Part shown: positions 1 through 64,000 of the stretch, in pieces
Position numbering within the stretch: the first letter of the stretch is position 1
Layout of the letters: each line of letters starts with the position of its first letter
Assembly: GCA_038890745.1 (NCBI GenBank)
Contig: JAWAFD010000003.1
Location: 12,442-76,441, forward strand
DNA: 64,000 nt
Direction: 5' to 3'
DNA from: Candidatus Anstonellales archaeon
GTDB lineage: Archaea > Micrarchaeota > Micrarchaeia > Anstonellales > J096
Notes under the pieces: generated by a model
Databases searched by the model: none
The model's input: the letters and a program-made list of their open reading frames with translations, nothing else
What the model was told of the DNA's origin: nothing
Position numbers and translations under genes: made by a program

Positions 1-175
1 TAAAACAATGGGTATCACGATGAGGCGGGACAAGGATACAGGCCGACCCAGGATAAATAAGCCGGAAAGTGTTCTTGACAGAGAACAGAAACAGAATAAC
101 GCTTATTTCTACTCTGAATAAAAAAATTGCAAAAACACCGCACCATTTTTAAATTTTGTTTTAAATTATAATCGC

Positions 176-487
176 ATGGATCAAACAAGACAAAAAATTA
201 AAATAGCGACGCTTGCTCTCGCGCTCATACTTTTAGTTGGCACACTATTCTATCATTTTTACGAAGGGTTTACATGGGTGGATGCATTCTATCTTACTGC
301 AATGACAATAACAACAGTTGGGTATGGAGATATCCACCCCACGCATGACCTGAGCAAGATTTTCACAGTGTTTCTTGCATTCTCAGGCATAGGTCTTGTT
401 TTCTATTACTTAACCCTCAGCGCAAACTACTATTTAGAAATTGTAGAAAAGAGGTTTGGGATCAGAAAAGGAGAAATCAGAAAGTAG
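176..487 (+). CDS. Two-TM minimal potassium channel (KcsA-like pore-only K+ channel)
   Basis: 103 aa; two hydrophobic helices flank the canonical K+ selectivity filter TVGYGD. ATG follows an AT-rich upstream region. Confidence 0.75.
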   Translation: MDQTRQKIKIATLALALILLVGTLFYHFYEGFTWVDAFYLTAMTITTVGYGDIHPTHDLSKIFTVFLAFSGIGLVFYYLTLSANYYLEIVEKRFGIRKGEIRK

Positions 488-488
488 T

Positions 489-1055
489 TTAAACCGAATT
501 TTCTGTTTGATTAAACTGAATTGTGAAAACCTCTGTCTCTCCGGTTTCGTTCACAATTACTTTATAATAGTAAGGGGCATTTCCGAGCCATGTTACCTCC
601 CACCCTCCTTGAATTCTGCTCACCGCAGGCTCTGCCCCAAAAGAATCAATAAATCCTTCCACTATCGGATTTTCCCTCCAGCTTTTTATTATCGCTTCCT
701 CTTCAAAAGCTATGGGCAGGTCATGCACCTCACAGTTTTTCGTAATATGCTCAGGTGGTTGTGGCTCAAACCCCTGCTTTGGGTAAAGATAGTAAAGATG
801 GATCCTTCTTGGGCATTTTGTATAGTAATCAAAAGTAACCCTTGCAACTATTTCGTAATAATTTTCCTTCTCTCTTGTTTCTACAATGCTTATCTTATCA
901 GCATTTGAGTATTTAGCTTTTAAATCCTGCAAAACAAAGTTTTCTGCATCCACCTTTTCCACTTTTGGCTGCGTGGGCTGCAGGAAAACTATATAAAGAA
1001 CAAGCAGAGAGAGGATTATAACCGACCCGAACTTTATGATCTCTTCGATTTCCAT
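489..1055 (-). CDS. Hypothetical membrane-anchored exported protein
   Basis: ORF 489..1118 has an internal Met followed by a hydrophobic signal-anchor (IIKFGSVIILSLLVLYIVF). No recognisable domain. Start trimmed to this internal Met. Confidence 0.4.
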   Translation of the reverse strand: MEIEEIIKFGSVIILSLLVLYIVFLQPTQPKVEKVDAENFVLQDLKAKYSNADKISIVETREKENYYEIVARVTFDYYTKCPRRIHLYYLYPKQGFEPQPPEHITKNCEVHDLPIAFEEEAIIKSWRENPIVEGFIDSFGAEPAVSRIQGGWEVTWLGNAPYYYKVIVNETGETEVFTIQFNQTENSV

Positions 1056-1074
1056 ATGGTTTTCTTTCTCGGAA

Positions 1075-1225
1075 GAAAGGTTTAAAAACACTTCTCGGAA
1101 AAAATATACCTTGCTCAAATATACTACATGGATATTCGTATTTCACGAATATGACACAGGCTTCAAGGGTTTTCAAGAGAAGGTTTCCTGTCAATTCCTT
1201 AATGGTTAATGCAGCGGACAACTGA
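1075..1225 (+). promoter_or_regulatory. Putative 16S rRNA promoter and 5' leader
   Basis: An archaeal TATA-like element (tttaaaaacac / aaatatac) lies ~110-145 nt upstream of the 16S 5' end at 1226. Promoter elements not experimentally defined. Confidence 0.3.
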
Positions 1226-1550
1226 ATTCCAGTTGATCCTGCTGGAGGGTACTGCTATCGGAATCCGACTAAGGCATGCAAGTCTACGCCTGCACTTGTA
1301 GGCGTGGCAGACGGCTGAGTAACACGTGGTCAACCTCCCCTGAAGACCGGAACAACCTCGGGAAACTGAGGCTAATTCCGGATATGCCATCACTGCTGGA
1401 ACGCTTGATGGTTGAAAAGGAGGGCGAATTGGAGCCTTTCCGCTTCAGGACGGGACCGCGGGGGATTAGGTTGTTGGCGGGGTAACGGCCCACCAAGCCG
1501 ATAATCCCTAGGGGCCATGGGAGTGGGAGCCCCCAGAGGGACACTGAGAC

Positions 1551-1589
1551 AAACGCTGTTTGTTCAGGTTTTTCGGAAGGGACAAACAG
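1551..1589 (+). repeat. 38-nt palindromic hairpin insertion in 16S (copy 1), at the position equivalent to E. coli ~322
   Basis: aacgctgtttgttcaggtttttcggaagggacaaacag splits the conserved ACTGAGACA/CGGTCCA block. 10-bp inverted repeat cgctgtttgt/acaaacagcg. Confidence 0.7.
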
Positions 1590-2157
1590 CGGTCCAAGGG
1601 TCCCAGCCCTACGGGGTGCAGCAGCCGCGAAACCTCCGCAATGCGCGCAAGCGTGACGGGGGGATTCCGAGTGGTGTTGGCTCTTGCTAACACCTTTTGC
1701 CAAGTGTACAAACACCTGTTCGGTGGTGTAAAGCTTGGCGAATAAGGGTGTGGGCAAGACCGGTGGCAGCCGCCGCGGTAACACCGGCGCCTCAAGTGGT
1801 ACCCACGAATATTGGGTCTAAAGCGCCCGTAGCCGGCCGTGCAAGTCCACTGTGAAATGTTGGGGCTTAACTCCAACGCGTGCAGTGGATACTGCATGGC
1901 TTGGGAGCGGGGGAGGGTAGAGGTACGCCCGGGGTAGCGGTAAAATGCGTTGAGCCTGGGCGGACCCCCAGTGGCGAAGGCGTCTACCCAAAACGCGTCC
2001 GACGGTGAGGGGCGAAAGCTGGGGGAGCGAAGGGGATTAGATACCCCCGTAGTCCCAGCTGTAAATGATGCCAACTAGATGCGACTGCATCTTTGAGATG
2101 CAGTAGCGTCGTAGCGAAGGCGTTAAGTTGGCCACCTGGGGAGTACGATCGCAAGAT

Positions 2158-2200
<43 letters not shown>

Positions 2201-2565
2201 TTAACCATAAGGAATATAAACACAACCGACTACAACCATTCATGCCATCTATAAGCGGTGATGAAGAATCCTTCAAGAAACATTTCCGTATTTTGGCGGA
2301 AGAGAGCAACGGATTTAGAAAGTTAAACGCTAAACTACGTTGTAAATAAAAGGATTGTTATTGAATGCACACAGGCTACAAATAAAATAAAATAAAAGCA
2401 GAGTCTTTGGGTTTCCGTATATCCAAACTAAAAAAAGTTAATCCTAGGATTATCGCAATAGCTGTTATTCCTAGAGGGGTAAATAAGGGATTTTTGCGTC
2501 GGCTTGAGGATTTTGATCACATCGTTTTTGATGATGAGTTGAGTCGGTTGGAATTCCTTCTGGTT
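2201..2565 (+). other. Intron-like insertion 1 in 16S (~365 nt, AT-rich, no intact ORF)
   Basis: Sits between the conserved ...gcaccacaaggggtgga and gctacggttcaatcgga (GGAGCCTGCGGTTTAATTGGA equivalent). AT-rich, unlike the flanking rRNA. Only short ORFs that cross the boundaries. Confidence 0.6.
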
Positions 2566-2709
2566 CCACAGGCTACGGTTCAATCGGATACAACGCCGAA
2601 CATCTCACCAGAGGCGACGGCAGAATGAAGGTCAGGCTAAAGACCTTGCCCGACAAGCCGAGAGGTGTTGCATGGCCATCGTCAGCTCGTGGTGTGAACT
2701 GTCCGGTTA

Positions 2710-2748
2710 ACGCTGTTTGTTCAGGTTTTTCGGAGAGGACAAACAGCG
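2710..2748 (+). repeat. 38-nt palindromic hairpin insertion in 16S (copy 2), at the position equivalent to E. coli ~1092
   Basis: cgctgtttgttcaggtttttcggagaggacaaacagcg inserted in the GTTAAGTC loop before GGCAACGAGCG. Identical to copy 1 except for 1 nt. Confidence 0.7.
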
Positions 2749-2868
2749 GTCGAAAGTCCGGCAACGAGCGAGACCCATGCCCTTAGTTGCTAACTCTATC
2801 TCCGGATAGGGTGCACTCTAAGGGGACTGCCCGCGTTAAGTGGGAGGAAGGAGTGGGCGACGGTAGAT

Positions 2869-3662
2869 AGATGGCCTGGTCCGTAATCTTTTAAACACTA
2901 GCTCCGTAAATTTAATATGCCAAAAATGAAAATAACAAAAAGAGAGCTGCTTAATTTACTAGAAAAAGTTCATAACATAACCGAAGAAGATCTATCTAAT
3001 AATCCCAAGTACCTGCTTTTGCTACGATTGAATCTTGGTATGTCTCAAAATGAATTCGAGAAGTTTCTAGGAATAAGTAAAAATTCATACAAATATGAGA
3101 CAGGAAAAATAAAACGCATGAGTAAAAGGACAGCAAAAAAATTTTTGGCAAGACTCCCAAACAGCATAGATAGGAAGAAAGTTATAAAGAGCTATAAACA
3201 CTTCAAAGCAGAATCTAAAGGTTGGATGATGGTGCATTCTGATTCAGAGCAGGCGCTGAGAGGAAGACAAAAAGGGGCAATCAATTCGATGAAAAAACGT
3301 TGTACTATTCAAGAAAAAGAAATAACAAATTATCTCTTAAAAAAAGCAGTCCCTTTCAAAAGAAACTACGCACTAAACAATAGATGCGTTGTAGATTTCA
3401 TAATTGAACATGCAAATGTTATAATCGAATGTAAGCGACTATCTACGCAAAATAGGCGGGAGCAAACGAAGAAAATACGCGAACTCGCATATCAAGGATA
3501 CAAAGCTAAGTTTCTTAATCCAAAATTTGCCTTGATTGCACTAATTGAAACACAACTACCTTTAACAGCTGCTGATTATGAAGAATTGATGGGTCCATTC
3601 AATAAAGTATTTAATCGGATGGACGAACTATTTTCTTTTTTGGACCAGACCATTTAACCGCA
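2869..3662 (+). other. Intron-like insertion 2 in 16S (~794 nt) carrying an ORF
   Basis: Sits between conserved gggcgacggtag and gtccgtatggcccgaatcctctgggctacacgcg (position equivalent to ~1205-1213). AT-rich. Contains ORF 2917..3657. Confidence 0.6.
2917..3657 (+). CDS. rRNA-intron-encoded protein: N-terminal HTH (XRE-like) plus C-terminal PD-(D/E)xK / Vsr-DUF559-like endonuclease domain (putative homing endonuclease)
   Basis: 246 aa. HTH-like LLRLNLGMSQNEFEKFLGISKNSY. C-terminal nuclease motif VVDFIIEHANVIIECK (D..E.K) followed by a basic helix. Not LAGLIDADG. Confidence 0.5.
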   Translation: MPKMKITKRELLNLLEKVHNITEEDLSNNPKYLLLLRLNLGMSQNEFEKFLGISKNSYKYETGKIKRMSKRTAKKFLARLPNSIDRKKVIKSYKHFKAESKGWMMVHSDSEQALRGRQKGAINSMKKRCTIQEKEITNYLLKKAVPFKRNYALNNRCVVDFIIEHANVIIECKRLSTQNRREQTKKIRELAYQGYKAKFLNPKFALIALIETQLPLTAADYEELMGPFNKVFNRMDELFSFLDQTI

Positions 3663-3770
3663 GTCCGTATGGCCCGAATCCTCTGGGCTACACGCGGCAT
3701 ACAATGGGCGGCACAACGGGTTGCCACTCCGAAAGGAGGAGCTAATCCCTGAAAACCGTCCCTTAGTTCA

Positions 3771-3809
<39 letters not shown>

Positions 3810-3843
3810 CTAGTAATCGCGGGTCACTATCCCGCGGTGAATG

Positions 3844-3875
<32 letters not shown>

Positions 3876-4064
3876 GTCACCCAAGTGTGGTTTCGGTGAG
3901 GCCCTCCTTTTTGGGAGGCTCGAACCGGGGCTACGCGAGGGGGGCTAAGTCGTAACAAGGTATCCGTAGGGGAACCTGCGGATAGATCACCTCCAAAAAG
4001 GAAATGCAAGGGGCCCTTCTCTGAATAAACCTTGAAGCCTGCCAAAATTTCTTTTTTTATATTC

Positions 4065-4967
4065 TTATGGATACTCAGGACATTTTGGGCAAGTAGTGCA
4101 ATTCTGCGTGCATTCATAATATTCTAGATGCATGCAGCAGCATGTTTGTTTATTCCCACCAAAACTATACTCCCTTTGCAGAACATATAAACACGGAACT
4201 TCGCATTCTTTTTCTTTCACACTTTTATTTGCTTTTTGTATGCACTCCTCATCCTTTAGGTTTGTTCCAACATGTTTTTCATAAGGTGATCTTGCGCATT
4301 CCCATTCGCAGTTCACTGGTGTTGTGTCGCATTCATTCCCCTTCCCATCCCTATCTCCATCAGCTTGCTTTGGGTTGCTTATGTCTGGGCAGTTATCTAC
4401 ATCTCCGCATACCCCATCCCCATCCTTATCATTTTCTTTATCCAATGGACAGATATCGCATTCGTCCCCCAACCCATCCTTATCCATATCGCTCTGGTTT
4501 GAATTAGAAACATTCACGCAATTATCTTCCTCATCCCCCACCCCATCCTCATCCATGTCTCCGCAAACCTGCCCCTCATTCTCGCATCCAGAATAATTCT
4601 TTCCTTCTCCAAGAACAATCGTGCATCTTAGGTTTTTGCATTCAAAATGCGTTTTCCCGCACCAATCAAACTCCTGCTTGCATGTCCCATTCTCACCCTC
4701 CCCCTCCACAATCGTGCATCTGTTCTGTATGCATTCAAAATGGTATTTTTTTGGAGGTGGGGGTTGGCATGGTTTTCCTGGCATTGTGCAGTTCTCAAAA
4801 TTCTCCCCCGGTCCGCTCACAACTGTGCATTTTTGCTCTATGCATTCATAGTGATAGACAGGATAGGTAATATTTCCTGTTTCCTCCCCATTGTTCTTTC
4901 CATTTCCGTTCTCCACGCATCCGCTGAAAAAAATAAAAACAAAAATCACAAGTAAAATTCTTCTCAT
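4065..4967 (-). CDS. Secreted Cys-rich protein with three N-terminal ~35-aa Cys repeats and thrombospondin type-3-like Ca-binding Asp repeats
   Basis: 300 aa. Signal peptide/lipobox-like N-terminus (MRRILLVIFVFIFFSGC). Repeats YHYECIEQKCTVVSG.../YHFECIQNRCTIVEG.../THFECKNLRCTIVLG... C-terminal DxDxDGxGDxxDxC repeats (DMDEDGVGDEEDNC, DMDKDGLGDECDIC, DKDGDGVCGDVDNC, DGDRDGKGNECD). Confidence 0.6.
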   Translation of the reverse strand: MRRILLVIFVFIFFSGCVENGNGKNNGEETGNITYPVYHYECIEQKCTVVSGPGENFENCTMPGKPCQPPPPKKYHFECIQNRCTIVEGEGENGTCKQEFDWCGKTHFECKNLRCTIVLGEGKNYSGCENEGQVCGDMDEDGVGDEEDNCVNVSNSNQSDMDKDGLGDECDICPLDKENDKDGDGVCGDVDNCPDISNPKQADGDRDGKGNECDTTPVNCEWECARSPYEKHVGTNLKDEECIQKANKSVKEKECEVPCLYVLQREYSFGGNKQTCCCMHLEYYECTQNCTTCPKCPEYP

Positions 4968-5881
4968 ACTCCATCAAACCTTTCGACACATATTCTTCTT
5001 TCGTACTCTTTAACCCTTTCTAATATTTTTTTCTCATCCGGTATTCCATGATAGGCTGGCATTTCCACGCAGAAAGAGCTCGCTACGGTCGCAAACATAC
5101 CGGCTTCTTTAATGCTGTTGGATTCTGCAAACATTATGGCAAAAACAATGGAAAAAACATCCCCAGCGCCCGTCTCATCAACATTCTTTGTTGCAAAAGC
5201 AGGAAAGAAAATAGTTTCCCCTTTCTCTCTCCAATACACCATGCTTCCCTTCCTTCCGTAGGTAAGCTCTACGATGCTTGGTCCTGAGTTTGCTATTTTT
5301 TTCAAACCTTTTATATGCTCAAAAATCCCATCAACCTTAACTACACTTCCTTCCAGTCCACTCAATACATATTCTAGTTCTATATCTGAGATTTTCAGAA
5401 GGTCTACGTTCCTTAATATCTCTTTTGCATTTTTCATAGGCTTGTGCTCTATCCTCTTACCAATGACAGCATGCCTTACAAACCCTTGAACATCCAAAGA
5501 AACTATTTTGGATTTTTTTCTTCCTTCCTTTATTGCATCCATGCTTACCTGATTTTCAAAAAGAGGGTTGAAGTGGATCAACTCTGATTCAATCCCAACT
5601 TTTTCTATTCTGCTGCTTAGGGATACTGGTATCTGAATCCTTTTTTCATCCTTATACATTGTCTTTAGTTTTGTGGTTCTGTCCTCCTTGCCTATAACCT
5701 TCACCCCATTCTTTTCCATTATGGTACTCCATTTCATCAAGTCTTCTTTCCCTGCCTTTGTTATGGCTACTACTTTTTTGTTTAATCTTGCTCCTGCTAT
5801 GCAATTGTAAGTAATTCCTCCAAACCTCTCCTCCTTTCCAAAAATATCCTTACAGACCCCTCCGACTACCGCCACCCTCAT
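4964..5881 (-). CDS. PfkB/ribokinase-family carbohydrate or nucleoside kinase
   Basis: 305 aa. N-terminal VAVVGG and C-terminal anion-hole motif TGAGDVF characteristic of the PfkB family. Overlaps next gene by 4 nt. Confidence 0.6.
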   Translation of the reverse strand: MRVAVVGGVCKDIFGKEERFGGITYNCIAGARLNKKVVAITKAGKEDLMKWSTIMEKNGVKVIGKEDRTTKLKTMYKDEKRIQIPVSLSSRIEKVGIESELIHFNPLFENQVSMDAIKEGRKKSKIVSLDVQGFVRHAVIGKRIEHKPMKNAKEILRNVDLLKISDIELEYVLSGLEGSVVKVDGIFEHIKGLKKIANSGPSIVELTYGRKGSMVYWREKGETIFFPAFATKNVDETGAGDVFSIVFAIMFAESNSIKEAGMFATVASSFCVEMPAYHGIPDEKKILERVKEYERRICVERFDGV

Positions 5882-5883
5882 TT

Positions 5884-7311
5884 CTATCCCTTAACAACAG
5901 CTATTGGCCTGAGTTTTGCAACAATATTACTTATCCCTGCCAGTTGTACGGCATTCACAACATCATCAATATCCTTATACGCATCCGGTGCTTCTTCTGC
6001 AGCAACGCTCAATGTTGCTGGCTTAACTATTATTCCTCTCTCCCCAAGCTCCCTTACTATCTGCTCCCCTCTGTGCCTTCTTATTGCCTCGTGCCTGCTC
6101 ATCACCCTTCCTGCTCCATGGCATGTTGAACCAAAGCATACTTTCAGTCCTTTTGGGTTTCCAACAAGAACATAGCTTGCGGTTCCCATGCTCCCAGGAA
6201 TGATTACTGGCTGCCCAATACCCATATACTTTTTTGGCAGTTCTTTTCTTCCTGCTGGGAACGCTCTCGTTGCCCCTTTTCTATGCACGACCAGATTCAT
6301 CTTTTTTCCATCAACTTCGTGCTCCTCGAATTTTGCGATGTTGTGCGCAACATCATACACCAATTTCATGCTATCCATTACATTCGAACCATAAACCTTT
6401 CCAAAACTCTCCCTCACCCAGTGCATAATCATCTGTCTGTTTGTGAATGCAAAATTCACAGCACATTTCATAGCCTTTATGTAATCCTCCCCTTCCCTGC
6501 TCTTTACTGGTGCATACGCAAGCTCTGGGTCTGCCAATCTGATGTTGTTTTTTCTTGCCCATCCCATCACAACATTTATGTAATCGCTCGCAACCTGATG
6601 CCCAAAACCCCTAGAACCAGTATGGATCATTACAACGATCTGCCCTTCGTATAAACCAAACGCTTTTGCAACCTCTGGAAGATGGATCTTTTCAACATAC
6701 TGAATTTCTAAGAAATGGTTTCCTGCACCCAATGTTCCAAGCTGCGGCTTCCCCCTCTTTATTGCAACCTTACTAATTTTGGATGGGTCTGCTCCCTCCA
6801 TCCTTCCATACTCCTCTATACTTTCTCTATCCTCTTCCCATCCATAATTGTTTTCAATCGCCCATTCTACCCCCCTTGTCAAAACCTCTCTTAACTCTTC
6901 TTCGCTAAGCCTTACCTTCCCCTCGCTTCCTACTCCGCTGGGAACATTCGTAAAAAGTGCCTGAACAATCTCCTTTATTTTTGGTTTCACATCCTTTTGT
7001 TCCATGTTTGTTAGAAGCAATCTTACACCGCAGTTAATATCATACCCTACCCCTCCTGGAGAAACTATTCCATCCTCTGCTGGGAACGCAGCCACGCCAC
7101 CTATTGGAAACCCATACCCTTCATGCCCATCCGGCATGAGTAAGGCATGCTTCACTATTCCGGGCAATCCTGCTACATTCTTTAATTGCCATATCGTCCT
7201 ATCCTTTTTCATCTGCTCCAGCATTTTTTCTGTTGCAAAGATTATCCCTGGGACCCTCATCCCCTCTTCTTTAAACTCCCATGTAGCCTTTCCAATCTCC
7301 TTAAATTCCAT
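5884..7311 (-). CDS. rtcB: RNA-splicing (tRNA) ligase RtcB
   Basis: 475 aa. RtcB hallmarks: GYDINCGVRLL, NHFLEIQ, HTGSRGFGHQVA, CHGAGR. Confidence 0.9.
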   Translation of the reverse strand: MEFKEIGKATWEFKEEGMRVPGIIFATEKMLEQMKKDRTIWQLKNVAGLPGIVKHALLMPDGHEGYGFPIGGVAAFPAEDGIVSPGGVGYDINCGVRLLLTNMEQKDVKPKIKEIVQALFTNVPSGVGSEGKVRLSEEELREVLTRGVEWAIENNYGWEEDRESIEEYGRMEGADPSKISKVAIKRGKPQLGTLGAGNHFLEIQYVEKIHLPEVAKAFGLYEGQIVVMIHTGSRGFGHQVASDYINVVMGWARKNNIRLADPELAYAPVKSREGEDYIKAMKCAVNFAFTNRQMIMHWVRESFGKVYGSNVMDSMKLVYDVAHNIAKFEEHEVDGKKMNLVVHRKGATRAFPAGRKELPKKYMGIGQPVIIPGSMGTASYVLVGNPKGLKVCFGSTCHGAGRVMSRHEAIRRHRGEQIVRELGERGIIVKPATLSVAAEEAPDAYKDIDDVVNAVQLAGISNIVAKLRPIAVVKG

Positions 7312-7322
7312 ACTCTCCCTCC

Positions 7323-8114
7323 TTAAAATTGTATAAAGTCTTTGCTCGCTGAGAGCAGAAGAACAGCAAACATGAGGAAGAAGATTCCTGAGGTTAGGCA
7401 GTTTGCTGTTTTTAAAGCTGAGAATATGTTTTCCATTTCTGTACCCATGTTCTGAATGCTCGCTTCCATATCCTCCAAATCCTTCTTAACTTTGTTGAAA
7501 TTCTGCTGAACGCTTTTCATATCGCTCACAGCTTTGTCCAAGCTTGATTTTGTGGTTTGGAGTTCGTTCGCAGCACTCATGATCTCATCCGCGCTTTTCT
7601 CTAGCCCTTCCCCTTCCTTTTTGAATGAGATCACCCCTCCAAAATCAAGCATTTTTATTTTGCTTCCAAAACTTTTTATCTCCTCTCCAGAGTTTTTTAT
7701 TCCTTCGCTTGTTTGGTCTATGCTCGAGCTAAAGCTTGCGCTTCCATTCTCAATATTCGCAATCGCGCTGTTCATCTTTTCCAGCCCGCTTTTCAGGTCA
7801 CTCACGCTAGTCTTTACAGTTTCAATCCTGCTCATCGCCATAGTTTTTCCTTGGTCTATCGCTCCATCTACAATGAAATACAAAGCTATTGAGGCCAAAA
7901 GCCCAAACACCGCAAAGGATAGAAGGACTATGTTTATTGTAAGCTTCACCACCGGAGCCCCTTTTTCATCCTCTTTCCTCTCGATTTTTTCTACCTTTTC
8001 CTGCTCTTTTTTCGGCTCCTCTTTCCTTTCCGCTTTTTTCTCTAACCTCACGCCCGCTTTTTTCTCGAATATGTCGCTTGCTATTATGTGCTCCTCTTCC
8101 CTATGCTCACCCAT
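7323..8114 (-). CDS. Hypothetical membrane protein with Lys/Glu-rich N-terminus, two TM segments and a central coiled-coil/Ser-rich region
   Basis: 263 aa. TM helices (LTINIVLLSFAVFGLLASIALYFIV and GIFFLMFAVLLLSA). No catalytic motifs. Confidence 0.4.
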   Translation of the reverse strand: MGEHREEEHIIASDIFEKKAGVRLEKKAERKEEPKKEQEKVEKIERKEDEKGAPVVKLTINIVLLSFAVFGLLASIALYFIVDGAIDQGKTMAMSRIETVKTSVSDLKSGLEKMNSAIANIENGSASFSSSIDQTSEGIKNSGEEIKSFGSKIKMLDFGGVISFKKEGEGLEKSADEIMSAANELQTTKSSLDKAVSDMKSVQQNFNKVKKDLEDMEASIQNMGTEMENIFSALKTANCLTSGIFFLMFAVLLLSASKDFIQF

Positions 8115-8159
8115 AAACTGTGTATTGAGAAAAAAGGTTTAAATAGGTTCCCTGGCTGC

Positions 8160-9632
8160 CTATATGATTACTCTTACCCATCTATATGGGGTTTTTTCTA
8201 TATCCTCTTTGCTTTTTTCTCCAAACTTCTCAAATCTTTTTAAAAGTTGAAAAACTAAAACCTCATCAAAAGGTTTTAGACGAATTTCGCTTCTATTTAC
8301 TTCTACCTTTTTTCCGATTATTTCAGATATATGCTGAGCTGTTGCTTCGTGACCAATCACTGAAATAAATTTATTTTTCGCTAAAATATTTATTGCTTCT
8401 TCATCGCTTATCACTTTGAAGTATGCATTCCCGCTGGGATATTTGTTTATATCGAACATATTCAATGAAAAAGAAGATGCTAGATAAATGTTTTTTTCAC
8501 GCTGTTTATTTTTTATTAGCTCTGCTATTCTTCTACATTCTTCCTCACATTTCTTTATATATTTTTCGATCTTTTTGGGACTTATGTTTTGCGAGTTTTG
8601 GGTTTTCCTCCCTGTTCCGGCATGCGCTAAGTAATTTCTCCAATTTTGTATATTCCCAAATATTCCCCTCTCCTTTGTTTCAAGTTTTCCTAATAACTTA
8701 GTAACCATCTCTCTATCATCTTTTTTGTTTCCGTCCATTCCTAATTCTTTACATATTTTCGTTATGTACGCTTCTTCTAGGAATATAACTGCATCACGCA
8801 GATGCTTACGTTTATTATGATATTCCGAAGTGAGCAACATCGCTTCTTCGTTGCTTTTTGCCTCCCCTTCCTTTTCCATAAATGGCTTAAATTCTTTTTT
8901 TAGTTTTTTGATTAACGCTGAGACTATATATTTTTGAATACCATCTAATCCTTCTAGGCTTTCATCTAATTCACCGATAGTTCCAGTTTCATAAATATTT
9001 TTCAAAAACTCACGTATCTCATTTATTTTCCCCATAAATTTTGTATTGCTCTTTCTAAATAGTTCTTTTGCATCCTTGCTTATCTCTTCTATTTTTTGAG
9101 GGTCCAGCGTATTTACAGCCTCTTCCATATCCGCTACAATCTTGAATATTAAAGAGTATTTTTCTAAATTGATAAGTTTACCTTTTTTTGTTTTTTCGTT
9201 AAAGAACTGATAAAAATATTCTATACTGGCTTCCTTCTCTTTTTCAATTATTTGCAATGCAAGTAGTACCAATGTTGTAGTATACTTAAATCCCGTAGTG
9301 GTATCAAAATGTATGGTGGATCTCTCTTCTTCTTTTATTTCCTTGCTAAGATTTACAAGAACATTTTGAAAAAATGCGTTCTGGTCTTCTATATTTTGTA
9401 TTTTTATTTTTTTTATTTTTGAACTATCAATTCTTCCCTTTAAATTTTCTAATTCATTTTCAGCTTCTTCTGTTGGGATTATTGCAATTATTTTATCATA
9501 GCTAAACTCGTTCTTTAGTATTTCTAATGGTATCATTATATTTCTGTATTTTTTTCCCATGTATTCGACTTCTTCTGCTTCTTTATAGTTTTTTCCAACA
9601 TTCATTACATACATTCTCATACAAACCACCAT
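8160..9632 (-). CDS. csx1: Csx1/Csm6-family CARF-HEPN ribonuclease with C-terminal DUF1874 (Crn2/AcrIII-1-like ring nuclease) fusion
   Basis: 490 aa, last gene of the type III operon. HEPN R-x4-H motif WRNYLAHAGTG at ~aa 330. N-terminal alpha/beta CARF-like region. C-terminal ~120 aa (NIYLASSFSLNMF...SVIGHEATAQHI...NRSEIRLK) resembles DUF1874 cA4 ring nucleases as I recall them. Confidence 0.55.
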   Translation of the reverse strand: MVVCMRMYVMNVGKNYKEAEEVEYMGKKYRNIMIPLEILKNEFSYDKIIAIIPTEEAENELENLKGRIDSSKIKKIKIQNIEDQNAFFQNVLVNLSKEIKEEERSTIHFDTTTGFKYTTTLVLLALQIIEKEKEASIEYFYQFFNEKTKKGKLINLEKYSLIFKIVADMEEAVNTLDPQKIEEISKDAKELFRKSNTKFMGKINEIREFLKNIYETGTIGELDESLEGLDGIQKYIVSALIKKLKKEFKPFMEKEGEAKSNEEAMLLTSEYHNKRKHLRDAVIFLEEAYITKICKELGMDGNKKDDREMVTKLLGKLETKERGIFGNIQNWRNYLAHAGTGRKTQNSQNISPKKIEKYIKKCEEECRRIAELIKNKQREKNIYLASSFSLNMFDINKYPSGNAYFKVISDEEAINILAKNKFISVIGHEATAQHISEIIGKKVEVNRSEIRLKPFDEVLVFQLLKRFEKFGEKSKEDIEKTPYRWVRVII

Positions 9633-9633
9633 T

Positions 9634-10518
9634 TCAATATGATGTTATATTTACCCTTCCCATCCCAGCAGTTGTTAGCTTACCTATCCCTCTGTAATTA
9701 GAATATCCTGCCAACAACCCTAATAATTTTTTTGTTTCTTTGGGTAGCGAAGTTATAGAATAAGTTATACTCCCCATTATCCCACTTATTCTCTCTTTTT
9801 TATTTCTTTTTTCTGACCATCGATCAATGGATGTATATTTTTTTATTTTGTTTACGCAAATAGCAGCTTTTTCCAATTTTTTCTTAAAATCTACAAAGTT
9901 TATTTCTGGTTTATATGAATAGTAAAAGAAAGAAGTATTGTGAAAAGAACGTGCCATGGTCATTCCTATACTTTGAAGGGATGGCTCTGTGACCATTGAG
10001 TTCTCGAACCTTAATAGTGTGGGGGTTAAAAAATTAAAACGAATTCTTTCTTTTAATTGAATGCTTCTTACGAATTCTTCTTTAATATTGACTATTTTTG
10101 CACCTACAGACCCATAACCTTTTTTTCTACCTTTTCCTATACTATTTACTTTTTCAATAGCTTTTTTTAGGTGATTTAAAAAATTATTTCCTTTGCCGAA
10201 TAACATAATTTTGAAATTTATCTCTTCATCAACAAAATATGTTTTCTTAGGTTCTAATGGAGGACTAATGGAGTAGGGTTTAGGTATCTGCATTCTATGT
10301 AATGGTTTTTTTACATCCCTTTGCTCTAGTTCGAATAAATATCCATAAGCACATCCTTCAATTCTATTACAACTTTTGCAGTTTTTATTTTTTCCCATAA
10401 GACAAGAATTTTCTCTCAACTTTTGGCCTATTGCACCTCTTATACTGAATCCTTTAAACTCATTTAGATGTACTGGGGTTTTTGGAATAAATTTGGCTTC
10501 TATTACAGTTATCTTCAT
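9634..10518 (-). CDS. cas6: Cas6 crRNA endoribonuclease (probable), with a zinc-finger-like Cys cluster
   Basis: 294 aa. C-terminal glycine-rich loop GIGKLTTAGMG (GxGxxxxxGxG) ~12 aa from the C-terminus. CxxC..CxxxC cluster CKSCNRIEGC. Position between csm5 and csx1. Confidence 0.5.
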   Translation of the reverse strand: MKITVIEAKFIPKTPVHLNEFKGFSIRGAIGQKLRENSCLMGKNKNCKSCNRIEGCAYGYLFELEQRDVKKPLHRMQIPKPYSISPPLEPKKTYFVDEEINFKIMLFGKGNNFLNHLKKAIEKVNSIGKGRKKGYGSVGAKIVNIKEEFVRSIQLKERIRFNFLTPTLLRFENSMVTEPSLQSIGMTMARSFHNTSFFYYSYKPEINFVDFKKKLEKAAICVNKIKKYTSIDRWSEKRNKKERISGIMGSITYSITSLPKETKKLLGLLAGYSNYRGIGKLTTAGMGRVNITSY

Positions 10519-11405
10519 TTTGGTTCAACCCTTACCCACCCAAATGGATAATAAATTTCATTTATTTTTGTAATTTTTATTGTTGTTGAGTTTTCAGAAA
10601 ATTTTCCTTTACCAATTCTTATTAGAATATTATTTTTGTTTTCCTGTTCTATTTTTTTGTAGAATTCCTCTAGTCCATTTAAAGCTTTAATTGTTTCACT
10701 ACGCAGATCTATGATTTTGTTTTTAAAATTCCTTATCCAGTTTAATTCCCCTTTAATCAAATTGCTATTAATATCTTTAATTTTTTCTAATATTTTTTCG
10801 TTTTCTAAATATCGGACCTCTTTCTCATGATAAAATTCGTTTTTTATTATCTCTGCATTAATTTTCTTTCCTGGAGGGATTACCTCAATATAATTATATT
10901 TGATTAGCCTGTTTATTTTTTTCATGCTTAAACTATATATTCTGGATATAGTTAGACTGTCTTTTTCGAGCATTACATCTCTAAATATTATGTATGACAA
11001 GGTAGGTTTATTGCTGACTTTGTCTATGTGATGTACTGAGCCTGGGCCAGTGTAGGACACGAAAGTGCCCTTTATAGATGATCCTGGAATATAAGGTTTG
11101 CCATCTATATTTATAAATTCATTTATTACAATATCATCTTTGTTAGCTATGTCTTCAACTATTTTTATCCCACCACTACTTAAAGCATATTTTTCACTAA
11201 TTTCTCTTAATTTTTTTATTTTTTCTTTGTGATCCTTTTTCTCTTTAAATTCTTTTATTATTTTTTTTAGGTCATCTATTGTATAGCGATTTAGATCTAC
11301 GTCAACTAAATAACCATTTTTTATTACGCAATCAAAAGGGTAATGTTTTTCACTACCATTACCAATATGAATTGGAGACAATGTGTAGAACAAATATTCT
11401 TTCAT
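10515..11405 (-). CDS. csm5: Csm5 (Cas7-family RAMP, type III-A)
   Basis: 296 aa. RAMP G-rich segment YIPGSSIKGTF. Gene order after csm4. 4-nt overlaps with neighbours. Confidence 0.65.
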   Translation of the reverse strand: MKEYLFYTLSPIHIGNGSEKHYPFDCVIKNGYLVDVDLNRYTIDDLKKIIKEFKEKKDHKEKIKKLREISEKYALSSGGIKIVEDIANKDDIVINEFINIDGKPYIPGSSIKGTFVSYTGPGSVHHIDKVSNKPTLSYIIFRDVMLEKDSLTISRIYSLSMKKINRLIKYNYIEVIPPGKKINAEIIKNEFYHEKEVRYLENEKILEKIKDINSNLIKGELNWIRNFKNKIIDLRSETIKALNGLEEFYKKIEQENKNNILIRIGKGKFSENSTTIKITKINEIYYPFGWVRVEPK

Positions 11406-12319
11406 GATCTCACCTCTGGATCTATTTTAAATAAACTATCAAGATCGGCTTTAAGGTATAGTTTTATTGTTCTTCCGTTGAAAATCTTTTCTTCACTATC
11501 TAACTTTATTATTTTGCCATTTGATGGTATATCACTAAAAATTCCGCCCGAAGGGTAGTATAAGAATGAGATACCGGATCTTATTTTTTGATCGCCTTTT
11601 TCTGACAAGAAACTATTATATTTCTCTATACGAGAAAATATGAATTCACTGTTTTCCTCCGGGATGTAATCCGAAAGGTTTATGAAAAATTTTTCTTTTT
11701 TGGTGAGATATTCTTTATTGAATTCAGATAATATGTTCGACGGGTCTTTAAATACTAATCTGCTTGCTCCAACTGATTTATCAGCCCCCATTCCATAAGA
11801 TGACATTTTTAATAGAGCGTTCTCTATTATCTCTTTGTTTTTTTCTTCTACGGAGATTAAAAGAAAGGCATTTTTGACTATTGTTATATCATAATAAAAC
11901 ATATTCCTTTCCCTTATATAATTCCCTATTCTTCTTATCTTTTTTTGTTCTTCCTTTTTTTTGTTTGTGCGTTCTGTTAAACTATTCATTATCCTGTCTT
12001 TGATGAGGTCATCTGTTACCTCTTTGTCTGTGTCTTTTATCAGAACCTCTGTTTCTTTAAGCTCCTTTCTTAGTTTCTTTCTTATTTCTTTGTTTTGTAT
12101 GAATCCCACTGCGTTTTGTAATCTTACACAGAATCCAAATTCAACATTTTTCATAATTCTACTAACTGCAAATTCTTTATCTTCTAAAAGTTTTTTTCCA
12201 TCTTCCCCGAAAAAATCTATAGCAGTTTTCAGTATGGCTCCTGAAATTTGCATGCTTGTTAATAATCCTGACGAAGTGTTGTATCTTATTTCATCAAATT
12301 CTGCTTTATATATTGTCAA
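11402..12319 (-). CDS. csm4: Csm4 (Cas5-family RAMP, type III-A)
   Basis: 305 aa. Position between csm3 and csm5. G-rich SFLYYPSGGIFSD. Size typical of Csm4. Confidence 0.55.
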   Translation of the reverse strand: MTIYKAEFDEIRYNTSSGLLTSMQISGAILKTAIDFFGEDGKKLLEDKEFAVSRIMKNVEFGFCVRLQNAVGFIQNKEIRKKLRKELKETEVLIKDTDKEVTDDLIKDRIMNSLTERTNKKKEEQKKIRRIGNYIRERNMFYYDITIVKNAFLLISVEEKNKEIIENALLKMSSYGMGADKSVGASRLVFKDPSNILSEFNKEYLTKKEKFFINLSDYIPEENSEFIFSRIEKYNSFLSEKGDQKIRSGISFLYYPSGGIFSDIPSNGKIIKLDSEEKIFNGRTIKLYLKADLDSLFKIDPEVRS

Positions 12320-12330
12320 ATGCCCCCCTC

Positions 12331-12954
12331 CTATATTTTATTTAACTCATCAAGGTTGTTTATTTCCAATTTAACTTTTCCGTACCCTCTTGTTCCGCTT
12401 CCGCCCAAATAATTGCTATTGAGAAGCTCTACCATTTTTTCTATTTTATTTTTTAATTCACTTGGAGGTATAATGTATTTTCCATCATTTTTTTCTAGTA
12501 TAACTACCATCTCGAAATCAAATTTTGTTCCGGGTTTTACTCTTTCAGAGCTTCTTAGGTCTTTTGCTTTTCCTGTATTCCGGTCTATTCTGTTTTCTAT
12601 CTTTACTTCTATGAAATCATTTGGATCTCGATTTTTCTGTTCACGACTTACAAAGGAATCTCTAAATATTAAAATTCCTTGTTTCTCAGGACTTCCAAAA
12701 AGTAATTCAATCTCATCCTTTTCTTTACCCTCTGTAATAATTTTACCTTTTTCATTATATTTTATGCCAATTAATTTTTCGTATAAGCATCTAATTTTTC
12801 CCTTTAGAGAGCTTCCCGGTATATATGGATATCCTTCTGGATCTTTTATTACAGGGTTATCTATTCCTGCGATCTCATACGTCCCTTCGCCTCCTATGTG
12901 CAATCCACTCAATACTGTTATTTCTCCTTTCAAAACCTTCGTTTCAAATCCCAT
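12331..12954 (-). CDS. csm3: Csm3 (Cas7 backbone subunit, type III-A)
   Basis: 207 aa. VLSGLHIGGEG and YIPGSSLKGKIR G-rich loop typical of Csm3. Confidence 0.75.
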   Translation of the reverse strand: MGFETKVLKGEITVLSGLHIGGEGTYEIAGIDNPVIKDPEGYPYIPGSSLKGKIRCLYEKLIGIKYNEKGKIITEGKEKDEIELLFGSPEKQGILIFRDSFVSREQKNRDPNDFIEVKIENRIDRNTGKAKDLRSSERVKPGTKFDFEMVVILEKNDGKYIIPPSELKNKIEKMVELLNSNYLGGSGTRGYGKVKLEINNLDELNKI

Positions 12955-12965
12955 ATTCTCACCTC

Positions 12966-13388
12966 TTACTTTCCTTTTATGTTAGCAAGCATTAGTGTTG
13001 ATGCATACTCAAGCGGGAGTATATAATTCTCCTCTATTGATTCTTCTTTGCCTAATTTTTCACCTATTGATTCAAATATATCTGCATAAAATTCTGCAAT
13101 AACTTTTACTTTTTTATCAGTATTTTTTTTGGATGCTATGTATCTAAATTTTGCTGCTGTTAGCAGTAAGTCCTTCTCAGCCATTTTTCTTTTTATTCCA
13201 CTTATTGACTTAAATAGCTCTATAGTTTTACTTCTAGGAATTTCGTATAATTGTGCTTTTATTTTTTCGATCGCGTTTTTTATTTTGTACATTTTATCCT
13301 TAGCGTTGTCGCTGCTCAGTATAGTATCCTTTATACTTCTCAAATCCAGAGGTTTCTCCTCATCTTTACGTCCATTCATTTCAATCAC
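12966..13388 (-). CDS. csm2: Csm2 small subunit (Cas11, type III-A)
   Basis: 140 aa, helical, immediately downstream of cas10 with an 8-nt overlap. Size and position canonical. Confidence 0.6.
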   Translation of the reverse strand: MIEMNGRKDEEKPLDLRSIKDTILSSDNAKDKMYKIKNAIEKIKAQLYEIPRSKTIELFKSISGIKRKMAEKDLLLTAAKFRYIASKKNTDKKVKVIAEFYADIFESIGEKLGKEESIEENYILPLEYASTLMLANIKGK

Positions 13389-15738
13389 CTCTTTTTAGAT
13401 CATAAAAATCATTTCCTTCCCCTAATTTAAATTTTGAAAATAATAATGCGGTGGAAAGACTCTGTAAAAAGGTCTCTTTCTCTATAGTTTCCTTTATACT
13501 GTTATAATCTTCGGCATCCTTTTGACTTATTGATTTTTTGTGTCTTTCTATTATGTAATCCATTTTTGCTTTTGAAAATAGTTTTTTTATTTGTCTATCT
13601 ATTTCTTTATACTTTTTGCTAATGGATATTCCTGGATCCAAATATACACTCATTAGATTATACAAGAGGCTTCTAGAGATATTTTTGTTCTCCTTCATTA
13701 TATCTATAACCTTAAACAAATCTTCGTATTCATCATTTCCAATAACATTCCTATCACCAGGTACGAAAGAAATGTAGGTTGCATTTTTTGTCCTACTGTT
13801 GTTTTTCTTATATCTTTTTGCTTCTTTAAGTCCTATCTCTCCAATTTCACTTAGTTCTCTTACTGGGAATCTGTGATGCTCTACTATTATACTTGCAGAA
13901 TATGTTATTCCATATTTATCATCTTCTGAATGGAAAATTTTGTAGAAATTTTCCTTAAAATTTTTCATAAAGACTAGTGCGTAATCATATCTTGTTATAA
14001 GGGTTATATCATCGCCTCCCGCATATAAGAGATAAAACTTTTTATTATTTTTTTCTTTTTCATGTTTTTTTTCGCCTATTGTTTCATTTATTCCAGAATT
14101 TAAGCATTCTATCATTGATTTTTCCATTAAAGTTATAAATTCAAGTGTAAGAGAAAAATCTTTGCAACATTTTTCTACTTTGTCTCCAAGCCCATCTATA
14201 TCAATTTTAATGAAAGCTAGATATGGCGTATTCTTCTTTCTTTCTTCAACTTCTATGATCTCATCTATTTTGTCATTTATCCATAATGGTATCAAATGAT
14301 AATCGACCCCAAGATTATTTTTTATGTAATCTATAATATTAAACTGTTCTGAAACTTTACCTACTTTTAAAAATAGGTCGACAAATCCATTATTTATCTT
14401 TAGATTTTTGATTTTATCTATATCCATAACGAATATCTTAAATCTTCCAAATTCGAATACTGGTTCTTCATCGATAATATTTCTTGTTTTTTCGGTATAT
14501 AGTATTCCGGATATCATACGCTCGTAACTACATTTTGTTCCTAATTTTTCCATGCTTTTGCATGCTTCACAACAATCTTTATTACCCGTATAAATCTCAC
14601 CGCACCTATCACATTTTTTTCCATTTTTTATTGTTTGATCATCTATTTTATATGTATAACTGTTAAATCCTGCCTTTTCGAAAATTATTGTGTTGTAGTT
14701 TTTTGGTTCGATATCCTTCTTTTGATCTTTTAGGTTTATCGTTAATTTTACTATCCCAAAAGATGCTGAAAGCGGGAAATACCCCAATTCTATTAATTTT
14801 TTGTTAAACTGTTCCAATTGATTTTTTATTTTTTTTGATGGGTCTTCATCAGACAAAAAGGCAAACTTTCCAGAAGAGAGAAACAATAATGCAGCAATGT
14901 TTAATTCAAGTTCTTTTAATATCTCTAACGATAGTAATCTAGTTATAGCGTATATAAATATTGATCTGCCCCTCATTATTTTTGATGATACTTCCCCTCT
15001 ATAGTCTTTTTTTAAGAATTTTGTTATAAACCGTTGGATGCCATTAAGTTTTACAAGACAATAATATATTTCTGTTTTTTCGTCCCCTATTTTTATATTT
15101 TTTTTCTTAAGTATGTAAGCTAGTGATGATGATGCTTTTGAATGAGAATAAATTGAGTAGACCGGACATTCATGCTGTTTGTAAGATGGTACTGCATAAG
15201 TGTAGTCTCGGAGTATAGTGCTTATGTTTTGGTATTGATATTCAAAATTTTCCTTGTTTATGTTTTTTAATGCTTCTACTAATTCCATTTCAAATTTTTT
15301 ACTTTGTGAGCTTTCATGTGCTATTTCGATTTTTTCATGTTCCCTTACACTATATGGTGCTATTTCATCTAGTGTAAATTTTGTACATAATCTATCGCAT
15401 TCAAGCGTATCCACAAAGTAAGCAGGCAGTAAAGTTTTTCCTTCTTCATCATCTTCTTCTTTTTCTGGTCTCATGCTTGCTGAGATCTGGTCTCCTAATT
15501 TTACATACATTATTTGTTCCTCATCGATTTCATTGTGATGTTTTTCTACTAGGCAGGCTACAGAAGAAAGTTCCGGTGCATTTTTTTCTATGAATTCTGC
15601 ACCAATTTCTGCATGCTTTCTTCTACCTTCTATATTTTTCAATATTGTTTTATATCTCTTTTGAAAAGATTTTCCTAAATCGTGAAGAAGTGCAGCAAGA
15701 ATAATTTCTTGTTCTGAATTTATACTACTTTTCATCAT
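13381..15738 (-). CDS. cas10: Cas10/Csm1 with N-terminal HD nuclease domain, treble-clef zinc finger and GGDD cyclase (Palm) motif
   Basis: 785 aa. HD motif LLHDLGK...KHH. CDRCGEIY...CCEACKS zinc finger. YLLYAGGDDITLI (GGDD) cOA-synthase motif intact. Confidence 0.85.
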   Translation of the reverse strand: MMKSSINSEQEIILAALLHDLGKSFQKRYKTILKNIEGRRKHAEIGAEFIEKNAPELSSVACLVEKHHNEIDEEQIMYVKLGDQISASMRPEKEEDDEEGKTLLPAYFVDTLECDRLCTKFTLDEIAPYSVREHEKIEIAHESSQSKKFEMELVEALKNINKENFEYQYQNISTILRDYTYAVPSYKQHECPVYSIYSHSKASSSLAYILKKKNIKIGDEKTEIYYCLVKLNGIQRFITKFLKKDYRGEVSSKIMRGRSIFIYAITRLLSLEILKELELNIAALLFLSSGKFAFLSDEDPSKKIKNQLEQFNKKLIELGYFPLSASFGIVKLTINLKDQKKDIEPKNYNTIIFEKAGFNSYTYKIDDQTIKNGKKCDRCGEIYTGNKDCCEACKSMEKLGTKCSYERMISGILYTEKTRNIIDEEPVFEFGRFKIFVMDIDKIKNLKINNGFVDLFLKVGKVSEQFNIIDYIKNNLGVDYHLIPLWINDKIDEIIEVEERKKNTPYLAFIKIDIDGLGDKVEKCCKDFSLTLEFITLMEKSMIECLNSGINETIGEKKHEKEKNNKKFYLLYAGGDDITLITRYDYALVFMKNFKENFYKIFHSEDDKYGITYSASIIVEHHRFPVRELSEIGEIGLKEAKRYKKNNSRTKNATYISFVPGDRNVIGNDEYEDLFKVIDIMKENKNISRSLLYNLMSVYLDPGISISKKYKEIDRQIKKLFSKAKMDYIIERHKKSISQKDAEDYNSIKETIEKETFLQSLSTALLFSKFKLGEGNDFYDLKRGD

Positions 15739-15795
15739 TACCCCATGTTGAAATTGACTACAATAAGTTTTTAAATTTTTTTTCTGATGATTCTA

Positions 15796-16494
15796 CTAAC
15801 TTCTTTTTGTTTTTTCTTCTACCAATTTAAGCAACTTTTTTTGGTATTCGTCCATGAAATAAAAAACCTCTTTACCTTTTTTGATACTGTTTATCCACCC
15901 TTGATTGATCATTTTCTTTGTTGCTATGAATATAGTTTGTTTTTTTCTACCCATTCTTTTTGTTAATTCTGAAAGTGAAATGGGTTCTCTACTATTCGCT
16001 ATTTCATTTAAGATATTCGTGTAAGTGATGGTTTTTCTTTTATGTTTGGTTTGACTGAGGAAAAAGAAATATGCTGAAATTGGAAGTATTTGTGTTTGTT
16101 TTTTATATGGTGTATGTTTGATTAATATTTTTTTATTTTCAACTATGTGGCGTTTCTCGAACACATTTTGCGAAACTGATAGTATAAGTGCAAAGAATAT
16201 CTCTTTCGATGCCCCCGTCATATCCACGATAATTTCGTCTGCTGTTTCCGTTAACAATTTATCAAATTTATACTTCATATTTAAAAAATCATAGAAGTCT
16301 GCTTCTTCTTCTGATGTTTCTGTGATTTTGAGTAGGTTTATGTATTCTTTTTTTATTTTTTCCCACACGCTCTTAGAGTCTAATGAGTAATATATACTTA
16401 TAGTATCTGGTTTTATATATTTCATAATATAATTCATAGACTCTTTTATCGCTTCTTCGTTTTTTCCTACAAAAATAATAGCTTTTTTTCGCAT
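15796..16494 (-). CDS. csa3: Csa3-like CARF + winged-HTH transcriptional regulator
   Basis: 232 aa. N-terminal Rossmann-like CARF with VDMTGASKE (D-x-T-G-x-x-K) ligand-pocket motif. C-terminal wHTH (ISLSELTKRMGRKKQTIFIATKKMINQGWI). Confidence 0.6.
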   Translation of the reverse strand: MRKKAIIFVGKNEEAIKESMNYIMKYIKPDTISIYYSLDSKSVWEKIKKEYINLLKITETSEEEADFYDFLNMKYKFDKLLTETADEIIVDMTGASKEIFFALILSVSQNVFEKRHIVENKKILIKHTPYKKQTQILPISAYFFFLSQTKHKRKTITYTNILNEIANSREPISLSELTKRMGRKKQTIFIATKKMINQGWINSIKKGKEVFYFMDEYQKKLLKLVEEKTKRS

Positions 16495-16592
16495 GCTTTA
16501 TTTTATTTTTGGAAATATTTTTAAATGTTTCGTTTAATCATCAGACAAAAAATTTAAAAATAACCTATTTTTAATTATAATCAGGTGAAAAA
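16495..16592. promoter_or_regulatory. Divergent promoter region between csa3-like and the cas4-like/cas1/cas2 operon; contains the aaaaatttaaaaataac motif shared with the CRISPR leader
   Basis: AT-rich 98-nt intergenic region. The 17-nt BRE/TATA-like motif at 16548-16564 is identical to 18315-18331 in the CRISPR leader. Confidence 0.45.
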
Positions 16593-17102
16593 ATGAATGT
16601 AAAATGTAGTGAGATAAGATTGTTTGTAATAAATAGGAAGGCCTGGTTTCTGAGCCTTCTTGGAATGGGTAAGAAGTATCTTCCCATGGGAAGAGCAAAG
16701 CACGAGGCAATATTCTCGGATACAGCAGAAGATAACCACAAAGTAGTGTTTGATACAAAAGATAGATTCGAAGTAGAGATGGTTAAGAAGCTTATCTTTT
16801 CATTCGGAAAACCTAAACAAGCAGAGAAAAAAATTAACCCAGTTTATAAACTGATAGGAAAAGCAGATGGTTTCATAAATGGCTTGCCTTTTGAAGTCAA
16901 ATTCTGCGAAAAAGAAAACCAAGGGGATTTTTTGCAAGCTGCTTCTTATGCACTCCTTTACAGTACCAGCAAGTCATATCTTTTCTATCCTTCTAGGTAT
17001 TTTGTAGTAGATCCTAATGAATATATCGACAGGATAGCAGATGTTGTAGACAAGATACTAGCAGTGAAGGAGGCGCTTTTCTATGATACTTATATGCGAT
17101 GA
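16593..17102 (+). CDS. cas4: Cas4-like RecB-fold nuclease lacking the Fe-S cysteine cluster
   Basis: 169 aa, directly upstream of cas1. Motifs GKADG (motif II Asp), FEVKF (E-x-K), QAASY (QxxxY). Only one Cys in the C-terminal part, so no 4-Cys cluster. Confidence 0.45.
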   Translation: MNVKCSEIRLFVINRKAWFLSLLGMGKKYLPMGRAKHEAIFSDTAEDNHKVVFDTKDRFEVEMVKKLIFSFGKPKQAEKKINPVYKLIGKADGFINGLPFEVKFCEKENQGDFLQAASYALLYSTSKSYLFYPSRYFVVDPNEYIDRIADVVDKILAVKEALFYDTYMR

Positions 17103-17970
17103 GTTCGGGACATGGATAGGCAAAAAGGGTGAAAGAATCATACTCAAAAAGGGAGGTGATGTCATAAAAGAGGTATCTATGAGAAAAATCGAGGGGATTA
17201 TGGTGGGGAAAGGTGTTTCATTATCTTCTGATTTCTTAGTTATGCTTTCTAAAAACAACATCCCCGTCTTCTTCTCATCTGACCTTTCCTCACCATTTAT
17301 TTTTTCTTCTTCTTCCCTTTCCTTGTCAAATCTTCGTTATGCTCAATCTCATATTTCCGATGATAAGAAAAAGACATTCGTAAAAAACATACTGTTCTCT
17401 AAAATTTTTAATCAATACTCATTGGCTCTTCATCTGTTTGGTGAAGAATTATCTTATGATGATTTTTATCCTTCTGTAGAGTATGAGAGTAATTTTGCTA
17501 AGAGATATTGGTCTTGTGTTAGGAAACATATCCCAATGTTTGTATCCAGGGATAGAAAAAGTGAAGATAACGTAAACCTTTCGCTTAATTATGGCTATGG
17601 TATTCTTCGTATCAGTATTTTAAAATCTGTCCTTGCTTCAGGATTGGACCCTTATTTTGGCATGATCCATCACTTAAAGGACTATTCTACTTCATTTGTC
17701 TTTGATGTAATGGAACCGTTTAGACCTATTGTGGACTATGCAGTTTTTCTATGCAAAGATGATTTAGATAAAGACTTTAACTCAGAATTGAAATATATTA
17801 TTGCTAAAAAAGTTTTATCAGTTTTTAAATCTAACTTTTTTTATAAAACTAAGAGAACTTCTCTTGATAGAATATTCCTTCTTTTTTGTTATGAGATTGG
17901 ACATTTTTTTAGAGATGAAGAAAAAAATGATTTTGCAACATTCCGGGTATTCAGATGGCCAAGATTATAG
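17083..17970 (+). CDS. cas1: Cas1 integrase
   Basis: 295 aa. Typical Cas1 N-terminus (MILICDEFGTWIGKKGERIILKKGG...) and size. Followed by cas2 with overlap. Confidence 0.85.
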   Translation: MILICDEFGTWIGKKGERIILKKGGDVIKEVSMRKIEGIMVGKGVSLSSDFLVMLSKNNIPVFFSSDLSSPFIFSSSSLSLSNLRYAQSHISDDKKKTFVKNILFSKIFNQYSLALHLFGEELSYDDFYPSVEYESNFAKRYWSCVRKHIPMFVSRDRKSEDNVNLSLNYGYGILRISILKSVLASGLDPYFGMIHHLKDYSTSFVFDVMEPFRPIVDYAVFLCKDDLDKDFNSELKYIIAKKVLSVFKSNFFYKTKRTSLDRIFLLFCYEIGHFFRDEEKNDFATFRVFRWPRL

Positions 17971-18230
17971 TTTTCTATGACATCAAGGATGATAGAAGAA
18001 GGTATGGCTTTGCTGATTTTTTGAAAAACATAGGTTTAGAGAGGATTCAGTTCAGTGGTTTTATGGGAGAGATAAGAGAGAAGGATTTTAATGAACTTAT
18101 TTCTGGTATTCCTAAAAAAATAAATGACGCAGAAGATACTGTTCATCTTGTTCTGCTTTCTTCTTTTTCAGAGGTAAAGTGTTTTGGAAGAGGGTGGATC
18201 CCTTCAGATCCGGACATTCTTATTTTTTGA
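17955..18230 (+). CDS. cas2: Cas2
   Basis: 91 aa. MAKIIVFYDIKDDRRRYGFADFLKNIG... typical Cas2. Adjacent to leader and array. Confidence 0.85.
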   Translation: MAKIIVFYDIKDDRRRYGFADFLKNIGLERIQFSGFMGEIREKDFNELISGIPKKINDAEDTVHLVLLSSFSEVKCFGRGWIPSDPDILIF

Positions 18231-18443
18231 TTTTTAAATTTTTCCATAAAATTGACAGGATATATAGTTTTATTTTGAGATATTATATGTAGATATTTAA
18301 TGGCCCATTAGCCGAAAAATTTAAAAATAACTTATTAGTTAAACTGAGCATATAGAGGCGCAAATAAATACGCGTATTAAAGCGTGCCGCCTTATTTTCT
18401 GTTTTTGCCTGTGTATTATACAAGTTTTTGTTATAGTTTATGT
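18231..18443 (+). promoter_or_regulatory. CRISPR leader with promoter (TATA-like tttaaaaata at ~18320)
   Basis: 213-nt AT-rich segment between the cas2 stop and the first repeat. Carries the same 17-nt motif as the cas4-like promoter. The degenerate terminal repeat lies at the opposite end of the array. Confidence 0.6.
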
Positions 18444-21400
18444 ATTGAACATGTTTACTCTATGTAAAGAGGACTGAGACTTTCAATTTTTTAACATCTA
18501 CGTAATACGCTGAGACCTCTTGATTGAACATGTTTACTCTATGTAAAGAGGACTGAGACCGATTCACGACTCTGGATGAAAACTTAGAGTGCGGTATTGA
18601 ACATGTTTACTCTATGTAAAGAGGACTGAGACCCTTTCTTTTTTATTACTGCCAGATGAAACAGCCTGTGATTGAACATGTTTACTCTATGTAAAGAGGA
18701 CTGAGACCACCCTGAGACCCAGCAACTATCCACGCCTCACCCGTATTGAACATGTTTACTCTATGTAAAGAGGACTGAGACCGACCAGAAGAAGGAGATT
18801 GGAACCCCCCGCAACCTGTGCATTGAACATGTTTACTCTATGTAAAGAGGACTGAGACGAATAAAAGAAGAGCTCGCTGCCGCAAAGAGATGCCTAATCC
18901 ATTGAACATGTTTACTCTATGTAAAGAGGACTGAGACAGTCCTTTTGTGTAGGCTTCCTTTGCTGCTGTGACTGATTGAACATGTTTACTCTATGTAAAG
19001 AGGACTGAGACATTCCTCATTTTGTTTTTTGAGTTCTTCGTTTTGTTTTTATTGAACATGTTTACTCTATGTAAAGAGGACTGAGACTTTTCATCAGGTT
19101 TATAGTCAGGCTTGATGTCGGGTTTATTGAACATGTTTACTCTATGTAAAGAGGACTGAGACGTCGAGAAATTTTATAATGTGGGGTACTGCCCTTGCAT
19201 ATTGAACATGTTTACTCTATGTAAAGAGGACTGAGACGTCGAGAAATTTTATAATGTGGGGTACTGCCCTTGCATATTGAACATGTTTACTCTATGTAAA
19301 GAGGACTGAGACTTCTCCCAATCGCAACAGCAGCCCGAAATCGTACTTTTATTGAACATGTTTACTCTATGTAAAGAGGACTGAGACTGCTGGTGCTCCA
19401 TACTGCAATATATTTTCAGTGGGGGCATAAATTGAACATGTTTACTCTATGTAAAGAGGACTGAGACTTGAAGAATAGCAATTAAGGTATTCTGTTTCTA
19501 TCACTATTGAACATGTTTACTCTATGTAAAGAGGACTGAGACTTTAGTGGATTAGCGGAAGTGAGGGGGGAGGGGTATAATGATTGAACATGTTTACTCT
19601 ATGTAAAGAGGACTGAGACTATTTTTTCTATTTTTTCTTCATTCATTCTTACCACCTCGATTGAACATGTTTACTCTATGTAAAGAGGACTGAGACTTTT
19701 CGCAATTCCGCTATCTCTAAGTCTCCAACTAAATCTATTGAACATGTTTACTCTATGTAAAGAGGACTGAGACGGGGTCCCTCGTTGACAACTCCCCCAC
19801 ATCCATTTTACCACCTATTGAACATGTTTACTCTATGTAAAGAGGACTGAGACTTATTTCCAAAAACTTCATATACTCTTCCATCATGTTCAAAAGATTG
19901 AACATGTTTACTCTATGTAAAGAGGACTGAGACAGGGCTCAAACAACATTATACTACCTACAAAAATTGCAAGAAATTGAACATGTTTACTCTATGTAAA
20001 GAGGACTGAGACAAGCCTCTATAAGACTAGGGACAGCCGCAGAACAATCCCCATTGAACATGTTTACTCTATGTAAAGAGGACTGAGACTGGAACATAAA
20101 AATTAACCTAAGGAAAGTTATAACTTCTGCGATTGAACATGTTTACTCTATGTAAAGAGGACTGAGACTGAAAACTTCATCGCACTCTGAACAACCACAC
20201 CCGCAAATTGAACATGTTTACTCTATGTAAAGAGGACTGAGACTTATTCAAGATAATAAGTCCTACACAAACTAACAATAACGATTGAACATGTTTACTC
20301 TATGTAAAGAGGACTGAGACCTTCAAAAAATACAACAGAAAACAGGGTGAATTTAAAATATTGAACATGTTTACTCTATGTAAAGAGGACTGAGACCACA
20401 TCTTAACTAACTCCTGCGGGCATACTTCTATCATTGAACATGTTTACTCTATGTAAAGAGGACTGAGACCTTCTTTTTTTCTTTTTCTCATAAAATTTTA
20501 TTTTGTTTTATTGAACATGTTTACTCTATGTAAAGAGGACTGAGACGAACTTATATTGTGGAAACACTTTTGATAGAATTTTTACATTGAACATGTTTAC
20601 TCTATGTAAAGAGGACTGAGACATGCAAAAAAACAGTTTGTTATTTCTACAAAAAAATCTATTGAACATGTTTACTCTATGTAAAGAGGACTGAGACACT
20701 ACCCACGACTCACCAGTGTTTGAGAGGCCACCCCCATTGAACATGTTTACTCTATGTAAAGAGGACTGAGACTATTTTTTCTATTTTTTCTTCATTCATT
20801 CTTACCACCTCGATTGAACATGTTTACTCTATGTAAAGAGGACTGAGACTTGTTTTCTCCAGGGGAAACCTCTTCAGAGGTTTCCCCGTGAATTGAACAT
20901 GTTTACTCTATGTAAAGAGGACTGAGACCGGATGTATATCGGAGATAGGGGTTCCCCCTTCGAACCCGATTGAACATGTTTACTCTATGTAAAGAGGACT
21001 GAGACTTTTCATTTTTTCACCTCTTTTATTTTTTTCCTCTATTATTGAACATGTTTACTCTATGTAAAGAGGACTGAGACTACACCTCTATAGTGAAGTC
21101 CTCTCTGTGGTGGAAGAGGATTGAACATGTTTACTCTATGTAAAGAGGACTGAGACCTATTGTTTTATTTCCACTTATCACTGCTACTGTCTTCTCCATT
21201 GAACATGTTTACTCTATGTAAAGAGGACTGAGACAAATCCAAATATTTTATATTAATGCACACCTTTTCCTGTGGATTGAACATGTTTACTCTATGTAAA
21301 GAGGACTGAGACCCATAGGAAGGAGGGCGTGGCATCCGCAAGCGAGTTCTCCATTGAACATGTTTACTCTATGTAAAGAGGACTGAGACATTTTTTGTTT

Positions 21401-23077
21401 CGTTATGTTTTTTTATGTTATCGCCTCATTGAACATGTTTACTCTATGTAAAGAGGACTGAGACACCCGTAAATTCATCAAAACATAGCACCTTAACAAT
21501 GTAATTGAACATGTTTACTCTATGTAAAGAGGACTGAGACATTATAGTAAAAACCTTCGCTTCCAAACAACCCTTTCCATTGAACATGTTTACTCTATGT
21601 AAAGAGGACTGAGACTAGCGACCTACCCGTGAAGCCAGCATAATCTTTCCAAATATTGAACATGTTTACTCTATGTAAAGAGGACTGAGACAATAATAAA
21701 CAGTTGTGTGTGTTGCATGCAAATAATCAATTGAACATGTTTACTCTATGTAAAGAGGACTGAGACTATACTCTACTGTGCGGGCGCGGTATTTTTTTGT
21801 TTTGATTGAACATGTTTACTCTATGTAAAGAGGACTGAGACTTTACTCAACAAACCTTTTTCTATTGCGAGATGATTATATCATTGAACATGTTTACTCT
21901 ATGTAAAGAGGACTGAGACTGTTCAATTTGCGTAAGGGTCTTCTGCGTTTCCTGTGATGTTAAAAATTGAACATGTTTACTCTATGTAAAGAGGACTGAG
22001 ACGCCTTTACCACTTTTTTCACCTCCGAGAATTAAGTTTATTGAACATGTTTACTCTATGTAAAGAGGACTGAGACGCTATGAATTCAAACGTATACGGA
22101 ACATATTTATCTCAATTGAACATGTTTACTCTATGTAAAGAGGACTGAGACCAATTATATTAAGCACTTTGCGGATAAAAGAATTAGAAATTGAACATGT
22201 TTACTCTATGTAAAGAGGACTGAGACATGTACTATCCCTCGATGGCGGGGAATAACCCAACTAATCATTGAACATGTTTACTCTATGTAAAGAGGACTGA
22301 GACTCATCTAATCACCTTGCTATTTATCTTAAACCAAACATTATTGAACATGTTTACTCTATGTAAAGAGGACTGAGACTCCCCGCAAAAAACCAGTCAA
22401 CGAGGGACTTCGGGGGGTCCCTATTGAACATGTTTACTCTATGTAAAGAGGACTGAGACTATGTTTATATAGGGTTTTTTGTCGAATGTTATTTTCACTT
22501 ATTGAACATGTTTACTCTATGTAAAGAGGACTGAGACAACCATAATTCTATGTCCAACTCCATTTTATCAGCCTCCTTATTGAACATGTTTACTCTATGT
22601 AAAGAGGACTGAGACGAGGTATTTTTTCTCTATATTGTAAGGGTATGACTGCTAAACCAAGATTGAACATGTTTACTCTATGTAAAGAGGACTGAGACTT
22701 TACCCTTGCTACTCCCTGGCTTGGAAATTCCATTGAATTGAACATGTTTACTCTATGTAAAGAGGACTGAGACTCCCAGCAAAAAACCAATCAACGAGGG
22801 CCTTCGGGGGATCCATTGAACATGTTTACTCTATGTAAAGAGGACTGAGACTTGAGGATATATTTCAGAACAAAAGAGCTAAAAGAAATTGGATTGAACA
22901 TGTTTACTCTATGTAAAGAGGACTGAGACTGTAAGTTTATGTTGTTTTGTGTAGAAGTTTTCACACATTGAACATGTTTACTCTATGTAAAGAGGACTGA
23001 GACGCCTTTTTCTGCACATAGGAAAGCGCCTTTGGTTCCAATTGAACATGTTTACTCTATGTAAAGAGGACTGCTAC
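18444..23077 (+). CRISPR. CRISPR array, ~63 copies of 37-nt repeat ATTGAACATGTTTACTCTATGTAAAGAGGACTGAGAC, spacers 35-43 nt
   Basis: Perfectly conserved direct repeat at ~73-80 nt period. Last repeat is degenerate (..GGACTGCTAC at 23041-23077). Leader and cas1-cas2 lie at the 18.4-kb end. Confidence 0.97.
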
Positions 23078-23197
23078 ACGGATTTCTAAATCGAATAATT
23101 CTTTTCTCTTATTAGAAAAATATCTACCGTACTGGTGAACGCATACATAAAATTTTTTTTCCTCACGGTTTAAAAACTCGATTTTTCTTTTCTTTTC

Positions 23198-23929
23198 ATG
23201 AAAACCTACAAACTTATTGCCACAGCCATGCTTGCAGCATTGGCGTTTGTTTTTCAGCTTACAAACAACCTTATTGGAATTCCGACTGGGTTTGGGATGA
23301 CGGTTGACCTTGCAGCGTTTCCTGTTATTCTCGCATTTCTCATATTTGGTGCAGAGTATGGAATATCCTCTCTTATGATGCTTGGCTTACTAATCCTCCT
23401 TTCATCTCCAACAGGTTTTATAGGGGCGATAATGAAGGTTTCAGCAACCCTACCGATGATACTCGTTCCGTTTGCGATTGCAAAATCAAAAGGAATGAGC
23501 TTAGCAAAGACACTCATCCTGCTGTTCATCTTCATTCTTCTATTCTTCTATGCGAGCGCATTCTTTTCTCAGTTCCACCCAATCATTCCAGCAATTTTTC
23601 TTTTAGGAATAGCCCTTCTCTCAACAAGAATAAAAGGAGATGTGGAGCTAAACAGCCCAACCATCCTCCTCATCTCTCTTGCGATTGCCATCATCATAAG
23701 GGGGATTGCGATGATTGTTGCAAACATATATTTTGCAGGACCCATGTTTTTCCACATGAGTTCAGACCAATTCGTTTCATTTTTACAAACAATCGAGCTT
23801 CCATTTTTAGGAAAAGACTGGGCATACATGGTGATATTCTTCTGGAATGCTGTCCAGGGAACGATTGAATTCAGTTTGGCATGGGTTTTTGCATACGCAT
23901 TTGGGTTGAGGAGAAGGTATGGAGAATAG
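23198..23929 (+). CDS. ECF transporter substrate-specific (S) component-like membrane protein
   Basis: 243 aa, ~6 TM helices, immediately upstream of an EcfA-like ATPase and a short EcfT-like protein. Confidence 0.45.
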   Translation: MKTYKLIATAMLAALAFVFQLTNNLIGIPTGFGMTVDLAAFPVILAFLIFGAEYGISSLMMLGLLILLSSPTGFIGAIMKVSATLPMILVPFAIAKSKGMSLAKTLILLFIFILLFFYASAFFSQFHPIIPAIFLLGIALLSTRIKGDVELNSPTILLISLAIAIIIRGIAMIVANIYFAGPMFFHMSSDQFVSFLQTIELPFLGKDWAYMVIFFWNAVQGTIEFSLAWVFAYAFGLRRRYGE

Positions 23930-24644
23930 GATCCTTATACAAAACCTTTCTGTTTCCTATGCAAATGGAGTGCCTGCACTTTCAGGAATAAATCTAAAAG
24001 TAAAAAAAGGAGAAATTGTTGCGATATTGGGTGCTAACGGAAGCGGAAAATCCACCCTCCTTTATACCATAAATGGAATAATCCCCCATCTAATAAAAGC
24101 AAAAATCTTAGGAGAGGTTTTAGTGGATGGAAAAAAGCCAGAAACCCCCTCAAAGATGGCTGAAAAAATAGGAATTCTATTCCAAAACCCAGATGATCAG
24201 ATATTCACCCAAAGGGTTTTTGATGAGCTGGTTTTTGGAATGAGGAACCTAAAAAGGTTTGATGAAAAGAAAGCAGAAAAATTATTGAAAGAATCAGGTT
24301 TATACAAATTCAGAAACTCAGACCCATTCGATTTATCCTTTGGGCAAAGGCAAAAACTATGCTTCTATTCTTTGCTTGCGATGGACCCAGAAATATTCCT
24401 TCTGGATGAGCCTTCCTCAAGCCTGGATTATCCATCCTCCTTAGAGATATATTCTGTAATAAGAAAGCTTACAAAAAAAGGAAAAACATTCATGATAGTG
24501 GAGCATGATGCAGACCTTCTATTGGATACTGCGGATAGGTTTGTAATTTTGAAAGATGGAAGGATTATAGCAGAGGGAAAAAAAGAGATATTCAAACTTA
24601 AAAAAATAAAAAACGCAGGGATAAAGATTCCAAGAGGGATATGA
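23919..24644 (+). CDS. ecfA: ECF/ABC transporter ATP-binding protein (EcfA-like)
   Basis: 241 aa. Walker A GANGSGKST, signature LSFGQRQK, Walker B FLLDEPSSSLD. Confidence 0.8.
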   Translation: MENRILIQNLSVSYANGVPALSGINLKVKKGEIVAILGANGSGKSTLLYTINGIIPHLIKAKILGEVLVDGKKPETPSKMAEKIGILFQNPDDQIFTQRVFDELVFGMRNLKRFDEKKAEKLLKESGLYKFRNSDPFDLSFGQRQKLCFYSLLAMDPEIFLLDEPSSSLDYPSSLEIYSVIRKLTKKGKTFMIVEHDADLLLDTADRFVILKDGRIIAEGKKEIFKLKKIKNAGIKIPRGI

Positions 24645-25114
24645 TGCTTTTTTTTATTCTCTTTGTGATTGTTTTTCTTTCTCTTCTTCCTTTGGAATAC
24701 TCAATGTATTATTTTCCAGTTATTTTTTTGTTTGCAGTCCTAAAAAAAGTTGAGTTAAAAAATGTATTTTTGCTTGCCATACCAGTTTTTTTAGTTTGTA
24801 TTTTTCTCCCGCAACCGATAGAAAGATTGCTTTATTTTGTTTCAGTTCTTCTTCTTCCGGCAATATACATAAAAACAAGATCAATCCAGGAAATAAAGAA
24901 TGAACTATCAGCAATAGGAATAAATGGAGAAATGTTTCTCCTTTCCATGGAATACTCAAAACTAATGGCAAAAAAAATCGAAAAGAATTCCATTGCAAAA
25001 AAAACAAGGAAGGGAAGGTTTTCTTCCCCCCTCCCAATTTTTCACTTCCTTTTCAGAAGGGCAAAGGCCCTTTCCCTTTCCATAGAATCCAGAGGCTATG
25101 GGAGCTTCTTGTAG
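24641..25114 (+). CDS. Short EcfT/CbiQ-like transmembrane component (truncated relative to canonical ~250 aa)
   Basis: 157 aa hydrophobic protein. C-terminal RAKALSLSIESRGYGS resembles the conserved EcfT Ala-Arg-Gly coupling motif. 4-nt overlap with the ATPase gene. Confidence 0.4.
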   Translation: MMLFFILFVIVFLSLLPLEYSMYYFPVIFLFAVLKKVELKNVFLLAIPVFLVCIFLPQPIERLLYFVSVLLLPAIYIKTRSIQEIKNELSAIGINGEMFLLSMEYSKLMAKKIEKNSIAKKTRKGRFSSPLPIFHFLFRRAKALSLSIESRGYGSFL

Positions 25115-26394
25115 CGTATTTTGAAGGTTATTTCCTTCTTCCCTTCTCCAAGAGAGAACTTCCATGTAATCTTATCCTGGGTTTTCTCAGCAGGCTGCTC
25201 GCTCAAGGAATAAAGTTCCCAGTCACCATAGTGTGGATAGAAATTCACCTCAATTTTTTCCACGGTTGTTCCATGGTTTTGTATTGTTATCCTATAGCTG
25301 TATTCATAGCTCGTAATTCCTTCCTTATAATCAAGGGTTTCTGTTTTCCCAGTTACATCAAAGCTTTTTCCACTTTCAAGCTCAACCAAACTTCCCTTCC
25401 CCTTATTCCCAATGCTGGAAGCACCAACAAGCATCCCATCAGCAACAACCTTCACCTCTCCGGAAGGCATCTCACGAGGTGCGCTGAAAGAATAGATGGT
25501 TGAGAGTGCGCTCTCCTCCTGGTCATATCCATAGGATTTGTATCTCAGTGTTTTGTTTACATCCATCTCCTCTTTATACATCTCATAGGATTTTTTCTCT
25601 TTGTCCTTTATGCTCACAGGCATGCTCAACTCATACACATGGAACTCCTCAACCTTTCCTCCATACTCAACCGGTGCAGCAGACTCCATCATCGCTCCCT
25701 TTGCCATAGCATAATCAGCATATGGATAGTATCTCTGTCCATAGTTTATCTCACCAGCAACAAGCTTTACCTTTACATTCTCTATATCCTTTCCGCAATT
25801 GTTGTTTATGTTTGCCCTTGCTTTTATCACACCTTTATTTCCATTCACAAATAGATAGTAATCCGTCCCCCAATCCAATCCAGTAAAAGCATAGTAAACC
25901 TTGAACTGGTTATCCTCTCCATCAAGCTTGAATTCCCCAATTGTTTTCTTTTTTGCATACTCAGGAATCACATATCCAAGAGGATGAAGCGCATACACCC
26001 CATCGCTCGTCTCAACATACACCGTCCCTCCTTTCACATCCAGAAGCTTTCCGCTAACCTTCATCTGATCATCATAAACAGTTATTTGCTGGCCTATGAA
26101 ATTTTCAAGCTCTGTCTGTTGCATAACTATGCTCTGATCGATAACATTAGAGCCGACTGGGATTAGTATCAAGCTTTCATCTATTATTGTTTCTGGAAGC
26201 TCAATCTCAAGCGTGTTTGTTGGCTGCGTCGTAAATGCAGAGCTGTAAAATGCAAAGTTTTTGTAAAGAATCATCTCTTCTCCTTCACTATCCATCGCGA
26301 CTGCGTTTGCAGTATTTGTAAGCAGGAATGCACCTATAAGAACAACAAACACAAGCAAAGCTATTCCATACCAAATTCTATTGTCTTTCTTCAT
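25096..26394 (-). CDS. Hypothetical exported protein (N-terminal signal anchor)
   Basis: 432 aa. MKKDNRIWYGIALLVFVVLIGAFLL signal/TM. No recognisable catalytic motif. 4-nt overlap with the upstream beta-helix protein gene. Confidence 0.4.
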   Translation of the reverse strand: MKKDNRIWYGIALLVFVVLIGAFLLTNTANAVAMDSEGEEMILYKNFAFYSSAFTTQPTNTLEIELPETIIDESLILIPVGSNVIDQSIVMQQTELENFIGQQITVYDDQMKVSGKLLDVKGGTVYVETSDGVYALHPLGYVIPEYAKKKTIGEFKLDGEDNQFKVYYAFTGLDWGTDYYLFVNGNKGVIKARANINNNCGKDIENVKVKLVAGEINYGQRYYPYADYAMAKGAMMESAAPVEYGGKVEEFHVYELSMPVSIKDKEKKSYEMYKEEMDVNKTLRYKSYGYDQEESALSTIYSFSAPREMPSGEVKVVADGMLVGASSIGNKGKGSLVELESGKSFDVTGKTETLDYKEGITSYEYSYRITIQNHGTTVEKIEVNFYPHYGDWELYSLSEQPAEKTQDKITWKFSLGEGKKEITFKIRYKKLP

Positions 26395-28235
26395 CCTATC
26401 TCCCTCCTAAGCATTATTCCAATTCCTAAAACTGAAAACAGGACCATACCAAGGCAGGATTTTGGTTTTTCCTCTTCAACAGGAGGAGCGATGTATTCAG
26501 TTGGTCCTCCAGATTCAACAGCGCATCTTCGAAGATTCACAAGCTCTTCATACTCCTCATACCCCTCTTTGTTTGCGCTGAGTACATACTCCCCGCTTTC
26601 CAATATCCTAAAGCTTATGGTCATTCCATCATACATTCTTTTTCCTATGCTTGAAAACTGCCCGGGCTGGATTCTTCTTTTCAACTCTACCATCACTCCA
26701 TTCAATTTCTGCCCATTCGCATACACATCTACCTCCAATTCATTCTGCGGGCATTTCATAGAATACTCAACCGTCATCTCAGGGAATTTTGCCAAAAACT
26801 TGAAGTTTTTGTACTCTGTTTCATTATTCCCTGCTGCATCCATTACCCTTATGGTTATTTTGTGCTGGCCTGTTGTTAGATTCGTCAGCTTAAAGTCTTT
26901 ACAGCCAAGGATTTCCTTCTCCTCTTCAGAATCTATCCTGTAAAAGCATTGGATTGGAGTAGTATCGCTCGCAACAAAATATACCTGAACCTCACCAGTA
27001 TACTCCTTTCCTTCCTCAGGAGATTTTATCTCGAGCAGGGGCGCTGTTGCATCCACCTTAAACCTTATGGTTTTCTCATCCTTTTTTCCAGCATAGTCAA
27101 CAACCCTTAGGGTAAGCGTGTGCTCCCCATCCGCAACATTCTTCAACTCATACTGCTTTATGCACCCAGAAATCTGATTCTGCACACCATCCAATATTGC
27201 CCAACACTGTGCAACAGCAACATCATCAAACGCCCTATACTTTACAATCACATTCCTCGTGTTAAGCACCTGTCCATCAACAGGCGCATCAAGATAAACG
27301 GTTGGTTCTCTCTGATCAAAAAAGCTTGTGAGCGGAAGGTTGTCGTACACCCCCCTAGCCACCTCATGAGGCGTTTCCCCAAACCCATCTCCATCAGAAT
27401 CATATCCCGTATACTTATCCCAGTAGTTTCCTCCCTGACATTTTCCACCTATTATGTTTGTTTGGTTGCAGTTTTTCTTTATGTTGAAATCATTGTCAGT
27501 ATATCCAACATCAGCATCCTTATTGTTCCCCTCAAATTTGTTATCATATATAACATTCTCCTCGCCGTTAATAACGAGCGCATAATCCGTATTCTCAACA
27601 AATCTATTCCTGTGTATGCTGCACTCATCCTTTACAACCAGCCCTTTTTTATTTTTCTCAAAAATGTTATTTCTTATAGTGGCCTCTCCTAAGATTTCTG
27701 CCCCGCTAGTCGAGCACTCCTTAAATTCGCACTCCTCAACCAAAATATCGCTTGAACTTTCATCTATGCTGAGCCCAACCTTTCCTTTTGAAAACCTTGT
27801 TTTTTTCACAAAGATACTATTCGAGCCGATTATTTTCACCTGGCTATCACCTGCCGAAAAATAGGAATTGGTTATGTTTACATCCTCTGAGTTTGATATA
27901 AAAAACTGAACAGAGGAAGAATCTATACCATAAATCGTTATCCCCTTTCCTGTTATGTTTGCCCTTCCCTTCTCCATTTTGCATTCCTGCATCTTAAAGT
28001 TGTCCGCGTCAACTAGAATAAGAACGGCCGAGGAAGAGTTTGCAGTTATTTTTTTCCCGTTGCAATCCAGCACAACATCATCAGCGCTTACTATTATACA
28101 TGGGCTCTCATTGGCGTTAAGGTTTGCAGAGAGCGTGTATGTTCCAGAAGAGCTTATCTCTACGCACTCGGTTATGTCACTAGCAGCGATCAATCCAAAG
28201 ACCATCAAAAACACAAAAAAAGCCTTAAGGTTCAT
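26391..28235 (-). CDS. Surface protein with right-handed parallel beta-helix (NosD/pectate-lyase-like) repeats, Ig-like middle region and C-terminal TM anchor
   Basis: 614 aa. Signal peptide. Repeated ~22-aa units with conserved N/I/V/G spacing (ITNSYFSAGDSQVKIIGSNSIFVKKTRFSKGKVGLSIDES..). C-terminal hydrophobic segment LGMVLFSVLGIGIML followed by RREIG. Confidence 0.5.
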   Translation of the reverse strand: MNLKAFFVFLMVFGLIAASDITECVEISSSGTYTLSANLNANESPCIIVSADDVVLDCNGKKITANSSSAVLILVDADNFKMQECKMEKGRANITGKGITIYGIDSSSVQFFISNSEDVNITNSYFSAGDSQVKIIGSNSIFVKKTRFSKGKVGLSIDESSSDILVEECEFKECSTSGAEILGEATIRNNIFEKNKKGLVVKDECSIHRNRFVENTDYALVINGEENVIYDNKFEGNNKDADVGYTDNDFNIKKNCNQTNIIGGKCQGGNYWDKYTGYDSDGDGFGETPHEVARGVYDNLPLTSFFDQREPTVYLDAPVDGQVLNTRNVIVKYRAFDDVAVAQCWAILDGVQNQISGCIKQYELKNVADGEHTLTLRVVDYAGKKDEKTIRFKVDATAPLLEIKSPEEGKEYTGEVQVYFVASDTTPIQCFYRIDSEEEKEILGCKDFKLTNLTTGQHKITIRVMDAAGNNETEYKNFKFLAKFPEMTVEYSMKCPQNELEVDVYANGQKLNGVMVELKRRIQPGQFSSIGKRMYDGMTISFRILESGEYVLSANKEGYEEYEELVNLRRCAVESGGPTEYIAPPVEEEKPKSCLGMVLFSVLGIGIMLRREIG

Positions 28236-28329
28236 GAGGCTGTTTGATGCGTTCTTTTTTTAAGTTTTCCTAATTTTTTAGGGGAAAACCACAATCTATT
28301 TTTAAACATTTTTATGCAAAAAAATCACC

Positions 28330-28989
28330 ATGATTAAAACCTACAGCTCTGATACTCGCAAACCTCTTTATGCAAAACTCGAAAATCATCTGAAAAGCAG
28401 AGGCTACGGAAACCCATGGCAAAAATATAAAATACTTACTGATATCGATGAGAATGAAAAAACCAGCATCCTTTTTCTTGGATTGCATGCGGGTATAGAG
28501 CCGGTTTCAGGATTAATTCTTTTGCTTCACAAAAGAATTTCCAATTCAAGGATTTTTATAATAGAATACAGCGAGGATGTGAAGTTGGAGGATAGGTTGA
28601 AGAGCCACGAAACAACAGAAGCACCTTTTATTAGAGAAAAAATGGCAGATGTAGTAGTATCCATCCATACCATGCCAGATGACTGGCTTGAAAGAAAGAT
28701 TGCAGTAGGTGGCTTGCCAAAACAATCCGAACTTAAAAAAATTCTCGCTGAGAAGCTTAGCCAGGCAATTTCTTTAGAGGTGATAATTGCGAACGGTGAA
28801 AATGGGTTTAAAGAGTTTATCGTTCAAGGCCAGAAGAAAACAAACCCAGTTAACTATGCTGCAATAAGGGAAGGGGTTCAGATAGAGTTTCCTTACTTCC
28901 TTCTAAAAGACGGGGCGCATGATGAGAGTATAGCAACCGGAATAATAGATTCATTGTTGAATTATTTTCATCTGTGCTCCCATTTATAG
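28330..28989 (+). CDS. PghP/DUF867-like gamma-glutamyl hydrolase-family zinc peptidase (tentative)
   Basis: 219 aa. LGLHAGIEPVSG resembles the HGGxIExGT zinc-binding motif of poly-gamma-glutamate hydrolase family proteins, from memory. Otherwise hypothetical. Confidence 0.3.
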   Translation: MIKTYSSDTRKPLYAKLENHLKSRGYGNPWQKYKILTDIDENEKTSILFLGLHAGIEPVSGLILLLHKRISNSRIFIIEYSEDVKLEDRLKSHETTEAPFIREKMADVVVSIHTMPDDWLERKIAVGGLPKQSELKKILAEKLSQAISLEVIIANGENGFKEFIVQGQKKTNPVNYAAIREGVQIEFPYFLLKDGAHDESIATGIIDSLLNYFHLCSHL

Positions 28990-29459
28990 GTTCCACTGTA
29001 CCCTTCCCCTGTTTTCTCAACCAATCTTACGAAAATCATCTGCCCTATCTTTGCATTCCTCTTCAGCATTATCCCCTTTTTGTTATGCACAGTAAGGAGC
29101 ATCTCCCCTCTTCCTTCATACCCAGGGTCCCATACAGCAGTATGTAATGTTGCGCCGCACCTAAGTAAAGAAGAGCGAGGAAAAACAAGCGCCATCATAT
29201 CCTGCGGAATTTTTATGTATTCGTTGAAGCTTACCTTATACGCTCCCTGTTTTAGTTTTATCCACCCATTCTTTCCAAAATTCAATTCCTTGCATTCGCT
29301 TATTTTTCTCTCAGAGTTGTCAAAATCAACCTTCCCCATTCCTTTAAAACTAAAAATTTTTTTCAAAGTCAGGTCTACTCCTGCTGGCTGAAACTGTTCA
29401 TTGCTCAAAAAATCAGAAACAAGAGAGGAAGAGATCAGATGCTCTTTTGGGAGAATCAT
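28968..29459 (-). CDS. dCTP deaminase/dUTPase-family protein
   Basis: 163 aa. PAGVDLTL, RSSLLRCG, DPGYEG motifs of the Dcd/Dut beta-barrel family. Confidence 0.75.
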   Translation of the reverse strand: MILPKEHLISSSLVSDFLSNEQFQPAGVDLTLKKIFSFKGMGKVDFDNSERKISECKELNFGKNGWIKLKQGAYKVSFNEYIKIPQDMMALVFPRSSLLRCGATLHTAVWDPGYEGRGEMLLTVHNKKGIMLKRNAKIGQMIFVRLVEKTGEGYSGTYKWEHR

Positions 29460-29885
29460 CTATTCGACCCTTGGGTTTACGTTTGGAAAATGCAGTTTTA
29501 TCTCAAACTCAGCAGTGGAGGAAGCGTCGCTTGCGTGCACAGCATTATGCCCTACATCCGTTCCAAACCTTGCCCTTATCGTTCCTGGCTCTGCTTTTTT
29601 AGGGTCTGTTGCACCAACCAATTTTCTAAGGTCAGCGATCGCGTTTTCCTTCTCAAGAACAAACATCACAACCTTTCCAGAGGTTATGTAGTTTATAAGG
29701 TCGTCATAGAATGGCTTCCCCTTATGAATTTCATAATGTTTTTCCGCTATGGCTCTTTTTATTTTTGTGTTCTTCTCCGCCACTATATTAAAACCCGCAT
29801 CCGTGATCATTTTCTTTATTTCTCTAACCTTCTCATCATCGCAAGCAACCTCTGGTTTTATCATAAAAAAAGTCCTTTCCTTCAC
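29460..29885 (-). CDS. ndk: Nucleoside diphosphate kinase
   Basis: 141 aa. FFMIKPE, active-site NAVHASD. Confidence 0.9.
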   Translation of the reverse strand: MKERTFFMIKPEVACDDEKVREIKKMITDAGFNIVAEKNTKIKRAIAEKHYEIHKGKPFYDDLINYITSGKVVMFVLEKENAIADLRKLVGATDPKKAEPGTIRARFGTDVGHNAVHASDASSTAEFEIKLHFPNVNPRVE

Positions 29886-29895
29886 AACCTTCCCC

Positions 29896-30123
29896 TCATT
29901 TTTTCTTTTCTTCGCTTTTCTCCTCTTTTTCGCCTGTTTTTTTTGTCTCTTCCCTAAACCTTCTGAATTTCTCTGTCCACTTGCTCTTCCTTCCCTCTCT
30001 CTTAAGCTTTAGCGAATTCTTTTTGCACTTATCCGAGCAGAAATAGTATGTTGTTCCATCAGCCTTTACGAACATCAGCCCTCTCCCTTTTGGGATCTCC
30101 CTTCCGCAGAAGTAGCATTCCAT
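29896..30123 (-). CDS. rpl24e: 50S ribosomal protein L24e
   Basis: 75 aa. CYFCGREIPKGRG...DGTTYYFCSDKC zinc-ribbon typical of L24e. Lys/Glu-rich tail. Confidence 0.85.
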   Translation of the reverse strand: MECYFCGREIPKGRGLMFVKADGTTYYFCSDKCKKNSLKLKREGRKSKWTEKFRRFREETKKTGEKEEKSEEKKK

Positions 30124-30127
30124 CTCC

Positions 30128-30352
30128 TCACCTTTTCGGCTTTATTTCCTTGGCTTCCCTTTCTGTTTCCATAAGCATTATTATCATTCCAGGTCTTACG
30201 GGCCCTTTAAGATTCCTAAGTATCACCCTTCCTGCATCCTTTCCTTCAAGGATTTTTACTAAGCACTGGTATATCTCACCGTAAACGCCCGTCTTTCTAG
30301 GTCTTACTTCTACTATCTCCGCAGCAAATCCTTTCTCTTCCTCAGCCATCAC
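30128..30352 (-). CDS. rps28e: 30S ribosomal protein S28e
   Basis: 74 aa. AEIVEV..RTGVYGEI.Q..VKIL...GRVILRNLKGPVR.G...L.ETEREA. Confidence 0.85.
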   Translation of the reverse strand: MMAEEEKGFAAEIVEVRPRKTGVYGEIYQCLVKILEGKDAGRVILRNLKGPVRPGMIIMLMETEREAKEIKPKR

Positions 30353-30729
30353 TTTTCACCCTTTTTCTTCGCCTCATGCTTCGGCAGTCTTTTTACAATG
30401 TCTTGCAAAATCTCGGCACCGCTTCCAGGATCCTCTACAGCAACGCTACTCGTCCCGACCTTCAGCCCTGCAGCTTCCCCAAGCTGTTTTTTTGTCTTTA
30501 CATATAGGTATGGAATCCCCATCTCCTCGCACAGGCCAGGAAGGTGCATGGCTATTTCTGGAGGGCTTACATCCTCAGCAATCACAACAAGCTTTGCCGC
30601 TTTCCTCTCGATGCTTTTTGTAGCTTCATTTATTCCTTTCCTTACTTTTCCAGTATCCTTGGCAACGCTTATCAGCTCTATTGCCATCTTCCTTACTTCC
30701 TCTGGTGTTTCAAACTTTACATAACTCAT
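30349..30729 (-). CDS. rpl7ae: 50S ribosomal protein L7Ae (K-turn binding)
   Basis: 126 aa. GKVRKGINEATKSIERKAAKLVVIAEDVSPPEI...GIPYLYVKTKKQLGEAAG. Canonical L7Ae-S28e-L24e-NDK operon order. Confidence 0.9.
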   Translation of the reverse strand: MSYVKFETPEEVRKMAIELISVAKDTGKVRKGINEATKSIERKAAKLVVIAEDVSPPEIAMHLPGLCEEMGIPYLYVKTKKQLGEAAGLKVGTSSVAVEDPGSGAEILQDIVKRLPKHEAKKKGEK

Positions 30730-30760
30730 ATTTTCACCTCGCTTCAGCTCATAGGCTCAT

Positions 30761-31822
30761 TTAGGTTTTTCTTTTTAGTGGCTCAGGATTTTTAAAGGTT
30801 TGCGTATCGGATGCCGGCATATTTTTGTCGAAAATAGCGCGTTTTATATCTTCAGTACCAAAATGCAGTGCAAAATTCTCTATCCTTTGCTTCATTTTTT
30901 CGCTCTTCCTCATTTCGTAATAAGATATCAGCACTTTTGGATCATTTTTAATAATATGATTTATACCTTCGGCAAGTAGACACCTCTTTTCTTCCCCTCC
31001 TTTTTCCAAGCCTTTAAACAAGACATTCAGCACCCTATTCTTTGACCCATTTTCAAACAGGGTGCGCACGATGGTAAAAAATCTTTCCGCTTCCATTCTT
31101 TTCTTGCACACATCTATGCTGCTTGTACAAATTACATAAAATACAAATTCGTAAAAATGAGCATAGCGTTCTATGATTCTCAAGTCATTATTTTTCACCG
31201 CCCTTTCAGCCAGCATCCGCAAATATCCGCGCAGTACATTTTTCGGTATGATCTCCGCAGCATTCCTTTTACCATTTTTGTGGAAATATTCTTTTTTGTC
31301 TACCCTCTCTTCTAAGAGGCGAACTTCCTCCTCTTTTGCCGCTCTGTCCAGAATATACTTAAAGAGGATTTTTGCTCCTGGTAGTTTGAGTTTTTCTTCG
31401 TATTCTTCATACCGACTGGTCTGCGCGTTATACCGTTCAGAATAAGCAGACGCATCACGCTCGACATACTTGCCCACAAAAATAATATCGGCCATATCCA
31501 GTATACTAAATAAAAAGTCTAATTCCTCTTTATTCCATTTTAACTTTTTCTTCTCACAGTTGTTTATGCTAAAAATAACTTTTCTCGTTATTTCAGGAGC
31601 GATATACCCAACCTTTTTTTCAGCCAGTTTTTTTAATCCTTCCTTTGCTCTATTTACTTTTTCCCTGTCCTCACAAAAAATGATGTATTCTATCAGCTCC
31701 CTTGCTGCAGCGATTATGGAGAAGCCATTTCTACATTCTTCTAAGAGTTCTTCTATTTTAATATCTCCGTGGATATACGTTCTAGCTAATTTTCGATATT
31801 CTGCCATTTCTGCACTTACCAT
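30761..31822 (-). CDS. Hypothetical alpha-helical protein
   Basis: 353 aa, no recognisable motif. Confidence 0.35.
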   Translation of the reverse strand: MVSAEMAEYRKLARTYIHGDIKIEELLEECRNGFSIIAAARELIEYIIFCEDREKVNRAKEGLKKLAEKKVGYIAPEITRKVIFSINNCEKKKLKWNKEELDFLFSILDMADIIFVGKYVERDASAYSERYNAQTSRYEEYEEKLKLPGAKILFKYILDRAAKEEEVRLLEERVDKKEYFHKNGKRNAAEIIPKNVLRGYLRMLAERAVKNNDLRIIERYAHFYEFVFYVICTSSIDVCKKRMEAERFFTIVRTLFENGSKNRVLNVLFKGLEKGGEEKRCLLAEGINHIIKNDPKVLISYYEMRKSEKMKQRIENFALHFGTEDIKRAIFDKNMPASDTQTFKNPEPLKRKT

Positions 31823-31877
31823 ACTGCTACACTATACAAAACATTTTTTAAACATATTGCAAAACAATAAAAATTCT

Positions 31878-32816
31878 ATGAATGAAAATAAGGGCATGCG
31901 CATTCTACTGCAGTTCCCAGAAGGGTTGAAGCAGTACGCCATGCAGAAAGCAGAGGAGCTTGAGAGCCAAGGCCATGAGGTTTTTCTCTCCTCCTCAAAC
32001 TCCTATGGTGCATGCGATATCGCGATAGAGGAGGCAAAGGCTATAGGGGCAGATAAGATCATACATTATGGTCATGCTCCATTTCCGCTAAACGTAAAAT
32101 TAGACATACCTGTTGAGTTTGATGAATGGAGAATGGATTTTGATGTTTCTGGTTTGGAGATCGCTGTTAATGAATTCAGAAAAAGAAAAATAAGAACTAT
32201 TGCGTTAGGCACGACCGTTCAGTATGTTCATAAACTAGAAGAGGTCAAGAAGTTTTTTGAAAAGAATGGGATAGAGGCCAGCTACAAAAAAGGAAGCAAA
32301 ACTTACTACCCTGGTCAGGTTTTAGGATGCGATGCCGGTGCGGTTGATATCGAAAGCGATGGGATTTTATTTGTAGGGGACGGGATGTTTCATGCTCTAG
32401 CCATAGCCTCTCTTAATGTTGATAAACCCGTGTTTCTATTCCATCCAAAAGGAAAAACGCTTAAACAAATAAATGATGAAATAGAAAAGCTCAGAAAAAG
32501 AAGAAAAGGATCAATAATAAAAGCAGTTGATTGCAAGAGTTTTGGCATCCTCCTATCCACAAAACCAGGTCAGTTCAACCCTGAGGTTGCAAAATGGATG
32601 AAAAAAGAGCTTGAAAAAAGAGGAAGAAAAGCTCAGATAATAGTTTCAAACGAATTCGAGCCATATGCGCTGAATGATTTTCTTGTTTTCGATTGCTATG
32701 TTTCCTCTGCCTGCCCAAGGATAGCAGAGGATTATAAAGAGTTTGAAAAGCCGGTTTTGAACATAAACATGTTTAACGAGCTTTTGAGAATTTTGGATGA
32801 ACTAGCCAAACAATAG
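31878..32816 (+). CDS. dph2: Diphthamide biosynthesis enzyme Dph2 (2-(3-amino-3-carboxypropyl)histidine synthase)
   Basis: ~312 aa from MNENKGMRIL. Three-domain Dph2-like sequence with conserved Cys positions (YGACDI, LGCDAGAV, CYVSSACP). The upstream in-frame extension to 31470 overlaps the opposite-strand gene and was rejected. Confidence 0.65.
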   Translation: MNENKGMRILLQFPEGLKQYAMQKAEELESQGHEVFLSSSNSYGACDIAIEEAKAIGADKIIHYGHAPFPLNVKLDIPVEFDEWRMDFDVSGLEIAVNEFRKRKIRTIALGTTVQYVHKLEEVKKFFEKNGIEASYKKGSKTYYPGQVLGCDAGAVDIESDGILFVGDGMFHALAIASLNVDKPVFLFHPKGKTLKQINDEIEKLRKRRKGSIIKAVDCKSFGILLSTKPGQFNPEVAKWMKKELEKRGRKAQIIVSNEFEPYALNDFLVFDCYVSSACPRIAEDYKEFEKPVLNINMFNELLRILDELAKQ

Positions 32817-33182
32817 ATCCTCAATTCTGTATGCAACGTTTGCAGCTTTTTCAAATGTTATCCCGTAGTTTATTTTTTTCTTTTCAAAAGCAGGAAGGGG
32901 AATAAAAAACCAACCAAGGTGTGATTTTTTCCACGCAACATAAACCTGCATTAGTGAATTCTCCTGCCATCTCATCAAATCCTCAAACTGTTTCTTTTCA
33001 ATTGTTAGAACAGATTTTTCCTGAGCCTTGCACTCTATCGCGTACTCCTTCCCTTTTTTTATTGCAATAATATCCGGCCCTTCGAAACCAGAGCCTGCTG
33101 CCCTTACAACAATAAACCCATGCTGTTTGAATTTATTAACCAACTCTCTCTCTGCCCTGCTTCCCTTTCCGTACCACCACAT
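32802..33182 (-). CDS. hjc: Holliday junction resolvase Hjc
   Basis: 126 aa. KGSRAERELVNKFKQHGFIVVRAAGSG...PDIIAIKKGKEYAIECKA, the canonical archaeal Hjc PD-(D/E)xK pattern. Confidence 0.8.
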   Translation of the reverse strand: MWWYGKGSRAERELVNKFKQHGFIVVRAAGSGFEGPDIIAIKKGKEYAIECKAQEKSVLTIEKKQFEDLMRWQENSLMQVYVAWKKSHLGWFFIPLPAFEKKKINYGITFEKAANVAYRIEDLLFG

Positions 33183-33258
33183 ACTATTCCATTTCCCTGA
33201 AAACCATTAAAAACATAGTAGAATGAGAAAGTGAAAAAATAAAAAGAATGAATTTGTT

Positions 33259-33948
33259 CTATTGCGCTGCGATTGCCTGCTCGCACTGCGCTCTGGCCTC
33301 TGGGTCTTCTATGCTCGCGCATATGTTGCCCAACATCTCTTTTACATTACAAACCTTGCCCGGGGTTGCGAATCTCTCCTCCCCAAACATGGCAGGCTCG
33401 CATTTGTATGTGTATTCGTATCCAAGGTCTTTGTATGTTGCTCCAACTGTTTCCTCCTCATTGATTTCGTACTCCTTTGCCTCTTCCTTTGGATAGTAAA
33501 GCCAGTCGCAGTTTTGATACATCCCAACTTTCATTTCTGGTGTCATCTGTAGATATGCCTCCTCATTCTTCATTATAACCGTAGTTGAGACTTTTCCATC
33601 AGGATTGGTTTGCTGGCTTTCCATTCTGATATTTTTGTTTAGGATATAGTAAACCGCACTTCCGCTTATTCCTTCCCGCGCAGATCTGTATGTGAATGTG
33701 CATTTTATGGGAGCACCCAATTTCATCAACGCGCCCATAGCCATTTCATCGTAGTTTTGAGCCTGTTCTTGTTCTTTTTCTTGCTCCTGAGTTTGCTGCT
33801 GGGTTTTTTGTTGCTCTCCACCACCTTGCTGTTTTCCTCCCTCTGCTTGTGTTCCTGTTTTTTCTCCACCACCCTTTCCCGGTAGTTGGATGCATCCTGC
33901 GAGAAGAAGCATACCAACTATTGCAACTACTATAAGTAATTTATTCAT
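33259..33948 (-). CDS. Secreted lipoprotein-like protein with Gly/Gln-rich low-complexity region
   Basis: 229 aa. Signal peptide + lipobox-like LLAGC. GGGEKTGTQAEGGKQQGGGEQQKTQQQTQEQEKEQEQ linker. Cys-containing C-terminal domain. Confidence 0.45.
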   Translation of the reverse strand: MNKLLIVVAIVGMLLLAGCIQLPGKGGGEKTGTQAEGGKQQGGGEQQKTQQQTQEQEKEQEQAQNYDEMAMGALMKLGAPIKCTFTYRSAREGISGSAVYYILNKNIRMESQQTNPDGKVSTTVIMKNEEAYLQMTPEMKVGMYQNCDWLYYPKEEAKEYEINEEETVGATYKDLGYEYTYKCEPAMFGEERFATPGKVCNVKEMLGNICASIEDPEARAQCEQAIAAQ

Positions 33949-33986
33949 CGTCCCACCGCTTATTCATCTTCAAAAAACTTTATAAA

Positions 33987-34877
33987 CTAACCTATCTTTG
34001 AATAAAAACTCCTATACCCTGCTTTTTTTATCGCAGAGGATATTTTCTTTGCTTTTTCCTCATTTTCAGCAAGCGCAATAGCGCATCCTCCTCCACCAGC
34101 GCCCGTAAGCTTTGCACCGAGCGCCCCATTTTTATTAGCAACGGAGATTATTTCTTCCAGCTCCTTTGTTGAAACACCTATCTCTCTCAAAAGAATTTGA
34201 TTTTCATCCATAAGCTTCCCAACTTTCTTTAAGTCTCCTTTTCCAAGTGCATCCAAAGCATTTTTGGATATTTGAGCATATTTTTTCAAAACATTCGAAA
34301 ACCATTTTTCGTTCTCCTCCTTTCTCTTTCTCACCATCCCAACAAGCTCTTTTGTAATCCCCTGCTTCCCGCTTATCCCAATCACTATATAAAACGGTTT
34401 TTTTATTCTCAGCCGCTTTATTACATTCCCGCCCTCTCTTTTTGTGAATACAATAACCCCCCCGTAGGTCGCTGCGGTGTTGTCTATTCCAGAAGGGGTC
34501 CCATGAAATATTCTTTCACTTTCATATGCTGCATCACATATCTTTTTTTCGCTTTTCCCTAGGTCAAACTCATTATCTATCGCTCTTGCGATCGCAACCG
34601 CAAGCGCTGCAGAGCTTCCCAACCCTCCGCCCGCTGGAAGCTCAGAATGCACATTTTTTATCCTCACTCCCGCATCCACACCGAGCGCCCTTTTTATGGC
34701 TTTCAATGATTCCATTCTTTCTCTTTTGTATTCGTTTGTGGCCACCTCATCCTCATCGGACTTTTCAACTTCTACTTCAATTCCCTTTTCCAGCCCAGCA
34801 ACTATCCCGGTTTTTCCGTATACTACAAAATGCTCACCGAAAAGTATTGTCTTTCCAAACCCCTTTCCCTTCGCCAT
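33987..34877 (-). CDS. mvk: Mevalonate kinase (GHMP kinase family)
   Basis: 296 aa. N-terminal GKTILFGEHFVVYG. GHMP ATP-binding motif LPAGGGLGSSAALAVA. Confidence 0.7.
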   Translation of the reverse strand: MAKGKGFGKTILFGEHFVVYGKTGIVAGLEKGIEVEVEKSDEDEVATNEYKRERMESLKAIKRALGVDAGVRIKNVHSELPAGGGLGSSAALAVAIARAIDNEFDLGKSEKKICDAAYESERIFHGTPSGIDNTAATYGGVIVFTKREGGNVIKRLRIKKPFYIVIGISGKQGITKELVGMVRKRKEENEKWFSNVLKKYAQISKNALDALGKGDLKKVGKLMDENQILLREIGVSTKELEEIISVANKNGALGAKLTGAGGGGCAIALAENEEKAKKISSAIKKAGYRSFYSKIG

Positions 34878-34928
34878 GCTTAAATTTTTACCTATTCATT
34901 TTTAAACATTGCTGAGTGCAAAAAGAGT

Positions 34929-35576
34929 GTGAACTTTCCAAACCTGCTCGCAACCATGGAAAAGGAGGCGAGAAAAAGAAATGCACCGGTGTACAGGTTC
35001 TCAAGACTCGCAAGAAACAATTTTCAGATTCTGCTCTCAGCCATCCTCTCAACAAGAACAAAGGATGAGACAACGATTAAGGTTTGCGAAAAGCTTTTCA
35101 AAAAAATAAAAACCCCTCAGGATGTTTTGCGAATGGGAGAAAAAATAATTCGCAGGGAGATATATGGAATTGGCTTTTACAAAAACAAATCAAAACTAAT
35201 CGTAAGATGCGCAAAAATTTTAGTAGAAAAGTACGATGGAAAAATCCCAAAAACAAAAGAAGAGCTGATGAAACTCCCGGGCGTTGGGAGAAAAGTTGCA
35301 AATGTTGTTCTAGTTCATGCATTCAACAAAAAAGCCATCCCTGTTGATGTTCATGTGCATAGAATAAGCAATCGGTTGGGGATAGTTAAAACAAAAACTC
35401 CAGAACAAACCGAAAGAGAGCTGGAAAAGATCGTTCCAAAAAGGTTATGGAGAAAACTTAACACCACTTTTGTCGCCTATGGTCAAACCATATGCCTTCC
35501 TAAAAACCCAAAATGCAAACAGTGTAGGTTAAGAGAGGGTTGCATGTATTACCGCTCAAAAAAACAAACTTTTTAA
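34929..35576 (+). CDS. nth: Endonuclease III (HhH-GPD DNA glycosylase with 4Fe-4S cluster)
   Basis: 215 aa. HhH LPGVGRKVANVV. Catalytic Lys/Asp region. C-x6-C-x2-C-x5-C cluster CLPKNPKCKQCRLREGC. Confidence 0.85.
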   Translation: MNFPNLLATMEKEARKRNAPVYRFSRLARNNFQILLSAILSTRTKDETTIKVCEKLFKKIKTPQDVLRMGEKIIRREIYGIGFYKNKSKLIVRCAKILVEKYDGKIPKTKEELMKLPGVGRKVANVVLVHAFNKKAIPVDVHVHRISNRLGIVKTKTPEQTERELEKIVPKRLWRKLNTTFVAYGQTICLPKNPKCKQCRLREGCMYYRSKKQTF

Positions 35577-35582
35577 TACTTT

Positions 35583-37064
35583 TTGTACCAAAAAATTAGT
35601 GGTGAAATTATGCGAGATGGGGGGATTAAGAAGTTTCCTATGGTAGAGGAGATGATGGGAACAGATGGCGGGGAGATCGGCTGGTTTGGAGGAGAGGGGA
35701 AGAAGGTTGTAAGGATTGTGTATTGGAATGGAGAGTTTATACCTGTAGAAAAAGCATTCGTTCATCCTCTAAACCAAGGAATTCAGTACTCTCATGCATT
35801 CTTTGAAGGTCAGAGGTTTTATAGAATGAGTGATGGAACATGGGTTTCATTTAGATACCCAGAGCATTTTGCCAGATTTATAGCAAGCTACTGGGCGATA
35901 AAAGGATACGATGTTTTGGAAAACATAGTAAAAACCGTAAACACGAAACACAAGAGCATTGTTGTTGAGACGCCTTCGGTTGAGATGCTTTATAGGGAAG
36001 CAAGGAAGGCTTACGAAGAAGGAAAAAACCCGTACATAGCTACCATAAAATGCGCAGACCTTTCTGTCGCGCATGGAATTTCAGAAGGGTTAGAAAAGGT
36101 ATCGGTACACCCAAATATTAGTATTTTCGCAGAATGTGTGAATGGAAAAGAGAAGGTTAGGTTATCTATACGCATCCCTCTGGTTATGTATGCAGATGGT
36201 AGGGTGTACACTATCGCAGGTTTGATGGAGCTTACAAAACAACTTTTTGCACTAAATAACCTCCATATGCTAGATGCGGACAGTTTCTACTATAGACCTT
36301 TCGCAACAATCTCAAACTCTCAATTAAAGCTTCAAACCTTCGGAAAGGAGGTTGTCCTTGGGTTGTTCCCGCTTGCATGGGGCCCATACTTGGGAAAGGG
36401 AGAGGTAAATGTAGTTGTTGTTCCATGGAAAAGAATAAACCCAGAACAGTTTAAGACATACGCAAAGATGGCAGGCCATTACACAAACTCTGTTCTCTCA
36501 GCGAACCTCGCGAGAGCGTTTGGTTTTACAGAAGGAATAATGCTCGATAAAGACGGGAACATCGCAGAAGGCTCTGCCATGAACCTTTTTATAGTTAAGA
36601 ATGGAATTGTGTATACCCCGCCTCTTGAGGTAGGAATCCTCCCAGGGATCACAAGGGATTCTGTAATAAACCTCTTGGGGTTTATAGGCATAGAAGTTGT
36701 GGAGAAAAATCTTACCATAGATGACCTTTTATCAGCAGACGCAGCATTCTTTACAGGAACAGCGGCAGAGGTGATGCCGTTAGACAGCATCTCAGTTCCC
36801 AAAAGATTTGAGAAGATGAGGGAGTATGATGGAATATTCTCTCCGAGCGGTAAAGAAATAAAGTTAAGAGCATTAAGATTTACTCGGGTTAAGTTTAGTG
36901 ATGAAAATAAAAGAATAGCAAGAGAAGTGAGAAAAGCGTTCTTTGATATTTTCCAGTACGGGAGCGAAACAAATAAAGAATTCGGAGAAAAGTGGTTGCA
37001 GAAAATGCCGGACGGTAAAGATAAACAAAAATCTGTGAGACGGGCGCTTGTTAGCAGAGTTTAG
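35583..37064 (+). CDS. Class IV PLP-dependent aminotransferase (branched-chain/D-amino-acid aminotransferase family) with ~150-aa internal/N-terminal extra sequence
   Basis: 493 aa. N-terminal YWNGEFIPVEKAFVHPLNQGIQYSHAFFEG. C-terminal GNIAEGSAMNLFIVKNGIVYTP, GILPGITRD, FFTGTAAEV typical of fold-type IV. Longer than canonical ~300 aa. Confidence 0.6.
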   Translation: MYQKISGEIMRDGGIKKFPMVEEMMGTDGGEIGWFGGEGKKVVRIVYWNGEFIPVEKAFVHPLNQGIQYSHAFFEGQRFYRMSDGTWVSFRYPEHFARFIASYWAIKGYDVLENIVKTVNTKHKSIVVETPSVEMLYREARKAYEEGKNPYIATIKCADLSVAHGISEGLEKVSVHPNISIFAECVNGKEKVRLSIRIPLVMYADGRVYTIAGLMELTKQLFALNNLHMLDADSFYYRPFATISNSQLKLQTFGKEVVLGLFPLAWGPYLGKGEVNVVVVPWKRINPEQFKTYAKMAGHYTNSVLSANLARAFGFTEGIMLDKDGNIAEGSAMNLFIVKNGIVYTPPLEVGILPGITRDSVINLLGFIGIEVVEKNLTIDDLLSADAAFFTGTAAEVMPLDSISVPKRFEKMREYDGIFSPSGKEIKLRALRFTRVKFSDENKRIAREVRKAFFDIFQYGSETNKEFGEKWLQKMPDGKDKQKSVRRALVSRV

Positions 37065-37108
37065 AAACCTTTATTTAACTTTTCTTTTTTATTATACGCG
37101 GTGAGCAC

Positions 37109-37690
37109 ATGATAGAGTGGCTTTTGGCAGGAGGGTTTGCCGTTGTTTTACTTGTTCTGATGTTTGTTGGTTTGCTGATACTAGCCTATGTTATATATGT
37201 TTACAACAAACTCGTAAAACTTGACCAGAACATAAAGAATGCTTTTGCGCAGATAAGCGTTCAGTTGAAGATGAGGGCAGACCTTGTTCCGAACCTTGTT
37301 GAAACAGTTAAAGGATATGCAAAGCATGAGAAAACTGTTTTTGAGAATGTAACAAAGGCAAGGGCTGCGATAATGAAGGCGAAAACGCCAGCAGAGATGG
37401 CAAAGGCGGATAACATGCTCACCGGTGCGCTCAAATCCCTTTTTGCTGTTGCAGAGAATTACCCAAGGCTTCAGGCAAACCAAAACTTTTTACAATTGCA
37501 GGAGAAATTGGGAGAGCTTGAGCAAAAGATTGCGTACGCAAGGCAGTCATACAACGATACGATCACAATGTACAATCGCCTCGTCCTCTATTTCCCGAGC
37601 AACATAATCGCGAACATGCTCGGGCATAAGGAAAAGGAATATTTTGAGGTTGGTGAAAAAGAAAGAGCAGCCCCAAAGGTTAAGTTTTGA
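37109..37690 (+). CDS. lemA: LemA family membrane protein
   Basis: 193 aa. N-terminal TM, then the LemA consensus ([41 protein letters not shown]...[12 protein letters not shown]). Confidence 0.8.
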
Positions 37691-37692
37691 TT

Positions 37693-38481
37693 TTATCCCT
37701 TTGGTATTCTTCCTTTTGGTTTTTTAACTTTTAAATCAGGATAGGCTTTTTCAAGCATCGCGAGCGTAGGATAGGGTAGAATGCCATAGGCCTCAAAAAC
37801 AGCATTCACGTTTGCGGCCGTTTGCTTTTCATCCCCGCCCCCAGCCTCCTTCAGCATCCCAATTAAATTTTTCATGCTTTTTCCCCTGCTCGTTTTTATG
37901 TTTGAAGATACCCTTGCAAACTGGAATGCTTTCGGAACTATTGTTGTGCAGATATTCGCTAAGATCCCACCTATCTCATACTCCTCAGACCCAGGAATGG
38001 TTAGTTTTTTTATCGCAACCCATTCCTTATACTTCCCTATAAAAACAATCTGGTCATCGGGTTCTTTTGGTTTTGCGTCTATTCTGTATTCATCCAGCAT
38101 TTTTGCAGTTAATCTATAAGGAACATTGAACGCATTTAGAATTTTATTAAAAAAATAGCTTTCTGCAGCAGGCCTAAGCTCCTTTTTTTCTCCGCACGCT
38201 TTTTCAAAAACATCCCCTGCTTTAAACTTTTCAAAAAAACCAACTAACTCGCCTATCCCATTTCCTTTTGCATCCTTTATTTTTTCATCAATAAATTTTG
38301 TATCCAACCCACAATGGATGTACGCTTTCCCTTCTATTTCATCAGCAATTTTTGCAAGCGCATACGCGACATTTTCTTCTCTCTTTCCTTCAAGCTCAAA
38401 AACATACCCAAATCTCCAACCACCGTATGCGCCCCAACTCTCTATCGAGTCCGCAATCATAAAACCACTTTTTTGCTTCAC
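37693..38481 (-). CDS. Hypothetical protein (convergent neighbour of LemA)
   Basis: 262 aa, no recognisable motifs. Confidence 0.35.
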   Translation of the reverse strand: MKQKSGFMIADSIESWGAYGGWRFGYVFELEGKREENVAYALAKIADEIEGKAYIHCGLDTKFIDEKIKDAKGNGIGELVGFFEKFKAGDVFEKACGEKKELRPAAESYFFNKILNAFNVPYRLTAKMLDEYRIDAKPKEPDDQIVFIGKYKEWVAIKKLTIPGSEEYEIGGILANICTTIVPKAFQFARVSSNIKTSRGKSMKNLIGMLKEAGGGDEKQTAANVNAVFEAYGILPYPTLAMLEKAYPDLKVKKPKGRIPKG

Positions 38482-38529
38482 ATGAAAATACTTAAATATT
38501 TTTCCATTGTAGTACTTTAAACGGGTTGT

Positions 38530-40062
38530 ATGGATAAATTCGCACTTTTAAGCGTGTATGAAAAAACAGGAATAGCAGAGTTTGCCTCGTCGCTCGTAAA
38601 ACTAGGATACAAAATAATTTCTAGTGGTGGAACTGCTAAAGAATTGAAAAACAAAAAAATTCCAGTGGTGGATGTGAGCGACTTTACCGGCTTTCCAGAA
38701 CTTTTTGATGGGAGGGTAAAGACCCTCCACCCAAAAATCCATGGAGGGATTCTTTTTAGAAGGGAAATGAAAAAAGATAGAACAGAAGCGGAGATGCAGG
38801 GAATAAAAAATATAGAGGTTGTTGCCGTTAATCTTTACCCGTTTGAGAGTGGATTGAAAAAGGATGCGAGTCATGAGGAGATGGTGGAGCTCATAGATAT
38901 CGGTGGGCCTGCGTTGCTGAGGGCAGCGGCAAAAAACTACAAGGATGTTTTTGTCCTTTCCTCACCCTCTCAGTATGATGAGTTTATAAGAAGGTTGAAA
39001 GAAGGAACCGCGGATGAAAAATACCGGCTTATGCTTGCATGGGAGGCATGGAATGCTATAAGCCATTATGATGTTTTGATAGAAAAATATTTTTCAAAAA
39101 TTCTGGAAATGAAAACCTATCCAAGATACATGAACCTAACATTTGAAAAAAAACAAGACCTTCGGTATGGAGAAAATCCCCATCAGACCGCAGCTTTATA
39201 CATAGATAACGGCTATACAGATTCCTCCATCGTGTCTGCTGAGCAGTTGCAGGGAAAGCAGCTTTCTTACAACAACATCTTGGATGCTGATTCTGCCTTG
39301 AAGATTGTTAAGGAATTTGACGAGCCGACAGCGGTTATAATAAAACACAACAACCCGTGCGGGGTTGCAAGCTCTGAGGATATCGTTGAGGCATTCAAGG
39401 TTGCGAGGTCTGTTGACCCTGAAGCTGCTTTTGGAGGAGTGATAGGGATTAACAGAAAGGTTGATAGCAGGCTTGCTGAAGAGATTCTATCCAAGTTTGC
39501 AGAGGTTGTAGTTGCACCCGAGTATGGAGAGGATGCATTAAAACTATTCTCAAAAAAACAAAATCTGAGATTGCTGAAAGTTGGCACGCATAATGGCGCG
39601 CCGCATAAGACATACCGTTCGATTGATGGGGGGCTTCTTGTTCAGGATTCAGATGGGTTGCTTTTTGAAAGATTTGAAGTAGTTACAAAAAGAAAACCAA
39701 CAGAAGAGGAGAGAAAGGCTATGGTGTATGCATGGAAGATTGCGAAGCATGTAAAATCAAATGCAATAGTGTATGCAAAGGAAAACAGGGCTGTTGGGAT
39801 AGGAGCAGGGCAGATGAAAAGGATAGATGCGGCAAAACTTGGAGCGATGATCGCGAAGGATTTTGGTGAGAGTTTGGAGGGGTGCGCGATGGCAAGCGAT
39901 GGGTTCTTCCCTTTTCGGGATGGGATTGACTACGCCGCTTCGTTAGGGATAAGAGCGGTAATCCAGCCCGGTGGTTCTATAAAAGATAAGGAAGTAATCG
40001 CGGCCGCGGATGAGCATGGGATAACCATGGTTTTTACAGGAACAAGGCATTTCAGACATTAA
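38530..40062 (+). CDS. purH: Bifunctional AICAR transformylase/IMP cyclohydrolase PurH
   Basis: 510 aa. MGS-like N-domain ([15 protein letters not shown]...SSGGTAK...VDLVVVNLYPF-like) plus C-terminal AICARFT domain. Confidence 0.85.
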
Positions 40063-41441
40063 TCTATTTTTATTCCATTTCTTCTTAAAATTTCTCTTGC
40101 AGCAATCAAACCTGTAACAGCCGCGCCATTTATTCCACCGCTCACCCCACCACCGTCTCCGGCGGTGAATAGGTTTTTTACTTTTGTTGTCTCAAGCTGT
40201 TTAGTGATATCCAATCTAACTGATTTGAATTTTACTTCCGGAGCATACAGAAGGGTCCCGTCCTCATTTACACCCGGAATTACACCGGCCAGCTTGTCCA
40301 GCCCTTCAACAATATCCTCAACAATTCGGGCAGGCATAGCCATGCTTATGTCGCCGGGTGTGACGTCCTTATTCGTAGGTTCAACATAGCTTTTTTCTAT
40401 TCTCTCCCATGTACTCCTTCTTCCTTTTTTCAAATCCCCAAGCCTCTGCACAATCGCCTTTCCCCCTCCTATTGTTGTGGCTAGCTTGCATATGCTTTCT
40501 CCATATAAGGTTGTGTTTTCTACAGGGTGTGTCAGGTACACCCTTACCAAAAATGCAAAGTTTGTGTTGTTGCTCTTTTTGTTTTTCATGCTATGGCCAT
40601 TTACAGAAACAAACTTTCCGTAGTTTTCCGTGATTACATACCCATAGGGATTCGTGCAAAATGTTCTCACAAAATCATCATATTTTTTTGTTCTTATATG
40701 GAATTTCGGGTCCCAGTTTATTTTTGTAACATCCTCCATAACTTCGTTAAGAACCTCAACCCTCACCCCAATATCAAGCGGGCCATACCTAAACGGAATC
40801 CCCAATTTTTTTGCGAGCTCAAGAAGCCAAGATGAGCCTGCCCTTCCAGGTGCAAGGATTACGTACTCCCCCCCTATCCTTACTTTCTTTCCATCCTTCT
40901 TTTTTGCAACAATTCCGCAGGCCTTTCCGTTCTTTAGCATTATATCTGTTGCCTCTGTTTCCATCAAAAACTTTCCTCCAAATTTTTCTATTTTTCTCTT
41001 AATCCTTTCAACAACCTTCGGGAGTTCATCGCTTCCAACATGCTTCTGTTTTATGGGTATGTATTTTACCCCTGCTTTAAGAGCTCTTTTGTAAAGCTCT
41101 TCTGATTTTGGATGGACCTTTGCCTTTCCATCCACCCCCGCTTCTGTAAAAATTTCATCTACGTAGTTGATGTATTCCTCAGCGACGCTCTGCGGTAGGA
41201 ATTCGAGCATGTTTCCTCCAATTTCCGGATGCAGATTTATTTTTCCATCAGAGAAGGTTCCGCTTCCACCCATCCCTCTTATGTAATGATAACCGGCAGT
41301 TTTTGGGTCTTTTATCATTTTTTTCCTTTCCTCAATATCCAGGCCCATCTCTACAACAGTTACATCCATTTTGTATTTTGTAAGCTCATATGCGGCGAAC
41401 ATCCCAGCAGGTCCAGCCCCAACAACAATAACTTTCACCAT
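40059..41441 (-). CDS. FAD-dependent oxidoreductase (COG2509-like uncharacterised FAD dehydrogenase)
   Basis: 460 aa. N-terminal dinucleotide-binding VIVVGAGPAGMFAA. C-terminal FTAGDGGGVSGGINGAAVTG. Confidence 0.55.
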   Translation of the reverse strand: MVKVIVVGAGPAGMFAAYELTKYKMDVTVVEMGLDIEERKKMIKDPKTAGYHYIRGMGGSGTFSDGKINLHPEIGGNMLEFLPQSVAEEYINYVDEIFTEAGVDGKAKVHPKSEELYKRALKAGVKYIPIKQKHVGSDELPKVVERIKRKIEKFGGKFLMETEATDIMLKNGKACGIVAKKKDGKKVRIGGEYVILAPGRAGSSWLLELAKKLGIPFRYGPLDIGVRVEVLNEVMEDVTKINWDPKFHIRTKKYDDFVRTFCTNPYGYVITENYGKFVSVNGHSMKNKKSNNTNFAFLVRVYLTHPVENTTLYGESICKLATTIGGGKAIVQRLGDLKKGRRSTWERIEKSYVEPTNKDVTPGDISMAMPARIVEDIVEGLDKLAGVIPGVNEDGTLLYAPEVKFKSVRLDITKQLETTKVKNLFTAGDGGGVSGGINGAAVTGLIAAREILRRNGIKID

Positions 41442-41442
41442 C

Positions 41443-41817
41443 CTATCCTTCCTCTTCTTTTTTTGCGAGGATGTTTATCCACACCCCGAGTATTGTTGCG
41501 GATATAAAAAATAAAAATTTCATCCAATCACCCAAAATATAATAAAGGGCATACCCACCAAATGCAATGAAGATGGGAAGAACCTGCGCAATCCCATAAT
41601 GCTTCTTCAACCATGCGACCTGAAGCCCAAGAGGAAGAAGGAGAAAAACAAAAAAGAAGCTCCAGAACATCAGCTCCGCGCTTCCCTCATCAATAGAATA
41701 GTTTCCTCTTATTCCGAATACTGCGAGCGCTATGACAAAAAGTAGTGAAAAGACTGGAAAATACAGAAAAATATTTTCTTCATCATTCTTTTTCGCGCCG
41801 GCTATTCTCTTAGCCAT
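41443..41817 (-). CDS. Small hypothetical membrane protein
   Basis: ~125 aa from the internal Met (MAKRIAGAKK...). 3-4 TM helices. Confidence 0.35.
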   Translation of the reverse strand: MAKRIAGAKKNDEENIFLYFPVFSLLFVIALAVFGIRGNYSIDEGSAELMFWSFFFVFLLLPLGLQVAWLKKHYGIAQVLPIFIAFGGYALYYILGDWMKFLFFISATILGVWINILAKKEEEG

Positions 41818-42407
41818 CCAACCATCCCCATGAAAACTAAAAGCGCAAAAATCCCTGCAGGAGCGCATGCTTTTTCTTCAGGTTTCTGCTCCTCTTGCTT
41901 TACAATCTTAACCGGAGGCTCTCTTTCCGCTGGTTTTGTTTCGGTCACGTTTTCTTTTTTCTCTTCACTATCGCTCTCGCTCTCTTCAACTGTTGGTGGA
42001 ACGAAAGTTTCAACTTCGTGCATTATGTAAAATCCCTCCTCCCCCTGCTTGCATTCATCCACATTAAAGCTTATGAGCATTTTTCTGTATGTCGGCTTGT
42101 CTATCCTTATCTGAAAAAGTTTTGTCATGAATTGATAGTTTCCGGTGAACCAGAGATGCGCCTTTCCTTCGCTATCAGTTACGGCATTATTCAGCACACC
42201 GTACTCATACATCAAAAAAACCGTAGCGTTGTCTATGGGCTTTTCATCATACAAAAAAACATCAACGGTTCTGTTTGCGCATGTTAAATAAATCGTTCCG
42301 GTAAAAGAGTAGATTTCGCTTTTATTCTCAAGTTCAAATTCTTCTATTGCTACTGTTTTTGGGAATGTGAGAGAAAGCAAAAAGATGATAAAAAGCAATC
42401 TTCTCAT
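41802..42407 (-). CDS. Secreted protein with transthyretin/carboxypeptidase-regulatory-like beta domain and C-terminal membrane anchor
   Basis: 201 aa. Signal peptide. Glu-rich linker. C-terminal PAGIFALLVFMGMVGWLRE hydrophobic anchor, a possible sorting signal. Confidence 0.4.
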   Translation of the reverse strand: MRRLLFIIFLLSLTFPKTVAIEEFELENKSEIYSFTGTIYLTCANRTVDVFLYDEKPIDNATVFLMYEYGVLNNAVTDSEGKAHLWFTGNYQFMTKLFQIRIDKPTYRKMLISFNVDECKQGEEGFYIMHEVETFVPPTVEESESDSEEKKENVTETKPAEREPPVKIVKQEEQKPEEKACAPAGIFALLVFMGMVGWLRE

Positions 42408-42425
42408 GCTTGGATTTCATCAGTT

Positions 42426-42499
42426 AGGTTTAAAAAAATGCCGAAAGCCCCAGAAGGGATTTGAACCCTTGACCTGCCGATTACAAGTCGGCCGCTCTA
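42426..42499 (-). tRNA. tRNA-Thr (anticodon TGT)
   Basis: Reverse complement folds as a canonical cloverleaf: acceptor GCCCCAG/CTGGGGC, D-arm GCTC..GAGC, anticodon stem GCCGA/TCGGC with loop CTTGTAA, T-arm AAGGG TTCAAAT CCCTT. Confidence 0.85.
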
Positions 42500-42530
42500 C
42501 CAGTCTGAGCTACTGGGGCGATTGGATGAT

Positions 42531-43280
42531 CTATCCGTAGTATTCTACTCTCTTTTCTTCCATCTCTATATATTTTTTTATTTCTTTCTTCAGCTCATTT
42601 TTTTCCTTTTCACTCATCTTCAATCTGTCTAGCTTTTCTGCCCAAGTAGAGAGGGCATCAATCATTATTGGCACAACCTTCTCCTTTCCATAAAAAAACG
42701 GTGCGAGGGAGAGCAAAACCCTCAGTGCATATGTGTTGTTGCTTTCGCCTAAAACGCTGATGGCTTTCTCAGAAAGTACCTGCGTTTCAAAGCTGTTTAC
42801 GAGCATATATCTGGAGAGATGATAGCTCACAAGTTTTATAGAAAAAACATCATCAAACTTCCCCAATATATCAAAAGTTTCAAATATACCCTCCAAGCTT
42901 CCGGCGTAATCAAAGACCCTTCTGAAAATTCCTTGCCTCACCTTGTTTGCGTCTTCCTCTTTGTACCTCATTTTCATTCCCTCAAAATTGTGGAAATCGC
43001 GGTACTCCTTTGCAGAGCAAAGCTTTTCATGTAGTATAAAAAGTATTGTATTTTTTATCACCTGATCCTCTTTTTTGTACATCTTTATGAGGGCTTTTTT
43101 TGCCTCCTCCTTTTTCTCATAATCAGTGAATACAGGGTAGTTGTATATTGTCATAATAAGATTATCAATCTGCTTTACCTTCTCCATGGTTTTTGGGTCC
43201 GGAGCAGGTGATGGTGCGCGCTGCGGCTGAACCTGCTGGCTGTTTTCCTTTTCTATTTTTTCTCTCTTTTCTTTGCTCAT
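42531..43280 (-). CDS. Hypothetical alpha-helical protein
   Basis: 249 aa, Lys/Glu-rich, no recognisable motif. Confidence 0.35.
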   Translation of the reverse strand: MSKEKREKIEKENSQQVQPQRAPSPAPDPKTMEKVKQIDNLIMTIYNYPVFTDYEKKEEAKKALIKMYKKEDQVIKNTILFILHEKLCSAKEYRDFHNFEGMKMRYKEEDANKVRQGIFRRVFDYAGSLEGIFETFDILGKFDDVFSIKLVSYHLSRYMLVNSFETQVLSEKAISVLGESNNTYALRVLLSLAPFFYGKEKVVPIMIDALSTWAEKLDRLKMSEKEKNELKKEIKKYIEMEEKRVEYYG

Positions 43281-43343
43281 CCAATCCCCCTTATTTCTGC
43301 TAGGCTCTAACTTTTAAAAACACAAATTATTAAAAATCTGCTC

Positions 43344-43922
43344 ATGCACCCCATCGTTTTTGTTACTGGAAATAAGGGCAAATTCCAGGAAGCGAAAAGG
43401 TTTTTCTCGGCCGAGGGAATGAAGATAGTAAACAAAAAACTCGACATAGAAGAGAAGAGGGGAACGCTAGAGGAGATTGCTAGGGATGCTGCGGAACAGG
43501 CATACAGAAAACTGAAAACACCTCTTTTCGTCGAGGATTCGGGTCTTTTTATACATGCTCTCAATGGATTTCCTGGGGAGTTTTCTGCGTGGGCTTTTAA
43601 AAAAATCGGGAATGAGGGAATACTCAAACTCATGAAATCAGAGAAAAACCGGCAGGCGTATTTTAAATCTGCTGTTGCATACGCAGATGAGCGCGGGGTA
43701 AAGGTTTTTACTGGCGTTTGTGAAGGAAAGATAGCCGCCGATGTGCGGGGCAAAGGAGGGTTTGGGTATGACCCGATTTTTATCCCAAAGGGAAAAGGAT
43801 TCACGTTTGCAGAGAGAGAAGATTTAAAAAGTGTACTCTCCCATAGATACAATTCTATTACAAAACTTTTAAAGTTTTTAAAAAACAAACAAAAAAATAG
43901 AAAAAATCAGAGGCATGGTTGA
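43344..43922 (+). CDS. Non-canonical purine NTP pyrophosphatase (Ham1/RdgB/ITPase family)
   Basis: 192 aa. VFVTGNKGKFQEA, FVEDSGLFIHALNGFPGEFSA, GGFGYDPIF motifs. Confidence 0.85.
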   Translation: MHPIVFVTGNKGKFQEAKRFFSAEGMKIVNKKLDIEEKRGTLEEIARDAAEQAYRKLKTPLFVEDSGLFIHALNGFPGEFSAWAFKKIGNEGILKLMKSEKNRQAYFKSAVAYADERGVKVFTGVCEGKIAADVRGKGGFGYDPIFIPKGKGFTFAEREDLKSVLSHRYNSITKLLKFLKNKQKNRKNQRHG

Positions 43923-44376
43923 TAAAATGGCAAGGATGCATTCAAAGAAAAAGGGAAAGAGCGGAACAAAAAGGCCTAAGAGGAAGGAAAATGCCCCGTG
44001 GGTTGATAGCGCAGAGGTTAAGAAAATAGTGCAGAAGCTTGCGAAGCAGGGTGTTCCTCCTTCAAAAATAGGCCTTCAGCTCAGGGATCAGTATGGCGTT
44101 CCTTCTTTCAGGGCGGCTACGGGTGAGAGGCTCGTAACCTATCTTGAGCGTGAGGGGTTGTATAAGAAATTTCCAGAAGACCTTCTTCAGTTATTCAGGA
44201 AGGCCGTAAGGATGAGGGAGCATCTTAAGAAGAACAAAAAAGATGTTCACAACAGTGTAAAACTTTCTCATATCGAATCAAAGATAATGCGTCTTGTCAG
44301 GTACTACAAAAAAGTTGGTAAAATCCCGGCTGACTGGAGGTATGATCCAGAACAGGCAGCCCTTCTCATAAGGTGA
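43915..44376 (+). CDS. rps15: 30S ribosomal protein S15 (eS13 family)
   Basis: 153 aa. MARMHSKKKGKSGTKRP N-terminus and S15 helical C-terminal domain. Confidence 0.85.
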   Translation: MVDKMARMHSKKKGKSGTKRPKRKENAPWVDSAEVKKIVQKLAKQGVPPSKIGLQLRDQYGVPSFRAATGERLVTYLEREGLYKKFPEDLLQLFRKAVRMREHLKKNKKDVHNSVKLSHIESKIMRLVRYYKKVGKIPADWRYDPEQAALLIR

Positions 44377-44380
44377 AACC

Positions 44381-44995
44381 ATGGCTGAAAAAACGCAAGC
44401 AAAATCAGGAAAAAAAGTTGTTGATAAATGGAAAACAAAGCAATGGTACAATGTTGTCGCGCCCGAGGTTTTTGAGGGAAGGGTTGTTGCAGAAGTGATC
44501 TCTTCAGAGCCGGAGCATCTTGTCAACAGAATCGTTCCTGTAAACCTTATGGATATTACTGGCAAGATGTCCCAACAGAACATTTATACAACACTAAAAT
44601 TTAGAATAACAGAAGTTAAGGGAAACAACGCATACACAAAAATAATCGGTCATGAACTCGCCCCAAGCTATCTTAGAACGCTTGCGAGAAAGAACAGGAG
44701 CATCATCCACCATGTTATACCCGTTGAGACAAAGGACGGGAAAAAAGTTAAGGTAAAAATTGTTGCCGTGACATTTAGCAAAGTCAGCGCAAACACAAAA
44801 AAGAACCTTAGGAACGCTCTTGTAAAAGCAGTTTTAGAGAACGGCAAGTCAATGAGTTATGACGAACTCATGAAGGAAATAGTTTATGGAAATTTTGCGA
44901 ATAAGCTTTTCTCCATTGCTAACGCGATAAATGCGATGAGAAGGGTTGAGGTAAGGAAGACAGAGCTAGAAGAAACATTCCAAACAGTAGGCTGA
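44381..44995 (+). CDS. rps3ae: 30S ribosomal protein S3Ae (eS1)
   Basis: 204 aa. KKVVDKWKTKQWYNVVAPEVF N-terminus typical of S3Ae. Confidence 0.85.
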   Translation: MAEKTQAKSGKKVVDKWKTKQWYNVVAPEVFEGRVVAEVISSEPEHLVNRIVPVNLMDITGKMSQQNIYTTLKFRITEVKGNNAYTKIIGHELAPSYLRTLARKNRSIIHHVIPVETKDGKKVKVKIVAVTFSKVSANTKKNLRNALVKAVLENGKSMSYDELMKEIVYGNFANKLFSIANAINAMRRVEVRKTELEETFQTVG

Positions 44996-44999
44996 TGGC

Positions 45000-45326
45000 A
45001 TGATGCCGAACATGGACCCAAAGCAGATGGCAAAACTGATGAAGCAGATGGGAATAAACACAAGCCAGATAGATGCTAAAGAGGTTATAATAGAAACAGA
45101 TGAGAAAAGAATAGTAATAGAAAATCCTCAGGTTATAGAAATCTCCATGCAGGGTCAGAAGAGTTATCAGATTTCTGGAAAAGTAAAAGAAGAAGAAAAA
45201 CTTTTTTCAGAAGAAGATATAAATCTCGTTATCGAGCAGGCAAACTGCACCCGCGAGGAAGCAGTAAAAGCGCTCAAGGAAACAAAAGGAGATATTGCTG
45301 AGGCTATAATGAAATTTCAAAAATAA
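45000..45326 (+). CDS. nac: Nascent polypeptide-associated complex protein (archaeal NAC alpha) with C-terminal UBA domain
   Basis: 108 aa. MMPNMDPKQMAKLMKQMGI N-terminus. NAC domain. C-terminal UBA-like EEDINLVIEQANCTREEAVKALKETKGDIAEAI. Confidence 0.8.
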   Translation: MMPNMDPKQMAKLMKQMGINTSQIDAKEVIIETDEKRIVIENPQVIEISMQGQKSYQISGKVKEEEKLFSEEDINLVIEQANCTREEAVKALKETKGDIAEAIMKFQK

Positions 45327-45344
45327 AAATTATAGAATAGTTTA

Positions 45345-45850
45345 AGTACCCCCTGGTCTAATTTTTGCTTAGATAAGATAGGGGGGGTAGAAGCGTGAGG
45401 GGGGAATAAGAATGTGCTTAAGTCCCCCCTTGGCTGGTGGAAGAGGCAGGTGATGCGGCGAAACAAGTGCGACCCAGAAGTTTAGGTGGGTTGGGTCGCA
45501 CCGAAGCCCTTCGGGTTGTTTCACCGCATCAGTGATGCGGCGAAACAAGTGCGACCCAGAAGTTTAGGTGGGTTGGGTCGCACCGAAGCCCTTCGGGTTG
45601 TTTCACCACATCAGGGGGTCTGAGAAAAAGTTAAAGTACCCCCTGGTCTAACTTTTGCTTAGATAAGATAGGGGGGGTAGAAGCGTGAGGGGGGAATAAG
45701 AATATGCTTAAGTCCCCCCTTGGCTGGTGGAAGAGGCAGGGGGTCTGAGAAAAAGTTAAAGTACCCCCTAGTCTAACTTTTGCTTAGATAAGATAGGGGG
45801 TGGAAGAGGCAGGGGGTCTGAGAAAAAGTTAAAGTACCCCCTGGTCTCAT
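45345..45850. repeat. Complex interspersed/tandem repeat block of three G/C-rich structured units (A ~105 nt x2 plus a truncated copy; B 82 nt x2 tandem; C ~36 nt x3)
   Basis: Unit A at 45345-45450 and 45635-45740 (2 mismatches). Unit B at 45451-45532 and 45533-45614 (1 mismatch). Unit C (ggggtctgagaaaaagttaaagtaccccctggtcta) at 45615-45650, 45741-45775, 45811-45846. Internally deleted copy of A at 45766-45810. Confidence 0.85.
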
Positions 45851-45861
45851 AAAAGCTCGTA

Positions 45862-45953
45862 TGGGCCTGCTGGGATTTGAACCCAGGACCTTTCGATTTC
45901 TGTTTTATACCCAATATCAGTCGAACGCTCTGACCAGGCTGAGCTACAGGCCC
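45862..45953 (-). tRNA. tRNA-Ile (anticodon GAT) with a 17-nt canonical-position intron
   Basis: Reverse complement: GGGCCTG TA GCTC AGCCTGGTCA GAGC G TTCGA CTGATA [TTGGGTATAAAACAGAA] A TCGAA AGGTC CTGGG TTCAAAT CCCAG CAGGCCC A. Intron between positions 37/38. Confidence 0.8.
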
Positions 45954-46106
45954 TTTAATAGCTTTCTTTATTCCCTGCAAAATATTTTAAAATCCTCTAC
46001 CTTACCATGATGTAAGCGAGAATAAGTACAATGCCAACAAGCCCAATGTAAAAAACAACCTCTTCTGGCATGATTTGATTTTTAAACACTTGTTTTTATT
46101 AACCTT

Positions 46107-47195
46107 TTGATGAAGCTCGCGATTATAGGGGACACGCATTTTGGGTATTACAGGTTTGAAGAGGACGGATACAGGCAGGGAGAAGAGGCTCTTCTTAAAG
46201 CAAGCGAAATGGCAGACATCATAATCCATACAGGGGATATGTTTGATGCGCGGGTTCCAAGGTTGGAGGTGATAAACCGCGCAATAGCTATACTGAAAAA
46301 AGTAAAAAAACCAGTATTCGTAATCCACGGAAACCATGAGAGAAGAACGAAGGGGCAGACAAATGTTCTTGAACTCTTTGATTCTATGGGTCTGCTGAAG
46401 TATGTTCACAACGATGTTTTTTCATTAGGGAATGTATCCATCTTGGGAATAGGAAGCGTCCCTGAGGATATGGCGGTGCATGCGATACAGAAATCAATTT
46501 CTATGAATATTGGGAAGATGGGCGGTTTCAGAATACTTGTAATCCATCAATCCATTTCGGACCTTGGATATGGCGGATATGATCTGGATTTGGATTTTTT
46601 AGAAAAATTGCCCTTTGACCTTATAGTGAATGGCCATCTACATAAGGCAGGGGTTTTTTTGGGTGGAAAACTTATCATTCCGGGAAGCACGGTTGTTACT
46701 CAGTTAAGGGAGGATGAGTCGGATAAAAGAGGATTCTATATCTATGATACCGAAACAAAAAATTCAGATTTCGTAGAGATATCAGCAAGGCCGTTTTTTA
46801 TTGAAAATATTGAATTCAACGGTGAAGGGATAGAGGAAGCAAGAAAAAGAATAATAGAAGTATTCGAAAAAATAAAAAAACAAAACCATGATGCAATAGT
46901 CAAGGTAAAACTTACAGGGAGGTTGAAGGAAGGGCTTCGTTCATCAGATTTTTCTTTTGATTCAATGGGCGACTTGTTTATTCAAAACAACATGGAGGAA
47001 AAGAGTTTCGGAGAGAGAATAAGGGAGATACAGGATCTCAGGCAGGAGAAAATGAGCGTGAGGGAGAGGATCATGAGCGAAATAGCAAAACAACTTGAGG
47101 GAAAAATCTCATTTTCCCCATCTGAGATGTTTGAGCTTCTTTCCGAGGATCCGGAAAGAGCTTACGAGAAGATAATAAAAGAAGCAAGAGGGTGA
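46107..47195 (+). CDS. mre11: Mre11/SbcD-family DNA repair metallophosphoesterase nuclease
   Basis: 362 aa. Phosphoesterase motifs GDTHFG, HTGDMFD, GNHE, GHLH. No rad50 adjacent in this window. Confidence 0.65.
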   Translation: MMKLAIIGDTHFGYYRFEEDGYRQGEEALLKASEMADIIIHTGDMFDARVPRLEVINRAIAILKKVKKPVFVIHGNHERRTKGQTNVLELFDSMGLLKYVHNDVFSLGNVSILGIGSVPEDMAVHAIQKSISMNIGKMGGFRILVIHQSISDLGYGGYDLDLDFLEKLPFDLIVNGHLHKAGVFLGGKLIIPGSTVVTQLREDESDKRGFYIYDTETKNSDFVEISARPFFIENIEFNGEGIEEARKRIIEVFEKIKKQNHDAIVKVKLTGRLKEGLRSSDFSFDSMGDLFIQNNMEEKSFGERIREIQDLRQEKMSVRERIMSEIAKQLEGKISFSPSEMFELLSEDPERAYEKIIKEARG

Positions 47196-47199
47196 GAGA

Positions 47200-47916
47200 A
47201 TGATTGGTGTAATCGGTGGGTCTGGGTTTTATGAATTGGCAAAAAATATCGTGAGGAAAAAAGTACCAACGCCGTACGGAAGTGTTTTTGCGCACATAGC
47301 TAAAATAGGTGGAAAAGAGGTTGCATTCATCCCAAGGCATGGAGAGAAGCATGAGATCCCACCGCACAAAGTAAACTACAGGGCAAATGTTTGGGCTCTT
47401 GAATCTTTAGGGGTAAGCTGTGCGTTTACAACATATGCAAGCGGGGTGATATCGAAATACAAACCAGGCGATCTAATTATTTTAGACGATATAATAAGTT
47501 TTTTTACGCATGAAACTTTTTTTGATAGTTTTGAGGACAACATACATCACACAGATGTGAGCGAACCTTTTAATAAAAAACTTCAAGGATATGTACTGGA
47601 AGGGGCTGCAATCCATGGTATCAAGCTGAAAAAAGGCGGTATAATAGCAACAACCATGGGTCCGAGGTATGAAACCCCCGCTGAGATAAGAGCGCTGAGA
47701 AGACTTGGCGCAAACCTAGTTTGTATGACAGCAGGCCATGAGGTCCCGCTGTTTGCCGAAGCAGAAATCCCATTGGTAAGCATAGCTGTTGGGACAAACC
47801 TTGCCGCCGGTCTTTCCGGCAAAAAACTTAGTCATCAAGAGGTTGTTGATATGATGATAAAGAAAACCAATGAAATAAAACTAATATTAAAAGAGTTTGT
47901 GAATTTTGTTGATTAG
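47200..47916 (+). CDS. mtnP: 5'-methylthioadenosine/purine nucleoside phosphorylase (PNP family 2, MTAP-like)
   Basis: 238 aa. IGVIGGSG N-terminus, FIPRHG, GPRYETPAEIRALRRLGANLVCMT motif typical of MTAP. Confidence 0.75.
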   Translation: MIGVIGGSGFYELAKNIVRKKVPTPYGSVFAHIAKIGGKEVAFIPRHGEKHEIPPHKVNYRANVWALESLGVSCAFTTYASGVISKYKPGDLIILDDIISFFTHETFFDSFEDNIHHTDVSEPFNKKLQGYVLEGAAIHGIKLKKGGIIATTMGPRYETPAEIRALRRLGANLVCMTAGHEVPLFAEAEIPLVSIAVGTNLAAGLSGKKLSHQEVVDMMIKKTNEIKLILKEFVNFVD

Positions 47917-47926
47917 AATGAAAAGT

Positions 47927-48700
47927 TTAAAAACGCGTGTTTTTTAGTTTTGCGTAAGCCTCCTCAACACTCGCTATTCTCCCTAGCTTCATTTTTTTGC
48001 TCAGCTGAACAATCTGGGGAGGTTCTATTCCGTATTTTTCAATATCCTTGTATAAAACATCTCTTGTTTTTCCATCAAAAATTTTCCTTCCGCTGTCCAT
48101 GAGTATTATCCGATCGCAGTTTCTGGAGATAAATTCTATATCATGGGATATCACAATTATGGTGTGGTTTCCTCTAATTTCGCTTATTAGGTTTTCCACT
48201 CTCATAATCCCGCCGGGATCCTGGCCTGTTGTTGGCTCATCGAATATTATTACTTTAGGCTGCATCGCAATTATTGAAGCAATTCCAACAAGCTTTCTAA
48301 GATTATAGCTAAAATCATATGGGTTTTTATCCCGTATCTCCCACAGCCCCATAATTTTCAAGGCCCACTCCACGTCCCCCCGCCCGACCTGCTTAACCCC
48401 AAACCTTACCTCCTCTTCTATTGTTTTGCTGAATATCTGTTCATCAGGATTCTGGAAAATGTAACCCACAAGCGATGCCATTTCGTACGGTTCTTTTTTT
48501 GAAACATCCACTCCAGCTATTATTACTTTTCCCCTTGTCGGCTTAAGGAGCGCGTTGAAGTGCTTCACAAGGGTGGTTTTTCCAGAGCCGTTCTGGCCTA
48601 TTATTCCAACTATCTCATTTTCTTTTATTCTCAGCGAAACATCTTTCACCGCAGCAACGCCGTTTTCATAAACATGACTTAGGCTATTGACCTCTATCAT
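47927..48700 (-). CDS. ecfA: ECF transporter ATPase component (EcfA2-like)
   Basis: 257 aa. Walker A GQNGSGKTTL, signature, Walker B IIFDEPTTGQD. Confidence 0.8.
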   Translation of the reverse strand: MIEVNSLSHVYENGVAAVKDVSLRIKENEIVGIIGQNGSGKTTLVKHFNALLKPTRGKVIIAGVDVSKKEPYEMASLVGYIFQNPDEQIFSKTIEEEVRFGVKQVGRGDVEWALKIMGLWEIRDKNPYDFSYNLRKLVGIASIIAMQPKVIIFDEPTTGQDPGGIMRVENLISEIRGNHTIIVISHDIEFISRNCDRIILMDSGRKIFDGKTRDVLYKDIEKYGIEPPQIVQLSKKMKLGRIASVEEAYAKLKNTRF

Positions 48701-48702
48701 CT

Positions 48703-49542
48703 TTATTCCCTCCTTTTGATTCGCCCAACAAACTCTTCAACATCGACCGCATTCCTTCCGCTCCATTTTCCCGCTTTCTTCATCTTTTCGCTCAGCTCAG
48801 TAATCGGCAATGGAATCATTCCATTTTTTTTCAGAAACTCTGCATCAGCAAGAATATCTTTCGGTTTTCCCTCTCTTAAAATTTTTCCGTCGCGCATGAC
48901 AACGACCCTATCTGCTCTTTTTGCTATCTCCTTGAATTTGTGCGAAACAAATATTGTTGTAATATTCCGTTCTTTCCTTAGTTTATCTATTGTTTCCAGC
49001 ACCATTCTTGTTCCGTATGGGTCGAGATGGCCTGTTGGTTCATCCAGTATGAGTACTTTTGGCTTGAGCACTAGCACAGAGGCAAGCGCAACCTTCTGCT
49101 GCTGCCCTCCGCTCAGCTCGTAAGGAGAGTGTGTTCTCATTTTCCAAAGCCCAAGGGTCTTAAGCGCCTCCTCCACCCTTTTCTTCATTTCTTCCCTTTC
49201 AACTCCTCTGTTTTCCAGCCCAAAAGCAACCTCCTCCTCTACGCTCGTTCCGTATCCTGTGAGCTGGGCGAGCGGGTTTTGGAAGACATACGCAACATGC
49301 TCGGCAAGCTTGGCTGGTTTTGCCCTTCTCGCATTTATTCCGCAAACCATTACTTTCCCTTTCTGCCTGCATGGAAGCATGCGTGGGTATATCCCTATTA
49401 TTGAATAGCAAAGCTCTGTTTTCCCACTTCCCGTAGGCCCAGTTATGGCTACAAATTCCCCTTCCCTTACAGAAAGGCTTATGTTATCAAGAATTTTTTT
49501 GCCACCGGCCCACAAAGAATAATTCTCTATTTTTATTATCAT
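48703..49542 (-). CDS. ecfA: ECF transporter ATPase component (EcfA1-like)
   Basis: 279 aa. GPTGSGKTE, LSGGQQQKVALA, LILDEPTGHLD. Confidence 0.8.
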   Translation of the reverse strand: MIIKIENYSLWAGGKKILDNISLSVREGEFVAITGPTGSGKTELCYSIIGIYPRMLPCRQKGKVMVCGINARRAKPAKLAEHVAYVFQNPLAQLTGYGTSVEEEVAFGLENRGVEREEMKKRVEEALKTLGLWKMRTHSPYELSGGQQQKVALASVLVLKPKVLILDEPTGHLDPYGTRMVLETIDKLRKERNITTIFVSHKFKEIAKRADRVVVMRDGKILREGKPKDILADAEFLKKNGMIPLPITELSEKMKKAGKWSGRNAVDVEEFVGRIKRRE

Positions 49543-50318
49543 ACTGCCATCACCATAAGGGAGATGTTCAGAATAACAGAAACCGCAAGGGCCAGCTTAT
49601 CGCTCATTCTGAAATCAACAACATGATAGTGCGTTTTCTTTCCTTCTATGCTAAGCCCTCTTACCTCGAATGCAATCGCCCTTTCAAATGTTTCCACAAC
49701 ACTTCCGATTATTACCGGCCCGAGAAGCGGGATGTATGCTTTAAATCTATCCCCCAGGCTCCCCTTTATCCTCAACCCCCTCGCCATCTGCGCCTCAAGC
49801 ACCTTATTCGCTTTTGTATACATTAACGGAATTATCTGCAAGCCCGCATTCAGGAAAAAACCAAGTTTATAAGGCATTCCGAATTCTGCGAACGCAGCTG
49901 AAAGCTTCGCCGGGTTGGTTGTGAAAATAAAAAGAAAGAATGAGGAAACAAGAGCGCATATTTTGGAGAGCATCAAAAAACTGAATTCGATTCCCTGAAC
50001 ATATAATTTAATGCCGAAAAGTTCTATAGTTTCTTCTCCGCCCAGTGGAGCGAAGTATGCGTGCATGATCAGCAAACTTATTCCTATAGGAACTATGAAC
50101 ACAAGAAGGCTTTTGAAAAAAATGCCCCCAACCCTTCCTGCAAAAGCAAATACGATCATGAAAGCAAAAAATAAAAGCGGAACAAAAGGAGTCTTTGAAA
50201 CAAAGAAAAGAACAAAAGCAAAAAAAAGCCAGACTATCTTAACGCCGGGATGCATGCGGTGGATTGAGGTTTCCTTCTCCACAAAGCTTGCAAAAACAAC
50301 CATAAAAATCAAAAACAA
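49539..50318 (-). CDS. ecfT: ECF transporter transmembrane component EcfT (CbiQ family)
   Basis: 259 aa, 5-6 TM helices. LEAQMARGL / conserved Ala-Arg-Gly coupling motif. 4-nt overlap with the ATPase gene. Confidence 0.7.
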   Translation of the reverse strand: MFLIFMVVFASFVEKETSIHRMHPGVKIVWLFFAFVLFFVSKTPFVPLLFFAFMIVFAFAGRVGGIFFKSLLVFIVPIGISLLIMHAYFAPLGGEETIELFGIKLYVQGIEFSFLMLSKICALVSSFFLFIFTTNPAKLSAAFAEFGMPYKLGFFLNAGLQIIPLMYTKANKVLEAQMARGLRIKGSLGDRFKAYIPLLGPVIIGSVVETFERAIAFEVRGLSIEGKKTHYHVVDFRMSDKLALAVSVILNISLMVMAV

Positions 50319-50330
50319 AAAGAAGAGAAT

Positions 50331-50927
50331 TTATTGTATGTATTTTTTGGGCATTGAGTTCGCTATCCAAAGTATGATATACAGGCTAAGTATCTTGTCT
50401 ATGAAATCAGTCACGAACTCTCCTAGGGCAACCGCAATCCAAAGCATTAAAGCATTCCCGTGTACCTCAGCACCCTGGAACCCCAAATACACATACGCAA
50501 CAGCATCTGCTCCTGAACCAGTAACTCCTCCAAACAGCATTACTGTTATTGGCACTGAGAGAACAGTAGCGACTATTGCTATCAAAAACCCAGCAAAAGC
50601 TATCTTTTTCCAGTCGCTTTTGAGCGTAATAAAACCTGTTCTGTACAGATATCCGGTCACGAGACCTATTGCAATGTTTACTATTGCGTATGGACCTGCT
50701 ACCGGGTCAAACGTAACCCATTTGATTAAATTCGTCAGCCCTCCAGCAACAGCAGCAGCCCAGGGGCCCACGAGCACAGCAACAAGCATCGTCCCTATCG
50801 TATCCAGCCATACTGGCAATTTCAGTGTTGCCGCAAACCATCCACCAACCCAGTTTACACCTATTGCAAGGATGATCAGCGCTATTCCAAAAACGCTGAA
50901 CTCCTCCAATACTCCTTTTCCCTTCAT
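50331..50927 (-). CDS. ECF transporter substrate-capture S component (specificity unknown)
   Basis: 198 aa, 5-6 TM helices, first gene of the ecfS-ecfT-ecfA-ecfA' operon. Overlaps the upstream nucleoside phosphorylase gene by 4 nt. Confidence 0.55.
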   Translation of the reverse strand: MKGKGVLEEFSVFGIALIILAIGVNWVGGWFAATLKLPVWLDTIGTMLVAVLVGPWAAAVAGGLTNLIKWVTFDPVAGPYAIVNIAIGLVTGYLYRTGFITLKSDWKKIAFAGFLIAIVATVLSVPITVMLFGGVTGSGADAVAYVYLGFQGAEVHGNALMLWIAVALGEFVTDFIDKILSLYIILWIANSMPKKYIQ

Positions 50928-51688
50928 TCTATCCCCTCCTCATAATTTTTTATGATTTTTACCGCATCAAGGGCGGTTTTTATCTCTCTTTTTTCACCTT
51001 CCATTCTTCTTTTTTCATGGTGAGCATAAGCATCTACGCCCCTTCTCACATCCACCATAAATTCATCAACAATATTCAACACGGAGCCAGCCTTAATTCC
51101 TTTTAGTTTTGATAGCACGAATAGAACAGATGTTTCCATATCGCTTGCTATCACCCCATACCTGCTCCAGTATTTCTGCCACTCTTTGTTGTACGGAACA
51201 TAAAAGGAATCATGGCTTCTGATTATTCCAGAGTGGAATCTTACTTTGTTTTTTTTCGCAGCCGCAACCAAAGCAGAATAAACCTCATAATCCGGAATGG
51301 CAGGGTAGTTTTCGTCAACATACAAAGAAGAGGTTCCCTCCTCCCTCACAGCTCCTTCTGGAATCACCAGTTCCCCAACCCTCATTTTATTCTGCAGTGC
51401 TCCGCACGAGCCGACCCTTATCAGCACCTTTGCCCCTATACTTGCAAGCTCTTCAACAACAATCGCCATCGCTGGCGCGCCTATTCCTGTTGAAACCGCG
51501 CTTACCTTTATCCCATCATAATAGCCAGTGATTGTTTTGAACTCTCTATTGTATTTTACAAGTTCTGCATTTTTTAAAAATTTAGATATAACATCAACCC
51601 TTCCAGGGTCTCCTGGGAGAAGAACAAAATCTCCTACATCCCTCCTTCTCAACTGCAAATGAGGCGTCAGCACATAGGAATATATCAA
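50924..51688 (-). CDS. Nucleoside phosphorylase, PNP/UDP family 1 (uridine or purine nucleoside phosphorylase)
   Basis: 254 aa. LLPGDPGR, STGIGAPAMAIVVEEL, GSCGAL, SDMETS motifs. Confidence 0.75.
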   Translation of the reverse strand: MIYSYVLTPHLQLRRRDVGDFVLLPGDPGRVDVISKFLKNAELVKYNREFKTITGYYDGIKVSAVSTGIGAPAMAIVVEELASIGAKVLIRVGSCGALQNKMRVGELVIPEGAVREEGTSSLYVDENYPAIPDYEVYSALVAAAKKNKVRFHSGIIRSHDSFYVPYNKEWQKYWSRYGVIASDMETSVLFVLSKLKGIKAGSVLNIVDEFMVDVRRGVDAYAHHEKRRMEGEKREIKTALDAVKIIKNYEEGIE

Positions 51689-51722
51689 TAGAGTTTTAAA
51701 TGTTTTCCCATGCTAACTTTTC

Positions 51723-53003
51723 ATGCTTCTAATAAAAAATGTTCTCATTGTAACGCAGAACGCAAAAAGGGAAATCCTCCGTGGAAATATCCTGATAGAG
51801 GGGAACAAAATAAAATCTGTCGGAAGCGCGAAGAAATTAGAGGGAGCGAGGGAAGTAATAGATGGTCAGAATTTAGTTGCGATTCCTGGCTTCATAAACA
51901 CAAGCACCCACATCCCCATGACGTTTTTTAGAGGGTATGGTGGTGGGCTTCCGTTGCAGGAATGGCTTGAAAAGAAGATCTGGCCTGCTGAAAGGAAGCT
52001 CACAAATGAGGATCTGTACTGGGGGGCCATGCTTGGAATAGCAGAAAGCTTGCATTCTGGAATCACAACATTTCTTGATATGTACATCAAGGACATCAAT
52101 TACATCGGAAAAGCCATAGAGCATTCCGGAATAAGAGGGTTTATTTCTCTTGGAATGATGGATGTTGGAGGAATAAGCGGGGGCATAAGCGAGCAGCTAA
52201 AAAAAACAGAAGAGGTAAGAAGAAGATGGGAAAAAAGCGAACGCGTCAGCGTTGCTGTAGCATGCCACGCGCCTTACACATGCAGCGCAGAACTCATTAA
52301 AGAAGCAAAGAACTACGCAAACAAACATGGGCTGGTGTTCCACATCCATGCCGCTGAAACAAGAAAAGAGGTTTTTGATATCTTGAAAGAAAATAAAATG
52401 CGAGTTATAGAATACCTAGATTCACTCGGTGTTCTTGATGATAAAACAATTCTGGCGCATGCATCCTGGGTGACAAAAAGAGAGATAGGGATTGTTGCAA
52501 AGAGGGGGGCGCATGTAAGCGCAAACACCATCTCAAACCTGAAGCTTGCAACAGGAGGGATCTGCCCTCTTTTGGAATACAAAAACGCAGGCGCGAATGT
52601 TACGCTTGCTACGGACGGCGCATCAAGCAACAATTCCCTCAACATGTTTGAAACAATGAAGGTCTCTTCCCTTCTGCAGAAACATTCGCACTGGGATGCA
52701 AAGGCGATAAGCGCTCAGGATGCTTTGGATTTTGCGACCATCAATGGTGCGAAAGCACTCGGGATAAATGCAGGGAGCATAGAGGAGGGAAAGCTTGCGG
52801 ACATCGTTCTGCTGAAACTTGATTCAAACCTAATCCCTATTCACGATATAGTGGATAACATTGTTTATGCTGGCAATCCTTCAAATGTTGCGTATGTGAT
52901 TGTTGATGGAAGGGTTGTTCTTAGAAATGGAAGGCTTACTTTTTTTGATGAGAATGAGGCAAAAAAGCAGGTCCAGATTCGGGCTGAAAGGTTGTGTAGA
53001 TGA
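51723..53003 (+). CDS. mtaD: Amidohydrolase-family deaminase (5'-methylthioadenosine/S-adenosylhomocysteine deaminase MtaD-like)
   Basis: 426 aa. N-terminal IKNVLIVTQNA...ILIEGNKI, PGFINTSTHIPMTFFRG (HxH metal site), HIHAAET, ATDGASSNNSL. Chlorohydrolase/MtaD subfamily pattern. Confidence 0.65.
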   Translation: MLLIKNVLIVTQNAKREILRGNILIEGNKIKSVGSAKKLEGAREVIDGQNLVAIPGFINTSTHIPMTFFRGYGGGLPLQEWLEKKIWPAERKLTNEDLYWGAMLGIAESLHSGITTFLDMYIKDINYIGKAIEHSGIRGFISLGMMDVGGISGGISEQLKKTEEVRRRWEKSERVSVAVACHAPYTCSAELIKEAKNYANKHGLVFHIHAAETRKEVFDILKENKMRVIEYLDSLGVLDDKTILAHASWVTKREIGIVAKRGAHVSANTISNLKLATGGICPLLEYKNAGANVTLATDGASSNNSLNMFETMKVSSLLQKHSHWDAKAISAQDALDFATINGAKALGINAGSIEEGKLADIVLLKLDSNLIPIHDIVDNIVYAGNPSNVAYVIVDGRVVLRNGRLTFFDENEAKKQVQIRAERLCR

Positions 53004-53746
53004 TAGAGATAGATGAGGCGAAGGTTCTCAGCTGGTTTTTAAAACCTGAAAAAATTTCAAACAGAATAAAATTTTCTAATTTTAGGATAGATAGCAACAA
53101 AGAGGTTATGCTGTTTGATGAGAAGAAAAACACAACAGACAACCTTACGCAAAAATTGGGCGTTAAAGGAAAGATGTTCCTTTCGCATGAAGAGGAGGAG
53201 CGAGCCTCTGTTTTCTTTTTTCAGGAGGGGGAGGACGCATGCAAGCGTATTGATTTCTTTTTTCCGAAGGAAGGTGGAATGGCCATGGATGTTGCTGACT
53301 ATTCCTTGGGTTTCAAGCTTTCAAAAAATTTTTCAGCGCACGCAAAAGAAAGATCGATGATAGTTGTTGATACAGAAAACAAAAAATACATATTCATAAA
53401 TTCGCGCGGGGAGAGCTATTCCTCTGATATTGAGATAGAAAAGAATGCGTTTTGTTTTGTGATGGATGAGAACCGCGCAGCGATCGTGGATAGGAAACGA
53501 CTTTACGTAATAGTAGGTGGAAGCAGAGGAATGTACGACCTGGCAGATGTGGAGAAAGAAAATGGCTATCCGCTCTCAAAACCGGTATTTGGAGTAGGTG
53601 AGGCAGAGGGGTTTGAGTGGTTTGCATTAAGCGATGAGAGATGGAATTCTGCATGCATCCTTGTTTCAGTTGGGGATAGAGAAACCCTTGGGTTTATGAT
53701 TTATGAATTCAAAAATAAAAAGTTCATTCCGGGAGATGTGAAATAA
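53000..53746 (+). CDS. Hypothetical protein
   Basis: 248 aa, translationally coupled to the deaminase (4-nt overlap). No recognisable motif. Confidence 0.4.
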   Translation: MIEIDEAKVLSWFLKPEKISNRIKFSNFRIDSNKEVMLFDEKKNTTDNLTQKLGVKGKMFLSHEEEERASVFFFQEGEDACKRIDFFFPKEGGMAMDVADYSLGFKLSKNFSAHAKERSMIVVDTENKKYIFINSRGESYSSDIEIEKNAFCFVMDENRAAIVDRKRLYVIVGGSRGMYDLADVEKENGYPLSKPVFGVGEAEGFEWFALSDERWNSACILVSVGDRETLGFMIYEFKNKKFIPGDVK

Positions 53747-54050
53747 TTTTTTTTGGTTCAACAACAGTTATTGTTATATCGCCCCGGCTTACATAATAAA
53801 CATCTTTTCCTTTTTCCGGTTTTGCATACACGCCAGTAAGCCAGTAGAATTCTGCATGCATCCTTGTTTCAGTTGGGGATAGAGAAACCCTTGGGTTTAT
53901 GATTTATGAATTCAAAAATAAAAAGTTCATTCCGGGAGATGTGAAATAATTTTTTTTGGTTCAACAACAGTTATTGTTATATCGCCCCGGCTTACATAAT
54001 AAACATCTTTTCCTTTTTCCGGTTTTGCATACACGCCAGTAAGCCAGTAG
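53645..54050. repeat. Perfect ~203-bp tandem direct duplication spanning the convergent 3' ends of CDS 53000..53746 and surE
   Basis: gaattctgcatgcatccttgtttcagttggggatagag...ccagtaagccagtag occurs at 53645-53847 and again at 53848-54050 with no mismatches seen. Confidence 0.85.
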
Positions 54051-54661
54051 TAAGGGGTTCCGTCTGGGTCTATTCTTTTCACGATCCTTGGGTTTAACCT
54101 ATGCGGCTGTGGCTTTGCAAAAACGATCCTCGTTTTCCTTGTGAACCTTTCAGGCAGATTAACATTCAACACCATGCCTTTTTTTACCCTATAATTTTTG
54201 ATTATCCTTTTTATCCACTCTGCCATTACCTCCCTGTCCTTCCATTTCCAGTCTGGCTCTTTCCAATGGCCTTTTTTAACCCTTGAAAATGCCATTGCAG
54301 GAATGCCGAAAAGAGCTGCCTCAATCGCACCGCCAACAGTTCCAGAAGAGAATATGGAATGCAAACTTGTGTTATCCCCTAGGTTCACCCCGGATATGAC
54401 AAGATCCAATTTTTTCAATCCGTATTTTCCGATCGCAAAATAAACACAATCAGCAGGGGTTCCGTTTATCACATATACATTCTTTGCTATCCTGTTTACC
54501 CTCGCCGGTTTATGGAATGTCATGGATTTGCTAACTGCACTGCTCTGTCTCTCCGGAAAAATCCCAACAACCTCTTCATCAAACTCCTTTGCAACATCCA
54601 TTAGTGTTTTTGCTGATTCCGTATACCCATCATCATTCGTTACCAGTATCATATCTTTCAC
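53927..54661 (-). CDS. surE: 5'/3'-nucleotidase SurE
   Basis: 244 aa. ILVTNDDG N-terminus, GTPADCV, SGVNLGDN motifs. Confidence 0.85.
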   Translation of the reverse strand: MKDMILVTNDDGYTESAKTLMDVAKEFDEEVVGIFPERQSSAVSKSMTFHKPARVNRIAKNVYVINGTPADCVYFAIGKYGLKKLDLVISGVNLGDNTSLHSIFSSGTVGGAIEAALFGIPAMAFSRVKKGHWKEPDWKWKDREVMAEWIKRIIKNYRVKKGMVLNVNLPERFTRKTRIVFAKPQPHRLNPRIVKRIDPDGTPYYWLTGVYAKPEKGKDVYYVSRGDITITVVEPKKIISHLPE

Positions 54662-54665
54662 TCTA

Positions 54666-55946
54666 TTAGGGGTATATTCTCATCCTGTCCCTTGGGAACA
54701 GCATTGCCTCCCTTATGTTTTTCATCCCGGTTATCGTCATCGTAAGCCTCTCAAGGCCGAAGCTCCAGCCTGCGTGCGGAGGAGCGCCATACCTGAAAGC
54801 ATCTATATAAAATTCAAAATCCAACGGGTCCAGCCCCCTTTTCCTTATCTGTTTTTCTAGCAGTTCGGGGATGTGGATTCGCTGAGCACCGCTCGCTATC
54901 TCTATCCCCCTGTACATTAAATCATAAGCTCTGCATATTTCTTCGTTATCTTCATAAGGCATGGAATAGAAAGCCCTGACCTTTGTGGGCCAGTCCTTTA
55001 TCACAAATGCCTCTTCCCCAAGGAGCTCATAAAGCTTTTTCTCAGCCTCCTTTGAGAAATCCTCTCCCCATTCCATCCTGTGTTTGTTCTCATTTAAAAG
55101 CTCAACAAGTTCGGTGTAGGTGTATATGTTTACTTTTTTTATCTCTTTAAATTCCTTGTTTAGGATGCTTACGTCTTCTTTGTCTATTCTTTTTAGCATC
55201 TCCTTGAAAACATGTATCAACATCTCTATTGCTTCTTTATCGGTATAGAATGCTGCCTCTATATCCATCTGTATTATCTCGTTCAAATGGGTTGTGGTGT
55301 TATGTTTTTCTGCCCTAAAGACCGGAGTTGTGATAAAAACCTTTTCCAATCCGCCGATTACTGCAAGCTGTTTATATATCTGCGGGCTCTGGGCGAGGTA
55401 TGCTTTCTGCTCAAAATATTGTATGGGAAAAACATCAGCCCCTCCTTCGCTAGCCGCGGCTATTATGACAGATGGATGGATTTCAATAAACCCTTTCTCC
55501 AAAAGTGCATTCCTAAAAGCATTTACAATCTGGGATTTTATTCTGAATATTGTTTCAACATTTTTCTTTCTTAAGTCTATGAATCTATAGTTTAACCTTG
55601 TGTCGAGCTCGCTGTCCACTACCCCTGTTGGGTCAACGGGAAGCTTTTTTGTAACCTTTCCAAGAAGCTTAAATTTTTTAGGAACGATCTCCACCCCATC
55701 CGGTGCAATCTTGTTCTCAACAACCTCACCCTGCACACAAACAACATCCTCTTTATTCACATCCATCGCATTCAAAACTTCCTCGCTCACCTTTCCCTGC
55801 TTTGCAGTAATCTGAATCATTCCAGTCCAATCCCTGAGTAAAACAAACTTAAGCCTTCCAAGGTTTCTTACCTCATGAACCCATCCGCATACGCTTACTT
55901 CGCCCTTCTTTTCCTTCGCCTCTGCAACCGTGTGTTCTTTAAGCAT
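54666..55946 (-). CDS. aspS: Aspartyl-tRNA synthetase (archaeal-type class IIb)
   Basis: 426 aa. N-terminal OB fold (VCGWVHEVRNLGRLKFVLLRD). Motif 2 FRAEKHNTTTHLNE. Motif 3 GAPPHAGWSFGLERL. Closest to the archaeal AspRS pattern. Confidence 0.8.
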   Translation of the reverse strand: MLKEHTVAEAKEKKGEVSVCGWVHEVRNLGRLKFVLLRDWTGMIQITAKQGKVSEEVLNAMDVNKEDVVCVQGEVVENKIAPDGVEIVPKKFKLLGKVTKKLPVDPTGVVDSELDTRLNYRFIDLRKKNVETIFRIKSQIVNAFRNALLEKGFIEIHPSVIIAAASEGGADVFPIQYFEQKAYLAQSPQIYKQLAVIGGLEKVFITTPVFRAEKHNTTTHLNEIIQMDIEAAFYTDKEAIEMLIHVFKEMLKRIDKEDVSILNKEFKEIKKVNIYTYTELVELLNENKHRMEWGEDFSKEAEKKLYELLGEEAFVIKDWPTKVRAFYSMPYEDNEEICRAYDLMYRGIEIASGAQRIHIPELLEKQIRKRGLDPLDFEFYIDAFRYGAPPHAGWSFGLERLTMTITGMKNIREAMLFPRDRMRIYP

Positions 55947-55988
55947 GAGGAAGGATGAGAAGAAAGTATTTTTAAATGCTTATAATAG

Positions 55989-56831
55989 TTATCCGCGCCT
56001 CCTCTGTTTATGTTTTGTTCCTTTGAATCCCGTAGGATAAAGATAATAAAAATTGGTCTGGTTTCTCTCTTTTAACTCATCTTTTATTCGTTGCTCAATT
56101 CTGTAAAGAACCTCTTTTCTATTATTCTTATCCCTATCTTCCCATCTATTCATTATTACTCTAGCGTACTGTGATTTTTTTCCTATTTCAAAAAGTGCAT
56201 CCTCAAACAATGGATCCTCCAGCACATGGAATATAAGAGGCCGGACTATTTCCCCAACGCGCCCCCTATTCTCTTTTTCAACATTTTCATAAATACCTAA
56301 GATAGTTCTTAATATGGTTTTCCTAAGGATGGTTCTTTCAATATCATTTTTCTCATCCACTATCCTATCTCTAATATAATATATTGCTTTGCAGAATATG
56401 GAGGGGTTTTTGCTTATAATCTCTTTAATGATTTCAAAGGGCTCTTCCCCAGTGTTTCTGAAAATTTTTTTACATACACACCTCAATATAACCTCGCTGT
56501 TTGTTTCGTTAGTGGCCAGACTTATGAGGATATACTTCGCATTTTCCCTTCTAACAGAATCCAGTTTTTCATCCTTTTCATAAAAACACAGTCCTTTTGC
56601 TAGTTTATCAAAAACACCCAAACTTATCTTAGTTAGTTTTGTAAAAATTTCAAGAAGTGGCTTCTGGTTATAAGTCTTCCCCATTATCTCAGGATTGGTC
56701 AGAACCTCTGCTATCAGATGCGGGTATTTTCTATTCCTACCAGCTATTCTCAATATTTCTTTCTTGTACTCATCATACGGAAGGCCTGAGGCAATGATAA
56801 AAATATCACTTTTGGTTACTTTACCCACCAT
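55989..56831 (-). CDS. Hypothetical alpha-helical protein
   Basis: 280 aa, basic C-terminus, no recognisable motif. Confidence 0.35.
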   Translation of the reverse strand: MVGKVTKSDIFIIASGLPYDEYKKEILRIAGRNRKYPHLIAEVLTNPEIMGKTYNQKPLLEIFTKLTKISLGVFDKLAKGLCFYEKDEKLDSVRRENAKYILISLATNETNSEVILRCVCKKIFRNTGEEPFEIIKEIISKNPSIFCKAIYYIRDRIVDEKNDIERTILRKTILRTILGIYENVEKENRGRVGEIVRPLIFHVLEDPLFEDALFEIGKKSQYARVIMNRWEDRDKNNRKEVLYRIEQRIKDELKERNQTNFYYLYPTGFKGTKHKQRRRG

Positions 56832-56857
56832 ACTATAATTTGTTATGCAAAAAGAAT

Positions 56858-57640
56858 TTAAATGGTTTGTCTTAGCAAAATTATGCTCAGGGCCATTACA
56901 ACCATCCCAAGCACAATTCCGAAAATTTCTATCTCCTCTGCCCTTCTTCTCATGGCGCGCGGGATTATCTCGTCAAAGGATACAAAAACCATAACTCCGG
57001 CAACGCAAGCAAGGGAAAGATTAAGGATGTATGGGGTCAAAAAAGGATAGAGAAAAACAAACCCAAGAATCGCCCCCAAAGGTTCTGCAAAGCCCGAGAG
57101 CGCAGAAATTATAAAAGCCTTTTTCCTGCTGCCTGTTGCATGAAATATGGGAACAGAAACAGCGATTCCCTCCGGGATATTATGAATCGCGATTGCGATA
57201 GCTAATGGTATGGCAATGGCGGTCTCTTTTGCAGAGGTTAGGAATACGGCAAGCCCCTCTGGAATGTTATGCAATGCTAAACCAATAGCAACAACCATGC
57301 CTGTTTTTAGAAGCATTCTTTTTTTCCAAAGCCCTTCGTTGCACATTATCCCCTCAAAATGCTGATGGGGTAGGAACCGCTCAACAAAAAATGCGAGGGC
57401 AATTCCAAAGAAGAACGCAACATTAGCGGTCATAAGACCTATCTCCTGCACAGCTCCATTAAGGATCTCTGCAAATGAGATGTATATCATGGCCCCGGCT
57501 GAGAAACCCATGTAGAAAGGCAGATATTCTCCGGTGCATCCTTTTCTGCAGAAAACCACGCACGCCCCAAGCGCTGTTGATAAGCCAGCAAGAAAAGACA
57601 AAATAATTCCAAAATGAGCAGCATCCATGAAGGATTTCAC
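56858..57640 (-). CDS. zupT: ZIP-family divalent metal (zinc) transporter ZupT-like
   Basis: 260 aa, 8 TM helices. Duplicated HNIPEG metal-binding motifs. Confidence 0.8.
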
Positions 57641-58122
57641 CTTTTATACCCAAGCTTCCTCAAAAACTCTTTCCTCTCCTTTTTATCCTCTTCTTTTTCA
57701 ACCCCAGCAGGTTTCCCACCATCTATTACCCCCAAAATCCCTCTTCCTTCCTTTGTTTCCGCGACTATTACCTGCAAAGGGTTTGCTGTTGCAGCGTATA
57801 TGCTGCAGACCTCGCTCACGTTTTTTATTCTGTTCAAAACATTTACCGGAAATCCGTTCTTTAAGAAAACAATGAAACTATGCCCGGCGCCTATTTTCAG
57901 GGCTTCTTTTTCTGCATGCTTGACCAACTCCTCATCGTTTCCATCGCTCCTTATCAGTTTTTTTCCGCTCGATTCGCAGAATGCAATCCCAAATTTTATT
58001 CCGATTCCACTCTCTCCAATCGTTTCGTACACATCCTCAACTGTTTTTATGAAATGGCTCTGCCCTAAAATCACATTGCACCCTTCTGGAATTTTTATCT
58101 CCACAACCTTTATCTCAACCAT
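57637..58122 (-). CDS. Conserved hypothetical protein (possibly adenosine-specific-kinase-like fold)
   Basis: 161 aa. No confident motif. Family assignment from memory only. Confidence 0.3.
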
Positions 58123-58136
58123 CCTCTCACCCCATT

Positions 58137-58664
58137 TTATAATTCAAGTTCCTTTATTATTCTGCTCGTTTTAAATTTTTTTTCATTCAGCGATTTTTTC
58201 AGTTTAACAATCCTCGCGCCCTCAACATGAAACTCCTTCTGATCATACCCAAAAACAACCACATCCGGCTTAACAAGTTTTATCGTGTCCTCAAATTTGC
58301 TTTTTCCAACAATCGCCAAATCAACAGGCTTTAAAGCATTCACAATAAACGCCCGGTATTCCTGATTGTTTACAGGTTTTCTTTTTTTGAATTTCTTAAC
58401 TGTTTTATCCGTAGCCACAACCACAACCAGAACATCGCCTAACTTTTTAGCTTCATAAAGAGTAAAGATATGACCTGCATGCAGGATGTCAAAAACCCCT
58501 CCTGTTAGAACCACTTTTATCTTCCTCCTTTCATCCTCCCTCAAAAAATACCTCCCGCCAATTTTGTCCAACATCATCTTTTCGTCTATACTGAGCGTTC
58601 TGTATATTCTTTCAGGAATCCCACCGTATTTCAACTGAAGGATAAAAAGCTCCTTTGCAGGCAT
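58137..58664 (-). CDS. Cytidylyltransferase-like nucleotidyltransferase (RibL FAD synthase / CoaD-like family)
   Basis: 175 aa. (H/T)xGH motif [12 protein letters not shown] of the nucleotidyltransferase alpha/beta phosphodiesterase superfamily. Confidence 0.6.
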
Positions 58665-58687
58665 GTAAAAAAATTGGAAACAAAGTT

Positions 58688-59104
58688 TTATAACCTCTCT
58701 CTTTTCTCGGCTATTCTTGAGGATGCGTAAAGCACCATTGCGATCGTAAAAAGCGCGGCGGCTTCGCCCATCATTAAAAATGTCAGCGATTCAAGCGGCT
58801 TGTCCCATATTGTATTGTGGAGAATTTGGTAGGGTCTAAGATTCCAAAGTTCTGGTTTTATTCTCATCGGTAGGTCCACCAGACTTCCAAAAATAGTTTT
58901 AGCCATTGGTTCAGGAATCATAAAAAGAGCGATAAATTGGAAGGGAACGGTTGTAAGCCCAAGGAGAGAAAAGTCACCAAGCTGCATAAGTTTCTCGGAT
59001 AGAGGGGGTGTATTTTGAAATGCCCTGGTTTCTTTACCTTCTTCTCTATGTATTTTGTTTTTTTGCATGGTTTTTTTTGTGCATAAAAAATTATAAAAAC
59101 CCAT
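58688..59104 (-). CDS. Hypothetical membrane protein
   Basis: 138 aa, 2-3 hydrophobic segments. Confidence 0.3.
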   Translation of the reverse strand: MGFYNFLCTKKTMQKNKIHREEGKETRAFQNTPPLSEKLMQLGDFSLLGLTTVPFQFIALFMIPEPMAKTIFGSLVDLPMRIKPELWNLRPYQILHNTIWDKPLESLTFLMMGEAAALFTIAMVLYASSRIAEKRERL

Positions 59105-59144
59105 CGGAAGAACGAATAAAAACTCTTTCCTCCATTATCTTTTC

Positions 59145-59834
59145 ATGCCCGAGGAAAAGCCCGTTACGAAGGATGCACAAAAACAGGAAAAACCAAAAGA
59201 AGAGACGCAGCAAGCAGTGGGTATGCCAAACCCCCGAAAAATAAGCTCAATCGTAATTGCCCTTGATGATTATAACGATATATTCTCTGATTTTGACCTT
59301 AGCCCATACCAACAGAGGCTTCTTTCCGACGACTTTTTAAAGGAGATACAGAAAAGATATGTTGAAAGCAAGAAGGGTGATATCGAAGTAAAATTTTCTC
59401 TTCCTGCTGCTTTGAGGGACCAAAAAATTGAAGGGATAATAAAAAAGCGTCTCAGAGAATACTTTAATTTTCAAGTAAAGGAGTTGGACGAGGAGATTAG
59501 AAAAAGAAGGATAAACGGAGCAGTGTATATTGTTGTTGGCTTTTTCCTTCTCGCGATAGAGTATGGTTTGGCCGAAGGGCATTTTACAGAATCAATTCCA
59601 CGAGCCATTGGAATTCTCCTCCTACCGGCTGGATGGTTCAGCATGTGGAACGGGCTTGAGCTTCTCATACAAATCCCGGAAAAGATATCTGAACAGAGAA
59701 AGCTTTATAGAAAATTTGCTAAGGCCGACTACCTCTTTGTTTCTGAAGAAGAGCTTGAGGAGATGGAAAAGAAAGAGCAGGAACAGATAAAGCAAAAATG
59801 GGCAGAACAGACTCGCTTGAGCATTGTTCCATAA
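59145..59834 (+). CDS. Hypothetical membrane protein with Lys/Glu-rich termini
   Basis: 229 aa. Central TM pair (AVYIVVGFFLLAIEYGL / AIGILLLPAGWFSMW). Confidence 0.35.
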   Translation: MPEEKPVTKDAQKQEKPKEETQQAVGMPNPRKISSIVIALDDYNDIFSDFDLSPYQQRLLSDDFLKEIQKRYVESKKGDIEVKFSLPAALRDQKIEGIIKKRLREYFNFQVKELDEEIRKRRINGAVYIVVGFFLLAIEYGLAEGHFTESIPRAIGILLLPAGWFSMWNGLELLIQIPEKISEQRKLYRKFAKADYLFVSEEELEEMEKKEQEQIKQKWAEQTRLSIVP

Positions 59835-60689
59835 CTATTCCTCAAGCACGTTTAACCCTATTCTCTTCGCATACTCAAAAACCTTTTCATACTCTTCCGG
59901 CGTGATCCTTCTGTTTATTTCTGGAAATTCTTTTGCTCTGTAGTATGGAAAGTACTGTGCCATCACGTTCACTGCCGCATCCGGAGTATTTTCCTTTATC
60001 CAGTCCATTATTCTTATTGAATCCTCAGTATGGTTTGGCATCACAAGATGCCTTATCAAAACCCCCTCAACAGCTATTCCATTCCTAACCTTCAAACCTC
60101 CTTTTTGCCCGTACATTTCTTTTATGCATTCTGCCGCAACCTTTCCGTAATCCGGCGCGTTCAGATATTTTCTTGCGGCCTCTTTATCCATAAACTTAAA
60201 ATCCGGCATGTATATTTCAACAACGCCGTCCAGCATTTTTATTACATCAACAGAATCATACGTTCCTGTGTTGTACACGATCGGAATTTTCATCCCCATA
60301 TCCCTTGCTCTCTGTATCGCATCAACTATAAATGCGACCTGATGGGTTGGGGTTACTAGGTTTATGTTGTGGCATCCGTTCCTTTCAAGCTCAAGCATCA
60401 TCTCAGCTATTCTTTCTACGCTTGTTTCATACCCATCCATCAAGTGTGAGATGTCGTAGTTTTGGCAAAAAACGCACCCAAGATTACATCCAGTAAAAAA
60501 TATTGTTCCTGACCCCCTCCGTCCCCTTATTACCTTCTCCTCCCCATGATGAGGAAAGTAGGAGGAGACCATCGGCTTTCCATCAACTTTACAATACCCT
60601 CTCTGCCCGGCCATTCTGTTTACTCCGCATTTTCTTGGGCAGAGGTCGCATCTTTTCATTCTTTCATACAGAATTTCTGCCACTCTCAT
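59835..60689 (-). CDS. Radical SAM enzyme (PflX/PflA-activase-like; possible AmmeMemoRadiSam-system partner)
   Basis: 284 aa. N-terminal CDLCPRKC and radical SAM cluster CNLGCVFCQN (CxxxCxxC). Confidence 0.65.
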   Translation of the reverse strand: MRVAEILYERMKRCDLCPRKCGVNRMAGQRGYCKVDGKPMVSSYFPHHGEEKVIRGRRGSGTIFFTGCNLGCVFCQNYDISHLMDGYETSVERIAEMMLELERNGCHNINLVTPTHQVAFIVDAIQRARDMGMKIPIVYNTGTYDSVDVIKMLDGVVEIYMPDFKFMDKEAARKYLNAPDYGKVAAECIKEMYGQKGGLKVRNGIAVEGVLIRHLVMPNHTEDSIRIMDWIKENTPDAAVNVMAQYFPYYRAKEFPEINRRITPEEYEKVFEYAKRIGLNVLEE

Positions 60690-61978
60690 GGGTACACTCT
60701 TGTGATTGTTCTCGGGAACGGGATTGCATCCCTTATGTTTTCAAGATTTAAAACCCATTTCACAAACCTTTCAATTCCCAACCCAAACCCTGAGTGGGGA
60801 ATGCTTCCATACCTTCTCAGGTCAACATACCATTCGTAATCCTTTGGGTCCAGCTTAACCTCTTTCATCCTTGCTTCAAGCTCATCAAGTTTCCATATCC
60901 TTTCGCTCCCGCCTATGATCTCGCCGTGTCCTTTTGGCGCGAGCATATCATCGCACAGAACAGTACCTGGTTTTTTCGGGTCTTCTGGCATGTAGAATGG
61001 TTTTATTTTCTTAGGAAAATTGTGCACAAATATAGGCACATCATACTCCTCTGTCAGAATTGCCTCCTCATCAGCCCCAAAATCATCCCCATACCTCATT
61101 TTTCCTCCTAACCCATTCACTTTTTCAACTGCCTTTTCGTAATCTAGTCTTGGAAAAGGCGGCTTGACTTTCTTCAGCTCTTTTTCATCCCTTCCAAGAA
61201 TTTCTAAAATATCCGCGTTCTCTTTCACAAATTTCTGCACCGCATACGAAACCATCTGCTCCTGAATCTCCATGTTTTCTTTTTGCTCTACCCATGCCAT
61301 CTCGGGTTCAAGGTGCCAGTACTCAGCTAGGTGTTTTCTTGTTCTGCTCTTTTCTGCCCTGAAAGAGGGTGCAAGCACATACACCCTCTCCAGCCCAAAC
61401 ATCATCGCCTCTGCATAGAGCTGGGAGCTTTGTGTAAGGTAAGCTTTGCTTCCAAAATAATCTATCTCAAACATGTCTGCTCCTCCTTCACTTCCGCTTT
61501 TTGTTATTATTGGAGGAGCAACTTCGTAAAATCCATGCCCATTCAACCATTCCCTTAAGTATTCGACTAGAAAATGCCTTCCCTTCATTATCGCATTCAT
61601 CTTCCTGCTCCTTAGCCAAAGATGCCTAACATCCAATAAAAATTCCTCGCTCAAATCCTTCTGTATCGGAAAAGGAAGGCCTTGATGCACGACCTCGATT
61701 TCAGAAATTTTTATTTCATATCCGCCCGGCGCCCGCTCATCTTTCTTCATCTCTCCTTTCACCAAGATCGAGCTTTCAATGTATAGGTTTTCAGCATTCC
61801 TCCAAACCTTTTCCTCAACCCCATCCTTTTTCACAACCCCCTGTATTATTCCGCTCCCATCCCTCACAACTATGAATATTTTATCCTCCCCTAATATCCT
61901 ATGCCTGTACACCCATCCTCTTACGCTTACTTTTTTTCCTTCTTTCGCATCTTTAAGCAAATCTTTTATGCTCATCAT
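60686..61978 (-). CDS. asnS: Asparaginyl-tRNA synthetase
   Basis: 430 aa. OB fold (VSVRGWVYRHRILGEDKIFIVVRDGSG). Motif 2 FRAEKSRTRKHLAEYWHLEPEMAW (AsnRS-type). Motif 3 GSIPHSGFGLGIERF. Confidence 0.75.
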   Translation of the reverse strand: MMSIKDLLKDAKEGKKVSVRGWVYRHRILGEDKIFIVVRDGSGIIQGVVKKDGVEEKVWRNAENLYIESSILVKGEMKKDERAPGGYEIKISEIEVVHQGLPFPIQKDLSEEFLLDVRHLWLRSRKMNAIMKGRHFLVEYLREWLNGHGFYEVAPPIITKSGSEGGADMFEIDYFGSKAYLTQSSQLYAEAMMFGLERVYVLAPSFRAEKSRTRKHLAEYWHLEPEMAWVEQKENMEIQEQMVSYAVQKFVKENADILEILGRDEKELKKVKPPFPRLDYEKAVEKVNGLGGKMRYGDDFGADEEAILTEEYDVPIFVHNFPKKIKPFYMPEDPKKPGTVLCDDMLAPKGHGEIIGGSERIWKLDELEARMKEVKLDPKDYEWYVDLRRYGSIPHSGFGLGIERFVKWVLNLENIRDAIPFPRTITRVYP

Positions 61979-62985
61979 ATCTGCCCCGCAAGCTCTTTCA
62001 GCTCCCCCTTTATAAAATACCTCCTTTTTTTGAAAGCTGCGATGTTTTCACTTCCTGTTAAAAATAGGACGTTCCTGAACTGCATCTTCCATTTTTCTAT
62101 TTCCTCTTCAAGCCTTTTTTCATAAAGCGCTTTCAAAAAAGGGTATGCTCCGCCGAACATCTCAGCACCCAACGCAATTGCCTTTGCCCCATCCACACCA
62201 CTCCTTATTCCTCCGCTCGCAATTATTTTAACAACCCCTTTGCACATGAGAATGCTCAATGCAGTTGGGATCCCCCATTCCTCGAATCCTTCTGGTTCTC
62301 CGCCCCTCGCGTACTCTATCCTACTCCAGCTTGTTCCTCCTTTTCCTGCAACATCCACCCAACCCACCCCTGCTTCTTTCAGCTGCCATGCAACAGAAAA
62401 ACTTATTCCAGCGCCGGTCTCCTTTACGATTACTGGAAAGCTAGCATCCATCACCAGCTCCTCTATTTTTGAGAGAACGCCCTTCCAGTTCTTATCTCCT
62501 TCTCGTTGTATGCTTTCTTGAAGAGGATTGAGATGAACAGCCAGCGCATCTGCCTCAATTCCATTTACCATGTCCTCTATCTGCTTTATAGAATAATTTT
62601 TCAGCTGGCATGCACCTATGTTCCCTATAACAGGAATCGATGGAGCAACATCCTTTACGTAATACGTCTCTTTCATATTTCTGTCTTCAAGCATTGCTCT
62701 CTGGCTTCCCAGCCCAAGAGCGATCCTGTGGGTTTCGCATGTCTCTGCCAATTTTATGTTTATCCTTCCCGCTTCCTCAAACCCACCGGTAACCGCGGTG
62801 ATCATCATCGGTGCCGATAGGGTTTTTCCTAAAAATTTGTAACTTATGTCTATTTCTTTTCTATCCATTTCGGGGAGGGAGTTATGCACAAGCACTACAT
62901 CCTCAAATAAGCTTTTTCCTGTGTACTGCATTCCTTCATCCAGTGAAATCTTTATATGATCCTCCTTCCTTTTTTTTATGCTCAT
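61975..62985 (-). CDS. fni: Isopentenyl-diphosphate delta-isomerase type 2 (FMN-dependent)
   Basis: 336 aa. MMITAVTGG, GLGSQR, IIASGGIRSGVDGAKAIALGA. Confidence 0.8.
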   Translation of the reverse strand: MSIKKRKEDHIKISLDEGMQYTGKSLFEDVVLVHNSLPEMDRKEIDISYKFLGKTLSAPMMITAVTGGFEEAGRINIKLAETCETHRIALGLGSQRAMLEDRNMKETYYVKDVAPSIPVIGNIGACQLKNYSIKQIEDMVNGIEADALAVHLNPLQESIQREGDKNWKGVLSKIEELVMDASFPVIVKETGAGISFSVAWQLKEAGVGWVDVAGKGGTSWSRIEYARGGEPEGFEEWGIPTALSILMCKGVVKIIASGGIRSGVDGAKAIALGAEMFGGAYPFLKALYEKRLEEEIEKWKMQFRNVLFLTGSENIAAFKKRRYFIKGELKELAGQI

Positions 62986-63818
62986 TTTTTCCCCTCTATC
63001 ACAAAACTTCCGTACCCAACAACACCCTCGCTCTCAGCACTGTACCCAGATACCTTTACATCGCCAGAATTCGCATAATGTAAAAATTTTGCTTTATAGT
63101 CTGAAAGTTTTGAGTAAATAAGGAGTGCGGCGACAGGCCCAACACCGCATACAGAAAGTTCGTTCTTCTCAACAATTTCTATGAATTTTCTCGCATCGTT
63201 TGTTTCTATTCCTTTTATCGCAAGCCCATCCAAAACAGTTGCTTTGTTTGGAGGGATATAATGATTTAAATCCGTGCTTGCTATTACAACAACTTTTTCG
63301 CTCTCTACCCCTCTATAAATTGCTGTTCCTACATCCTCTGCAAAATCAAACCCCTGCTCCATCATGCTTATGGGGACTATTTTTATTTCAGGGTTTATGG
63401 TTTGCAAAAACGGAATCTGCACCTCTATACTATGCTCCCTCCTATGCCCTTCCTCATCAAAATCTATATACTGCCCCTCGCTTTGGATTTTTTTTCCTGT
63501 TTCCTTATCATTTTTCACAACTCCCAAAGGCGTCTGCCAATCCTCAAGAGAAAGGGAAATTATGCTTCCGGCCCCATAATGGTTTGGACCTATTAAAATT
63601 GCTGTTTCTGCTTTTTTTATCCTTTCCTCAAGAGCAGCGAAGGTTACACCTGCGACCTTACCAGAAAAAACATATCCTGCGTGCGGAACTATCCCACCGT
63701 AATATTTCATGCTCGGTTTTACTTTGCTCCTTCCGAACTCTAGAGCTTCTTCAACCATTTTCTTGAGCTGCCTCGCGCTTACAGGATAAAAACTTCCAGC
63801 GACAGCAGGAAACCTCAT
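62982..63818 (-). CDS. MEMO1-family protein (AmmeMemoRadiSam system protein B)
   Basis: 278 aa. AGSFYP N-terminus, VPHAGYVFSG, dioxygenase-like metal-binding pattern. Confidence 0.75.
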   Translation of the reverse strand: MRFPAVAGSFYPVSARQLKKMVEEALEFGRSKVKPSMKYYGGIVPHAGYVFSGKVAGVTFAALEERIKKAETAILIGPNHYGAGSIISLSLEDWQTPLGVVKNDKETGKKIQSEGQYIDFDEEGHRREHSIEVQIPFLQTINPEIKIVPISMMEQGFDFAEDVGTAIYRGVESEKVVVIASTDLNHYIPPNKATVLDGLAIKGIETNDARKFIEIVEKNELSVCGVGPVAALLIYSKLSDYKAKFLHYANSGDVKVSGYSAESEGVVGYGSFVIEGKK

Positions 63819-63825
63819 CCTATCA

Positions 63826-64000
63826 TCACCTCGCTAACGGATACCTCTCCATGTACATGTGAGCCTGAACAAAAGAAAGGTATGGCAATAGCAAAACTCC
63901 GTTGAAAAACAAAACAACATACCTTGCTATCTCGTAAGGCAGTATTGATTGTGCTACTAACTCAACCATCCCTAAAACAGCAAACCCAAAAACCGCCCAC
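63826..64000 (-). CDS. Partial CDS (C-terminal fragment of a hydrophobic protein; 5' end outside window)
   Basis: Open minus-strand frame from the window edge to TGA at 63826-63828. Translation ...WAVFGFAVLGMVELVAQSILPYEIARYVVLFFNGVLLLPYLSF...ERYPLAR. Confidence 0.3.
   Translation of the reverse strand, partial: WAVFGFAVLGMVELVAQSILPYEIARYVVLFFNGVLLLPYLSFVQAHMYMERYPLAR

Follow-up and report, generated by a model that had tools for sequence, protein, structure and literature searches.

Three spacers of a type III-A CRISPR array in a Candidatus Anstonellales archaeon derive from one hairpin-bearing sequence present in two versions

Introduction

A stretch of 64,000 nt (hereafter the window; contig JAWAFD010000003.1 of assembly GCA_038890745.1) carries a CRISPR array in which three spacers, numbered 52, 18 and 57, appear to be related to one another. 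Did these spacers come from a single target, and if so, what kind of sequence was it and why was it sampled more than once? A reading of the letters alone (the sequence-only reading) had proposed that they were repeatedly acquired from a hotspot, one hairpin-containing locus, in two allelic versions of a mobile element. This was said to fit an arms race with target escape that a mismatch-tolerant type III system can still handle.

Results

The CRISPR-Cas locus

The system is a type III-A CRISPR of a Candidatus Anstonellales (Micrarchaeia, DPANN) archaeon, and its features are listed in Table 1. The array consists of repeats of fixed length, identical in 60 of 61 copies (0 changes across 60 repeats, 2220 nt), and of unique spacers of similar length, together with two pairs of exact duplicates, spacers 10 and 11 (adjacent) and spacers 16 and 31, both 100% identical. 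The adaptation genes and an AT-rich leader adjoin one end, and the terminal repeat at the other (23041-23077) is degenerate, with 2 mismatches. Directly upstream of cas1-cas2 lies cas4, whose product had no match in Pfam or NCBIfam; the whole module ends 213 nt before the first repeat.

The claim of a type III system was borne out by the Csm genes. Cas10/Csm1 with its HD and GGDD motifs, Csm3, Csm4, Csm5, Cas6 and an ancillary effector with a CARF domain are all present, and the predicted Csm (type III-A) operon appears intact, with a 140-aa ORF that matches no family in the place of csm2. The ancillary effector matches the Csx1/Csm6 CARF+HEPN model (E 7e-21) and carries the B116-like/Csx16 domain at its C-terminus.

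Sibling arrays were recovered through look-ups of Cas1, Cas2 and the trailer gene, one with 8 spacers and one, from a collapsed assembly, with 1. The leader-proximal spacers of the sibling strain were entirely different, indicating that spacer acquisition is ongoing. Only one cluster of Cas2 was obtained at E<=1e-10, the array repeat was not found in the GTDB or JGI sets, and a literature search by accession returned no paper.

Table 1. Positions of the CRISPR-Cas features within the window
Feature	Position	Strand	Evidence or remark
Csx1 (CARF-HEPN) fused to C-terminal B116-like/Csx16-like domain, putative ring nuclease	8160..9632	-	
cas6	9634..10518	-	
csm5	10515..11405	-	
csm4	11402..12319	-	
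csm3	12331..12954	-	TIGR02582, 170 bits
csm2-position ORF, 140 aa	12966..13388	-	place in operon; without family match
cas10/csm1	13381..15738	-	TIGR02578, 221 bits; HD at residue 19, GGDD at residue 574
cas4, divergent, 169 aa	16593..17102	+	PADLOC Cas4 E 4.6e-5, residues 3-157; D..EVK and QAASY by eye
cas1	17083..17970	+	TIGR00287, 140 bits
cas2	17955..18230	+	identical protein in NCBI under Candidatus Anstonellales archaeon
Leader, AT-rich	18231..18443	+	cas2 stop to first repeat, 213 nt; identical across sibling contigs
CRISPR array	18444..23077	+	61 repeats of 37 nt, ATTGAACATGTTTACTCTATGTAAAGAGGACTGAGAC; 60 spacers of 36-46 nt
Spacer 16 = spacer 31	19620..19659 and 20773..20812	+	antisense SD+ATG gene start, taken twice with identical boundaries
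Spacer 18	19774..19816	+	43 nt: 3 loop bases, whole 3' arm, 27 nt downstream
Spacer 32	20850..20891	+	second hairpin target: perfect 11-bp stem, TTCA loop
Spacer 52 (version A1)	22380..22422	+	43 nt: upstream flank, 5' arm, loop, first 6 nt of 3' arm
Spacer 57 (version A2)	22774..22814	+	41 nt; variant of spacer 52; fourth from trailer, older

Spacers 52, 18 and 57 share one source sequence

Spacers 52 and 18 had been described as overlapping by about 9-11 nt and as joining into a target of about 77 nt. The overlap was confirmed and could be fixed: the 3' end of spacer 52 and the 5' end of spacer 18 have exactly 9 nt in common, GGGGTCCCT, spacer 52 ending at 22422 rather than at 22423 (the coordinates given for spacers 18 and 57 were right). 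The joined 77-mer contains the perfect 13-bp stem reported before, GTCAACGAGGGAC / GTCCCTCGTTGAC at positions 17-29 and 38-50, around a loop of 8 nt (TTCGGGGG) and not 7. Spacer 18 alone contributes 7 of the stem bases. An end-to-start overlap of 9 nt arose by chance in 26 of 300 and 120 of 2000 shuffles, the spacers being of low complexity. However, an overlap of at least 9 nt together with a perfect stem of at least 10 bp spanning the junction was seen in 0 of 2000 shuffles, as against 13 bp in the real pair.

Spacer 57, which had been taken for a variant of spacer 52 with 4-5 mismatches, aligns with it over 41 positions without indels, 37 of them identical and exactly four (5, 17, 28 and 38) different; such similarity was attained in 0 of 2000 shuffles. 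The two spacers begin at the same 5' base and share 16 nt of upstream flank with one difference, while the 3' end of spacer 57 is 2 nt shorter. Moreover, the arm within spacer 18 is complementary at 13 of 13 positions to the spacer 52 version and at 11 of 13 to the spacer 57 version. From trailer to leader, the order is A2 (spacer 57), A1 (spacer 52) and the A1-type spacer 18. Judged by these sequence comparisons, a single hairpin-bearing sequence of about 77 nt, present in two versions, gave rise to all three spacers; the shuffle tests and the fit of the spacer 18 arm support the origin that the sequence-only reading had proposed.

The target resembles the start of a gene, read antisense

On its reverse complement, the 77-mer shows a Shine-Dalgarno (SD) motif AGGTGG, then TAAA, an ATG and 22 open codons, and the reverse complement of spacer 18 starts with AGGTGGTAAAATG, which holds the SD and the ATG. 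The 13-bp inverted repeat lies 16-49 nt past the putative ATG. The reverse complement is open in frame 2, where the four A1/A2 differences read D>D, S>A, D>D and A>A, so that three of four are synonymous. Two stem pairs, 28:39 and 29:38, are lost through these differences, and no compensatory change restores them. Taken together, the SD+ATG, the open frame, the mostly synonymous differences and the uncompensated stem breaks make the 5' end of a gene the likeliest identity, and the stretch is probably the beginning of an invader protein-coding gene that is targeted antisense. The sequence-only reading had been made without the archaeal host, the Cas4 gene and this gene-start look of the reverse complement.

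The array as a whole has a strand bias. In the written orientation the spacers are rich in pyrimidines (44 vs 18, p=0.0013), while the host's sense strands are 60% purine. An SD+ATG occurs in the reverse complement of 9 of 67 spacers and in the written strand of 1 of 67 (p=0.02); the former rate also exceeds the 5.5% of host sense strands (p=0.011). The cas2-adjacent leader and the degenerate repeat at the opposite end give the orientation of the array, and the 3' end of the repeat, ACTGAGAC, resembles a tag of the AUUGAAAC type. The flank of the spacer 18 target, GACTTCGG, matches the repeat tag at 0 of 8 positions, which would license the target. The strand composition and the antisense SD+ATG motifs across the array back an antisense orientation; the strand check that had been proposed thus yielded biases which fit crRNAs antisense to invader mRNA. 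Enrichment at gene starts, as described for Streptococcus thermophilus (PMC8860593), is seen here by proxy only, in the 9 of 67 spacers with an antisense SD+ATG.

The 77-mer may instead be a non-coding structured element: on the complement, a hairpin with a U-tract that resembles an intrinsic terminator, or, in the spacer sense, a stable hairpin RNA of the UUCG type. The SD+ATG and open frames would then be incidental. The reverse complement folds into the 13-bp stem (-30 kcal/mol) followed by UGGUUUUUU, and the TGGTTTTTT 3' of the hairpin likewise looks terminator-like rather than coding. Furthermore, the spacer-sense strand folds into a 15-bp stem including two G-U pairs (z=-3.47), CTTCGG is retained in both versions, and the codon-phase evidence is weak, since three of four differences fall in one codon phase about one-third of the time by chance and frame 3 of the + strand is just as open and shows the same pattern of synonymous differences. 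Nevertheless, a 3-nt gap (UGG) separates the stem from the U6, an open frame runs through these features, and the host is an archaeon; archaeal termination relies on oligo-T and not on hairpins. The fold on the would-be target RNA strand reaches a z of only -1.69, and the top two stem pairs are the ones broken in A2. The SD and ATG are properly spaced with the open frame behind them, and a gene start is the simpler reading given the array-wide excess of antisense gene starts. We consider a non-coding element unlikely, though it deserves to be weighed.

Hairpins at other sampled loci

The source of spacers 52, 57 and 18 and that of spacer 32 and spacer m5 of the sibling MAG (L001 11709-11747) are the only two multiply sampled loci, and they have perfect stems of 13 and 11 bp. 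In 59 kb of host DNA, no perfect stem of at least 11 bp was found (P<=0.008; n=2 spacer loci). The coincidence of hotspots with hairpins described in PMC8860593 is thus seen here at n=2 loci. The hairpins of spacer 32 and m5 are alike at 20 of 23 positions (0 of 300 shuffles), all three differences lying in the apical 6 nt, and the likeness stops sharply at TCCA 5' of the stem, the upstream flanks being unrelated. Sibling spacer m2 resembles spacers 16 and 31 only marginally (14 of 300 shuffles) and was therefore not counted as a third common locus. A general hairpin preference was rejected by the foldability of the spacer pool, which was not raised over that of host 40-mers or of the spacers' own shuffles (mean MFE z -0.12, Mann-Whitney p=0.90).

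These hairpins could mark a dispersed, multi-copy element of the invader (terminator-like, REP/MITE-like or an inverted repeat of the origin type), so that the spacers would come from different copies and the repeated hits would reflect copy number. The hairpin of spacer 32 and m5, conserved between strains amid unrelated flanks, favours such an element. Both hairpins also have a CCA immediately before the stem, and their loops begin with TTCG or TTCA; moreover, 6 of the 9 overlap nucleotides belong to the stem and would be found in every copy of the palindrome. However, spacers 52 and 57 share their upstream flank and their start point, three loop bases and the fully complementary arm tie spacer 18 to the spacer 52 version specifically, and the two hairpin families are dissimilar in stem sequence. 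We give this possibility as little credence as the non-coding element. Since no contiguous target was found in any collection, alleles of one mobile element are inseparable from paralogous repeat copies.

Escape and re-immunisation

The sequence-only reading had seen a fit to an arms race. In that view, point mutations would have freed the invader from spacer 57, and the mutated version would then have supplied the host with spacers 52 and 18 for renewed immunity. The order of A2, A1 and A1-type spacers would suit this, as would the ongoing acquisition indicated by the sibling's leader end. Type III complexes tolerate mismatches. With four differences in 41 nt, scattered and mostly synonymous-looking, type III recognition is unlikely to be lost, and the complex should see both versions, so that re-acquisition was not needed for immunity. 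The data hold no sign of lost immunity; moreover, the common 5' boundary of spacers 52 and 57 and the identity of spacers 16 and 31 point to deterministic site choice and not to selection. Therefore, the arms-race reading was not upheld and appears rather improbable. Escape-driven re-immunisation is less likely than a local hotspot, and the repeated sampling is accounted for no less well by a hotspot or by a multi-copy element.

Searches for the invader

In the window, neither any spacer nor the 77-mer gave a match by blastn-short, nor did the hairpin with up to 3 mismatches; the search of the archaeon's own genome covered 59 kb. IMG/VR gave no match for the allele-degenerate spacer 52, for codon-degenerate halves of spacers 52 and 18, for the spacer 32 hairpin or for three further spacers searched as 22-mers. 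When only the stem was specified and the loop left variable, IMG/VR gave three matches, which were rejected as unrelated palindromes (no flank similarity, 23-60% GC). The allele-degenerate core was not found in JGI metagenomes and GTDB genomes, an absence that is uninformative because the host lineage itself is absent from these sets. INPHARED phages and PLSDB plasmids matched neither the 77-mer nor the whole array, and a set of 5.8 billion proteins gave no match for peptides from both synonymous reading frames. The target search that had been called for thus returned no contiguous match to the 77-mer in the window or in the viral, plasmid, metagenome and genome collections; the claim that the array encodes part of an invader sequence is nevertheless supported.

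DPANN lifestyles involve intimate partners. The target could thus be chromosomal, either in the DNA of the cell on which the organism lives or in an element integrated into its own genome, and 0 of 60 spacers matched the viral or plasmid collections. However, the 59 kb of own genome and the GTDB representative genomes held no match either, and the spacers resemble the archaeon's own genome in GC (39.2% vs 39.6%) and in SD usage. A chromosomal target seems improbable, more so than escape.

Finally, it is extremely improbable that spacer 57 or 52 arose by duplication within the array followed by divergence and that the overlap of spacers 52 and 18 is coincidental: exact duplicates exist and 6-9% of shuffles reproduce a 9-nt overlap by itself, but spacers 52 and 57 differ by 10% and by 2 nt in length where 60 repeats and the duplicates are 100% identical, which rules out in-array mutation and marks them as separate acquisitions, and the absence from all 2000 shuffles of an overlap with hairpin completion rules out coincidence.

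Discussion

With moderate confidence, we favour repeated uptake at a hairpin-forming, gene-start-proximal locus of a Micrarchaeia virus or plasmid, followed by antisense targeting by the Csm complex. Cas4-Cas1-Cas2 would have acquired spacer 57 first, then spacer 52 and last spacer 18, all from a single stretch of about 77 bp in a virus or plasmid that infects this Micrarchaeia (DPANN) archaeon. Spacer 57 would stem from one sequence version, spacers 52 and 18 from a second version with 4 differences in 41 positions. The array would be transcribed from the cas2-proximal leader, and Cas6 would cleave the repeats, leaving an 8-nt ACUGAGAC tag on crRNAs antisense to the invader mRNA. These crRNAs would guide the Csm complex (Cas10 with HD and GGDD, Csm3-5) to cut the transcript, and the complex would also send a signal that reaches the Csx1 fusion nuclease. 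That the locus was sampled repeatedly most plausibly results from a local acquisition hotspot in transcribed, start-codon-proximal, hairpin-forming DNA, and a PAM-anchored 5' cut by Cas4 may give spacers 52 and 57 their common 5' end. More tentatively, we speculate that the array records an uptake bias linked to structure and transcription start through a Cas4 module that fixes the 5' end, the hairpins marking a cis-element of the invader such as an origin of replication or of transfer, or else a regulatory leader; this possibility is doubtful.

Type III-A adaptation in S. thermophilus favours hairpin-forming DNA and sites roughly 10-50 bp past start codons (Zhang, Garrett, Graveley, Terns; NAR 2022; PMC8860593), and for early genes, uptake hotspots have been described a short way downstream of the promoter (Noble-Molnar et al. 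2026; PMC13575424). The present system is like that of S. thermophilus in being type III-A, in the long inverted repeats at multiply sampled loci, in the place of the main locus relative to its putative start and in the array-wide gene-start excess. In contrast, the host here is an archaeon (DPANN), its adaptation module contains a Cas4, whereas none takes part in S. thermophilus, and there is no general excess of foldable spacers, the comparison being between n=2 loci of a natural array and an uptake experiment. The spacers here are also strongly strand-biased, whereas S. thermophilus integrates in either orientation; a natural array has passed through selection.

Natural archaeal arrays such as those of Sulfolobus islandicus populations (PMC6452263) contain clusters of overlapping and variant spacers directed at a single virus; they likewise hold several spacers per invader region and mismatched protospacer versions, with older spacers trailer-ward and strain-specific spacers at the leader end. 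They differ in being type I-A with a known CCN PAM, whereas here a type III system is combined with Cas4 and the matches are not mappable to an invader. The resemblance to PAM-anchored Cas4 processing in type I systems (Pyrococcus furiosus, PMC5737086, PMC7293040) lies in cas4 directly upstream of cas1-cas2, in the common 5' end but different 3' ends of spacers 52 and 57 and in the identical boundaries of spacers 16 and 31. Unlike in those systems, Cas4 is very divergent here and is paired with a type III effector, for which no PAM is required; with a single protospacer flank known (spacer 18, ...TTCGG), no PAM is derivable.

That three spacers come from one invader locus is routine CRISPR behaviour, here in an under-sampled lineage, and it would take both the discovery of the invader and a demonstration of the bias at uptake to change current understanding. 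To our knowledge, almost no mobile elements are known from Micrarchaeia (DPANN); the 77-nt tag and about 2.6 kb of other spacer sequence can be used to fish out a Micrarchaeia virus or plasmid. The array is also a hint from a natural population that the type III-A bias for hairpins and gene starts may extend to archaea and to modules containing Cas4; if so, a bias so far shown only experimentally, in bacterial type III-A systems, would be recorded in a natural DPANN array. Moreover, the common 5' ends and the spacers re-acquired exactly suggest that prespacers are processed deterministically in a type III setting.

Three related spacers from one hairpin-containing locus

A sequence-only reading of the window had proposed that three spacers of the array (spacers 18, 52 and 57) sampled a single target, and their positions were as reported there except for one end of spacer 52, which was off by one. 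The overlap that it had noticed was exactly 9 nt, the first 9 nt of spacer 18 being identical to the last 9 nt of spacer 52. In the 77-nt sequence obtained by joining the two (the 77-mer), positions 17-29 pair with positions 38-50 as an inverted repeat of 13 bp without a mismatch, and the loop is 8 nt long. Spacer 57 was indeed a variant of spacer 52, with 37 of 41 positions matching without indels; both began at the same base, and the 3' end of spacer 57 was 2 nt shorter. Since low-complexity spacers are numerous, a 9-nt overlap alone was not rare (26/300 and 120/2000 shuffles). Seven stem bases come from spacer 18 and perfectly complement bases found only in spacer 52. An overlap of at least 9 nt together with a junction-spanning stem of at least 10 bp was found in none of 2000 shuffles, and the level of similarity between spacers 52 and 57 was likewise reached in 0/2000. 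Therefore, the observation was confirmed and chance was excluded.

Spacers 52 and 57 were of unequal length and mismatched at 10% of their positions, whereas not a single substitution was present in 60 repeats (2220 nt) or in either pair of exactly duplicated spacers; an origin of the variant by mutation within the array was thus rejected. The two spacers are independent acquisitions. The 3' arm of spacer 18 was complementary to the spacer 52 version at 13/13 positions and to the spacer 57 version at 11/13, so spacer 18 derived from a spacer 52-like version. According to array position, spacer 57 was captured first, followed by spacer 52 and then spacer 18. That one invader locus has left several spacers in an array, one of them a variant, is an ordinary CRISPR phenomenon; the observation is statistically solid, and its setting is an unusual, poorly sampled host.

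Coordinates of the features in the window
Feature	Position	Strand	Description
16S rRNA gene, archaeal	1226-3995	+	spans 2770 nt; model has 1478 positions
ORF inside 16S rRNA gene	2917-3657		246 aa; weak HTH_3 match
RtcB RNA ligase gene	5884-7311	-	two genes past the Csx1 fusion; 263-aa coiled-coil ORF between
Csx1 (CARF-HEPN) fusion	8160-9632	-	C-terminal STIV B116-like/Csx16-like domain
Putative divergent Cas4	16593-17102	+	169-aa ORF; PADLOC E 4.6e-5 over residues 3-157
cas1	17083-17970		upstream of array
cas2	17955-18230		upstream of array
CRISPR array	18444-23077	+	61 copies of 37-nt repeat, 60 spacers
Spacers 10 and 11	19163-19200, 19238-19275		identical; neighbouring units
Spacers 16 and 31	19620-19659, 20773-20812		identical; 15 units apart
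Spacer 18	19774-19816		
Spacer 32	20850-20891		
Spacer 52	22380-22422		
Spacer 57	22774-22814		
Tandem 82-bp unit, x2	45450-45614		98% identical; GC-rich, internal hairpins
tRNA-Ile, intron-bearing	45862-45953	-	
Tandem 203-bp duplication	53644-54050		100% identical
Convergent ORFs	53000-53746, 53927-54661	+, -	3' ends covered by the 203-bp duplication

Orientation of the guides

The leader adjoins cas2, the far end of the array carries the degenerate repeat, and the 3' end of the repeat, ACTGAGAC, is similar to the usual 8-nt tag. Strand bias was assessed over a pooled set of 67 unique spacers, of which the window contributed 58, a sibling MAG 8 and a third sample 1. As written, 44 of the 67 were pyrimidine-rich and 18 purine-rich (p=0.0013), and the mean purine content of host sense strands was 60%. 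A Shine-Dalgarno motif followed by ATG (SD+ATG) occurred in 9/67 spacers on the reverse complement vs one on the written strand (p=0.02); the rate on the host sense strand, 5.5%, was lower than that in the spacers (p=0.011). Gene starts are over-represented among the spacer targets. Several independent lines thus favour reading of crRNAs from the + strand, and the leader, degenerate repeat, tag, strand composition and SD+ATG bias together indicate that they are antisense to invader mRNAs. Type III interference requires a crRNA antisense to the target mRNA. The flank of the spacer 18 target, known via spacer 52, is GACTTCGG and matches the repeat tag at 0/8 positions; therefore, self-type tag pairing is not expected for this spacer.

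In the set formed by this array and the 8-spacer sibling array (contig L001, 11362-12012), CACCT was the exact terminus of three spacers. The gene start in spacers 16 and 31 may have a diverged counterpart in sibling spacer m2, a marginal similarity (14/300 shuffles).

Nature of the target

The reverse complement of the 77-mer (AGGTGG-TAAA-ATG GAT GTG GGG GAG TTG TCA ACG AGG GAC CCC CCG AAG TCC CTC GTT GAC TGG TTT TTT GCG GGG) carries an SD and a start codon, after which 22 codons are open. Read from the ATG, the two versions differed at four places, as D>D, S>A, D>D and A>A, a pattern given identically by frame 3 of the + strand and to be read with the caveat that three of four changes fall in one codon phase by chance in about one-third of cases. 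The same changes broke stem pairs 28:39 and 29:38 without compensation, and these features point to coding rather than structural constraint. Further caveats on the coding reading are the terminator-like look of UGGUUUUUU after the hairpin and the even better folding of the spacer-sense RNA (15 bp including two G-U pairs, z -3.47). A non-coding target, either terminator-like or a structured RNA, is a main rival, which we regard as unlikely. A gene start is the most likely reading of the 77-mer, and we favour it modestly. The arms race invoked in the sequence-only reading is not needed, as the four differences are scattered and largely of synonymous type and the data give no sign of escape. Four scattered differences are probably insufficient to defeat a type III guide.

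The target was not found within the window. Scans of IMG/VR returned only three unrelated palindromes, INPHARED and PLSDB gave no match to the 77-mer or the whole array, and a set of 5.8 billion proteins gave none to either candidate peptide. The target was also absent from the JGI metagenomes and the GTDB representative genomes, as was the array repeat; since the host lineage is unsampled there, the negative target search says little.

A second hairpin locus

Spacer 32 contained a hairpin whose 11-bp stem is perfect and whose loop is TTCA, and this hairpin was shared with a sibling MAG spacer (L001 11709-11747) at 20/23 positions, the differences all lying in the apical loop (0/300 shuffles). 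The upstream flanks of the two spacers were unrelated. Sampling of different copies of a dispersed hairpin element is the other main rival explanation for spacers 18, 52 and 57, and we consider it as improbable as the non-coding one. Exact duplicates aside, the two hairpin loci were the only loci sampled more than once. No perfect stem of at least 11 bp was found in 59 kb of host DNA outside the array, and even with the host rate set to its 95% upper bound, only 0.13 such loci would be expected in 2.65 kb of spacers (P<=0.008). A general hairpin rule was rejected, as the whole spacer pool folded no better than shuffled versions of itself (mean z -0.12) or host 40-mers (Mann-Whitney p=0.90). 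CCA lay immediately 5' of the stem in both hairpin loci.

Proposed mechanism and precedent

The best-supported account is repeated hotspot uptake with antisense guiding by Csm. Cas4-Cas1-Cas2 would take up DNA repeatedly and independently from one invader stretch existing in two versions, this stretch would be the start-codon-proximal, hairpin-forming part of a transcribed invader gene, and the intact Csm complex would use the captured spacers as antisense guides. By analogy with known Cas4 function, the boundary pattern may reflect cutting that Cas4 and a PAM anchor at the spacer end nearest the leader; the common 5' end of spacers 52 and 57, their variable 3' ends and an exact re-acquisition of spacer 16 as spacer 31 would fit it.

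[quoted passage not shown] The match in hairpin and gene-start bias adds some interest to an otherwise ordinary phenomenon, as does the divergent Cas4; the evidence comes from two loci of a natural array that has been under selection.

CRISPR-Cas locus and host

The adaptation genes lie directly upstream of the array, 213 nt from the first repeat. The repeat is ATTGAACATGTTTACTCTATGTAAAGAGGACTGAGAC (37 nt), only the terminal copy of the 61 is degenerate, and the spacers are 36-46 nt long. Two spacers are exactly duplicated. The adjacent pair, spacers 10 and 11, probably arose by slippage or recombination; the neighbours of spacers 16 and 31 are not duplicated, which indicates either re-acquisition with identical boundaries or recombination. 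The Cas4-like ORF was recognized by PADLOC only, with no match in Pfam or NCBIfam and no PDB relative by sequence; D..EVK (PD-(D/E)xK) and QAASY (QxxxY) motifs were read by eye. An apparently complete Csm operon (Cas10, Csm3, Csm4, Csm5, Cas6 and the Csx1 fusion) occupies the minus strand. Its Cas10 has an HD motif (residue 19) and a GGDD motif (residue 574), and a 140-aa ORF without family assignment holds the Csm2 position. The Csx1 fusion may join a ribonuclease to a ring nuclease and so limit itself; it measures 490, 486 or 482 aa depending on the strain. The GC content of the cas operon (~8000-18000) was 29-32% compared with 40-44% in the flanking genome, which suggests horizontal acquisition of the cassette.

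The host is an archaeon, as shown by the archaeal 16S rRNA gene and the intron-bearing tRNA inside the window, and an identical Cas2 carries the NCBI name Candidatus Anstonellales archaeon (Micrarchaeia, DPANN group). Contigs from SRR27730023 and SRR27730025 matched this strain at 100% identity, and the sibling MAG was ~95% identical over the cas region. In the third sample (SRR27730032_1105, 1-1648), assembly of the locus gave just 2 repeats with a single unique spacer. Identity to the window was 99.7% on the cas2/leader side and only 91.8% in the trailer gene; either the assembly has collapsed there or the strain is a recombinant.

Other features of the window

The 203-bp tandem duplication may be genuine or may have been produced by the assembly. 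The 82-bp tandem unit is intergenic, lies beside the tRNA-Ile gene and had no Rfam match. The excess length of the 16S rRNA gene over its model corresponds to an insertion of ~1.3 kb and, with the ORF that it encloses, is probably an rRNA intron.

Follow-up and report, generated by a model that had tools for sequence, protein, structure and literature searches.

Does the block of G/C-rich repeats that separates nac from a tRNA-Ile gene in a Candidatus Anstonellales archaeon encode small structured RNAs, does it record the arrival of mobile DNA, or has it grown out of the native sequence beside it? The window, by which we mean the whole stretch of 64,000 nucleotides analysed here (contig JAWAFD010000003.1), holds this block at 45336–45860. 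Our comparison with other strains of the same species indicates that the block is, on balance, probably a strain-hypervariable minisatellite-like (VNTR-type) locus together with a small palindromic insertion, unit B.

Genomic context of the repeat block

The nac gene, final in the S15-S3Ae-NAC run, lies at the left edge of the block, and the 3' end of tRNA-Ile points at the block from the right, so that the block forms the 3'–3' spacer of these two convergent genes. Both neighbours are as the first-pass annotation had named them, with Pfam NAC and UBA domains in the former and an intron in the latter. The S15-S3Ae-NAC run and tRNA-Ile are presumably highly expressed, and the surrounding genes are housekeeping ones (Ham1, S15, S3Ae, NAC, metallophosphoesterase, nucleoside phosphorylase and an ECF-type ABC transporter). 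A NAC protein scan of species-representative genomes matched Candidatus Micrarchaeota MAGs alone, at 81–82% identity for the best; the host is therefore a Micrarchaeota (DPANN) species outside the set of representatives. Exact-protein look-ups showed that five NCBI MAGs and several Logan assemblies belong to this same species. The features of the locus are as follows, with a strand given for the two genes and the nac flank.

45000–45326, + strand: nac (nascent polypeptide-associated complex), an open reading frame with Pfam NAC + UBA_HYPK on the identical protein
45327–45359, + strand: constant nac 3' flank aaaaattatagaatagtttaagtaCCCCCtggtct, from haplotype decomposition
45336–45450: U1, first full unit, its 5' part being native nac flank; reference copy of the repeat-family search
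45386–45437: 52-nt hairpin sub-element in U1 (GGtagaagcgtgaG6-aataagaatgtgcttaagt-C6ttggctgg)
45450–45531: B1, 82-nt nested palindrome, from repeat search, folding, TRF and covariance model
45532–45613: B2, second head-to-tail B copy, from repeat search and covariance model
45614–45740: U2, full ~125-nt unit, 97% identical to U1, from the repeat-family search
45676–45727: 52-nt hairpin sub-element in U2, from fold and coordinates
45741–45813: U3, short unit without the 52-nt sub-element, from repeat search and haplotype decomposition
45814–45848: U4, partial unit (G5-tctgagaaaaagttaaagta-C5-tggtct), from sequence and haplotype decomposition
45862–45953, − strand: tRNA-Ile(GAT) with an 18-nt intron, from ARAGORN; Rfam tRNA, 64.8 bits

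Architecture and composition of the array

The order A-B-B-C-A-C-A(truncated)-C that had been read from the letters is correct and reduces to a simpler description, namely ~125-nt units U (= C+A) in tandem plus two copies of B. Two U copies are full, one carries a 52-nt internal deletion and one is partial. The repetition lies far beyond chance, since unit patterns of 30–35 nt occur two to three times in the block and not once in 100 shuffles. The copies are 97–99% identical, and other strains carry other arrays between flanks that are 98.9–100% identical, which bears out the earlier claim of recent amplification. The 52-nt sub-element is present in U1 and U2 and missing from U3, where both ends of the deletion fall inside G-runs with GGT(A/G)GAAG microhomology. 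At the right end, U4 abuts the constant tRNA trailer cataaaagctcgta. In addition, a 20-nt direct repeat, GTT(T/A)AAGTACCCCCT(A/G)GTCT, borders the block and each of its units.

The block is richer in G+C (50.7%, and 56–57% in B) than the window (39.6%) and other non-ORF DNA (36.7%), a level reached by only 1.7% of 525-nt windows; the contrast announced by the first-pass annotation is thus real, though moderate rather than sharp. The G7 and C6 tracts that it had pointed out are present, and so are G6 tracts. Runs of at least five G or C number 14 in the block, a density of 26.7 per kb compared with 1.0 per kb elsewhere, and every module boundary lies inside a G5–7 or C5–7 run. The modules follow a common pattern of a G-run, an 11-nt linker (tRgWagNgNNa), a second G-run, a ~20-nt A/T-rich segment ending in (g/c)tt(a/t)aag(t/c)a, a C-run, the motif t(g/a)gtct and a ~21-nt tail. 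Runs of four to five T occur on both strands inside every U, and a T5 run at 45363–45367 lies 3' of the constant nac flank.

All haplotypes share the constant sequence that follows the stop codon of nac (ttatagaatagtttaagcaCCCCCtggtct), which has diverged from the repeated module (tctgagaataagttaaagcaCCCCCtagtct) but is itself a copy of it. Because this flank is homologous to the repeated module, the array appears to have grown from native sequence and not from a foreign insert. The haplotype decomposition shows that the module derives from the native nac 3' flank, and the constant part of that flank is the likely seed of the array.

Spacer haplotypes among near-identical strains

Our comparison of same-species contigs (L001, L002, L003/L049, L004/L048, L051 and L052) reveals four spacer structures, W, H1, H2 and H3, between flanks that are 98.9–100% identical to the window over 2.7 kb on each side. 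Haplotype W, represented by the window, by L004 + L048 and by L051, has a spacer of ~535 nt in the window. The spacers of L001 and L002 are both 121 nt long and differ in content. That of L002 (H2) holds a single short unit collinear with U3 and with the last unit of W, whereas that of L001 (H1) has a different ~95-nt filling and has in common with W the first module and a few segments only. Haplotype H3 (L003 + L049, and L052) exceeds 600 nt in L003 + L049 and comprises a small G6/C6 hairpin, then at least four inverted copies of a 79-nt unit and then, with further modules, a ~88-nt unit present at least twice. Reverse-complemented, the 79-nt unit corresponds to an H2-like unit, and it retains the identical 11-nt linker tagtagagtaa. 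By comparison, the related species L007, whose NAC is 81% identical, has an 83-nt spacer without repeats.

When the haplotypes are cut at runs of at least five G or C, they resolve into one small vocabulary of segments whose order, number and orientation vary. The duplication, deletion, inversion and insertion junctions of all haplotypes lie in G/C runs. By-eye comparison shows that these runs are kept in all modules while the intervening segments have diverged to ~55–75% identity. Read together, the haplotypes indicate that the module has, in different strains, been tandemly duplicated, partly deleted, and inverted and then re-amplified.

A probable VNTR-type locus and how it may rearrange

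The block resembles the prokaryotic VNTRs or minisatellites that serve as MLVA typing loci. Its units, of tens to ~125 nt, are non-coding and arranged head to tail with periods well above 10 nt (82 nt for B, and at least four units of 79 nt in L003). Copies are near-identical within a strain; copy number and composition are polymorphic between close strains within conserved flanks, and slippage or unequal recombination is a plausible route of rearrangement. This block is distinct from known VNTRs in its mosaic of 125-, 73-, 79-, 88- and 82-nt units, in the inverted block of one haplotype and in the G5–7/C5–7 runs that pervade it. To our knowledge, such a G/C-run mosaic array has not been described in DPANN archaea. 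There is also a likeness to the BIME clusters of REP elements in enterobacteria, which are likewise strain-variable mosaic clusters of G/C-rich palindromic units with short linkers, located at gene 3' ends or between convergent genes. However, REPs and BIMEs occur in hundreds of dispersed copies with alternating orientation and have RAYT transposases, whereas the units in the window run in the same direction, have no outside copy in 64 kb and are accompanied by no RAYT or Y1 transposase that we could see. The sequences are new and the kind is known, that of an intergenic VNTR or mosaic palindromic repeat cluster with a palindromic insertion.

The microhomology of the G/C runs may promote slipped-strand mispairing, unequal recombination and, during replication, template switching within or between strands. 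Mispairing and unequal recombination would lead to tandem gain and loss, and a switch between a G-run and a C-run of the opposite strand would produce inversions such as that in H3. Because the runs would act in this way, rearrangement at the locus is expected to be much faster than point mutation. Template switching may also create or perfect the hairpins, as it is documented to do for hairpin stems (PMC8794818). The block and such template-switch hairpins have in common near-perfect stems, inverted segments and junctions at G-run/C-run inverted microhomologies. Those hairpins, by comparison, copy nearby sequence, and B has no detectable local source, so template switching explains the inversions and hairpins of U better than it explains where B came from. 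If the G5...C5 hairpins and the accompanying T4–5 runs have a function, for example in forming the 3' ends of both convergent transcripts, it would have to tolerate wholesale change. Against a purely mechanical account, the runs are kept across diverged modules, and runs or hairpins could therefore be selected for some function. In haplotype W, finally, the unrelated B has entered the G-run where two units meet and has then been duplicated head to tail.

Unit B is a palindrome inserted in a G-run

B is 82 nt long and present in two tandem copies, as had been described earlier (TRF: period 82 nt, 2.0 copies, 98% matches). Its predicted fold is a Y shape of three helices, namely an outer 16-bp helix, a 10-bp helix with a 15-nt loop and a small 4–5-bp hairpin. 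Of the nested perfect helices reported in the first-pass annotation, the 10-bp helix (gtgcgaccca/tgggtcgcac) is indeed perfect and the outer helix has one mismatch; the small hairpin exists, with its letters corrected from cgaag-ccc-ttcgg to ccgaa-gccc-ttcgg. The termini tgatgcggcgaaacaa and ttgtttcaccgcatca pair at 15 of 16 positions and thus form terminal inverted repeats. The mismatch of the outer helix is C·A on the + strand and G·U on the − strand, and B2 has a second position of this type. B1 and B2 are one base apart (G>A in B2, within caccAcatca), and the copy in L048 has G, so that the three known copies differ at one base. R1, a covariance model that combines B1 + B2 with these three helices, gives B1 a score of 113 bits on the − strand, and 29–30 of the 30 modelled pairs are Watson–Crick.

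The two copies sit at the U1/U2 junction, inside a G-run, where B splits the otherwise continuous ...ggcaGGGGGtctgag junction; elsewhere this junction reads ...gaggcaGGGGGtctgag... An origin of B from U or from other haplotype sequence was considered and rejected, since local alignment scores do not exceed those of shuffled B. B is absent from H1 (L001), H2 (L002), H3 (L003/L049) and the related species L007. No clear target-site duplication accompanies it; at most, an ambiguous 1–3 nt (G or CAG) is repeated at its ends.

The most fitting reading of B is that of a non-autonomous DNA element, small and palindromic, which would work like MITE, ERIC or Correia-type elements. It resembles the MITE-like small palindromic elements (ERIC/IRU, Correia/NEMIS and RUP, reviewed in PMC3184786) in its length of 82 nt, in its 16-bp terminal inverted repeats, in being over its whole length an imperfect palindrome that can fold as RNA or ssDNA, in its intergenic position and in its presence/absence polymorphism between strains. 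It differs from them in that the sequences searched held neither further copies nor a cognate IS, in that a clear target-site duplication is missing, and in its head-to-tail dimer, which is unusual for MITEs. Because no second genomic copy was found, mobility of B is deduced solely from the presence/absence polymorphism, and because nothing searched contained multiple dispersed copies, the feature that defines this family, we do not classify B as a MITE. The MITE-like nature proposed in the first-pass annotation is plausible for B alone, which is unrelated to U and inserted in a G-run.

Copy searches and a nest of mobile elements

The whole block might instead be a nest of mobile elements, with B, the 52-nt hairpin and the U modules all MITE- or REP-like, independent of one another, drawn time and again to the G-runs of this hotspot and mobilised in trans by a transposase encoded elsewhere in the genome. 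We consider this unlikely. It would account for the presence/absence polymorphism of B, of the 52-nt hairpin (U2 versus U3) and of whole units, for units in both orientations, for the terminal inverted repeats of B and for the location of all insertions in G or C runs.

The searches for further copies argue against it. Those that bear on copy number cover 64 kb of the host genome and syntenic pieces of other strains, and contig walking from the window edges by way of edge proteins added ~0.8 kb. Apart from the block itself, no copy of U or B was found in the 64-kb window with patterns allowing up to three mismatches or with blastn at word size 7, and R1 run with its filters off recovered B1 + B2 alone in the window. 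Over 273 kb of related loci, U has no copy outside the locus, and R1 had a single match, the incomplete B copy of L048, which is syntenic. Five patterns (B core, B TIRs, U core, module a and the 52-nt hairpin) gave no match in viral contigs, the U core pattern gave none in a collection of 185,579 genomes, and the whole block gave none in plasmids and phages (blastn distant mode). In metagenome contigs, a search with the 10-bp B stem and a variable loop returned 25 unrelated hairpins and no B, the query pattern being itself palindromic. Six-frame peptides of B and U, which would have revealed spurious ORF calls on copies, had no match among 5.8 billion predicted proteins. Furthermore, the neighbours' precomputed Pfam hits and 10 further scanned ORFs include no integrase, transposase, reverse transcriptase or orc1/cdc6, and the target-site duplication expected of such elements is not clear. 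The homology of the U module to the constant nac flank, by comparison, favours local duplication.

Folding and the possibility of small RNAs

It is rather doubtful that the block is a family of small structured ncRNAs, in which B, and perhaps the G5-loop-C5 hairpins, would be made on the − strand as a tRNA-Ile trailer or polycistron, or from the TACTTTAAC boxes in U, and then be processed into stable sRNAs. In thermophiles with AT-rich genomes, GC enrichment such as that of the block classically marks structured RNA, and the G+C of B stands well above the 37–40% background. The fold of B is far more stable than those of shuffled sequences (z -5.2 on the + strand and -8.4 on the − strand), and the 52-nt sub-element with its G6/C6 hairpin, measured on the U2 copy, reaches z -3.4 (+) and -4.0 (−). 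Moreover, U carries TACTTTAAC, a TATA-like near-match to the TTTAAA(A/C) promoter box found upstream of genes in the window. Both imperfect positions of B are G·U on the − strand, as expected of RNA-level constraint on a transcript of the tRNA-Ile strand, and would thus point weakly to an RNA from that strand.

By comparison, whole U units reach z -1.1 to -2.2 on both strands against dinucleotide shuffles and are not significantly structured, so that the selection for RNA structure proposed earlier finds no support for units A and C. Over the window, only tRNA and SSU rRNA pass the gathering thresholds of Rfam 15; over the block at E ≤ 10, the best match other than tRNA or rRNA is mir-1262, whose 23.9 bits fall short of its gathering score of 70. 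B is missing from three of the four same-species haplotypes and from L007, and the known copies include no diverged one, hence no covariation in the form of compensatory changes. Its near-perfect Watson–Crick helices resemble DNA palindromes more than they do the stems of conserved RNAs. In addition, T4–5 runs tend to terminate archaeal transcription, and those on both strands of every U would tend to stop it before the inner units. B RNA is predicted to fold if transcribed; a conserved RNA gene is unproven, and the ncRNA family of the first-pass annotation gained no positive evidence.

Further alternatives

Given that the runs are conserved across diverged modules and that the imperfections of B are G·U on the − strand, one further reading is conceivable as a long shot. 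Under it, a dedicated and hitherto undescribed process of recombination or diversification in Micrarchaeota would act on the modules and shuffle them as cassettes at this one locus, downstream of tRNA-Ile; instead of this, or besides it, B would be the first member of a new DPANN family, either of small mobile palindromes or of structured sRNAs, with expression from the strand of tRNA-Ile.

It is very improbable that the repeats are attL/attR arrays, the attachment-site scars of a virus or plasmid that integrated at tRNA-Ile and excised again several times. The block does adjoin a tRNA gene, the 20-nt direct repeat recurs at every unit border, and tRNA-Ile and its promoter lie in opposite orientation in L007 relative to the window. 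However, none of the repeats includes tRNA sequence, the ~6 kb on either side of the block hold neither an integrase nor foreign genes, and the segments between direct repeats measure just 52–105 nt. No sequence in the viral, phage and plasmid collections searched matches the block, nor does any spacer of the CRISPR array in the window, and the first module is native nac 3' flank; the integration-site scar suggested earlier finds no support and is largely refuted.

Just as improbable are protein-binding iterons, that is, operator arrays or Orc1/Cdc6 boxes with a G-string (TGGAA-N6-GGGGG in tggtggaagaggcaGGGGGtc). Archaeal ORB elements include a GGAAA-N-GGGG part, to which this motif bears a loose likeness, and the G-runs are conserved between diverged modules. 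By the same consensus, however, there is no dyad-symmetric ORB half-site, and the half-site-like TGGAA-N6-GGGGG always points the same way. Within a haplotype the copies run in one direction and do not form inverted pairs around an A/T-rich unwinding element. Orc1/cdc6 is lacking among the neighbours, B interrupts one putative G-string, and copy number, order and orientation vary between ~99% identical strains, unlike an origin.

An assembly artefact, whether through collapse or expansion of a repeat or through chimeric joining, is scarcely credible: same-strain short-read assemblies do break inside the block, and the B-B junction is visible in the window only, but independent contigs reproduce both sides, and a break at a unique 82-nt sequence is not expected unless B is repeated. 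The independent MAG GCA_038891555.1 matches base for base, its contig L004 giving U1 up to the start of B and L048 giving B-U2-U3-U4-tRNA, with flanks 100% and 99.96% identical to the window, respectively; the Logan contig L051 reproduces the right end of the block base for base. The MAG contigs of W stop 5 nt into B and resume 8 nt into B, and such a break exactly at B is as expected if B is repeated in that assembly too.

Several other classes were considered and rejected. A CRISPR array does not fit, as the would-be spacers are themselves repeated and the genuine array of the window (18443–~22400) has an unrelated 37-nt repeat. For B, C/D-box, H/ACA, BHB-intron, integron attC and IS200/IS605-PATE elements show no fit when their consensus features are compared by eye. 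For a canonical three-tetrad G-quadruplex, the tract spacing is too long, again judged by eye.

Elsewhere in the window, a perfect tandem duplication of 203 bp × 2 at 53644–54050 spans the 3' ends of another convergent gene pair, and short-read contigs also break inside it. This hints at tandem duplication at convergent-gene 3'–3' junctions as a general tendency of the genome.

Implications

The nac/tRNA-Ile spacer is a high-resolution strain marker for a hot-spring Micrarchaeota population, with at least four haplotypes among ~99% identical genomes, and its repeats account for the consistent breaks of short-read MAGs between nac and tRNA-Ile in this species. It also cautions that GC-rich, well-folding repeats should not be taken for RNA genes before their conservation has been checked within the population and across species. 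The locus provides a natural example of duplication, deletion and inversion mediated by homopolymer runs in a reduced DPANN genome and, taken with the duplication at 53644–54050, suggests that convergent-gene 3'–3' junctions are hotspots of tandem duplication in this organism. If B is indeed expressed or mobile, it would be among the first small palindromic elements described in DPANN.

G-rich motif and stem of the repeat block

Each full copy of U, the ~125-nt tandem repeat unit of the nac/tRNA-Ile spacer, carries the octamer GCTGGTGG (45433-45440 and 45723-45730), which is found elsewhere in the window only once, on the reverse strand at 34093. This octamer has exactly the sequence of Chi in E. 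coli, and the G-rich segment of U around it resembles minisatellite core motifs. The identity with Chi is probably a coincidence, since RecBCD is not expected in archaea.

Metagenome contigs were also scanned with the 10-bp stem of unit B, the 82-nt nested palindrome of the block, allowing a variable loop. Among its hits, one hairpin, GTGCGACCCACT-N6-8-AGTGGGTCGCACC, recurs on numerous short contigs that are unrelated to one another and come from a few metagenomes (L023, L026, L027, L031, L032, L034, L035, L039 and L045; CXWK.../OEIV...). This hairpin shares the 10-bp stem with unit B and is otherwise unrelated to it; it has the look of a REP-like, dispersed palindrome of another organism.

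Neighborhood of the tRNA-Ile gene

In L007, a locus from a related Micrarchaeota species, the tRNA-Ile gene and its TTTTAAAATATT promoter box (10402-10521) lie between the same two flanking genes, but are reversed relative to the window gene (45862-45953). Its intron, ~45 nt as judged by eye, is much longer than that of the window gene, and ARAGORN did not call this long-intron gene on L007. The tRNA-Ile gene has thus undergone an inversion in one lineage or the other. In the window, an unannotated 24-codon ORF, MPEEVVFYIGLVGIVLILAYIMVR, occupies 45997-46071 on the minus strand, in the interval separating tRNA-Ile from the metallophosphoesterase gene. Its L007 counterpart, MPEEIIFYIGLVGVVLILAYIMVR (~10537-10611), differs exclusively by conservative changes at ~76% DNA identity, and the ORF probably encodes a real membrane micro-protein.

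A perfect tandem duplication of 203 bp (two copies, 100% identity) is present at 53644-54050, spanning the 3' ends of a convergent gene pair (plus-strand gene end 53746; minus-strand gene end 53927) and the spacer between them. Like the nac/tRNA-Ile repeat block, it is a case of tandem duplication where two convergent genes meet. Two short-read contigs of the same species, L053 and L055, terminate within it.

Promoters and 16S rRNA gene

A clear TTTAAA(A/C) promoter box, often preceded by A/T runs, is located ~25-35 nt 5' of the start codons of ~15 genes in the window (for example, at 16494, 16593, 28330, 34877, 34929 and 46107), a spacing which implies that leaders would be mostly short or absent. 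In several cases, two divergently oriented genes have a palindromic, bidirectional box in common.

The archaeal SSU rRNA model (Rfam) matches 1226-3995, that is, 2770 nt against 1478 model positions; the 16S gene therefore contains ~1.3 kb of insertions, which are probably introns. The sole domain match of a 246-aa ORF within the gene (2917-3654) is a weak HTH_3, and this ORF may be a homing-endonuclease-like gene.

CRISPR-Cas locus

A type III-A-like CRISPR-Cas locus is encoded at 8163-18230 and 18443-~22400, with the following features.

8163-9632, adjoining 490-aa ORF with a STIV B116-like domain
9634-12954, RAMP-like ORFs
13384-15738, minus strand, Cas10/Csm1 with HD domain
17083-17967, plus strand, Cas1
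17955-18230, probable Cas2
18443-~22400, CRISPR array of ~4 kb after the cas genes, 37-nt repeat ATTGAACATGTTTACTCTATGTAAAGAGGACTGAGAC

Such a locus is notable for a small DPANN genome.
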